Positions 1-32,000 of a stretch of DNA of 32,000 bases are shown here, piece after piece. The position numbers were made by a program, and so were the translations under genes. The notes under the pieces were generated by a model, which did no database searches, was not told the origin of the DNA, and worked only from the letters and a program-made list of their open reading frames with translations. This stretch comes from an uncultured Opitutales bacterium (GTDB lineage: Bacteria > Verrucomicrobiota > Verrucomicrobiia > Opitutales > Intestinicryptomonadaceae). The stretch spans positions 360,001-392,000 of the forward strand of contig CAKTSY010000001.1 of the NCBI GenBank assembly GCA_934613415.1, read 5' to 3'. The number at the start of each line of letters is the position of its first letter. The first letter of the stretch is position 1.

Positions 1-1
1 T

Positions 2-1441
2 TCGGCAGACGACGTAATTTTTACGCTCGACTGCATTTTTGCCCCCAAGCTAGACAAAAACGGCAAGGCGGAAAAAGACCAAAAAACAGGCAAACCGCTT
101 CTTAGGTACCCTACCCGAAACGCGGGGCAATACACAATAGGCGGCGAATATGTTAAATATAAAAAGATAGACGACTACACCGTTGAATTTAAAACCAACA
201 CGGTTTACGCCCCCTTTATAAACGACATAAGCTATCTTGAAATTCTGCCAAAGCACAAGCTGTTTAAAGCCTTTGAAGACGGAACTCTTACCCTAAGCTG
301 GACAAGCCAAACTGCAATAGAAACCCCTTCCGAAATTGTGGGTTTGGGCGCATTTAAAATATATTCATACCGCCCAGGCGAAAGGCTTGTTTTAGAGCCC
401 AACCCGCACTACTGGAAAGCCGACAAAAAACTGCAACGCCTGCCCTACATAGACTTTTTGATATTTAAATTTGTTTCCGACGCAAACACGGCAACGGTGC
501 TGTTTGCAACAGGGCAAAGCGACGCTGCAAACGTTTCGGCAAACGACTATGTTTGGGTAAAAAACTTTGCAAGCACCTACAACTTCGACATCTACGAGCG
601 CGGCCCCGATTCTGGCATTCAGTTTTTGTGCTTCAACCAAAATATGCGGGCTGCCTTAAAAGAAAATTCCGCGCTAAAAAGCTACAAAGTAAACTGGTTT
701 TGCAACAAGCTGTTCCGTCAGGCTGTTTTGTATGCCATAAACAGGCGCGACCTTATAAACGGCACATTTTTTGGCAGGGCAAAGGAGATAGACTCGGTTA
801 TAGGGCAGACAAACAAAAAGTGGCACAACCCAAATCTTAAAAAATACAACTACAACCCCAAATTGGCAAAGGAACTTTTGCTTAAAGCGGGCTTTATATA
901 TAAAGACAACGAGCTTTTCGACAAACAGGGGCACCGCGTAGAGTTTTCGCTTATGATTTCGGACGGCTCTTTAAGCGCAATGAACACCGCCACAACCATA
1001 ATGGAAAACCTAAAGGCTGTTGGCATTGCCGTAAAACTTACCGCAATGGACTTTTCGGCAATGATTTCGAAAATAAACGATTCTTGCGATTTTGAAGCCG
1101 TAATGCTGGGCTTTACGGGCGGCGGAGACCCTTCGGGGGGAAAGGCCATATACCGTTCCGACGGTTTTTTGCATATATGGAACCCGCGCCAAGACAAACC
1201 TCAAACCGAGTGGGAAAGGCAGATAGACGCTTTAATGGACCAGCAGGAAAGCGAAATGGATTTGCAAAAACGCCGCAACATAGTCTTTAAGATGCAGGAA
1301 ATTTTTACCGAGCAGCTGCCCCTTATATATCTAACAACCCCGTTCTCGTATTCGGGCGTAAAAAAGAAGTGGAAAAACATATCCGTTCCCCAAAGCGAAA
1401 GTATTTTGTGGAATTTAGACGAGCTTTACCAAGATGATTAG
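2..1441 (+). CDS. ABC transporter substrate-binding protein, family 5 (peptide/nickel, OppA/DppA-like); 5' end lies outside the window
   Basis: The frame of the listed 338..1441 ORF stays open back to nt 2 (SADDVIFTLDCIFAPKLDKNGK...). The family-5 SBP pattern LEPNPHYWK is present. The gene overlaps the downstream permease by 8 nt. Confidence 0.85.
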   Translation, partial: SADDVIFTLDCIFAPKLDKNGKAEKDQKTGKPLLRYPTRNAGQYTIGGEYVKYKKIDDYTVEFKTNTVYAPFINDISYLEILPKHKLFKAFEDGTLTLSWTSQTAIETPSEIVGLGAFKIYSYRPGERLVLEPNPHYWKADKKLQRLPYIDFLIFKFVSDANTATVLFATGQSDAANVSANDYVWVKNFASTYNFDIYERGPDSGIQFLCFNQNMRAALKENSALKSYKVNWFCNKLFRQAVLYAINRRDLINGTFFGRAKEIDSVIGQTNKKWHNPNLKKYNYNPKLAKELLLKAGFIYKDNELFDKQGHRVEFSLMISDGSLSAMNTATTIMENLKAVGIAVKLTAMDFSAMISKINDSCDFEAVMLGFTGGGDPSGGKAIYRSDGFLHIWNPRQDKPQTEWERQIDALMDQQESEMDLQKRRNIVFKMQEIFTEQLPLIYLTTPFSYSGVKKKWKNISVPQSESILWNLDELYQDD

Positions 1442-3698
1442 GTACGTTTTAAGACGCTTTCTTTCGATTATACCAATGCTTTTGGCGACAAGTGCACTGG
1501 TGTTTTTGCTTATGTATATTGCCCCTGGCGACTTCTTAAGCGAAGCGAGAAACTCGAAGGAAATTAGCCCCGAAATTGTAAGGCAAGAGGAAATTCGCCT
1601 GGGGCTAGACAAGCCGTGGTATGTGCAATATGCAAGGTGGCTAAACGGGGTGTCTCCCGTAAAAAGCAACCTATTTTTGCCCGAAAGCGAAAAAGAACAA
1701 CATTCTATTGTATATTTCGGCAAGCCCGATTTCGGATATTCGTGGAGCTACAAAATTCCCGTTAGCAATCTGTTGTGGCAAAGAATACCCGCAACATTGG
1801 CGTTGGCATTCGCCTCGCTTTTTGCAACATATTTAATTGCCATACCGCTAGGGGCATTGGCTGCAATGTATAAAAACTCGCTATTCGACAAAATTACGGG
1901 AGTATTGTCGTATATATGTCTTAGCGTGCCCTACTTTTTTCTTGCGCTGCTTGCGGTGCTTGCCGCCGCTCTTACTGGCTGGCTGCCAACGGGCGGGCAA
2001 ACTTCAATACAGTTCGACTTTCTTTCCTTCCCCCAAAAGGTGGGCGACTTTCTTACCCACCTTATTCTGCCGACGGCGGTTTTAAGCATTGGCTCTATAG
2101 CCTCGCTTACAAGAATTATGCGCGGCAACTTTTTGGATTATTCGAATCAGGAGTTTGTTATAACCGCGCGCGCAAAAGGCGTAGGCGAAAACGCAATAGC
2201 ACTAAAACATATTTTACGAAACGCGCTAAACCCGCTTATAACGTCTTTCGGGTTTGCCCTTAGCGGCATATTGTCGGGCGCGCTTTTAATAGAAAACGTA
2301 ATGAACTACCCGGGGCTTGGGCAGCTTGTATATACCGCCATTTTAAAACAAGACCAATTTGTTGTTATGGCGGGCGTAGTTATCGGCTGCGTTATGCTTG
2401 TTGTAGGCCAGTTGGTTGCCGACATTCTGCTGGCGGTGTGCGACCCGAGAATTAGGCTAGAAAACGAAAAGATACCTTATAAAACGCTTACAATAATTCT
2501 TTCGGCAACGGCGTTGTTTTGCGCCGCGCTAACCTACTTTGCCGAAAGCAAGCCGCTGTTGTTTGCATATTTTGCAAACGCGTTAAAATACGTCGGCCTT
2601 GCGTTGATTTGCGTGCTTGTTGCCGCGGTTATTGTAGGGCTAGCTTGGGGTGCGCTATATTTTATAAAGCACTTTTTAAAACCCATCTTAAAAAGCAAAA
2701 AAGGTGCGTTTTCGTTTGCGGTATTGTTTGTTATGTACTTTTCGGCGGCGTTTTCGCAGTTCTTGTCGCCCTATTCGCCCGAAAGGCAAAACCTTAACAA
2801 TGCGTTCGAGCCCCCCACTAAAATTGTATACGAAAACGGCGCGCTTTGGGCGGTTCAATATAAAAGGGTAGATGTTTCGGCGTCTACCTACATTCCCGTT
2901 TCGAAGGCAAAAATAAAATTCTTTGTTGAAGGTTCGGAATATAATTTTTGGGGAATGTTTAAATGCAAAACCCACCTTTTCGGCACCGAAAACCCCAACG
3001 ACAGGGTGTTTTTGCTCGGCACCGACTCTACCGGCAGATGCGTGTTTACAAGGCTTTTATACGGGGCTGTAATTTCGCTTAGCATAGGCTTTATAGGCAT
3101 TGCAATAACGCTTGTTTTGGGCTTTATTGTAGGCGGCCTTTCGGGCTATTTTGGAGGGGCAATAGACTTTGTTTGCATGCGCTTTGTTGAATTTTTAATG
3201 GCAGTTCCCAGCTTGTACCTGCTTTTGGCAATGCGCTCGGCGCTTGCCCCGCACTTTAGCAGCGGCCAAATGTATGCAATGATTATAATAATTCTTTCGG
3301 CGCTGGGCTGGGCGGGAGCCGCCCGCGTAATCAGGGGCATGGCGCTTTCGCTGCGCAAAAGGCAGTATGTGCAGGCCGCAGTTTGCATGGGGCAAAGCCC
3401 GCTAAGCGTAATTATTAAGCACTTCTTGCCCAATATGCTAAGCTACCTGATTGTAAGCGCAATGCTTTCGATACCCGCCTACATATTGGGCGAAGCCGCC
3501 CTTTCCTTTTTGGGGCTTGGCATACAAGAGCCCGCGGCTTCGTGGGGGTTAATGCTTTCGCAGGCGCAAAACGACACAAAAGTGCTTATGCTGGGCTTTT
3601 GGTGGCTGCTGTTGCCGGGCGTTGCAATATTTGCCGCCGTGCTCGCCTTTAGCGCGCTCGGCGACATTATGCGCGACATAGCCGACCCCAAAAAATAA
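1434..3698 (+). CDS. Fused ABC transporter permease (DppB/OppB-like N-half plus DppC/OppC-like C-half)
   Basis: The N-terminus MIRYVLRRFLSIIPMLLATSALVFLLMYIAPGDF is a typical DppB/OppB start. The C-half has the OppC-type LGTDSTGRCVFTRLLYG loop, the permease core (FVEFLMAVPSLYLLLAM) and the ending DIADPKK. Two extra hydrophobic helices lie between the halves. Confidence 0.85.
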   Translation: MIRYVLRRFLSIIPMLLATSALVFLLMYIAPGDFLSEARNSKEISPEIVRQEEIRLGLDKPWYVQYARWLNGVSPVKSNLFLPESEKEQHSIVYFGKPDFGYSWSYKIPVSNLLWQRIPATLALAFASLFATYLIAIPLGALAAMYKNSLFDKITGVLSYICLSVPYFFLALLAVLAAALTGWLPTGGQTSIQFDFLSFPQKVGDFLTHLILPTAVLSIGSIASLTRIMRGNFLDYSNQEFVITARAKGVGENAIALKHILRNALNPLITSFGFALSGILSGALLIENVMNYPGLGQLVYTAILKQDQFVVMAGVVIGCVMLVVGQLVADILLAVCDPRIRLENEKIPYKTLTIILSATALFCAALTYFAESKPLLFAYFANALKYVGLALICVLVAAVIVGLAWGALYFIKHFLKPILKSKKGAFSFAVLFVMYFSAAFSQFLSPYSPERQNLNNAFEPPTKIVYENGALWAVQYKRVDVSASTYIPVSKAKIKFFVEGSEYNFWGMFKCKTHLFGTENPNDRVFLLGTDSTGRCVFTRLLYGAVISLSIGFIGIAITLVLGFIVGGLSGYFGGAIDFVCMRFVEFLMAVPSLYLLLAMRSALAPHFSSGQMYAMIIIILSALGWAGAARVIRGMALSLRKRQYVQAAVCMGQSPLSVIIKHFLPNMLSYLIVSAMLSIPAYILGEAALSFLGLGIQEPAASWGLMLSQAQNDTKVLMLGFWWLLLPGVAIFAAVLAFSALGDIMRDIADPKK

Positions 3699-3710
3699 CA
3701 AAATGTAGGA

Positions 3711-3740
3711 TTGACAAAACCCGAATCTTAAACCGATAAT
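3711..3740 (+). promoter_or_regulatory. Candidate sigma70-type promoter for the Sel1-birA-coaX run
   Basis: TTGACA (3711-3716), an 18-nt spacer, then GATAAT (3735-3740), 21 nt before the ATG at 3762. It overlaps the hairpin listed next, so the two cannot be separated by eye. Confidence 0.3.
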
Positions 3741-3752
3741 ATCGGTTTTTAG
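3730..3752 (+). terminator. Candidate weak intrinsic terminator after the ABC permease
   Basis: AAACCGAT (3730-3737) pairs with ATCGGTTT (3741-3748) around a 3-nt loop and is followed by TT. The stem is AT-rich. Confidence 0.35.
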
Positions 3753-3761
3753 AAAGTATAT

Positions 3762-4307
3762 ATGGGTAAATTTTTAAGACTGTTTGCACTGTTTTTCTTT
3801 GCGTGCCTATGCGCTTTCGGCGAAAAGGAAAGCGTTTTTTCGCTGGGGGTAGAATCGCTTATCGAAAAGGCAAAAGCCGGCAACACTGCAAGCCAAATAA
3901 AATTGGGCGAATATTACCTTAACGGCATAATAGTTTCTAAAGATGAAAAGGAGGCTTTTAAGTGGTTTTTAAAGGCCGCCAAAAGCAATAGTTCCGAGGC
4001 GCTATACAACGTAGGCATTTGCTACATAAACGGCATAGGCGTAGCCCAGGACGAATGTAAGGGCGTTGAATATATGCGCAAAGCCGCCCGCCTAAAAAAC
4101 AAGCTTGCCGTATACAACCTCGGGGTGTGCTACGCAAACGGCATAGGCCTTGAATGCGACAACACAAAGGCCTATGCACTGTTTTCGCTTATTTGGCGCG
4201 ATGTAGACGAAGCCAGACAGGCAATGGATATGATTTTTGCCAATATGACACCCGACGAAAAGCAGAAGGCGCAAACGCTTAAAAACAATCCTTCTGGCGT
4301 ATTTTAA
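3762..4307 (+). CDS. Secreted Sel1-like (SLR) repeat protein
   Basis: N-terminal signal peptide (MGKFLRLFALFFFACLCAFG). Repeated SLR units: AFKWFLKAAKSNSSEALYNVGICYINGIGVAQD and GVEYMRKAARLKNKLAVYNLGVCYANGIGL. Confidence 0.8.
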   Translation: MGKFLRLFALFFFACLCAFGEKESVFSLGVESLIEKAKAGNTASQIKLGEYYLNGIIVSKDEKEAFKWFLKAAKSNSSEALYNVGICYINGIGVAQDECKGVEYMRKAARLKNKLAVYNLGVCYANGIGLECDNTKAYALFSLIWRDVDEARQAMDMIFANMTPDEKQKAQTLKNNPSGVF

Positions 4308-4308
4308 A

Positions 4309-5067
4309 ATGCCCTTGTTCGACAAAAATTTGCTTTTTGGCAATTTTAAAGAATCGGGGATATATCTCGAAATTTTCGAAGAAGTAGCCTCTACAAACGA
4401 CAAGGCATTTGAGCTTTTAAGTAAAGGCAATTTGTGCGCGGCCATTGCCGAAACGCAAACTAGCGGGCGCGGCAGGCTAGGCCGCAAATGGGAGGGCTCT
4501 TTGGGCGAATCGCTTTTCTTTTCTGGCGGTTTTGTTGTGGGCGAAAACACAAAGCTATTAAGCGTGCCCTGCTGCGTTGCAATTTTGCTTTGCAGACAGC
4601 TAAAAAGTGCATTCGGCGCAAATCTGCAAATTAAATGGCCAAACGACATTTATTTTAACAACAAAAAACTTTGCGGCATTTTATGCGAAGCAAAGGCAGA
4701 AAACGGCAAAATATCCAAAGCGGTTGTTGGCATAGGCGTAAACATTATGCCGCCAAAACACCCCGAAAGTTTTAGACGCCCCCCCGTTTCGCTAAGCGAA
4801 ATTTGCGAAAATGCCGACATAAACGAATGCGCAATCTGCTGCAAAAACGCATTTGTACAAGCCGTTAATTGCCGGAACGCAAAAAATGTCTTGTCGCACT
4901 TTGCCGAATACGATTGGCTATACGGCAAAAAGGTAAAAATTTTGCTTTCGCAAGAGGAAATAGAGGGCATTGCCTGCGGCATAAACGAAAATGCCGAACT
5001 TTTAATTAAACAGGCAAACGGCGAAATAAAAAATGTATCTTCGGGCGAGGCAAGCATTGCCGTATGA
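4309..5067 (+). CDS. birA: Biotin--[acetyl-CoA-carboxylase] ligase, short form without an N-terminal HTH
   Basis: GRGRLGRKWEGSLGESLFFS and KWPNDIYFNNKKLCGILCE are the BirA catalytic-domain signatures. The ATG is 1 nt after the Sel1 gene stop. Confidence 0.85.
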   Translation: MPLFDKNLLFGNFKESGIYLEIFEEVASTNDKAFELLSKGNLCAAIAETQTSGRGRLGRKWEGSLGESLFFSGGFVVGENTKLLSVPCCVAILLCRQLKSAFGANLQIKWPNDIYFNNKKLCGILCEAKAENGKISKAVVGIGVNIMPPKHPESFRRPPVSLSEICENADINECAICCKNAFVQAVNCRNAKNVLSHFAEYDWLYGKKVKILLSQEEIEGIACGINENAELLIKQANGEIKNVSSGEASIAV

Positions 5068-5819
5068 AAATTTTATGCATAGATATGGGCAACACCCGCA
5101 CGCACTGCGCCGTTGTTGAAAACGAGAACATAGACAATATTAACGAGTTGCCCACAAAAAATTTCGGTGCAAAATTTGCCGAATATTTTGCGGATTTAAG
5201 CGAGATAAACGGCATTGCGTGGTGCTCGGTTGTGCCAAAAGAGGCAAATGTTTTGCAGCGCGCGCTTGAAACTTGCGGCAAAAAGGCATTGCGCCTTTGC
5301 TACAAAAGCTGCCCCATTAAAATAGACTTAAAAAACCCCGCCGAAGTTGGCGACGACCGCCTTGCCGACGCAATAGGCGCCGCAAGATTTTTTAAGCCAC
5401 CCTACATATGTGTAGATATGGGAACTGCAATTACAATAGACCTTGTCGACAAGTCGGGCAGCTATGCGGGAGGTGCCATTGCCCCGGGGCTGCACGCCTT
5501 TACACTGTATTTGCACGAAAAAACCGCCCTACTGCCTAAAATAGACCCGCAAAATGCCGACTACTCGGTAAGCGTAGGCAAATCTACGGTAGAGGCGATG
5601 AATGTCGGATGCGTAAAGGGGCTTTGCAGGCTTATAGACGGCATTATTAACGACATTCAAGCCGAATTTTTCGACGGCGAAAAAGCCGAACAAAAAACGG
5701 TATTTACGGGAGGCAGTCTTTCGCTTCTTCCAAAAAAATGGCTTGCGCTGCGCAGGCAGGAGTGCCATCTTGCTTTATTGGGCTTACACGACTTTTATAT
5801 AAAAAAACTACAAGGTTAA
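5064..5819 (+). CDS. coaX: Type III pantothenate kinase
   Basis: MKILCIDMGNTRTHCAVV, VGDDRLADAIGA and VDMGTAITIDLV are ASKHA-fold CoaX motifs. ATGA overlap with birA. The birA-coaX pairing is well known. Confidence 0.85.
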   Translation: MKILCIDMGNTRTHCAVVENENIDNINELPTKNFGAKFAEYFADLSEINGIAWCSVVPKEANVLQRALETCGKKALRLCYKSCPIKIDLKNPAEVGDDRLADAIGAARFFKPPYICVDMGTAITIDLVDKSGSYAGGAIAPGLHAFTLYLHEKTALLPKIDPQNADYSVSVGKSTVEAMNVGCVKGLCRLIDGIINDIQAEFFDGEKAEQKTVFTGGSLSLLPKKWLALRRQECHLALLGLHDFYIKKLQG

Positions 5820-5822
5820 AAA

Positions 5823-6980
5823 ATGAAAAAATTATCTATATTCCTATTTTCGCTTTTGGCGGCAGCTTTTGCCTTTGCGCAAGACAACACCGAACTTTTA
5901 AAGCAAAAAAATCTTTTTAAAGACTACGCAAAGTTCGACAACCCCGCCGTTTTTGCAAATCTTCAAAACAACGCAAACCTTATTGCCGACTACGAATCCA
6001 GACCCGAAGCCTTTAAAGACGAAGAGCTTTTCCCCGTAGCAATGGCGTATATGACAACAAGGAATGTAGACAAAGCCATGTCGCTTTTGCAAAAGCACAT
6101 AAAGGCGGCTCCAAAAAACGCTGCGGCAATACGCAGCCTGGCTACAATGAGCCTTATTAAAAACGACAAGGCCGCCGCCGAAGACCTATACAAAAAAGCT
6201 TCGGATATGGGCGACAAAACCGCGCTAAAGTCGATTGCAAGCCTGTATATTATGGAAAGAACCCCCAAGAAGGTTGCTATCTACATAGACACTTTAAAAA
6301 ACCTTGCCAAAGACGACTTGGAAGCGGCAAACATTCTTTTAATGTATAGCTCGCTTAACGAGACAAAAGACGAAGACTTGGCAAAAAGCGTTTTAAAGAA
6401 TTTAAATTTGGAGGAAATTTTTAAAAACGCCTCTGTAGACGCATTTAACACAGCCCTTAACATATACGGAGCAAACCCGAAATTGTGGGACGGCGAATGC
6501 GCTGTTATACCAGCAAGGGCCGCCGCAATAAACAACTTGTGGTTCCCCGCAAACGAAGCCTACCAAACGGCATTAAAGGCAAACCCCAACAGCACCATAG
6601 CCCTTAGAGGCAAAGCCCTTGTAGAATACCGCACGGGCGACGTAAACGCGGCATTTAAGCTTATAGACAAAGCCTTGGCACTCGGCGACAAATCCGCCTA
6701 CAACGACTTGGTAGAGCTTTCGCTAATTTCAAAGCACACCCAAAATTTAGACGCTGCAAAAGACAAGTTGGCCTTAGCCGAACTTAGAACACAGCCGAAA
6801 TTTATGCTTGTGCAATACGCCATTGCAAACAACGCGCCCGACTATTTTTACATAGGCGCGCTGGGCAAGAATAGCGAACCTTTGTATAAAGACGAAGTTG
6901 CAAAAAAGATAATCCGCTCGGGTCTCGAAAAATTTGGCGGAGACGCCCGCGCAAAGGAAGTTGAAAAACTTTTAAAATAA
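5823..6980 (+). CDS. Secreted all-helical TPR-like repeat protein, function unknown
   Basis: Signal peptide (MKKLSIFLFSLLAAAFAFAQ). Ala/Leu/Lys-rich helical repeats with TPR-like spacing (AYQTALKANPNSTIALRGKALVEYRTGDVNAAFKLIDKALALGD). Confidence 0.55.
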   Translation: MKKLSIFLFSLLAAAFAFAQDNTELLKQKNLFKDYAKFDNPAVFANLQNNANLIADYESRPEAFKDEELFPVAMAYMTTRNVDKAMSLLQKHIKAAPKNAAAIRSLATMSLIKNDKAAAEDLYKKASDMGDKTALKSIASLYIMERTPKKVAIYIDTLKNLAKDDLEAANILLMYSSLNETKDEDLAKSVLKNLNLEEIFKNASVDAFNTALNIYGANPKLWDGECAVIPARAAAINNLWFPANEAYQTALKANPNSTIALRGKALVEYRTGDVNAAFKLIDKALALGDKSAYNDLVELSLISKHTQNLDAAKDKLALAELRTQPKFMLVQYAIANNAPDYFYIGALGKNSEPLYKDEVAKKIIRSGLEKFGGDARAKEVEKLLK

Positions 6981-7250
6981 ATGCCGCGCAGAATTTCGGA
7001 AAGCAAACAAGACAAAAAACGCAAGGCCGACTACGAAGCGTTGACTAGCCCCTTTATGCAAATAGAGGGAATGAAAGTGGCGGGAGCTCGTGCCTTGCTA
7101 GACCTAAATATTAGGCACACCTACGAGCTAAGGGGGCGCGCACCCGAAGTGCTGCTAGAAGAACTTTCTAAAAAACGCAAAAGCGTTGCCGACGACGACT
7201 ACCTAAAATACTTCCGCTTAGCCGTAGACTACGCCGAAAGGGAAGCATAG
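6981..7250 (+). CDS. Small helix-hairpin-helix protein (Cdd1 / pathogenicity-locus-like)
   Basis: 89 aa. A basic N-terminus is followed by IEGMKVAGARALLDLNIRHTYELRGRAPEVLLEEL...YLKYFRLAVDYAE, which matches the HhH / DL.G..PE.L / AV.YA pattern of that family as I remember it. The ATG directly abuts the upstream stop. Confidence 0.5.
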   Translation: MPRRISESKQDKKRKADYEALTSPFMQIEGMKVAGARALLDLNIRHTYELRGRAPEVLLEELSKKRKSVADDDYLKYFRLAVDYAEREA

Positions 7251-7254
7251 TTTT

Positions 7255-8613
7255 ATGCAGTATTGCGATTTAAATACCGAAATAGAAGTTGGGGCCAGCG
7301 CCCACTATGTGCAAATAGGTCCTTTTAGGGGGCTTATAGACTGCGGTATGCACCCTAAGTATTACGGGTATAAAGCCCTGCCCGACTTGGCGCAAATTGC
7401 CGACGACACTTTGGATTTTATTTGCATAACCCACGCGCATTTAGACCACTGCGCAGCGTTGCCGATAATTGCAAGGAAGCACCCCCACGCCACCATTATG
7501 ACAAACCGTGGCGGAGCCGACCTTGTTGTGCGAATGTTGCGCAATTCCAAGGCGGTTATGGCAAAACAAAAAGACGAGCTTAAGATAATGGAATACCCCC
7601 TGTATTCCTCTGCCGACATAGACGCGGTAAAGTCTAGAATTATTCCAATGCAAAACGGCGTTGAGCGCACGCTGGAACTTTCGAGCGGCGAAAAAATAAC
7701 AATAAGCTTTTGGGGAGCCGGGCACATTCCCGGAGCGGCCTCGGTTTTGCTGGAATACAACAGGCGCAGAATTTTATTCAGCGGCGATATGAGCTTTCAT
7801 TCAACCGCCCTGCTAAAAGGCGCAAACCCGCCCTCCGGCAAGGTAGACACACTTGTTGTGGAAACCACGCGCGGCTCGTACGACCGCCCGAAAGACTCCA
7901 CCTACCAAAGCGAAGTTCAACGCTTTTTAAAATCGCTTTCTACCACAATAAAAGACGGCGGCAGCGTTTTGGTGCCCGCCTTTGCGCTGGGCAGAATGCA
8001 GGAGGTTCTGCTTATAATACAAAAGGCAAAAGCCGAAGGCACAATCCCCAAAGACACCCCCGTTTTTGCAACGGGTCTGGGCGTTGACATTGCAGAGCAA
8101 ATGATAGAGCTTTCTAAAAAAAGCCACCACTTTTCGTTTGCAAAACAGGCAATGGAAGGCGTAAAGCCAATGAGGTTCGAAATAAAGCCGGGGCAGGATT
8201 TCGAGGAAAAGGGAATTTACGTTTTAGGCAGCGGAATGCTTGTAGAACATACCCCAAGCTTTTTGGCGGCGTCGGCAATGATGGCGCAAAAGGAAAATTC
8301 CATATGCTTTGTAGGCTATTGCGACCCCGATACCCCCGCAGGCAAACTTTTGCAGTGCAAGCCGGGCGACTACTTTAATTTTGAAGGGCTTTTTTATTCC
8401 ACAAAAATCAACTGCAAGGTAGACAAGTTCGACTTAAGCTCGCACGCCGACAGGGCCGACATACTTAAATTCATAATCGAAAAAGACCCACGCTGCGTAA
8501 TATTAACCCACGGTAGCGAAACTTCGCGCGAATGGTTTATGGACAACATAATAGACATAAGCCCGAAAACGCAGGTTATAATTCCGCAACCGTCGGAGTA
8601 TATAGAAGTTTAA
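7255..8613 (+). CDS. Metallo-beta-lactamase fold beta-CASP nuclease (TTHA0252/CPSF73-like)
   Basis: Motifs present: HAHLDHCAALP (HxHxDH), AGHIPGAA, FSGDM, VVETT (beta-CASP A), LSSHAD (B) and LTHGS (C). Confidence 0.85.
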   Translation: MQYCDLNTEIEVGASAHYVQIGPFRGLIDCGMHPKYYGYKALPDLAQIADDTLDFICITHAHLDHCAALPIIARKHPHATIMTNRGGADLVVRMLRNSKAVMAKQKDELKIMEYPLYSSADIDAVKSRIIPMQNGVERTLELSSGEKITISFWGAGHIPGAASVLLEYNRRRILFSGDMSFHSTALLKGANPPSGKVDTLVVETTRGSYDRPKDSTYQSEVQRFLKSLSTTIKDGGSVLVPAFALGRMQEVLLIIQKAKAEGTIPKDTPVFATGLGVDIAEQMIELSKKSHHFSFAKQAMEGVKPMRFEIKPGQDFEEKGIYVLGSGMLVEHTPSFLAASAMMAQKENSICFVGYCDPDTPAGKLLQCKPGDYFNFEGLFYSTKINCKVDKFDLSSHADRADILKFIIEKDPRCVILTHGSETSREWFMDNIIDISPKTQVIIPQPSEYIEV

Positions 8614-8643
8614 AAAGCTAATTTCCACAAAGACAAATGCCGC

Positions 8644-8690
8644 AAAAAAACGCCGAGAGTTTTTGGAAACTCCGGCGTTCGTGTTTTAGA
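8644..8690. terminator. Bidirectional intrinsic terminator between convergent genes
   Basis: A 13-bp stem with one bulge (8649-8662 pairs with 8667-8679, loop TTGG). An A-run lies on the left and a T-rich tract on the right. Confidence 0.6.
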
Positions 8691-8709
8691 TTTTTTGCGT
8701 TGAAACAGG

Positions 8710-10176
8710 TTAGTATACCGAATTTACAATTTCGGGCTTTGTCTTTACAAAGCGCACATTTTCGCTTGCCGCCGATTTCTTGAAAATGCAGTTTATAAGG
8801 CGCAAGCCTTCTGTGTTTTCGGCGTAAAAAGCGGGGCGTTTTTCTTCGCCCGTAAATTTAAGCTGCACGTTCGAAAATGTAATGTCTTTTGCGTTTCTTA
8901 CATAAAATCCGTACGACGGAATTAAAACACCGAACATTCTGTTTTCGGGATAGGTCTTTTTAGGTTCGGGAACAATGGCACTTCCCGCATTTTCAAGGTT
9001 ACAGCCTTTTATTGTAAACATACAGTCGCTAATTGTTATGTTTTTTAAATCGTAGCCGTTAACCGCGGTAATGGTGCTGGTTATCCAGCTTTCGGCTGTG
9101 GCTATAATGTTGCTTATCGAAATATTTTGCATGGAGCTTTTTTTGTTCAGCAAATTCTTGTTGTTGCGATCGTCTACCCTTATAAATATGGGAGTTTGAA
9201 TGCCCGTCATAACTATATTGGATATTGCAACGTTTTGCACGCTGCCCCCGTCTACCGCCTCTAAGGCAATGCCCGAAATACCCGTGGCTGCCCCCTTTTC
9301 TATGCCCGAATTTTTAAGCCAATCCCACTTAAGCATTGTTTGCGGGTATACCCTTTTAAATACGCAGTTAGAAACCGTTATGTTTTTAAAGTCGCCCTGA
9401 GTGCCCGTGCCAATCTTAAAGAAGTTGCTAGAGCTTGCCACAACGCAGTTTGTAATCGAAATATTTTCGACTACAAAACTTTGCCCGTGTTCGTTTTTAA
9501 GGCAAATGCCGTCGTCCAAAGCGTCTATAATGCAGTTCGAAATAACAACGTTTTTGCTGGAAATATCCAAGCCGTCGTTATTGTGGTTTGCGTGGGCAAA
9601 TATGTCTAGATTGTTTAAAATAACGCCGTCGCAATACAGGAAAAACGCATTCCAAAATGCGGGCGAACGCATTTTTACGTTCTTAACCGAAACGTTTTTG
9701 CACGAATCGAACAAAATGTTTCTGGGGCGGTGGTGATATTGCGGGTGTTTTGGGTCGCGCGTAAATTTGTCGCCCGCGCCCCTTATTGTGCCGCCTTCAA
9801 TGCCTATGTTTTTTGCGCCTTTTGCATATATAAAAGCGTAGTTAAAATCGGCATCGGCGGTGGGCAAGTCTATTTTAGGATACGCGTTAAAGTCTTCGCT
9901 GCCCAACAAAACCGCATTGCTTGCAAGTTTCAAAACAACGTTGTCCTTTAAAATTATGTGACCGGATTTATATTCGCCAAATCCGAATTCAACAAAGCCG
10001 CCGCCCGAAGCCGAGCACTCGTCTATTGCCTTTTGTATCTGCTTTGTGTTGTCGGAAACGCCGTCGCCTTTTGCGCCAAAATCGGCAACATTTACCGACT
10101 TTGCAAAAAGCGTTCCCGAAAGCGTAAACGCGGCAAATATTACGCCGCACATCTTTATAAATTGTCTGTTTTTCAT
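8710..10176 (-). CDS. Secreted glycoside hydrolase family 28-like right-handed beta-helix protein (polygalacturonase-like)
   Basis: Signal peptide. N-terminal VADFGAKGDGVSDNTKQIQKAIDEC motif. NNDGLDISS and ALDDGICLK correspond to the GH28 NTD/DD catalytic motifs. Repetitive beta-helix coils (ISNC, ITNC, VSNC, ISNI, ISDC). Confidence 0.8.
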   Translation of the reverse strand: MKNRQFIKMCGVIFAAFTLSGTLFAKSVNVADFGAKGDGVSDNTKQIQKAIDECSASGGGFVEFGFGEYKSGHIILKDNVVLKLASNAVLLGSEDFNAYPKIDLPTADADFNYAFIYAKGAKNIGIEGGTIRGAGDKFTRDPKHPQYHHRPRNILFDSCKNVSVKNVKMRSPAFWNAFFLYCDGVILNNLDIFAHANHNNDGLDISSKNVVISNCIIDALDDGICLKNEHGQSFVVENISITNCVVASSSNFFKIGTGTQGDFKNITVSNCVFKRVYPQTMLKWDWLKNSGIEKGAATGISGIALEAVDGGSVQNVAISNIVMTGIQTPIFIRVDDRNNKNLLNKKSSMQNISISNIIATAESWITSTITAVNGYDLKNITISDCMFTIKGCNLENAGSAIVPEPKKTYPENRMFGVLIPSYGFYVRNAKDITFSNVQLKFTGEEKRPAFYAENTEGLRLINCIFKKSAASENVRFVKTKPEIVNSVY

Positions 10177-10230
10177 ATACGGGTTTTACGCTACAAAAAT
10201 ATATTTTGCGCGTCAAAAAAAATTTTGCCG

Positions 10231-11577
10231 CTACCAGATAAATCTTTCTTTTGCGCCGCTTGGCAATATCTTGATTTGCCCAGTGCCAAAGTCGCGCGAT
10301 GCGTTAAAAGCCAAAGCCAAAGCCCAAAATAAGTCGCAGTGCCCGTCGCTATTGTGCTGTGCGCTAAAACTTGTGCCGCCGTAGGCGAAAGACCTTTTTA
10401 AATTCCTGAAATTTGTGCGAACAGCTTCAATATCGGGAATGGAAAACTCGCAATTTTCCAATGCCGATTTTAAAGGATACGCCAAAATCTCTTTGCTTTT
10501 TGCCGAAAAATTAAACTCTTTTATGCGCGAATTTCCATAACGCTCTTTTGCCCTCTCGGCAAACTGCCGGCCAATACCCGTATTGTCTATGCACGCCTTT
10601 ATAACGTTTTCGTGCCTTAAATACGAAAACAAAACCGATTCCTGTTCCGAAAAGGGAGCGTCTTTCATAAGCTGTATGTCGCGCACAAAGCAGTGCCCGT
10701 TTATCTTTTCGATAAGGCAAAATGCGCTAAAATCCCTCGTTCTGGCAACGTCTACCCCCAAATACATAGGGTTGTTTATTGTAGACGGTTCGCACCGCCA
10801 ATTTTCGGAGGGCGGGTAGAAATTTTTCTGCAAAACTGCAAACGGAACAAAAACTTCGTTGTCGTTTGCGGGAATGCACATATATTCCTGCATAAAACTT
10901 TGCTCGTCTACGCACGAAGATTTTATGTAGTTAAAATATTCGGCTTCGTCCATATCGTATACGGGATTGTCTTTGCCGAGCGCATTTTTAAGTTTTTGCA
11001 AAAAGCCCTGCTCTAATGCGTCTTGCAGACTTACAGTGTGCAGCGAAATATTTTTTGGGTTGTTGTTGTATTTTATTTCGCAAACAAGTTTGTTGAAAAA
11101 GCTGTCTGCGCCCCTGTGGGTCGAAATTATTTCAAGCTGCCCGCCCCAGGTTATTCCCGGATACGCTATTGCGTAGAGTTTTTCGGGGTCTTCGTGCAGG
11201 GCAAACTCGTCCAGAATACGGTTGCCGCGCTTGCCGGCCTGCGCGTCGGGGTTCGAGCTTAGCGAATGGATTTTCGTTGAGTTTACAAATTCTATTTCGC
11301 ACGACGATGCGCTTTTAGATACTCCAACCCCGACGCTTTCGGTAAAGGCTATGTTCAAAATTTCGGCAAACTTTTTACAGTCTTGCACAAACAAAGACGC
11401 CTGCACTTCGTCGCGCGAGCTTACCCAAGAATCCAGCCTTTGCGAGCTTATGGCGTGGCGGCGCACAAGGCTGTATGCCGATGTCCAGCTCATTCCTATT
11501 TGGCGGCTCTTTTCCATAAGCTTAATTCGCGAATTGTCCAAAAGCCACTTTTTCTGATACGGCAAAAAAAAGCTCAT
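10231..11577 (-). CDS. Phage terminase large subunit (Mu gp28-like)
   Basis: LPYQKKWLLDNSRIKLMEKSRQIGMS (Q-motif plus deviant Walker A), RILDEFA (Walker B), IISTH (coupling motif). RNase-H-like nuclease acidic motifs are GVDVAR, CIDNTGIG and HCDLFWALALA. ATGA overlap with the upstream gene. Confidence 0.85.
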   Translation of the reverse strand: MSFFLPYQKKWLLDNSRIKLMEKSRQIGMSWTSAYSLVRRHAISSQRLDSWVSSRDEVQASLFVQDCKKFAEILNIAFTESVGVGVSKSASSCEIEFVNSTKIHSLSSNPDAQAGKRGNRILDEFALHEDPEKLYAIAYPGITWGGQLEIISTHRGADSFFNKLVCEIKYNNNPKNISLHTVSLQDALEQGFLQKLKNALGKDNPVYDMDEAEYFNYIKSSCVDEQSFMQEYMCIPANDNEVFVPFAVLQKNFYPPSENWRCEPSTINNPMYLGVDVARTRDFSAFCLIEKINGHCFVRDIQLMKDAPFSEQESVLFSYLRHENVIKACIDNTGIGRQFAERAKERYGNSRIKEFNFSAKSKEILAYPLKSALENCEFSIPDIEAVRTNFRNLKRSFAYGGTSFSAQHNSDGHCDLFWALALAFNASRDFGTGQIKILPSGAKERFIW

Positions 11578-11972
11578 AGCAGTTTAAGTTTGTCTTCTAT
11601 TTGGGCAAGGGTTTCGCCGCCTATTTCGCCCGAAGGCGTTTTGGCAGCCTCGTCTTTTGTCGTTGCTGAAAGTTTTTGCACAACTCCCGCTACGGCGTTA
11701 AGCGCGCTTGGCGTAATTTCTGCAATATCGCCTTCGCAAAAATAGTCGAACAAAGCCTCTAAAATTAAGTCTACTAAAACTTTGCGCTTATCGCATAGCG
11801 AGCCCAAAACAATTTCCGAAGCTGTTTTTGCATTTTCGCGAGCCGTGCGTATTTTTTCTAGATACTCGCAAAACGGAGTGCCCAACACCCGTTTTTTTGC
11901 GCGCTTTTTGGGCTTTTCGGCAAGAGCCTCTTTGTCTGTTGCTTTTTTGCTGTCTTTCGCTTTTGGCGGCAT
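11574..11972 (-). CDS. Hypothetical protein in the terminase small-subunit position
   Basis: Lys-rich N-terminus (PPKAKDSKKATDKEALAEKPKKRAKKR) followed by a helical core. It lies directly upstream of TerL and is translationally coupled to it. I prefer the ATG at 11972 (preceded by AGAAGGGG plus 8 nt) over the track's TTG at 11993. The TerS assignment is positional only. Confidence 0.45.
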   Translation of the reverse strand: MPPKAKDSKKATDKEALAEKPKKRAKKRVLGTPFCEYLEKIRTARENAKTASEIVLGSLCDKRKVLVDLILEALFDYFCEGDIAEITPSALNAVAGVVQKLSATTKDEAAKTPSGEIGGETLAQIEDKLKLL

Positions 11973-11973
11973 A

Positions 11974-12237
11974 CTAAAAACCCCTTCTTTCAAGATAGTC
12001 GTAGGCTGCCGCCATTAGCGCGCAACGCTTGTATGATGGCGAAATTTCGTCTTCGCTAATTTTTATGTAGCCTTTCTTTTCAAGGTAGTCTAACTCACGC
12101 AAAAGCTCGGGCTCGCTTATTTGAAAAGACGCGATTTTTAGCCCGCACAAAAGATTTTTTAGCGGCATTTGCACGGGGCTTGCCTCTCTTAGCTGAAGCA
12201 AAATTGCAGTGCGCGCAAGAATTTTACTGTAGCTCAT
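11974..12237 (-). CDS. Small winged-helix-like protein, function unknown
   Basis: 87 aa. The ELLRELDYLEKKGYIKI segment resembles a wHTH recognition helix plus wing. ATGA overlap with the upstream gene. Its stop is 1 nt before the next ATG. Confidence 0.4.
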   Translation of the reverse strand: MSYSKILARTAILLQLREASPVQMPLKNLLCGLKIASFQISEPELLRELDYLEKKGYIKISEDEISPSYKRCALMAAAYDYLERRGF

Positions 12238-12635
12238 TTTGCCGCCTTTGCCGCGATTTTTTCAACCCTAACGCCAAGCTCGCCAATGCGCTGGTTTGCA
12301 AGCGCGCTTTGAGCGATTAAGGCACTTATGTTTTGCGCGTTTTTGCTTATAAGCTCGCGCGTTTCGCCAAGGCTTTGGGCATATTGCCGCTGCATTAGGC
12401 GAATGTCCTCCCTAATTTCGGCGCGCAAAAGCCTAAGCTCGCCGCCCGATTCGGTTATTATGCGCATTAGCTCGTTGCGCATCTTTTCCATATTTGTGTA
12501 TGTTACATATGTTATTTTAGGGTCTGGCTTTTCGGATTGCATATCCCTAATTTTTAAAGCCAAATAATATGCGCCAAGCAAAGCTGTGGCCGCCGTAAGA
12601 GCCAACCCCAAAAGTTCTGAAGATTGCGTTTCCAT
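12234..12635 (-). CDS. Single-pass membrane protein with a coiled-coil C-terminal domain (phage late-region type)
   Basis: One N-terminal TM helix (LLGLALTAATALLGAYYLALKI), then heptad-like helical sequence (LRLLRAEIREDIRLMQRQYAQSLGETRELI...). It is the first gene of the four-gene cassette. Confidence 0.5.
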   Translation of the reverse strand: METQSSELLGLALTAATALLGAYYLALKIRDMQSEKPDPKITYVTYTNMEKMRNELMRIITESGGELRLLRAEIREDIRLMQRQYAQSLGETRELISKNAQNISALIAQSALANQRIGELGVRVEKIAAKAAK

Positions 12636-12641
12636 CTGCCA

Positions 12642-12670
12642 AATTTAAAACCGTGCGACAAATGGGTCAA
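12642..12670 (-). promoter_or_regulatory. Candidate promoter of the packaging cassette
   Basis: On the minus strand: TTGACC (12670-12665), a 17-nt spacer, TAAATT (12647-12642), then 6 nt to the ATG at 12635. This is leaderless-type geometry. Confidence 0.3.
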
Positions 12671-12728
12671 ACATAGGTTGGCTTTGTTTGCAATATTTGA
12701 AAGCGCACAAATTCGGCGCAAAGGCGCG

Positions 12729-14969
12729 CTATATTGTAGAATAAGGATCTACGTCTAAAACGTCTTCTATGTCTTTGTCGAATGTAAAAGAATTTCTTAC
12801 CCGCATAATCTTTTCGACGGTGCTTCTTACATTGGTGCAAAAATACCACAAGTGCCAGCGGTAATATTCCTGAATTTTTTCTATCGGAGCGGGAGCCGGC
12901 CCCCTCATTAAAACCGAAGAGCCAAGTTCAAGCTCGGCTTTTTTGGCAAAGTGCTCGCAATAAAACGCAAGCTTGTCGGGGTTGCGCGACCTGAATATGT
13001 GCCTGATAAGACGCTTTGCAGGCGGATACGAAAACCGCATTCTGTTTTCGAGTTCCTCCTTTAAAAAGTCCTCTAAATTGTCTTTGCGCGCATATTGTAT
13101 TGGCGGAGCGTCGGGGTTCATTGTCTGCACAATAACTTCGCCGCCGCCGGTGCCCCTGCCCGCCCTGCCCGAAACCTGAACAATAAGTTGATAGGTTCGC
13201 TCGTTGGCGCGAAAATCCTCCATATTCAAACTTATGTCGGCGTTCAATATGCCCACAAGCGTAACTTTGGGGAAATCCAACCCCTTCGAAATCATCTGCG
13301 TCCCCACAAGCATATCTATGTTGCCCTTTCTAAATTCGCCGAAAATGCGGCGGTATTCGTCGCGCTTTTTCATTGTGTCGGCGTCTATACGCGCCACTTT
13401 TGCCTGCGGGAATGTCTGCGAAATATATTCTTCTACCTTTTGCGTGCCAAAGCTTTTCCATTTGGCTTTTGGCGAACCGCAATTAGGGCACTTTTGCGGA
13501 GCCTTTTCTTTGTGTCCGCACATATGGCACATAACGTAGTCTTCTTTGCGATGCCATGTAAGGCTAACCGAGCAATTAGGGCATGTTGCCACATACCCGC
13601 AATCGGGACACTGGAAAAGTTTTGAATAGCCCCTTCGGTTTAAAAACAAAATCACCTGTTCTTTGCAGTCTAGTCTGGCAAGCACTTTGTCGCGCAATAT
13701 GTTCGAAAATATGGCGTTTGGCTTTTCGCGCTTCATATCCACAAGCATAATTTTAGGCATTGCCCTATCGTCTACGCGCGAAGTCATTTTGCTGATTGAA
13801 TACTTCGCATTTTGAACATTGTATAAAGTTTCAAGCGAAGGCGTTGCCGACCCCAACAACGCCAAAGCTCCGTTTAGCGACGCTCTGTATACCGCCAAAT
13901 CCCTCGCGTTGTAGCGGGGCATATTCTCCTGCTTATAGGCAGTGTCGTGCTCTTCGTCTACAATAATAAGCTTTAGGTTTTGCATTGGGGCAAACACGCA
14001 CGATCGCGCGCCCACTGCAACCTTTGCAGAACCGTTTATCATCGACTTCCAAGCCTGCAACCTTTGCCCGTCGCTTAGGTTGCTGTGCCAAACAACAAGC
14101 TCGCTTGCGCTTAAATTAAGTTTGCTTCTAAGCCTGCCAACCGTTTGAGGGGTAAGCGAAATTTCGGGCACCATAAAAATGCAAGAGCCGCCGTTTTCCA
14201 AAACGCTGCGCATTGCCCTTATATATACTTCGGTTTTGCCCGAACCCGTAACGCCATATAGCAAATGCGTTTTAAATTTGTTTTTGGCAAGCTGCGCGCA
14301 AATGTCGTTTAGGGCGTTTTGCTGCTGCTCGTTAAGGGGCAAGTCTTTTGCCGCAACCACCTCGTTTTGCGAAATATCGTCGTCGAAGGCGAATTTTAAA
14401 AGCTCGGTATCGCGCTGGCAAACCATGTTTTTTTCTACAAGCGCGTCTACCGACGAAGGCGAAACATTAAGGTTTTTGCACAACGCCGCCCTTAAAACGG
14501 GGAACTTGTTTTTGCTTAGATATTCGCAAATTTTATACTGGTTTTTTGCGCGGGTTTTTAAGGCGTCTATGTCGCTTTGCTTTACGTTTTCGCTTAGGCG
14601 AATTTCAAGATTGCGCTGCACTTCTTTACCCGATTTTACAACAGCAGGCAGCATTGCCTCTACCGCCTGCTGCACAGTGCAGGCATAATACGAAGCAATC
14701 CATCTGGCCAAATCAAAAAGCTCTTTTGTCAACACGGGGCATTCGCCTACAACAGAATACACATTCTTAAGCTTAAAGCCCGAATAATCCGAAGAATTGT
14801 AGTCTTTTATATCGCACACAACGCCATCTGCCATAGTTCCCCTAAGAGGCACTTTAACCAGCGAGCCAACCAAAAGCTTCTCAACAAGCGAATCGGGCAC
14901 AATGTATGTAAGCTCTTTGCCGAATCCGCTAAAGAGTATTACCGACGCTACTTTTGAAAAGCCGTTCAT
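12729..14969 (-). CDS. priA: Primosomal replication-restart helicase PriA
   Basis: GVTGSGKT (Walker A), IIVDEEHD (DExH), and a Cys-rich zinc module (CPDCGYVATCPNCSVSLTWH...CHMCGH...CPNCGS). The start is set at MNGFSKVASVI (14969). The 72-codon upstream extension in the track overlaps hisA. Confidence 0.9.
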   Translation of the reverse strand: MNGFSKVASVILFSGFGKELTYIVPDSLVEKLLVGSLVKVPLRGTMADGVVCDIKDYNSSDYSGFKLKNVYSVVGECPVLTKELFDLARWIASYYACTVQQAVEAMLPAVVKSGKEVQRNLEIRLSENVKQSDIDALKTRAKNQYKICEYLSKNKFPVLRAALCKNLNVSPSSVDALVEKNMVCQRDTELLKFAFDDDISQNEVVAAKDLPLNEQQQNALNDICAQLAKNKFKTHLLYGVTGSGKTEVYIRAMRSVLENGGSCIFMVPEISLTPQTVGRLRSKLNLSASELVVWHSNLSDGQRLQAWKSMINGSAKVAVGARSCVFAPMQNLKLIIVDEEHDTAYKQENMPRYNARDLAVYRASLNGALALLGSATPSLETLYNVQNAKYSISKMTSRVDDRAMPKIMLVDMKREKPNAIFSNILRDKVLARLDCKEQVILFLNRRGYSKLFQCPDCGYVATCPNCSVSLTWHRKEDYVMCHMCGHKEKAPQKCPNCGSPKAKWKSFGTQKVEEYISQTFPQAKVARIDADTMKKRDEYRRIFGEFRKGNIDMLVGTQMISKGLDFPKVTLVGILNADISLNMEDFRANERTYQLIVQVSGRAGRGTGGGEVIVQTMNPDAPPIQYARKDNLEDFLKEELENRMRFSYPPAKRLIRHIFRSRNPDKLAFYCEHFAKKAELELGSSVLMRGPAPAPIEKIQEYYRWHLWYFCTNVRSTVEKIMRVRNSFTFDKDIEDVLDVDPYSTI

Positions 14970-15041
14970 AAAATCAAAATTGACTAATATAAAAATGCGT
15001 AGATTATAGTTTACAGATTTTAAAAATTTGCAAACAAGATT
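14970..15041. promoter_or_regulatory. Divergent priA/hisA promoter region
   Basis: A 72-bp AT-rich spacer. Plus strand: TTGACT (14980-14985), 16 nt, GATTAT (15002-15007). Minus strand: a perfect TATAAT at 15008-15003. The two -10 elements overlap. Confidence 0.35.
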
Positions 15042-15782
15042 ATGATAGTATACCCCGCCATAGATATAAAAAACGGCAAATGCGTTAGGCTTAAACAGGG
15101 TCTGGCAAACCAACAAACGGTGTATTTTGAAAACCCAATAGACGCCGCAAAAATGTTTGTAGACGCCAATGCCAAATGGATACACATTGTAAACCTCGAC
15201 GGCGCGTTCGACGCAAAAACTTCGGTGCTTGGCATAGTCGAAAAAATTTGCGCAATGGGCGTAAAAGTGCAGCTTGGCGGCGGTATGCGCGACGTTTTGT
15301 CGGTTAAAGCCGCTTTGGAATGCGGTGTAAGCCGCACGGTTATAGGCACAAAGGCGTGCACCAACCCAGAATTTGTTTCCGAATTGGTTTCTTTATACGC
15401 CGAAAAAATTGCAGTTGGCATAGACGCAAAAGGCGGCAAGGTTGCCACAAACGGCTGGGTAAACGTAAGCGACAAAAACGCGCTTGATTTTGCATTGGAT
15501 ATGGCAAAAAGAGGCGTAAAAACCGTTATTTATACCGACATAGACACAGACGGAATGCTGACGGGCCCGAACATTGCGGCCCAAAGCAAAATGCTCGAAA
15601 AAACGCTGCCATTTAACACGTCGGTTATAGCTTCGGGGGGCATTGCATCGGGCAAAGACATTTTGGCGTTAAACGAGCTTGCAAAGAAATACCCCAACCT
15701 AAACGGGGCTATAACGGGCAAGGCAGTATACGAAGGCAAAATTACCCAAAGCGAACTAAAGCGTTTTTGCACAGAGCTTTAA
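15042..15782 (+). CDS. hisA: ProFAR isomerase (1-(5-phosphoribosyl)-5-[(5-phosphoribosylamino)methylideneamino]imidazole-4-carboxamide isomerase)
   Basis: MIVYPAIDIKNGKCVRLKQG start, VIYTDIDTDGMLTGPN and ASGGIAS motifs. Typical 245-aa length. Confidence 0.9.
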   Translation: MIVYPAIDIKNGKCVRLKQGLANQQTVYFENPIDAAKMFVDANAKWIHIVNLDGAFDAKTSVLGIVEKICAMGVKVQLGGGMRDVLSVKAALECGVSRTVIGTKACTNPEFVSELVSLYAEKIAVGIDAKGGKVATNGWVNVSDKNALDFALDMAKRGVKTVIYTDIDTDGMLTGPNIAAQSKMLEKTLPFNTSVIASGGIASGKDILALNELAKKYPNLNGAITGKAVYEGKITQSELKRFCTEL

Positions 15783-15805
15783 AAATAGCCATTGCATATA
15801 AACAA

Positions 15806-15840
15806 AAAACGGCAGCCGCATTTCGTTGCCGTTTTTTGTT
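15806..15840 (+). terminator. Intrinsic terminator of hisA
   Basis: AACGGCA (15808-15814) pairs with TGCCGTT (15827-15833) and is followed by TTTTGTT. Confidence 0.7.
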
Positions 15841-15891
15841 GCATAAAATGCCTAGTTTTTGTCCCCACCCAACTCTAAGGCAGTTTTGCAA

Positions 15892-15920
15892 TAAAAAAAG
15901 CCAGCATAAAATGCCGGCTT
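15892..15920 (-). terminator. Intrinsic terminator of the bS22-like microprotein gene
   Basis: Minus-strand RNA reads AGCCGGC-AUUUUAU-GCUGGCU (one G-U pair) followed by a U7 run. On the plus strand the same stem has an A-C mismatch and no U tract. Confidence 0.6.
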
Positions 15921-15942
15921 GAAAATTGTTCTGACTGCGCAC

Positions 15943-16044
15943 TTAGCAGTCCCATGTGCGCTTCTTATGACGATTAGCCTTTGAACGCTTCGAACGCTTG
16001 TGCTTGTTCATCTTCAAGCGTCTCTTCTTTTTCAAGTTTGCCAT
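15943..16044 (-). CDS. 33-aa highly basic microprotein, bS22-like (AURKAIP1/COX24-type small ribosomal protein candidate)
   Basis: Hand translation gives [33 protein letters not shown], with 16 of 33 residues K or R. The ATG is at 16044 and the TAA at 15945-15943. It has its own downstream terminator. It is missing from the ORF track because it falls below the size cut-off. Confidence 0.6.
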
Positions 16045-16298
16045 CTTTTATCCAGTCTTTCTTTTCGAGTAAATAAAATTTATAAAGTTAAAATCATCTC
16101 ATTTTTTGACGATTTGTAAAGCTTTTTTTTCGCCCATAAAAGCGGCTACAAAAAAGACATTTTGCCGATTGCGCGAAATTCTAACAATCAATTTATTGAC
16201 AAAAAAAGCGGCAAATGTACCCTTTACGGAATATTTTTATGCCAAACGCACGACAAAACCGCATAAAGTGCGCAACCCAAACATATTAAAAGACAAAA

Positions 16299-17612
16299 AT
16301 GTTCAGCTTAATGCAAAATTTAACAACGCAATATCCGGTGGCGTCGGCGGCAGTTTTATTGCTAATTGCCTACATATTTATAGCGTTGGAGAAAATCCCC
16401 AAAGTTACGGTTGCACTCATTGGCGCAAGTTTGGCCATTATTTTCGGAATGGTAAGCCAAAACAAGTTTTCGGACAACCTGCCAAACCCGCTATACTACG
16501 TAAACTACATAGATTTCAACGTTGTATTTTTGCTGATTTCGATGATGATTATAGTTTCGATAACATCTCGAAGCGGCATATTTTCGTATGCGGCGGTAAA
16601 AATTGTAAGATTTACAAAGGGAAACCCCCTTAAAATTTTGGTGTCGCTTTGCTTTTTTACGGCTGCTGTAAGCGCGTTTTTAGACAACGTTACAACCGTT
16701 ATTTTGCTTATGCCGATAACGTTTTCTATTTGTAAGTCGTTAAACTTAAAGCCTATACCCTTTTTGATTGGCGAAATATTTTCGTCGAACATAGGGGGAA
16801 CGGCAACCTTAATTGGTGACCCGCCGAACATTATAATAGGCAGTGCCGCAAACTTTTCGTTCTTGGATTTTATAAACGAACTTACCCCCATTGTAATACT
16901 AATACAAATTTGCATAACCGCCTTTATTGCACTGGCGTTTAAAAAAGATCTTAAAACCACCGCCGAGTGCAAAGTAAAACTTGCAACCCCAAAAATAAAC
17001 AAGCTTTTGGCGGCGCGCTCGCTTGGCGTTTTGCTGCTTGTTATAATGGGCTTTATGCTACGCGACTTTATCCATATAGAAACCAGCATTGTTGCCCTAT
17101 TGGGAGCCGCCGTTTTGCTTATATTCGAAAACCCGCAAAACGTATGGAAAGACGTTGAATGGAATACCATATTTTTCTTTATAGGGCTTTTTATAATAAT
17201 AGGCGCGTTGGAAGCCTCTGGCGGTATTAAGATTATGGCGCAATGGCTTATAAATTCTACAAAAGGCTCGGAACTTACGGCGTCTATGCTTATATTGTGG
17301 GGCTCGGGCATAATTTCGGGCATAATCGACAACATTCCCTATACTGCTACAATGTCGCCAATGATTGCGGAAATTAGCAAAGTTATGGGCGCAAGCTACG
17401 CCGAACCTTTGTGGTGGTGCCTTTCGCTTGGCGCGTGCTTGGGCGGCAATATGACAATTATTGGGGCTGCCGCCAACGTTATTGTGTCGGAAAACGCAAC
17501 AAAGCACGGTTTCCCGATAGGCTTTTTAAAATTTATGGGCTTTGGCATAATTACGGTTTTCGTTTCTTTGGCGTTAAGCTCGGGGTACATATACATAAGA
17601 TTTTTTATTTAA
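16299..17612 (+). CDS. ArsB/NhaD-superfamily anion or ion transporter
   Basis: A polytopic membrane protein with the duplicated signature GGTATLIGDPPNIIIGS / GGNMTIIGAAANVIVS typical of this permease fold. Confidence 0.75.
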   Translation: MFSLMQNLTTQYPVASAAVLLLIAYIFIALEKIPKVTVALIGASLAIIFGMVSQNKFSDNLPNPLYYVNYIDFNVVFLLISMMIIVSITSRSGIFSYAAVKIVRFTKGNPLKILVSLCFFTAAVSAFLDNVTTVILLMPITFSICKSLNLKPIPFLIGEIFSSNIGGTATLIGDPPNIIIGSAANFSFLDFINELTPIVILIQICITAFIALAFKKDLKTTAECKVKLATPKINKLLAARSLGVLLLVIMGFMLRDFIHIETSIVALLGAAVLLIFENPQNVWKDVEWNTIFFFIGLFIIIGALEASGGIKIMAQWLINSTKGSELTASMLILWGSGIISGIIDNIPYTATMSPMIAEISKVMGASYAEPLWWCLSLGACLGGNMTIIGAAANVIVSENATKHGFPIGFLKFMGFGIITVFVSLALSSGYIYIRFFI

Positions 17613-17679
17613 TATCTGCTTGAAAATCGCCTCCCTTTTAGATTGAATTCTAAGTGCATTTTAACAAACAACAGGTTAT

Positions 17680-18576
17680 ATGATGAAAACAAAAACATTA
17701 ACTTCTTTGGCGGCTATTTCGTTGGTCGCAATATTGAACACCGCGTGCGCAAGTATGTGCTGCGGACAAAAAGACATCTCCGTTCAGATGTATTCGGCAA
17801 GACAAGACATTAAAGCCGACTACTCGAAAACGGTTCAGGCCTTGGGCAAAATGGGCTTTACTTCGGTAGAAGCCGCAGGCTATTCGAACGGCAAGTTCTA
17901 CGGAATGGCTCCCGAACAGTTCAAGAAAACCATAGAAAGCAACAATATGAAAGTTCTTAGCTCGCATACCTCGAAAAGGCTAAGCGAAAAGGAACTTGAA
18001 AGCGGCGACTTTACCGAATCGCTTAACTGGTGGAAAGACGCCATTAAAGCGCACAAAGCCGCCGGTATGGAATATATTTGCGTACCCAGCATGCACAATG
18101 CCCAGCAGCTTAAAACCCTTAAAAGGTTGCAAGTATATTGCGACTACTACAACGCCATCGGCAAACTTTGCAAAGAAAACGGCATAAAGTTCGGCTACCA
18201 CAACCACAAATTCGAATTCGAAAAGATTCAGGGCAAGGTTATGTACGACTATATGCTAGAGCACACCAACCCCGAATATGTGTTCTTTGAAATGGACGTT
18301 TACTGGACTGTTCGCGGCGAATGCAGCCCCGTTGCATACTTTAACAAATATCCGAAACGCTTTAAGCTTTTGCACATTAAAGACGACAAGGAACTCGGCC
18401 AAAGCGGTATGGTTGGCTTTGATGCAATATTCAACAATGTAGACAAAGCTGGCACCGAACACATTATCGTTGAAGTTGAAAGATACAACTTTAAGCCCCT
18501 CGAAAGCATAGATAAAAGCATAAAGTACCTGCAAAAATCTGCTTTTGTTCCCTGCAAATACAACGTTGCAAAATAA
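17680..18576 (+). CDS. Exported sugar phosphate isomerase/epimerase (xylose isomerase-like TIM barrel)
   Basis: N-terminal signal sequence. The overall pattern is GFTSVEAAGY..., FGYHNHKFEF and EMDVYW (metal-binding H/E/D positions of the family). Confidence 0.75.
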   Translation: MMKTKTLTSLAAISLVAILNTACASMCCGQKDISVQMYSARQDIKADYSKTVQALGKMGFTSVEAAGYSNGKFYGMAPEQFKKTIESNNMKVLSSHTSKRLSEKELESGDFTESLNWWKDAIKAHKAAGMEYICVPSMHNAQQLKTLKRLQVYCDYYNAIGKLCKENGIKFGYHNHKFEFEKIQGKVMYDYMLEHTNPEYVFFEMDVYWTVRGECSPVAYFNKYPKRFKLLHIKDDKELGQSGMVGFDAIFNNVDKAGTEHIIVEVERYNFKPLESIDKSIKYLQKSAFVPCKYNVAK

Positions 18577-18602
18577 TAATTAACAGGCAAATTTAAAACT
18601 AA

Positions 18603-18640
18603 AGGCGTTGGCTGCGAATTAAGCAACGCCTTTTTGTTTG
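18603..18640 (+). terminator. Intrinsic terminator
   Basis: AGGCGTTG (18603-18610) pairs with CAACGCCT (18624-18631) and is followed by TTTTGTTTG. Confidence 0.65.
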
Positions 18641-18753
18641 GCAAAATTAAGACTAAAATTTTTGAACCGTACCCAGAAAATAGGACAATAAAAAAGCCCG
18701 CCTGCTTTTTATAAGAGTCGAGCTTTGTGTTAGTGTTAGATTAAATGTTTTTG

Positions 18754-20946
18754 CTATTCTTTAAACTCAAGCAAGCAGCCGTTTAACACGTCTTTTACTT
18801 TTATAGTATAGGGTTTTTCAACCTTTTTGCCGTTAAAGTAAATGTTTTGCATTGTTTTTGCAACGCCCGCCTTTTCGGCCTTTACCTCTATAAACTTGCC
18901 GTTTGGCAACGCAACTTTTATGCGTTTAAAGCGCGGCAACCCCAAAACATATTCGCCAGAGGCCGGACACATCGGGTAAAAGCCCATTGCGGTAAATATA
19001 TACCATGCGCTCATTTGCCCGCAGTCGTCGTTGCCCGTAAGGCCCTTGGGTTCGTCTTTGTAGTTGTCGAACATAATTTTTGGAATGCGCTTTTGGGCAA
19101 TGTCTAGCCTGTCGCAATAATTGTATAAATATACATAGTGGTGCGAAGGCTCGTTGTTGTGGGCGTAGTGGCCTTTTTCGAAAACTTCGTCGAGATTTTT
19201 TACAAAGTTTTGCTCGCCGCCCATAAGCTCTATAAGCCCGTAGGGGTTTTGCATAACGCAGAAACGGTATTGCCAGTTTTTAGATTCGGTCATACCCTCG
19301 TGGCGGTTCGGGTGCCACTTCCCATCAGCCTTTTTGGCGTGGAAAAAGTTTGTTTCTTTGTTGAACAAATTGCGGTAGTTTTCGCTGTGGCGCATAAAGG
19401 TTTTGTAGTCGTCGTCTTTGCCCAAAGCCTTTACCATTTGCGCTACGCAATAGTCGTCTAAGGCAAACTCAAGCGTGCGCGAAACCGACTCGTTTGTATA
19501 GTCGCTTGTAACATAGCCACGCTTTAAATAACTTGTAAGCCCCGAACGCGCCTCGTAGCCGAAGCCTTCCTTCCACAAACCGCGGTCTACCCAGCGGCTT
19601 TTTTCGTCGTTGCTTGGGGGCACTGTTGCGTCTTTGCGAATTGCCTCGTAGGCGGTTTTAACGTCGAAATCTCTAAAGCCGTTTACATAGGCGTCGGCAA
19701 TAACGGCGTCGGCGTGGGTGCCAATCATAATATTTGTAAACGAAGGATTCGGCCACTTGGGCAGCCAGCCGCTTTCCTTATACATTTGCACCAAGGCCTG
19801 CACCATTGGCGAAACCCTTTCGGGGGCTATTATCTGCAAAAACGGGTGCTGCGCGCGGAAAGTGTCCCACAACGAATAGGCGTTGTACGAAACGCCCTCG
19901 TGGATTTTGTCGTCGAAAGCACTGTAATAACGCCCGTATTCCGAAAATTCGCGCGGCAGCTGCAATGTTCTAAAAAGAGCTGTAAAAAATATCCTTTTAT
20001 CGAGTTCGCTTGCCCCTTCTATTTCTATTTTATCGAAATAATTTTGCCACTGCGCCTTTACAATCGCCTTTGTTTTGTCAAAAGAGTTGTCGCCAATTTC
20101 CCTTTCTAGATTGTCGGCAGCCTGTTCGTAGCTTATAAACGAAGAGCCCGATTTTACCTGAACGGTTCCCACATCTTCGGCAAACTCTATTGCGCACGAA
20201 ACATCGTAGCCGCCCGAAACCGAATTTACATAGTCTTTCTTTTGCCCGTTGTTGTATACGCCCAAAAGCTTAAATGGCTTGTCGAATTTTAAAACATAGT
20301 AGCCTTTAAGATTTTTAAGCTCGGGGCCTAAATGGGCGTCGTGCCTTTCCTGATTAAAAAGCCTTATTTCGCGCTTGTCGGGGAAAACCGCAATTTCGCC
20401 GCCGAAAGGCTTTTGCTCGGCGCGGGCTGCCTGTATATACATTACAGGCTTTGCCTTAGCATTTTGCGGATAGTGTATTTTTAAAAATCCAGCGCGGCTA
20501 GTTGCCGTAATTTCGGTTGTAATTTCGCCGCCTTCTGGAACATCGTAGGCAAGTTTATAATAGTAGGGGGTGGCTACTTGCCTGTTGTGGTCTATCTTTA
20601 CGCCGCGCTCTTCAACGCCAAGTTTGGGCTCGCCCAACTGGGGCATAAGGGTAAAAAAGCCGTAGTCGCCCATCCATATTGTGGGCTGGTGGCTTGCAAT
20701 AAAACCTATGCATGTTTTGTCGTCGTAATGGTATACAGTGCGCGAAATTTTGTTTTCGCGGGTGGCGGCGCACCACTGCGTCATTGCAAAAGGGCTACCC
20801 ACTGCGGGCGTTGTGCCGCCGTAGGCGGTAACGTGGTAGCCGGAAGCACCCACAAACATATTTACATAGTCTAAATTTTCTTTGGCTTCAAGCGAAGCTA
20901 TGCCCGCAAAAAAAGCCGCAAATACAAGAATCAATTTCTTTTTCAT
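18754..20946 (-). CDS. Glycoside hydrolase family 92 alpha-mannosidase, secreted
   Basis: Signal peptide. GH92-type motifs: GFIASHQPTIWMGDYGFFTLMP, NEPSHHYVYLYNY and GNDDCGQMSAWYIFTAMGFYPMCP. Confidence 0.9.
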   Translation of the reverse strand: MKKKLILVFAAFFAGIASLEAKENLDYVNMFVGASGYHVTAYGGTTPAVGSPFAMTQWCAATRENKISRTVYHYDDKTCIGFIASHQPTIWMGDYGFFTLMPQLGEPKLGVEERGVKIDHNRQVATPYYYKLAYDVPEGGEITTEITATSRAGFLKIHYPQNAKAKPVMYIQAARAEQKPFGGEIAVFPDKREIRLFNQERHDAHLGPELKNLKGYYVLKFDKPFKLLGVYNNGQKKDYVNSVSGGYDVSCAIEFAEDVGTVQVKSGSSFISYEQAADNLEREIGDNSFDKTKAIVKAQWQNYFDKIEIEGASELDKRIFFTALFRTLQLPREFSEYGRYYSAFDDKIHEGVSYNAYSLWDTFRAQHPFLQIIAPERVSPMVQALVQMYKESGWLPKWPNPSFTNIMIGTHADAVIADAYVNGFRDFDVKTAYEAIRKDATVPPSNDEKSRWVDRGLWKEGFGYEARSGLTSYLKRGYVTSDYTNESVSRTLEFALDDYCVAQMVKALGKDDDYKTFMRHSENYRNLFNKETNFFHAKKADGKWHPNRHEGMTESKNWQYRFCVMQNPYGLIELMGGEQNFVKNLDEVFEKGHYAHNNEPSHHYVYLYNYCDRLDIAQKRIPKIMFDNYKDEPKGLTGNDDCGQMSAWYIFTAMGFYPMCPASGEYVLGLPRFKRIKVALPNGKFIEVKAEKAGVAKTMQNIYFNGKKVEKPYTIKVKDVLNGCLLEFKE

Positions 20947-20994
20947 ACGAAAACGAATTCTTGTTTTGCGGACTAATTGTGTAAAGCAAAAAGT

Positions 20995-21849
20995 TTACCA
21001 ATCTTGCTTGGTTAACATTTTTTCGACATAAGTTGGCAATGCAAACGAAGCCTTGTGCAATTTTGCATTGTAGTAGTTGGTTTTAATTTTCAGCGAATTA
21101 AAATGCTTTTTGTTGAAGTCTTTTACGGGGTGGTATTTTTTAGACGCAAACCCGAAAAGCCACTCGCCCGAAGGATATGTTGGTATGTGCGCCTGATAGA
21201 TTTTGCTTACGGCGAAAATCTGCCCTATTCTTTTGTGCGCGGTTGCCATTGCGCTTGAATCGCTTAAATAAAACGGGCTTTCGTGCTGGTTTACCATAAT
21301 GCCATCGTCTTTTAAAGCCTTGTAGCAGTTGCCGTAAAACTCTTTTGTAAAAAGCCCCTCCGAAAACCCTGTCGTATCGGAAGAGTCTACAATAATTACG
21401 TCGTATTCGTTTTCCGCGCTTCTTATAAACTTTAGGCCGTCTTCGTAGATTAGCGAAACTTTGGGGCTGTCTAGCCCGCAGGCGGTTTGGGGTATAAACT
21501 GCCGGCAAACTTCGGTAACTTTTTCGTCTAGCTCAACAACGTCTATATGTTTTACGGAAGGGTACTTTAATATTTCCCTCGAAACGCCGCCGTCGCCCGC
21601 ACCTATAACCAAAATTTTTTCGGGATTTTCGTGAACTGCCATCGGAACGTGGGTAATCATTTCGTGGTAGATAAACTCGTCGCGCTCGGTAAACATAATA
21701 GAGCCGTCTAGGGTAAGAAAACGCCCAAATTCTTTCGAATCGAAAACGTCTATTTGCTGAAAACGGCTTTTTACGCTGCAAAGCTGTTTTTGCACTTTAA
21801 TAGAAAAGCTTACGTTCGGGGTGTGCCGCTCGGTAAACCAAAGTTCCAT
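20995..21849 (-). CDS. speE: Polyamine aminopropyltransferase (spermidine synthase)
   Basis: MELWFTE start, LTLDGSIMFTERDEFIYHEMITHVPM, VIGAGDGGVSREI and IIVDSSD motifs. Confidence 0.9.
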   Translation of the reverse strand: MELWFTERHTPNVSFSIKVQKQLCSVKSRFQQIDVFDSKEFGRFLTLDGSIMFTERDEFIYHEMITHVPMAVHENPEKILVIGAGDGGVSREILKYPSVKHIDVVELDEKVTEVCRQFIPQTACGLDSPKVSLIYEDGLKFIRSAENEYDVIIVDSSDTTGFSEGLFTKEFYGNCYKALKDDGIMVNQHESPFYLSDSSAMATAHKRIGQIFAVSKIYQAHIPTYPSGEWLFGFASKKYHPVKDFNKKHFNSLKIKTNYYNAKLHKASFALPTYVEKMLTKQDW

Positions 21850-21851
21850 AA

Positions 21852-23309
21852 CTATTCCTTTAAAACGTTAAGGTTGTTTATGTATAAGTCTTGGGTTCCC
21901 GTCATCGAGCAGCCCTTGTCTTTTGCGTATTTTATGTATTCTATAATCTGCTCGGTAATCATTTCGCCGGGCGACAACACGGGAATTCCGGGCGGATAGC
22001 ACATTACAAATTCGCCGCAAATTCTGCCGCAGGTTTTGTCGAGCGGCAGGCTTTCGCTTTCGGCGTAAAAGGCGTCTTGCGGAGACTTTACAACAATGGG
22101 GGTTATGTATTCTTGCGTAAGCATTCCCGTTTTCGGTTTTTTGTAGCGGCGGCGTATTTCCGACAACGCGCTTACCAAGCGTTCAACGTCGCTAAACCTG
22201 TCGCCGATAGAAATGTACGCCAAAAAGTTGCCTATGTCGCCGAATTCTATTTGTATGCCGTATTCGTCGCGCAAAATGTCGTGCACTTCTATGCCCGCCA
22301 ACCCCAAATCTAGGCTGTGCACCGAAAGCTTTGTGCGGTCGAAATCGTATATGCTGTCGGAATTTATTATTTCGGTAGAAAATGCGTAGTAGTCGCCAAT
22401 CTTGTTTATTTCACGGCGGGCATATTCTGCTAGCTCCAAAACGCCGTCGAAAATTTCGGGCCCGTTTAAGGCAAGCTTGCGGCGCGAAATATCCAAGCTA
22501 GACATAAGCAAATACGAGCCGCTTGTTGTCTGCATAAGGTTTATAACCTGACGCATATAGTCGGCGTTTACGCGTTTGCCCAAAAGCAAAAACGAGCTTT
22601 GCGTTAGGCTGCCGCCGCTTTTGTGCATACTTACGCTTGCCATATCCGCTCCCGCCGCCATTGCGCTTATGGGCAAATTTTTGCCGAAATAAAAGTGGGC
22701 TCCGTGGGCTTCATCGGCAAGAACAAGAATGTTGTGCTTATGGGCAAGCTTTACTATTTTTTTGATATCCGAGCAAATGCCGTAGTAGGTTGGGTTGTTT
22801 ACATATATTGCCTTTGCATCGGGGTTTTCCTTTATTGCCTTTTCGACATCTACAATAGACATACCCAAAGCTATTCCCAAATTTTTGTCTATGGCGGGAT
22901 TTACATAAACTGGTTTTGCACCGCACAAAACAACGGCATTAATTGCGCTGCGGTGCACATTGCGAGGCAAAATAATCTTATCGTTTCTTTTACAGGCGTA
23001 TAAAATCATACTTTGCACCGCGCTGGTGGTGCCGTTTACCATAAAGAAGCTGTTTTTTGCACCGAAGGCTTTTGCCGCAATAGCTTCGGCGTCTTTAATA
23101 ACCGAAACTGGGTGGCAAAGGCTGTCGACAAGCTTCATTGTGCCTACGTCGACACTAAGCGCGCTTTGCCCCAAAAACTCGACCAATTCGGGATTACCCT
23201 TGCCCCTTTTATGCCCCGGGACATCGAATGGAACTATGCGCAGCTTTTTCAACTTTTCCAACGCTTCGTAAACGGGAGCGCGGTTTTGAGAAAGTTTTTC
23301 GTTTTTCAA
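21852..23309 (-). CDS. PLP-dependent Orn/Lys/Arg decarboxylase (fold type I, Bacillus SpeA-like)
   Basis: FDVPGHKRGKG near the N-terminus. SMHKSGGSLTQSS is the PLP-lysine motif. The only in-frame start at the conserved N-terminus is the TTG at 23309. The stop is 2 nt before speE. Confidence 0.85.
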   Translation of the reverse strand: MKNEKLSQNRAPVYEALEKLKKLRIVPFDVPGHKRGKGNPELVEFLGQSALSVDVGTMKLVDSLCHPVSVIKDAEAIAAKAFGAKNSFFMVNGTTSAVQSMILYACKRNDKIILPRNVHRSAINAVVLCGAKPVYVNPAIDKNLGIALGMSIVDVEKAIKENPDAKAIYVNNPTYYGICSDIKKIVKLAHKHNILVLADEAHGAHFYFGKNLPISAMAAGADMASVSMHKSGGSLTQSSFLLLGKRVNADYMRQVINLMQTTSGSYLLMSSLDISRRKLALNGPEIFDGVLELAEYARREINKIGDYYAFSTEIINSDSIYDFDRTKLSVHSLDLGLAGIEVHDILRDEYGIQIEFGDIGNFLAYISIGDRFSDVERLVSALSEIRRRYKKPKTGMLTQEYITPIVVKSPQDAFYAESESLPLDKTCGRICGEFVMCYPPGIPVLSPGEMITEQIIEYIKYAKDKGCSMTGTQDLYINNLNVLKE

Positions 23310-23411
23310 TATGTTAACTTCTTTCGCTTGTATTCGGCCAAGTGCTTTTTTTGGGAGGCTTCGCCTATAATTTTTATATTAGAAAGATTTTCCACTTACA
23401 AAGGAAAATGC

Positions 23412-23466
23412 AACAAAAAAACGGAATATTTTTTAGGCAATTAAACCGCAAAAAAATATTCCGTTA
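23412..23466 (-). terminator. Strong intrinsic terminator after rbsK
   Basis: A perfect 15-bp inverted repeat, AACGGAATATTTTTT (23420-23434) and AAAAAATATTCCGTT (23451-23465). On the minus strand it is followed by a U-run. Confidence 0.7.
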
Positions 23467-23489
23467 ATTATCAATAAGTTGCAAAAATG

Positions 23490-24356
23490 CTATTCGGGCT
23501 GCGCCCCGCGCTTTGTAACCGATTCTGCCGCCGCTTTAATGGCAAGCTCTATTGCATTTTCGGTATTGTAGTTAAACAATGTTAGCCCAGCTGCAAAGCT
23601 GCCCGTAAAGCAGTCTCCCGCGCCCACGGTGTCGACAGCTTTTACCTTTAACGCCTTAAAGAACTTTTCGCCGTCTTTATTTACAAGCAAACACCCTTTT
23701 TTACCCAGCGTTATAAGAACGTTTTTAACGCCTTTTTTAAGCAGCGACTTTGCCGCCTCTTTAAAGTCTGTATAACGCTTTTTTTGCAGCAGCAAAATTT
23801 CGTGCTCGTTTGGCACTAAAAAGTCTACATTCTTTAAGATTTCGTTTGGCAGGCAAACCGCAGGAGCTGGCGTTAACACTGTAACACAACCCGCCTTTTT
23901 AGCCAAAGCTAGCCCCTCTTTTACTGTGTTTAATGGGGTTTCCAGCTGGAACAAAACAACCGAATAGTTTTTAAAGTTTACCTTTTTTATGTCGGAAGGC
24001 AAAAGCTTTTCGTTTGCGCCAGAAGCTACCGTTATTATGTTTTCGCCGTTTTTGGCAACCACAATAAGGGCAACCCCCGTAGCTACGCCTTTAACTACTT
24101 TCAAATTCGAAACGTCTATATTGCGCTTTTTTAGGTGCGCAATATATTCCCTGCCGAAAACATCGTTGCCAACCGCGCCGCAAAAGGCGGTTTTGCAGAA
24201 TGCCGAAGCCCCCCACGCCTGATTTGCGCCCTTGCCGCCGTTGTTGCACGCAAACACGCCGCCAAGCAAAGTTTCGCCCGCAAGCGGTATGCGCGGGCTG
24301 TTTACAACCATATCCACGTTGGCGCTGCCTACAACCAAAACATCGGTCTTTTTCAT
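23490..24356 (-). CDS. rbsK: Ribokinase
   Basis: VVGSANVDMV, GGKGANQA and VDTVGAGDCFTGSFAAGL are PfkB/ribokinase signatures. Confidence 0.85.
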   Translation of the reverse strand: MKKTDVLVVGSANVDMVVNSPRIPLAGETLLGGVFACNNGGKGANQAWGASAFCKTAFCGAVGNDVFGREYIAHLKKRNIDVSNLKVVKGVATGVALIVVAKNGENIITVASGANEKLLPSDIKKVNFKNYSVVLFQLETPLNTVKEGLALAKKAGCVTVLTPAPAVCLPNEILKNVDFLVPNEHEILLLQKKRYTDFKEAAKSLLKKGVKNVLITLGKKGCLLVNKDGEKFFKALKVKAVDTVGAGDCFTGSFAAGLTLFNYNTENAIELAIKAAAESVTKRGAQPE

Positions 24357-24383
24357 AATGCAAGGGTATTTAAATGCAAGTTT

Positions 24384-25415
24384 CTACAGTTTAGAGGCAA
24401 CCAAAATGCCCAAGCCCGAAAGGAACATTACAAACATAAGGGCAAGCAATATATTTGTTGTTTTGTCGGCTCCCTTAAATTCTTTCCAGATAAACACGCC
24501 CCAGAAAGCCGAAACCATTGTAGCCCCCTGCCCCAAGCCGTATGCCAAAGCAGGTCCTGCAGCGTCGGCGCACAAAAAGCTAAGGCTTGTGCCGCAGCAC
24601 CAAATTGCGCCGCCTAAAATGCCAATCATATGCAGCTTTAAATTGCCCTTTTTAAAGTAGTCTAACAGTCCAACTTTGCCGCCCGAAATGGGGAAGCGCA
24701 TAATCAAAGTGTTAAACACAAAGTTTGAAAGGAAAATGCCTACCGCAAAAATAAATACCGCGCTATATGCCGTTAGGGCGTTTTCGTTAACAATTTTGCC
24801 GAGTTCGTCGGTCTTTTCCATTGCGGCAACAACGTAGCTGTAGAAAAGCCCCATAAGCGAACCCGAAATTATCGAAACAATTATGCCCTTAACAATTTTC
24901 TTGTTGCTTGAATTTGCCGAACCTTTTTTTAGGTTGCCCAATCTCTTATATGCCAAGGCGTCTAAAATAATGGCAACAACTACGCAGGCAACGCCGGCAC
25001 CCAGCATTTTAACATTGCCCGTTTGGTTTTCCATATAGGTTGTAATTACTCCCAAAACCAAAGCCAAGCCAACGCCTACGGGGAATGCAACCGCCATACC
25101 CGCCAAGTCTATGGCAGCTACCAGCAGTATGTTCGACAAATTAAAAATTATGCCGCCAACCAAAGCCGAAAGCACAAATTCGGGCGAAGCCGAAGTTAAG
25201 TCGGCAATAAAGCTTTGCCCCGTAGAACCCATAGACCCCATTGTAAGCCCCAGCACAAGCGTAAACAAAACAACGCCTATAGAATAGTCCCAATAAAAGA
25301 GCTGAAACGCCCAGCCTTTGCTGGCAAGTTTTTGGGTGTTACCCCAAGAGCCCCAACAAAGCATAGTTACTATGCAAAGCACAACCGCAATCGAATAGGA
25401 AGTAATTGTAATCAT
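24384..25415 (-). CDS. DMT-superfamily sugar transporter (GRP / ureide-permease-like), probably ribose or nucleoside uptake
   Basis: About ten TM helices with CWGSWGNTQKL in TM1. It lies 27 nt upstream of rbsK on the same strand. The substrate is inferred from context only. Confidence 0.6.
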   Translation of the reverse strand: MITITSYSIAVVLCIVTMLCWGSWGNTQKLASKGWAFQLFYWDYSIGVVLFTLVLGLTMGSMGSTGQSFIADLTSASPEFVLSALVGGIIFNLSNILLVAAIDLAGMAVAFPVGVGLALVLGVITTYMENQTGNVKMLGAGVACVVVAIILDALAYKRLGNLKKGSANSSNKKIVKGIIVSIISGSLMGLFYSYVVAAMEKTDELGKIVNENALTAYSAVFIFAVGIFLSNFVFNTLIMRFPISGGKVGLLDYFKKGNLKLHMIGILGGAIWCCGTSLSFLCADAAGPALAYGLGQGATMVSAFWGVFIWKEFKGADKTTNILLALMFVMFLSGLGILVASKL

Positions 25416-25421
25416 ACAAAC

Positions 25422-25450
25422 ATTATCGTAGCCGTTTGCCGCTCAGTCAA
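25422..25450 (-). promoter_or_regulatory. Candidate sigma70-type promoter of the transporter-rbsK pair
   Basis: On the minus strand: TTGACT (25450-25445), a 17-nt spacer, GATAAT (25427-25422), then 6 nt (GTTTGT) to the ATG at 25415. Confidence 0.4.
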
Positions 25451-25461
25451 GAACAAACAAA

Positions 25462-25497
25462 CTAACAAAAGCACAACAAACCCAACATTTTGTGCTG
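25462..25497 (-). terminator. Candidate intrinsic terminator after the 673-aa lipoprotein gene
   Basis: On the minus strand AGCACAA pairs with TTGTGCT (plus-strand coordinates 25470-25476 and 25490-25496), followed by TTTGTTAGTTTG. Confidence 0.4.
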
Positions 25498-25521
25498 CAA
25501 AAACGGGCGGCAAAAGTCGCG

Positions 25522-27543
25522 CTACATACCCGAGCCCATCGCACCGCCGAACTGCGTTATATCTATGGCGGAATACGGGTTGTTGTATCTTGTAAGCAAG
25601 TCGGTGTGCAAAATATTTATAATGTTGTAGTCTTTTATGCCTTCCGAAACGTATTGCGCCATGGCTTTTCTTAGATTTATTTGGTAGCGCAAGGCGTCTC
25701 TATAAACGCTGTAATAGCGGTCTACATCTACGGGGCTTAGCATATTGCGCTTAAGCTCCATCAATACGTCTAGCATATAGCTGCGGTAGCATTTTGCATA
25801 CATTTCTTTCGACATCTTGCGCTTTAATAAGTCTATTGAATGCTTTTCGGCAATCGCGCCAAGCGCGCCGCTTCGCATTGCATAGCCGTATAGGTTGCGC
25901 TTAAAGAAAACAAGAAAGTCGTTGTTTAAATCGGTATAGCGGCGTATTTCGGTTTTCTGGCGTTGAAGTTCCTGAATACTGAATTTGCTCCACTCTTTAA
26001 GGTTGTTAAGCCTTAAAAAGTCTATTGTACCGAACGGCTTTTCGGATTTTAACGAAGCGTCGAACTGCCTTACCAACGTATCGTAGTCGGGCAAATCCAT
26101 ATCTTCGTGCCCAATAATAGAGCCAGTTTTGCCCGAATAGTCTATAACGCCCGAGTTGTAGCGGTTTACCGCCATAGATATAACCGTCATATTTTCGGGG
26201 TCTATTATAACCGACTGCGAAATGCCGGGAACAGTTTGCGACACTGTTGCCATAAATTTTGTGCCGTCGCGGCTTATGGGCTTTACGGAAACGTCGCGTT
26301 CAAAGCGCGGAATTTTGCCGAACACAAGGTTAAAATATTTGTCGTCTTCCGAGAATATGCGCACATAGCCAACTTTAATTGCACCCGAATCGTGCGAAAC
26401 TAGGCACAAATCTTTTTCGGCATCGGGCGAAAACTTTTCCATAATCTTAAGCGGAATAAACGCCTTGTCGAGATTGTCTGGGATAAGCGCAATTAACGGA
26501 TAGTTTTTTGAAATCAACGCCCTAGAACACACAATTTCGCCCAAGCTATTCGATATTTTTACGGGAAGGTTGCCCTCTAAAAATTCCTGCGTGCATAAAA
26601 TTACGGGGTGTTCGCCTATTTTTGTAAGAACAGCCGTATACACGGTTTCAAGTTTGCCGCGCTTGGTAAATATTGATGTTTGAAAAATATTTTCTATCTT
26701 TTTCGAATAGCTTGCGTCTACAAGCGTTTCGTTTTCGTGCAGGCGCAAATTGCCGCGTTTTATTTTTTCGGCCTTAATTTGCGAGCGTATTTGCCTATCG
26801 TTTGCAATAATTTCCTGAATACCCGTCTCAAATTCGGCAAGCTGTTTTTCGTATTGATTGGGGTATTTTGTTTTTACAAAATCGCGCAAAGAATCGAAGT
26901 CGTTTTTAAGCGACGCCCTTGGAGCATTTATAGATTCAAGCCTACGGGCGGCGTTAATCTGCGTTTCCATATACGATTTTGCGTTAGAGGCAATGCCCTT
27001 GCTGTTTTCTATCGCGCGTTTTTTCAGCTGCGCAAGCTCGTCTTTTGTAAGCACTTTTTTGCTGTCTAAATCCCTCGACAAAAACGACGCCCATTCCGAA
27101 AAGTTGCTTTCCATCTTAAAAAAGTCGTCTTTGTAAAATTTCTCCAAAACCGAAATGGTTTCGTTATAGACTTCTTTGGGATACGACAATTTGTATTCGT
27201 TTAAATTTGCGCACGAAAGCGTTTGGGCAAAAAGCCAGTTTTTGCGTTCCACAAAGTCGTCGGCAAATTTAGATTCTGCCTGTTCCAAAATTTTTGCATA
27301 GGTTGCGGCGGGCAGGTTTATTTGCGCAGTTTGAATTTCGTTGTAGGCGCAAACCTGTTTTTCTATATACTGCTTTTTATGCGCGGACGAATTTGCGAAA
27401 TATTTTTGCGCGTTGTCGATTATGGTTTTTGCAACGCCTTCGGGAATGTTGGCAAACAAATTTTCTTCGGGCGACTTTTGTTTTGTGCAGGAAACCGCAA
27501 AAAACAAAGTTGCAACAAAAAGCGTATATGCAAAAATTTTCAT
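25522..27543 (-). CDS. Large putative lipoprotein, function unknown
   Basis: Signal peptide ending in the lipobox-like AVSC (MKIFAYTLFVATLFFAVSC). 673 aa with no motif I recognise. Helical N- and C-terminal thirds flank a beta-rich middle. Its ATG is 1 nt after the pdxA stop. Confidence 0.6.
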   Translation of the reverse strand: MKIFAYTLFVATLFFAVSCTKQKSPEENLFANIPEGVAKTIIDNAQKYFANSSAHKKQYIEKQVCAYNEIQTAQINLPAATYAKILEQAESKFADDFVERKNWLFAQTLSCANLNEYKLSYPKEVYNETISVLEKFYKDDFFKMESNFSEWASFLSRDLDSKKVLTKDELAQLKKRAIENSKGIASNAKSYMETQINAARRLESINAPRASLKNDFDSLRDFVKTKYPNQYEKQLAEFETGIQEIIANDRQIRSQIKAEKIKRGNLRLHENETLVDASYSKKIENIFQTSIFTKRGKLETVYTAVLTKIGEHPVILCTQEFLEGNLPVKISNSLGEIVCSRALISKNYPLIALIPDNLDKAFIPLKIMEKFSPDAEKDLCLVSHDSGAIKVGYVRIFSEDDKYFNLVFGKIPRFERDVSVKPISRDGTKFMATVSQTVPGISQSVIIDPENMTVISMAVNRYNSGVIDYSGKTGSIIGHEDMDLPDYDTLVRQFDASLKSEKPFGTIDFLRLNNLKEWSKFSIQELQRQKTEIRRYTDLNNDFLVFFKRNLYGYAMRSGALGAIAEKHSIDLLKRKMSKEMYAKCYRSYMLDVLMELKRNMLSPVDVDRYYSVYRDALRYQINLRKAMAQYVSEGIKDYNIINILHTDLLTRYNNPYSAIDITQFGGAMGSGM

Positions 27544-27544
27544 T

Positions 27545-28453
27545 TTATTTTCTTGTTACCAATTTTAAAGCAACGTTAACTGCCGCGGCAAAACTTTTGC
27601 AGCTTGCAATATTTTTGCCGGCAATGTCAAAACCAGTTCCGTGATCGGGGCTAGTTCTCACAAACTCCAACCCCATCGAAACGTTTACCGCACTGTCGAA
27701 TTCCAACGCCTTTAAGGGAGCCAACCCTTGGTCGTGATACATCGAAACAATGCCGTCGAACTCGCCTTTTAGCGCGCGCATAAAAACCGTGTCGGGCGGA
27801 AGAGCCGAGGAAATATTCGGGTATTTTTTGCGCAATTCGTTTAGGGCTGGGTTTATTATTTCAATTTCTTCGCTTCCTAAAATTCCGTTTTCGCCCGCAT
27901 GGGGGTTTAGGCCGCAAACCGCAATTTTTGGGGTTTGTTTTTCGCGCAAAGCCCAGCACATTTCGTTCAGGCAATTTGTTGCCCTTTCTATTTTGTCGAA
28001 GCTTAACGCTTTAGAAACCGCCGAAAGCGGAATGTGCCAAGTGGCAAGGGCAAGCAAAATTTTTTCGCCCGCAAAACACATAACGGCGCGCCCGCTCCAC
28101 TTAGACTCAAAAAATTCGGTTTGACCCACAAAGTTGTAGCCTGCATTTACCATTTCTGCCTTCGAAACGGGGGCTGTAACAACCGCGCAATATTCGCCGT
28201 TTTTGCAGCCATATGCCGCTTCTTCCAACGCATTATGGGCAAGAATTGCCCCGTTTTTGCAGGGGCTGCCAAGCGCAAAAACTTCGCTGGAAATTTCCCT
28301 TTTGCCAATGTAGCTTGGCAACAAATCCAAAAGTTGGGCGTTGCCAATAACCTCGCAATTTTTGGCAAGCTGCGGGTTTTCGTTTGCCCATTTTAAAATT
28401 ATTTCGGGGCCTACGCCGCTGGGGTCGCCTATGGTTATGGCAAGCTTTTTCAT
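27545..28453 (-). CDS. pdxA: 4-hydroxythreonine-4-phosphate dehydrogenase
   Basis: MKKLAITIGDPSGVGPEIILK, GLNPHAGENGILGSEE, MYHDQGL and RTSPDHGT motifs. Confidence 0.9.
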   Translation of the reverse strand: MKKLAITIGDPSGVGPEIILKWANENPQLAKNCEVIGNAQLLDLLPSYIGKREISSEVFALGSPCKNGAILAHNALEEAAYGCKNGEYCAVVTAPVSKAEMVNAGYNFVGQTEFFESKWSGRAVMCFAGEKILLALATWHIPLSAVSKALSFDKIERATNCLNEMCWALREKQTPKIAVCGLNPHAGENGILGSEEIEIINPALNELRKKYPNISSALPPDTVFMRALKGEFDGIVSMYHDQGLAPLKALEFDSAVNVSMGLEFVRTSPDHGTGFDIAGKNIASCKSFAAAVNVALKLVTRK

Positions 28454-28454
28454 T

Positions 28455-29240
28455 TTATTTTAAACCGTGCTGGGCAATGGGCCTTTCGCCATTTTCGAGA
28501 ATGAAATTTAAAAAGTTTTCGCCTTCGGGCGTTTTTGCCATGCCAAGTTTTTTTGCCTCTTGGGCGTTTGCCTTAATAGACTTGCTCTTTACAAAAATAA
28601 AAGTGTATAGCTCTTTTAAGTTTGCAATAGAAGCCCTTGGGCAACCCCTGCGCATAAGGCCAATAAGGTTAAGCCCCCTAACCGTATTGCGCAGTGTACC
28701 ATTTACATAGGGCGGCACGTTTTCGGAAAACGCGCTGTTGCCGCTAAGCATTGCGCCCTCGCCTATTTTGCAGTTTTGGTGAACCATAACGCCGCCGCTT
28801 ACAAAGGTGTTTTTGCCTATTTTTGCATGCCCGCCAATGGCGGCAAAGCAGGCAATAATAACGTTGTCGGAAATTTGGCAGTCGTGGGCAACGTGCGAAT
28901 TTGCCATAAAAAGGCAGTTTTTGCCAATTCTGGTAAATTCGTTGGGCTTTGTTGCTCTGTGCACTGTAGAGCCTTCGCGTATTACCGAATTTTCGCCTAT
29001 AATTGCACCGCTTACGGTTGCCGTGTCAAAATGCAGGTCTTGCGGGTCGCCGCCTATTGTAGTAAAGCTGCATATGCGGCAGTTGTTTTCCACAATGCTG
29101 TGGCTGCAAATTTTTGCGTGCTCTTCAACAACAACGTCTTCGCCAATAACAACGTTGCTGCCTATTATTGCGTAGGCGCCAATTTTTGCGCTTTCGGCTA
29201 TTTTTGTGTTTTCACCAATTATTGCGGTAGAGTGTATCAT
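28455..29240 (-). CDS. lpxA: Acyl-ACP--UDP-N-acetylglucosamine O-acyltransferase
   Basis: Hexapeptide-repeat left-handed beta-helix from residue 1 (MIHSTAIIGENTKIAESAKIGAYAIIGSNVVIGEDV). LpxA-type helical C-terminal domain (GLNLIGLMRRGCPRASIANLKELY). 261 aa. Confidence 0.85.
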   Translation of the reverse strand: MIHSTAIIGENTKIAESAKIGAYAIIGSNVVIGEDVVVEEHAKICSHSIVENNCRICSFTTIGGDPQDLHFDTATVSGAIIGENSVIREGSTVHRATKPNEFTRIGKNCLFMANSHVAHDCQISDNVIIACFAAIGGHAKIGKNTFVSGGVMVHQNCKIGEGAMLSGNSAFSENVPPYVNGTLRNTVRGLNLIGLMRRGCPRASIANLKELYTFIFVKSKSIKANAQEAKKLGMAKTPEGENFLNFILENGERPIAQHGLK

Positions 29241-29252
29241 ACAATTAAAATT

Positions 29253-30905
29253 CTATTTGTTTTGTGTTTGGGTTGCGGCCTGCACAAGCAAAGTACGCTT
29301 GTAGGGGCGAACGAACGAAATTTTTAAAACCGCCGTAAACATAATGCCAAACAAGGTTGAAGTGTAGCCCGCCATAAGGCCTGCGTCTACCCAGTTTAGG
29401 CTAAGCATTATAAGCGAAAGAACCGTGCCCGCCAAACCGACATATAGGCCTAGGTCGAACAGGTTTTCCTCGTTGTTTAAAAGCTCTATTTTTAGCGATG
29501 CTGGAGCGTTTAATTTTTTTACCGCCGCAATTTTAATCAGGCTCATTACAAATATGGTAAACTGCAAAAGCAGAAATACCGAAACCGACACTATAGTTGG
29601 CATATCAAGTTTGAAGTCCATAACCGATTTTACTTTGTTAGAATTTATTATGTTTGAAAATGCAAATTTTATTTCGGGAGATTTTTGCGCCCCAAAGCTT
29701 ATGTCGAAAACCGCGGGCTCTACCGCCAAAATTATAAGCATTGCGACAATGCTTGCCGTAAACAAATTGCGCCAAACAAACAATGCGCCGTTTGGCGTTT
29801 TGCCAGAAAAAAGCCCGCGAACAGACGAAACAATTACATAAGAGCCAAATAGCGCAAGCGCAAATTTTAGCAGCTTTGAAATTGCGGGGAACTCCGCACA
29901 AAACGCCCCCATTTGAACCGAATTTTCAATCTGCCAAATATCGAGAGCTTGCAGGCATTTGGGCATTTTGTGTATGGGCTTGTTGTTTTTCAGCAAAAGC
30001 TCCAAAGCGCCCGCGCCCAAATCGCCGGCATAAATAAAATCGCCAAAGGCATTTTTTTTGCCGTCCGACAAATATTTGCAAACGCCCTTTATGTCTTTGC
30101 ACATAAGCACCGCCGAATACGCCAAGTCGAAAGATTTTGCATCGGGAACATTTTTAAATGCAACGGATAAATCGGCATAGTCTGCCATAGAATCGACTTT
30201 TGAATTAAGCTCGCACAATTCAATCCAGTTAAGCTTTTTTGCAAACGACAACAACCCAACGCAATACGATTCGTACTTAAAGCGCGAAGTGTCGTCGTTT
30301 TTTATGTTGCTTAGCTTTAGGGCAAAGTCTTTTAAAAATTCGGCGTTAAACGAGCCGCTTTGAACGCTTAAAGCCGTTATTGCAACCGCTGCCGAATAGG
30401 GAACGCCAGCCGAAGTGGAAGCCGCAGGCAGCAAAACCGTGTTTAAATTCCGCAATTTTAAAATTTCGCAAACAAGCGGCATTTCGCTTTGCGAAAGGAA
30501 ATCGAAAAACGCGTTTCTTATTTGGGGCGTAGCCAACAGCGCATATACGCTTTGCGGAGTTTCGTCTTTAAGCGAAAATGTTGAATATAACGCCGAAAAG
30601 AAAGTTTCTTCGCCGCCCGCTACGCGCCAAACGCCCTTTTCGCTTAGCATATTTTCGCTTGCAGCTTTCAACGCCTTTGCGCTGGGCGAATTGTCGTATC
30701 TTAATAAGTCTATTGCCAAACTTGGCTTTGCCGTACCCAAATAAAATTCGGCAAGAGTTTTGCGGTTTACCGAATTGTTTGCGCTAAGCAGCTGCGACTG
30801 TGAAATGCCCGAAAAATACGAAGGCACGTTTACCGCCAAAAATATTGCGGCAAAGCCCAACACGGCTTTTAGCGCAGCTATAACGGCTTTGGCAAACGGC
30901 TTCAT
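29253..30905 (-). CDS. Polytopic membrane protein with a MotA/TolQ/ExbB-like C-terminal channel segment and a large N-terminal extracytoplasmic domain
   Basis: One N-terminal TM helix, then about 330 aa of soluble region, then several TM helices. The last two helices read GLYVGLAGTVLSLIML...GLMAGYTSTLFGIMFTAVL, resembling the LGLLGTV.G / TT..G signature of MotA/ExbB proteins. The resemblance is judged by eye only. Confidence 0.45.
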   Translation of the reverse strand: MKPFAKAVIAALKAVLGFAAIFLAVNVPSYFSGISQSQLLSANNSVNRKTLAEFYLGTAKPSLAIDLLRYDNSPSAKALKAASENMLSEKGVWRVAGGEETFFSALYSTFSLKDETPQSVYALLATPQIRNAFFDFLSQSEMPLVCEILKLRNLNTVLLPAASTSAGVPYSAAVAITALSVQSGSFNAEFLKDFALKLSNIKNDDTSRFKYESYCVGLLSFAKKLNWIELCELNSKVDSMADYADLSVAFKNVPDAKSFDLAYSAVLMCKDIKGVCKYLSDGKKNAFGDFIYAGDLGAGALELLLKNNKPIHKMPKCLQALDIWQIENSVQMGAFCAEFPAISKLLKFALALFGSYVIVSSVRGLFSGKTPNGALFVWRNLFTASIVAMLIILAVEPAVFDISFGAQKSPEIKFAFSNIINSNKVKSVMDFKLDMPTIVSVSVFLLLQFTIFVMSLIKIAAVKKLNAPASLKIELLNNEENLFDLGLYVGLAGTVLSLIMLSLNWVDAGLMAGYTSTLFGIMFTAVLKISFVRPYKRTLLVQAATQTQNK

Positions 30906-30923
30906 AAAGAATTTTTTTAAATT

Positions 30924-31694
30924 CTATTCTTTTGGGTTTAAAATTTTAACGCATTCGTCGAACATATGCTTTGTGCAGCACGCCATACAGCCGTGCTTTT
31001 TGTGGTCGTTGCCGCCGCATAAGTCGCCAACTGTTGCCCCTGCGCCCTTTAGGTTTGGCAAAAGCGCCATAATATCCCAAATTTCAAGCTGAGCGTCTAT
31101 CATAACGTGGGCTAGCCCTCTGCACAAAAGCATATAGCCGTAGCAGTCGCCCCACGAGCGCAAGATATAGCACTTCTTTTCCATATCGTACCAGCCTTGG
31201 CGGCTGTGCAAAAAGGGCACTCCCCTTGTGTCGGAAGTTAAAACGGTTGCCTTTGCAATGTCGGTTTCGTGCGAAACTTTTACAGGCTTGCCGTTAAACA
31301 GGCATTCGTTGTTGTCGCCAATCATACGCTGTTTTAAAATGGGCTGGTTTATCATACCCAAAATTGGCTGGTTATTGCGCATTAGGGCAACCAACGTACC
31401 GAACAGCGGAACTTTTGTTATATACGACTTTGTTCCATCTATGGGGTCTAGCACCCAAACATATTCGGCGTCGGTATTTTCGTTGCCGTATTCTTCGCCA
31501 ATAATGCCGTGGTCGGGGAACTTCGCCTTAATGCGTTCCCTAAGCATAAGCTCGGTATTTTTGTCTGTACGGGTAACGGGCGAATGGTCGTTCTTTAAGT
31601 CCCAACTTATATTTTGTTTAAATTCGCCTGCGATATAATTTTCGGTAATATCGCCCAATTCGTTAATAAATTTCTTGAAAATTTCCATTTCCAT
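30924..31694 (-). CDS. Inositol monophosphatase / FBPase-family phosphatase (possibly HisN-like)
   Basis: HGIIGEEYG, WVLDPIDGTKSYI and WDIMALLPNLKGAGA motifs. The start is set at MEMEIFKKF (31694). The track's longer ORF would run into the divergent gene. Confidence 0.8.
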   Translation of the reverse strand: MEMEIFKKFINELGDITENYIAGEFKQNISWDLKNDHSPVTRTDKNTELMLRERIKAKFPDHGIIGEEYGNENTDAEYVWVLDPIDGTKSYITKVPLFGTLVALMRNNQPILGMINQPILKQRMIGDNNECLFNGKPVKVSHETDIAKATVLTSDTRGVPFLHSRQGWYDMEKKCYILRSWGDCYGYMLLCRGLAHVMIDAQLEIWDIMALLPNLKGAGATVGDLCGGNDHKKHGCMACCTKHMFDECVKILNPKE

Positions 31695-31714
31695 ATATGT
31701 TCTTATAGTTGCAA

Positions 31715-32000
31715 ATGACAAAGGATTACGCAAGCGATAAAATACCAATTTTTGCCCTTGATTTCGAGGGTGCAATAGCATGCGGCATTGTGGAATTTGG
31801 CGTTGTAGAAATTAGAGATTGGGAAATTGTTTCGCTTAAAACGTCCCTGTGCGCGCCAAGGCAAAAGGTTGCCCCAAAAACTATGGATATGTGCGGCTTT
31901 TCGGCAAACGAATTAAAGCGCGCGCCCAGGTTTGAAAGCTTTGCAAACGATTTCATACAAATGCGTAAAATAGGCCTTTTTGCCGCCCACAATAAGGGGG
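31715..32000 (+). CDS. DEDD-family (DnaQ-like) 3'-5' exonuclease, 3' end outside the window
   Basis: Hand translation gives MTKDYASDKIPIFALDFEGAIACGIVEFGVVEI...FIQMRKIGLFAAHNKG. DFE is Exo I and AAHN begins Exo II. It is absent from the ORF track because no stop falls in the window. Confidence 0.65.
   Translation, partial: MTKDYASDKIPIFALDFEGAIACGIVEFGVVEIRDWEIVSLKTSLCAPRQKVAPKTMDMCGFSANELKRAPRFESFANDFIQMRKIGLFAAHNKG

Follow-up and report, generated by a model that had tools for sequence, protein, structure and literature searches.

A Mu-like terminase operon separated from its structural genes: a probable domesticated, gene-transfer-agent-like element of Opitutales

Introduction

What does an intact DNA-packaging operon do in a bacterial chromosome where no head or tail gene accompanies it? 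The question is raised by a four-gene cassette in an uncultured Opitutales bacterium, which we analysed within a 32-kb stretch of DNA (hereafter, the window). A first-pass annotation made from the letters of the DNA had called the cassette an orphan of Mu-like phage type and had offered three readings: a very recent prophage stump, a packaging module whose structural genes lie elsewhere in the genome, in the manner of a gene transfer agent (GTA) or a satellite, or a co-opted system such as a defence against phages. GTAs package essentially random host DNA in pieces too small to hold the element itself, deliver it to recipients and are controlled by host regulators.

Results

All four open reading frames of the cassette were found on the minus strand where the first-pass annotation had placed them (Table 1), with the tight junctions that it had described: ATGA overlaps at 12237-12234 and 11577-11574, and TAG-t-ATG at 11976-11970. 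The start of the third gene was less straightforward; a mechanical list of open reading frames begins it at a TTG at 11993 (139 aa), whereas in 21 identical contigs gene callers chose the ATG at 11972, the start that the annotation had implied, which gives 132 aa. The neighbours are priA, at a gap of 93 bp, and a GH28 gene, at a gap of 54 bp. No other phage-like gene is present in the 32 kb, where the remaining large open reading frames are housekeeping genes or have no family match. When the window was searched by tblastn with all related-cluster proteins and the proteins of phage B3, the cassette was the sole match, and B3 transposase A/B and TMP found nothing. No tRNA was found in the window, and Rfam recognised no known RNA family in the window or in two related loci (L019 and L046). 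Within the window, the cassette is an orphan.

Table 1. Features of the packaging cassette and of the DNA upstream of it (positions in the window).
Feature	Position	Strand	Description
p133	12635-12234	minus	cassette gene 1; membrane-anchored coiled-coil protein
p87	12237-11974	minus	cassette gene 2; Mu gp26-like small protein, probably winged-helix
p132	11972-11574	minus	cassette gene 3; putative Mu gp27-family protein, small-terminase position, Lys-rich N-terminal extension
TerL	11577-10231	minus	cassette gene 4; 448 aa; terminase large subunit of Mu gp28 / B3 type
AAATATTGCAAACAA	12684..12698	minus	candidate shared regulatory motif; 49 bp upstream of the p133 start codon
TTGACC-17-TAAATT	12642..12670	minus	sigma-70-like promoter candidate from a consensus scan; between motif and p133 start

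Profile searches, which the first-pass annotation had proposed as a check, identified the product of the fourth gene as a terminase. It scored above threshold against Terminase_6N (PF03237; 30.8 bits, cut-off 22) and Terminase_6C (PF17289; 57.5 bits, cut-off 22.6, with 153 of 155 profile positions covered), matched PHROG terminase families (PHROG_2, E = 1.9e-33) and is 47% identical to the gp28-like terminase of the transposable phage B3. The catalytic motifs named in that annotation all proved invariant in 120 family members and common to the B3 and Mu terminases. They comprise a lambda-type deviant P-loop, K23-S-R-x-x-G28-x-S30 (with K23, R25, G28 and S30 invariant), Walker B D123-E124, the coupling motif S152-T153-H154 and the nuclease residues D276, D331 and H413-x-D415. 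TerL has both domains of a terminase large subunit, a packaging ATPase and an RNase H-like nuclease with three acidic residues.

The first-pass annotation had likened the gene order to gp25-gp26-gp27-gp28 of Mu. The likeness holds for p87, p132 and TerL, and for p133 it is one of position and architecture only. The p87 family profile aligned with B3 ORF29 (hhalign probability 83%, E = 9e-6, 59 columns), whose own annotation notes a similarity to Mu gp26, and with Mu gp26 over the full length yet weakly (E = 0.0096); p87 also matched phrog_436 (E = 4.5e-5). Its gene lies directly upstream of the gp27-like gene, exactly as gp26 does, and we class the protein as gp26-like. It is probably a winged-helix protein, a call that agrees with weak HTH matches only. 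The link between p132 and gp27 comes solely from relatives that match Pfam PF11985 (Phage_Mu_Gp27): 5 of 13 family members do so (best E = 3.3e-6), most of them under Pfam's own 28-bit cut-off. The window's own p132 gave no direct match to PF11985, and hhalign comparison of the family with B3 and Mu gp27 was not significant; transitive homology and position suggest that p132 belongs to the gp27 family. Members of the p132 family share a conserved core and an invariant C-terminal motif, LS.E.L..IE.QLKLL.

The p133 family is rare, with just 41 representatives among 1.84 billion proteins. An AlphaFold2 model of p133 (pLDDT 91.8) consists of a transmembrane (TM) helix (residues 4-34), a kink that coincides with the conserved motif PDPK(I/L)TY, and a single helix (39-132). 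None of 26 family members matched DUF2730 (PF10805), a Pfam scan of 10 members was likewise negative, hhalign against Mu gp25 gave E = 0.01-0.02 over only 29-32 columns, and the B3 ORF28 lipoprotein did not match. We rejected an identification of p133 as Mu gp25/DUF2730 by sequence, since neither the Pfam scans nor hhalign support it and architecture alone agrees. Mu gp25 is a 'releasin' with an N-terminal TM domain, a near-zero periplasmic part and a helical cytoplasmic domain, encoded just upstream of gp26 (PMC9239132). In its modelled TM segment and long helix, and in its place directly before the gp26-like gene, p133 has the same architecture and position; no SAR endolysin partner was found for it.

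TerL has relatives at 45-66% identity in Opitutales, Puniceicoccales and Rubellicoccus and on marine TARA scaffolds; Rubellicoccus peritrichatus and Intestinicryptomonas porci (CLA-KB-P66) are cultured carriers of the element. The ancestral form is a single cluster of ~10 kb, encoding in order a TM protein, p133, gp26-like and gp27-like proteins, TerL, a Mu-type portal, a gpI-like protease, a decoration/scaffold protein, the major capsid protein (MCP), three small proteins, a coiled-coil peptide of 45-62 aa, a tail-hub protein of 560-610 aa and a protein of ~200 aa. In most genomes the structural genes come directly after the cassette. In 12 genomes TerL leads on to portal, protease, cement protein, MCP and the rest, with housekeeping flanks in all 12 and an integrase in none. 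Within +/-10 kb of the loci, more than 15 genomes had housekeeping genes only, without replication, integration, transposition or lysogeny modules. We found no integrase or primase family in any Pfam-annotated neighbourhood, no excisionase, replication initiator or att-like boundary near any locus, and no transposase, MuB, Gam, repressor, integrase or gp30/F in the element. For comparison, the 38-kb IMG/VR phage L053, which is a genuine phage relative, encodes Gam, a MuB-like ATPase and DUF3102; none of the three is present in the element.

In a clade that includes the window's species, the cluster is cut between TerL and portal, and the halves stand at different chromosomal sites. The cassette is isolated in L021, L028, L029 and L003, and in L027 the portal operon is inverted and lies one gene from the cassette. 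In the sister species to which L029 belongs, the portal operon (L038) is on the same 337-kb contig, ~74 kb from the cassette; TerL and portal clusters also share contigs in other assemblies (382,804, 323,239 and 160,336 bp). A BREX system is situated 5-10 kb from the cassette in L029. In a 93%-identical MAG, cassette and structural locus are on two contigs of one assembly; in GCA_034180465.1 the portal (MDY6069186.1) is on JAXFOH010000089.1 and TerL (MDY6069213.1) on JAXFOH010000092.1. L026, a contig from run ERR7738179, matches the window at 100% identity, and the same run yielded a portal contig (L049). By MAG bin and same-run co-occurrence, the structural locus probably belongs to the window's own genome. 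A search for portal, capsid and tail genes, another check that had been proposed, thus located a portal-to-tail-hub operon at a second locus in both the sister species and the window's species; the cassette is not an orphan genome-wide, and the reading as a packaging module for structural genes elsewhere is supported. The P0174 portal cluster was rejected as that of the window's species; it comes from another split species, with different samples and flanks. One small gene of the P0174 species had looked inverted or disrupted, but this was an artefact of the gene caller; its open reading frame on the plus strand is intact.

It is extremely improbable that assembly or binning wrongly split a contiguous prophage. 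The data are all metagenome assemblies and MAGs, the Rubellicoccus genome excepted, which leaves room for such an error, but 21 contigs from independent samples show the same priA-cassette-GH28 junctions, at least four independent assemblies place the two loci of the sister species on single long contigs, and housekeeping genes stand on both sides of both loci.

PHROG matches at the second locus identified the portal (1.9e-26), protease (3.6e-9) and major head protein (7.9e-10). The predicted fold of p569 is that of a baseplate hub of the Mu gp44 / VgrG / contractile-injection-system (CIS) type (Foldseek E = 2e-12, probability 1.0). The portal of the element is short, at 395 aa compared with 488-512 aa. 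No tail tube, tape measure, fibre, holin or endolysin was recognised at the loci of the element, and p149, p144 and p134 of the second locus did not match Mu/B3 head-completion or tube proteins. We rejected an endolysin assignment for p214, which came from a BLAST E value of 0.004 in a tiny database and gained no support from profile comparison. PDB sequence searches with p214, p134 and p149, with the three small-protein profiles and with TerL returned nothing useful. Because tail and lysis genes went unrecognised and p149, p144, p134 and p214 have no annotation, the particle may be incomplete or may need further loci.

Comparison of substitution rates, also suggested at the outset, placed the cassette under purifying selection like that on its housekeeping neighbours. 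dN/dS was 0.045-0.15 for the cassette (p133, 0.045; TerL, 0.076; p87 and p132, 0.15 each), 0.03-0.20 for the structural genes and 0.02-0.27 for neighbouring host genes. No frameshift or truncation was seen in 21 contigs of the species or in relatives down to ~45% TerL identity. The idea of a very recent prophage stump is contradicted by a cassette that persists to ~45-50% TerL identity with a dN/dS of 0.05-0.15, equal to that of its neighbours. A decaying Mu-like remnant without current function is, more generally, very unlikely. Such debris would account for a transposase, repressor and tail genes that are not adjacent, and a similar Opitutales region has been called just that: the 'defective prophage' of Ca. 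Marcellius, a large terminase and two Mu-like proteins with short hypothetical genes on either side whose best matches are in Verrucomicrobia, was treated as degraded debris in one genome (PMC6920513). Against decay stand the intact reading frames, dN/dS values of 0.03-0.20 across all 14 genes (4 + 10), the invariant catalytic residues of TerL and the recurrence of the same reduced gene set throughout an order-level lineage. The Ca. Marcellius region is very probably the same element. In contrast to that report, we find the element conserved and under selection, and in one clade divided between two operons that co-evolve.

Strong selection shows that the genes confer some benefit, and this could be something other than gene transfer: interference with phage packaging, a bacteriocin-like particle or a capsid-free machine that cleaves or translocates DNA. 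The cassette's ability to persist apart from capsid genes, and the BREX system close to it in L029, would fit such an exaptation, which we nevertheless regard as quite unlikely. PADLOC returned nothing significant for the four proteins (the best matches were p87 to HTH_IX, E = 0.0011, and p133 to REase_II, E = 0.015; TerL and p132 had none), leaving the earlier suggestion of a co-opted defence without support, and the neighbours vary by species and are ordinary metabolism genes rather than defence islands. The capsid, portal, protease and hub genes are conserved equally and co-evolve with TerL, which argues that the whole particle is what selection keeps.

The two loci co-evolve: the species with a split cluster form a monophyletic group in the TerL tree and again in the portal tree. 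GC content equals that of the flanks, and a cassette site next to the HU gene is kept in three species, where TerL divergence is similar to that of the host neighbours. A crude neighbour-joining (NJ) tree places TerLs from genuine phages (B3, L052 and L053) among the deeper element lineages, so exchange with phages is possible and deep vertical inheritance of TerL is unproven.

Upstream of the cassette we noted a candidate regulatory motif (Table 1). At the second locus of the same species, a near-identical 15-mer, AAATATTCCAAATAA, lies 69 bp upstream of the portal start (L046 9918-9932). Taken for the window's species by itself, the match does not reach significance (13 of 15 positions between two regions of ~150 nt, estimated p ~0.2). 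The 93%-identical MAG has the version AAATATTCCAAACAA, although the intergenic sequence around it differs, and in 921 kb of loci the sister-species motif AAAGTTNCMAAAGT was found solely upstream of cassettes and portal operons, the motif definition being drawn partly from the same sequences on which it is scored. Another motif, CAAAWWTTGCAAAC, was dropped for the AAATATTSCAAAYAA site because, in L046, the first of its copies overlaps with the hairpin of an intrinsic terminator. The promoter candidate in Table 1 is a positional suggestion only, because sigma-70-like sites in the region are not more numerous than shuffling predicts. Repeats of 150 bp and 74 bp in the marine cluster L019 were rejected as a promoter motif; they are dispersed MITE/REP-like repeats.

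The element resembles the late operon of Mu and B3 in gene order and families (gp26-like, gp27-like and gp28-like TerL), in its Mu-type portal (PF06074), gpI-like protease (PF10123), capsid and Mu gp44-like hub, and in a protein between protease and capsid that aligns with B3 ORF37 (hhalign E = 1.5e-4). In Mu the late genes have more than one promoter, with a common element, as the candidate shared motif would suggest for the operons here. Unlike Mu and B3, the element lacks transposase A/B, Gam, a repressor, Ner/C regulators and gp30/F, has no recognised sheath or tube, tape measure or fibres, has no phage ends, is chromosomally fixed and is split between TerL and portal; its portal and MCP are just 22-23% identical to those of B3. 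It is not a functional Mu-like prophage, in that transposase A, MuB, Gam, a repressor and full tail genes are not contiguous with it.

The element shares with cf-PICI satellites, which are small chromosomal islands, a gene set with its own TerS/TerL, portal, protease, capsid and connectors and apparently no full tail. The satellites are mobilised as single units and bring with them an integrase, att sites and a module for regulation and replication. The element has none of these and is divided between distant loci, and it does not class as a PICI or cf-PICI phage satellite. It might still depend on a helper, providing heads and terminase and taking tails, lysis and induction from an infecting Mu-like phage of the L053 type, with the outcome that host DNA is spread with stolen parts or that the helper's own packaging is sabotaged. 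We consider this unlikely. The unrecognised tail tube, tape measure, fibre and lysis genes fit it, as do genuine Mu-like phages in IMG/VR with 62-65% identical TerLs and 42-47% identical portals and MCPs, and the intermingling of phage and element TerLs would fit recombination with such phages. Yet no integrase, replication initiator, excisionase or att-like boundary lies near any locus, loci 74 kb apart cannot be mobilised as one unit, the chromosomal position of the cassette is conserved, GC content is ameliorated, and the element owns a hub protein.

With GTAs (RcGTA of Rhodobacter capsulatus and its alphaproteobacterial relatives, BaGTA, VSH-1, Dd1 and VTA) the element shares a compact head-tail-terminase set of ~10 kb, dispersal of genes over more than one locus, conservation within a lineage, purifying selection and ameliorated composition, with vertical retention supported within the split clade. 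As in a GTA, its packaging and structural genes are chromosomal and phage-derived and stand without replication, integration, transposition or lysogeny modules. It differs from RcGTA in its independent origin, from a Mu-like phage rather than an HK97-like siphovirus, in the phylum of its host, and in a terminase operon set apart from portal and capsid, where RcGTA keeps TerS/TerL in the head-tail cluster. It differs from GTAs at large in that no regulator, lysis genes or fibres were found and in being known from genes alone.

Discussion

We conclude that the cassette is probably the DNA-packaging operon of a domesticated, GTA-like, chromosomally fixed element of Opitutales and Puniceicoccales that descends from a Mu/B3-like phage. 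Induction would come from a regulator, host-encoded or unlinked, that acts through the shared motif. The second locus would then build procapsids with a very short, hub-tipped tail, which the gp27-like protein and TerL would fill by headful packaging. Since the element has no replication or transposition functions and carries its genes at sites far apart, the packaged DNA would have to be host chromosome, which is the behaviour of a gene transfer agent. Tethered to the inner membrane, p133 would probably act in release or lysis, as Mu gp25 does. More tentatively, and at somewhat less than even chances, we propose from these gene comparisons that Opitutae, including abundant human-gut species, may carry an unrecognised GTA of independent, Mu-like origin, which in one clade would consist of two separated operons co-regulated through the shared motif and would make DNA-filled particles that move host DNA.

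We found no paper linking a GTA to Opitutae or Verrucomicrobia. To our knowledge, only a handful of independently evolved GTAs are known, none of them from Verrucomicrobia and none derived from a transposable Mu-like phage, and a two-locus arrangement resembling a GTA has so far been undescribed in Verrucomicrobia. Because prophage pipelines and earlier papers label such regions 'defective prophage', a conserved element has probably been miscounted as viral debris in many Verrucomicrobial genomes. If particles are made, they would represent a new origin of domesticated viral gene transfer, would place such transfer in Opitutales of the human gut, the rumen and the sea, and would mean that a terminase operon can be separated from its capsid genes and still be maintained.

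The packaging cassette within ordinary chromosome

The four minus-strand genes of the cassette were found where the first-pass annotation had placed them, and their junctions were exact, with ATGA overlaps at 12237-12234 and 11577-11574 and TAG-t-ATG at 11976-11970. Gene callers gave the third gene, p132, an ATG start and 132 aa in 21 identical contigs. The cassette is preceded by priA at a distance of 93 bp and, as had been reported, followed after 54 bp by a signal-peptide GH28 gene; we found no phage remnant beyond the cassette anywhere in the 32 kb. The remaining window is ordinary chromosome (Opp-type transporter, birA, coaX, beta-CASP nuclease, hisA, citrate transporter, GH92, speE, pfkB, pdxA and lpxA), and its GC content (0.448) matches that of the cassette (0.459). 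No tRNA and no Rfam family was detected within the 32-kb window.

Three further observations concern the rest of the window. The mechanically called priA ORF (818 aa, GTG start) overlaps the opposite-strand hisA; gene callers place the priA start ~72 codons further in (746 aa), and the overlap then disappears. Two large minus-strand ORFs (673 and 550 aa) between permease/pdxA and lpxA/IMPase matched no Pfam family at E <= 0.001 and were unlike every protein of the phage-derived element. A 754-aa ORF with two BPD_transp_1 permease domains and OppC_N, kept in comparison loci L001, L002 and L022, is an apparent OppB-OppC permease fusion.

Coordinates and gene order in the window and in comparison loci (L0xx)
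Locus	Feature	Position	Strand
Window	p133 ORF	12635-12234	-
Window	p87 ORF	12237-11974	-
Window	p132 ORF (third gene)	11972-11574	-
Window	TerL ORF	11577-10231	-
Window	priA ORF, mechanical call	12729-15185	
Window	hisA	15042-15782	
Window	673-aa ORF	25522-27543	-
Window	550-aa ORF	29253-30905	-
Window	754-aa ORF	1434-3698	
Unsplit clusters	Mu-type portal (PF06074)	1 after TerL	
Unsplit clusters	gpI-like protease (PF10123)	2 after TerL	
Unsplit clusters	Phage_cement_2 / B3-ORF37-like protein	3 after TerL	
Unsplit clusters	Capsid protein, ~305 aa	4 after TerL	
Unsplit clusters	Three ~140-aa proteins	5-7 after TerL	
Unsplit clusters	Short coiled-coil peptide	8 after TerL	
Unsplit clusters	Protein of 560-610 aa	9 after TerL	
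Unsplit clusters	~210-aa protein	10 after TerL	
L046	p45	15007-15144	
L046	Gene-content difference from L055	7550-9802	
L055	Gene-content difference from L046	1755-2297	
L018	Third architecture	7466-15867	
L019/L020	Repeats	8422-8568, 9855-10004, 9029-9102, 11402-11474	
L019/L020	Shorter repeat copies	4514-4596, 7174-7226, 13514-13708, 20684-20929	
L029	BREX and SMC-like/AAA genes	12807-21371	
L029	Motif copy	11373-11387	
L030	140-aa gene call	14063-14485	-

A Mu/B3-like terminase and its accessory genes

TerL passed both Pfam terminase domains and matched PHROG terminase families. Among cultured phages, its nearest counterpart is the gp28-like terminase of Pseudomonas phage B3, a transposable phage (47% identity); next come those of Mu-like phages of Sinorhizobium, Microcystis and Leptolyngbya. 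Opitutales, Puniceicoccales, Rubellicoccus peritrichatus and marine TARA scaffolds hold abundant TerL relatives at 45-66% identity. Every catalytic motif first read by eye proved invariant when 120 relatives, B3 and Mu were aligned: the deviant P-loop K23-S-R-Q-x-G28-x-S30, Walker B D123-E124, the coupling motif S152-T153-H154 and the nuclease residues D276, D331 and H413-x-D415.

The gene order had been likened to Mu gp25-gp26-gp27-gp28, a parallel that stands for three genes because of the B3 and Mu gene order and for the fourth by position only. The p87 family profile aligned with B3 ORF29, annotated as similar to Mu gp26 (hhalign probability 83%, E = 9e-6). Five of the 13 p132 family members match Pfam Phage_Mu_Gp27 (best E = 3.3e-6); p132 of the window itself gave no direct match to this Pfam family, and the p132 profile was not significant against the gp27 proteins of B3 and Mu. 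At its C-terminus the p132 family carries an invariant motif, LS.E.L..IE.QLKLL. The p133 family is very narrow, with 41 representatives among 1.84 billion proteins. The confident predicted model of p133 comprises a transmembrane helix, a kink at a conserved PDPK(I/L)TY motif and one 94-residue helix, and both this architecture and the gene position are those of Mu gp25 'releasin' (PMC9239132); sequence homology between p133 and DUF2730 was not detected.

Structural genes follow TerL in related genomes

The cassette had been described as an orphan, and this description did not survive comparison: in twelve of the genomes fetched TerL is followed directly by portal and further structural genes (Table), forming an unsplit cluster of ~10 kb flanked by housekeeping genes. 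No integrase, transposase or repressor was found at these twelve loci. The 569-aa member of the 560-610-aa family (p569, model pLDDT 78.5) is, from its predicted structure, a baseplate-hub/central-spike fold like those of Mu gp44, the MuSo2 43-kDa tail protein, contractile-injection-system spikes and VgrG (Foldseek E down to 2e-12). The conserved coiled-coil peptide (45-62 aa in homologues; p45 at L046, the structural locus of the window's species) immediately precedes the hub gene, in the position usually taken by a tape-measure gene. It gave faint matches only, to tape-measure PHROGs (E = 0.07-0.08); it may be what is left of a tape measure, in which case the tail would be extremely short. 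The portal is short, gp30/F is absent from the element, no tube, tape measure, fibre, holin or endolysin was recognised in it, and searches returned no annotation for four second-locus proteins.

Several loci show features of their own. In the cultured strain Rubellicoccus peritrichatus (CP136920, L018), a third architecture has TerL to capsid and one small protein contiguous, followed by folate genes; the hub and other tail-proximal genes are missing from this locus, and two inserted minus-strand genes that look secreted separate its gp27-like gene from TerL. A 140-aa minus-strand gene was called inside the structural operon in 7 of 8 assemblies of the P0174 species (L030-L037). We rejected an inversion there: the plus-strand p144 homologue is intact, and the minus-strand gene is an annotation artefact. 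The unsplit marine TARA cluster (L019/L020) carries 150-bp palindromic and 74-bp GAGCCC-rich repeats in several intergenic gaps that look like MITE/REP-like elements, and L019 and L020 differ from each other upstream of position 7415, the breakpoint coinciding exactly with a repeat of this kind.

The cluster is split into two loci in one clade

In the window's species and in L002, L021, L003, L027, L028 and L029, the cluster is cut between TerL and portal, and this clade is monophyletic in both the TerL and the portal trees. L027 carries its portal operon in inverted orientation, with one unrelated gene between it and the cassette; L021, L028 and L029 resemble the window in having an isolated cassette. 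The portal operon of the L029 species (L038) lies ~74 kb from the cassette on the same 337,074-bp contig in opposite orientation, and in other assemblies of this species, contigs of 382,804, 323,239 and 160,336 bp carry both the TerL and the portal protein cluster. BREX genes (BrxL, PglZ) and an SMC-like/AAA pair occur 1.5-10 kb downstream of the isolated L029 cassette.

Assembly GCA_034180465.1, a MAG with 92.6% DNA identity to the window, encodes both portal (MDY6069186.1 on JAXFOH010000089.1) and TerL (MDY6069213.1 on JAXFOH010000092.1). Contigs L022, L025 and L026 match the window at 100% identity, and run ERR7738179 yielded both L026 and the portal contig L049. For the window's own genome, the two-locus link rests on this MAG and on same-run co-occurrence. 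The L046 operon, with an amino-acid permease on one side and an RND efflux operon on the other, encodes portal, protease/scaffold, decoration, capsid, p149, p144, p134, p45, hub p569 and p214. Immediately upstream, L046 and L055 (the equivalent locus of a 93%-identical MAG), from two strains of the window's species group, differ by the presence or absence of pyruvoyl-dependent arginine decarboxylase and amino-acid permease genes; the promoter-proximal motif is kept.

Both operons are under selection and share a candidate upstream motif

Selection, co-evolution, chromosomal site and a shared motif speak for two halves that are functional and coupled. Between the window and L002, dN/dS was 0.076 for TerL, 0.151 for p132, 0.150 for p87 and 0.045 for p133, with thirteen neighbouring host genes at 0.02-0.18. 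Between L046 and L055, all ten structural genes gave 0.03-0.20 and host neighbours 0.06-0.10; closer strains showed 0 nonsynonymous versus 27 synonymous changes in portal and 0 versus 15 in capsid. The window holds a complete packaging operon under selection; its head-plus-hub counterpart, likewise complete and selected, is located elsewhere.

Judged by identities in TerL, portal and capsid alike, the window's species groups with L027 and the L029 species. In L027, L028 and L029 the cassette occupies the same chromosomal position adjoining an HU gene, and TerL divergence at this site (58-65%) resembles that of HU (69-74%) and the neighbouring hydrolase (59%). Exchange with phages, or more than one domestication, is possible because the TerLs of B3 and of the genuine phage contigs L052 and L053 branch among deep element lineages in a crude NJ tree.

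Upstream of both operons we found a motif of the forms AAAGTTyCCAAAGT and AAATATTSCAAAYAA, its generalised pattern being derived partly from the very sequences scored with it. The 14-mer AAAGTTNCMAAAGT has only 12 sites in 921 kb of fetched DNA (expectation ~0.05), all 30-55 bp upstream of the cassette (L003, L027, L028) or the portal operon (L027, L030-L037); in L027 it precedes both operons within one genome. The window's species carries a diverged version, AAATATTGCAAACAA, 49 bp before p133, and AAATATTCCAAATAA (L046) or AAATATTCCAAACAA (L055) stands 69 bp before the portal gene, kept while the surrounding spacer differs; this pair alone is not statistically significant. A further copy, AAATATTCCAAATTT, immediately follows the TerL stop codon in L029.

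Relation to known systems and proposed function

The element's parts belong to late-region families of Mu and B3. Its closest phage relatives are the head genes of L053 (IMGVR_UViG_3300015615_001077, 38,167 bp, IMG/VR), a genuine Mu-like phage contig homologous in TerL, portal (42-46%), protease, cement protein and capsid (MCP 43-47%) that also has a gp27-like protein. Unlike the element, L053 adds Mu Gam, a MuB-like ATPase, DUF3102 and extra head genes; its tail half falls outside the fetched locus. The chromosomal element is a pared-down descendant of a phage of this kind, and L053 is a likely model of its ancestor. No replication, transposition or integration functions accompany the element. 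We rejected a transposable prophage, a PICI-type satellite and a known defence system, as the element lacked the defining features tested for each.

The element's organisation is GTA-like; it differs from known gene transfer agents (GTAs) in its independent Mu-like origin, in a host phylum new to GTAs and in having its terminase operon separated from the capsid operon. The literature search returned no paper connecting GTAs with Opitutae or Verrucomicrobia, and the only trace of the element found was a "defective prophage" of the Opitutales 'Ca. Marcellius', with a terminase and two Mu-like proteins (PMC6920513).

We are confident that the cassette is the packaging half of a two-locus element. 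A GTA-type function is a credible possibility that falls somewhat short of probable. On such a model, a putative regulator acting on the shared motif would switch both operons on, the second locus would yield procapsids, and the gp27-like protein and TerL would fill them by headful packaging, as Mu-like phages do. p87, probably a winged-helix protein, may assist pac recognition or transcription as a DNA-binding accessory, and an analogy with Mu gp25 suggests a possible role for p133 in release at the membrane. Since the element can neither amplify nor excise itself and its genes lie tens of kilobases apart, the DNA packaged would come from the host chromosome, as it does in a gene transfer agent.
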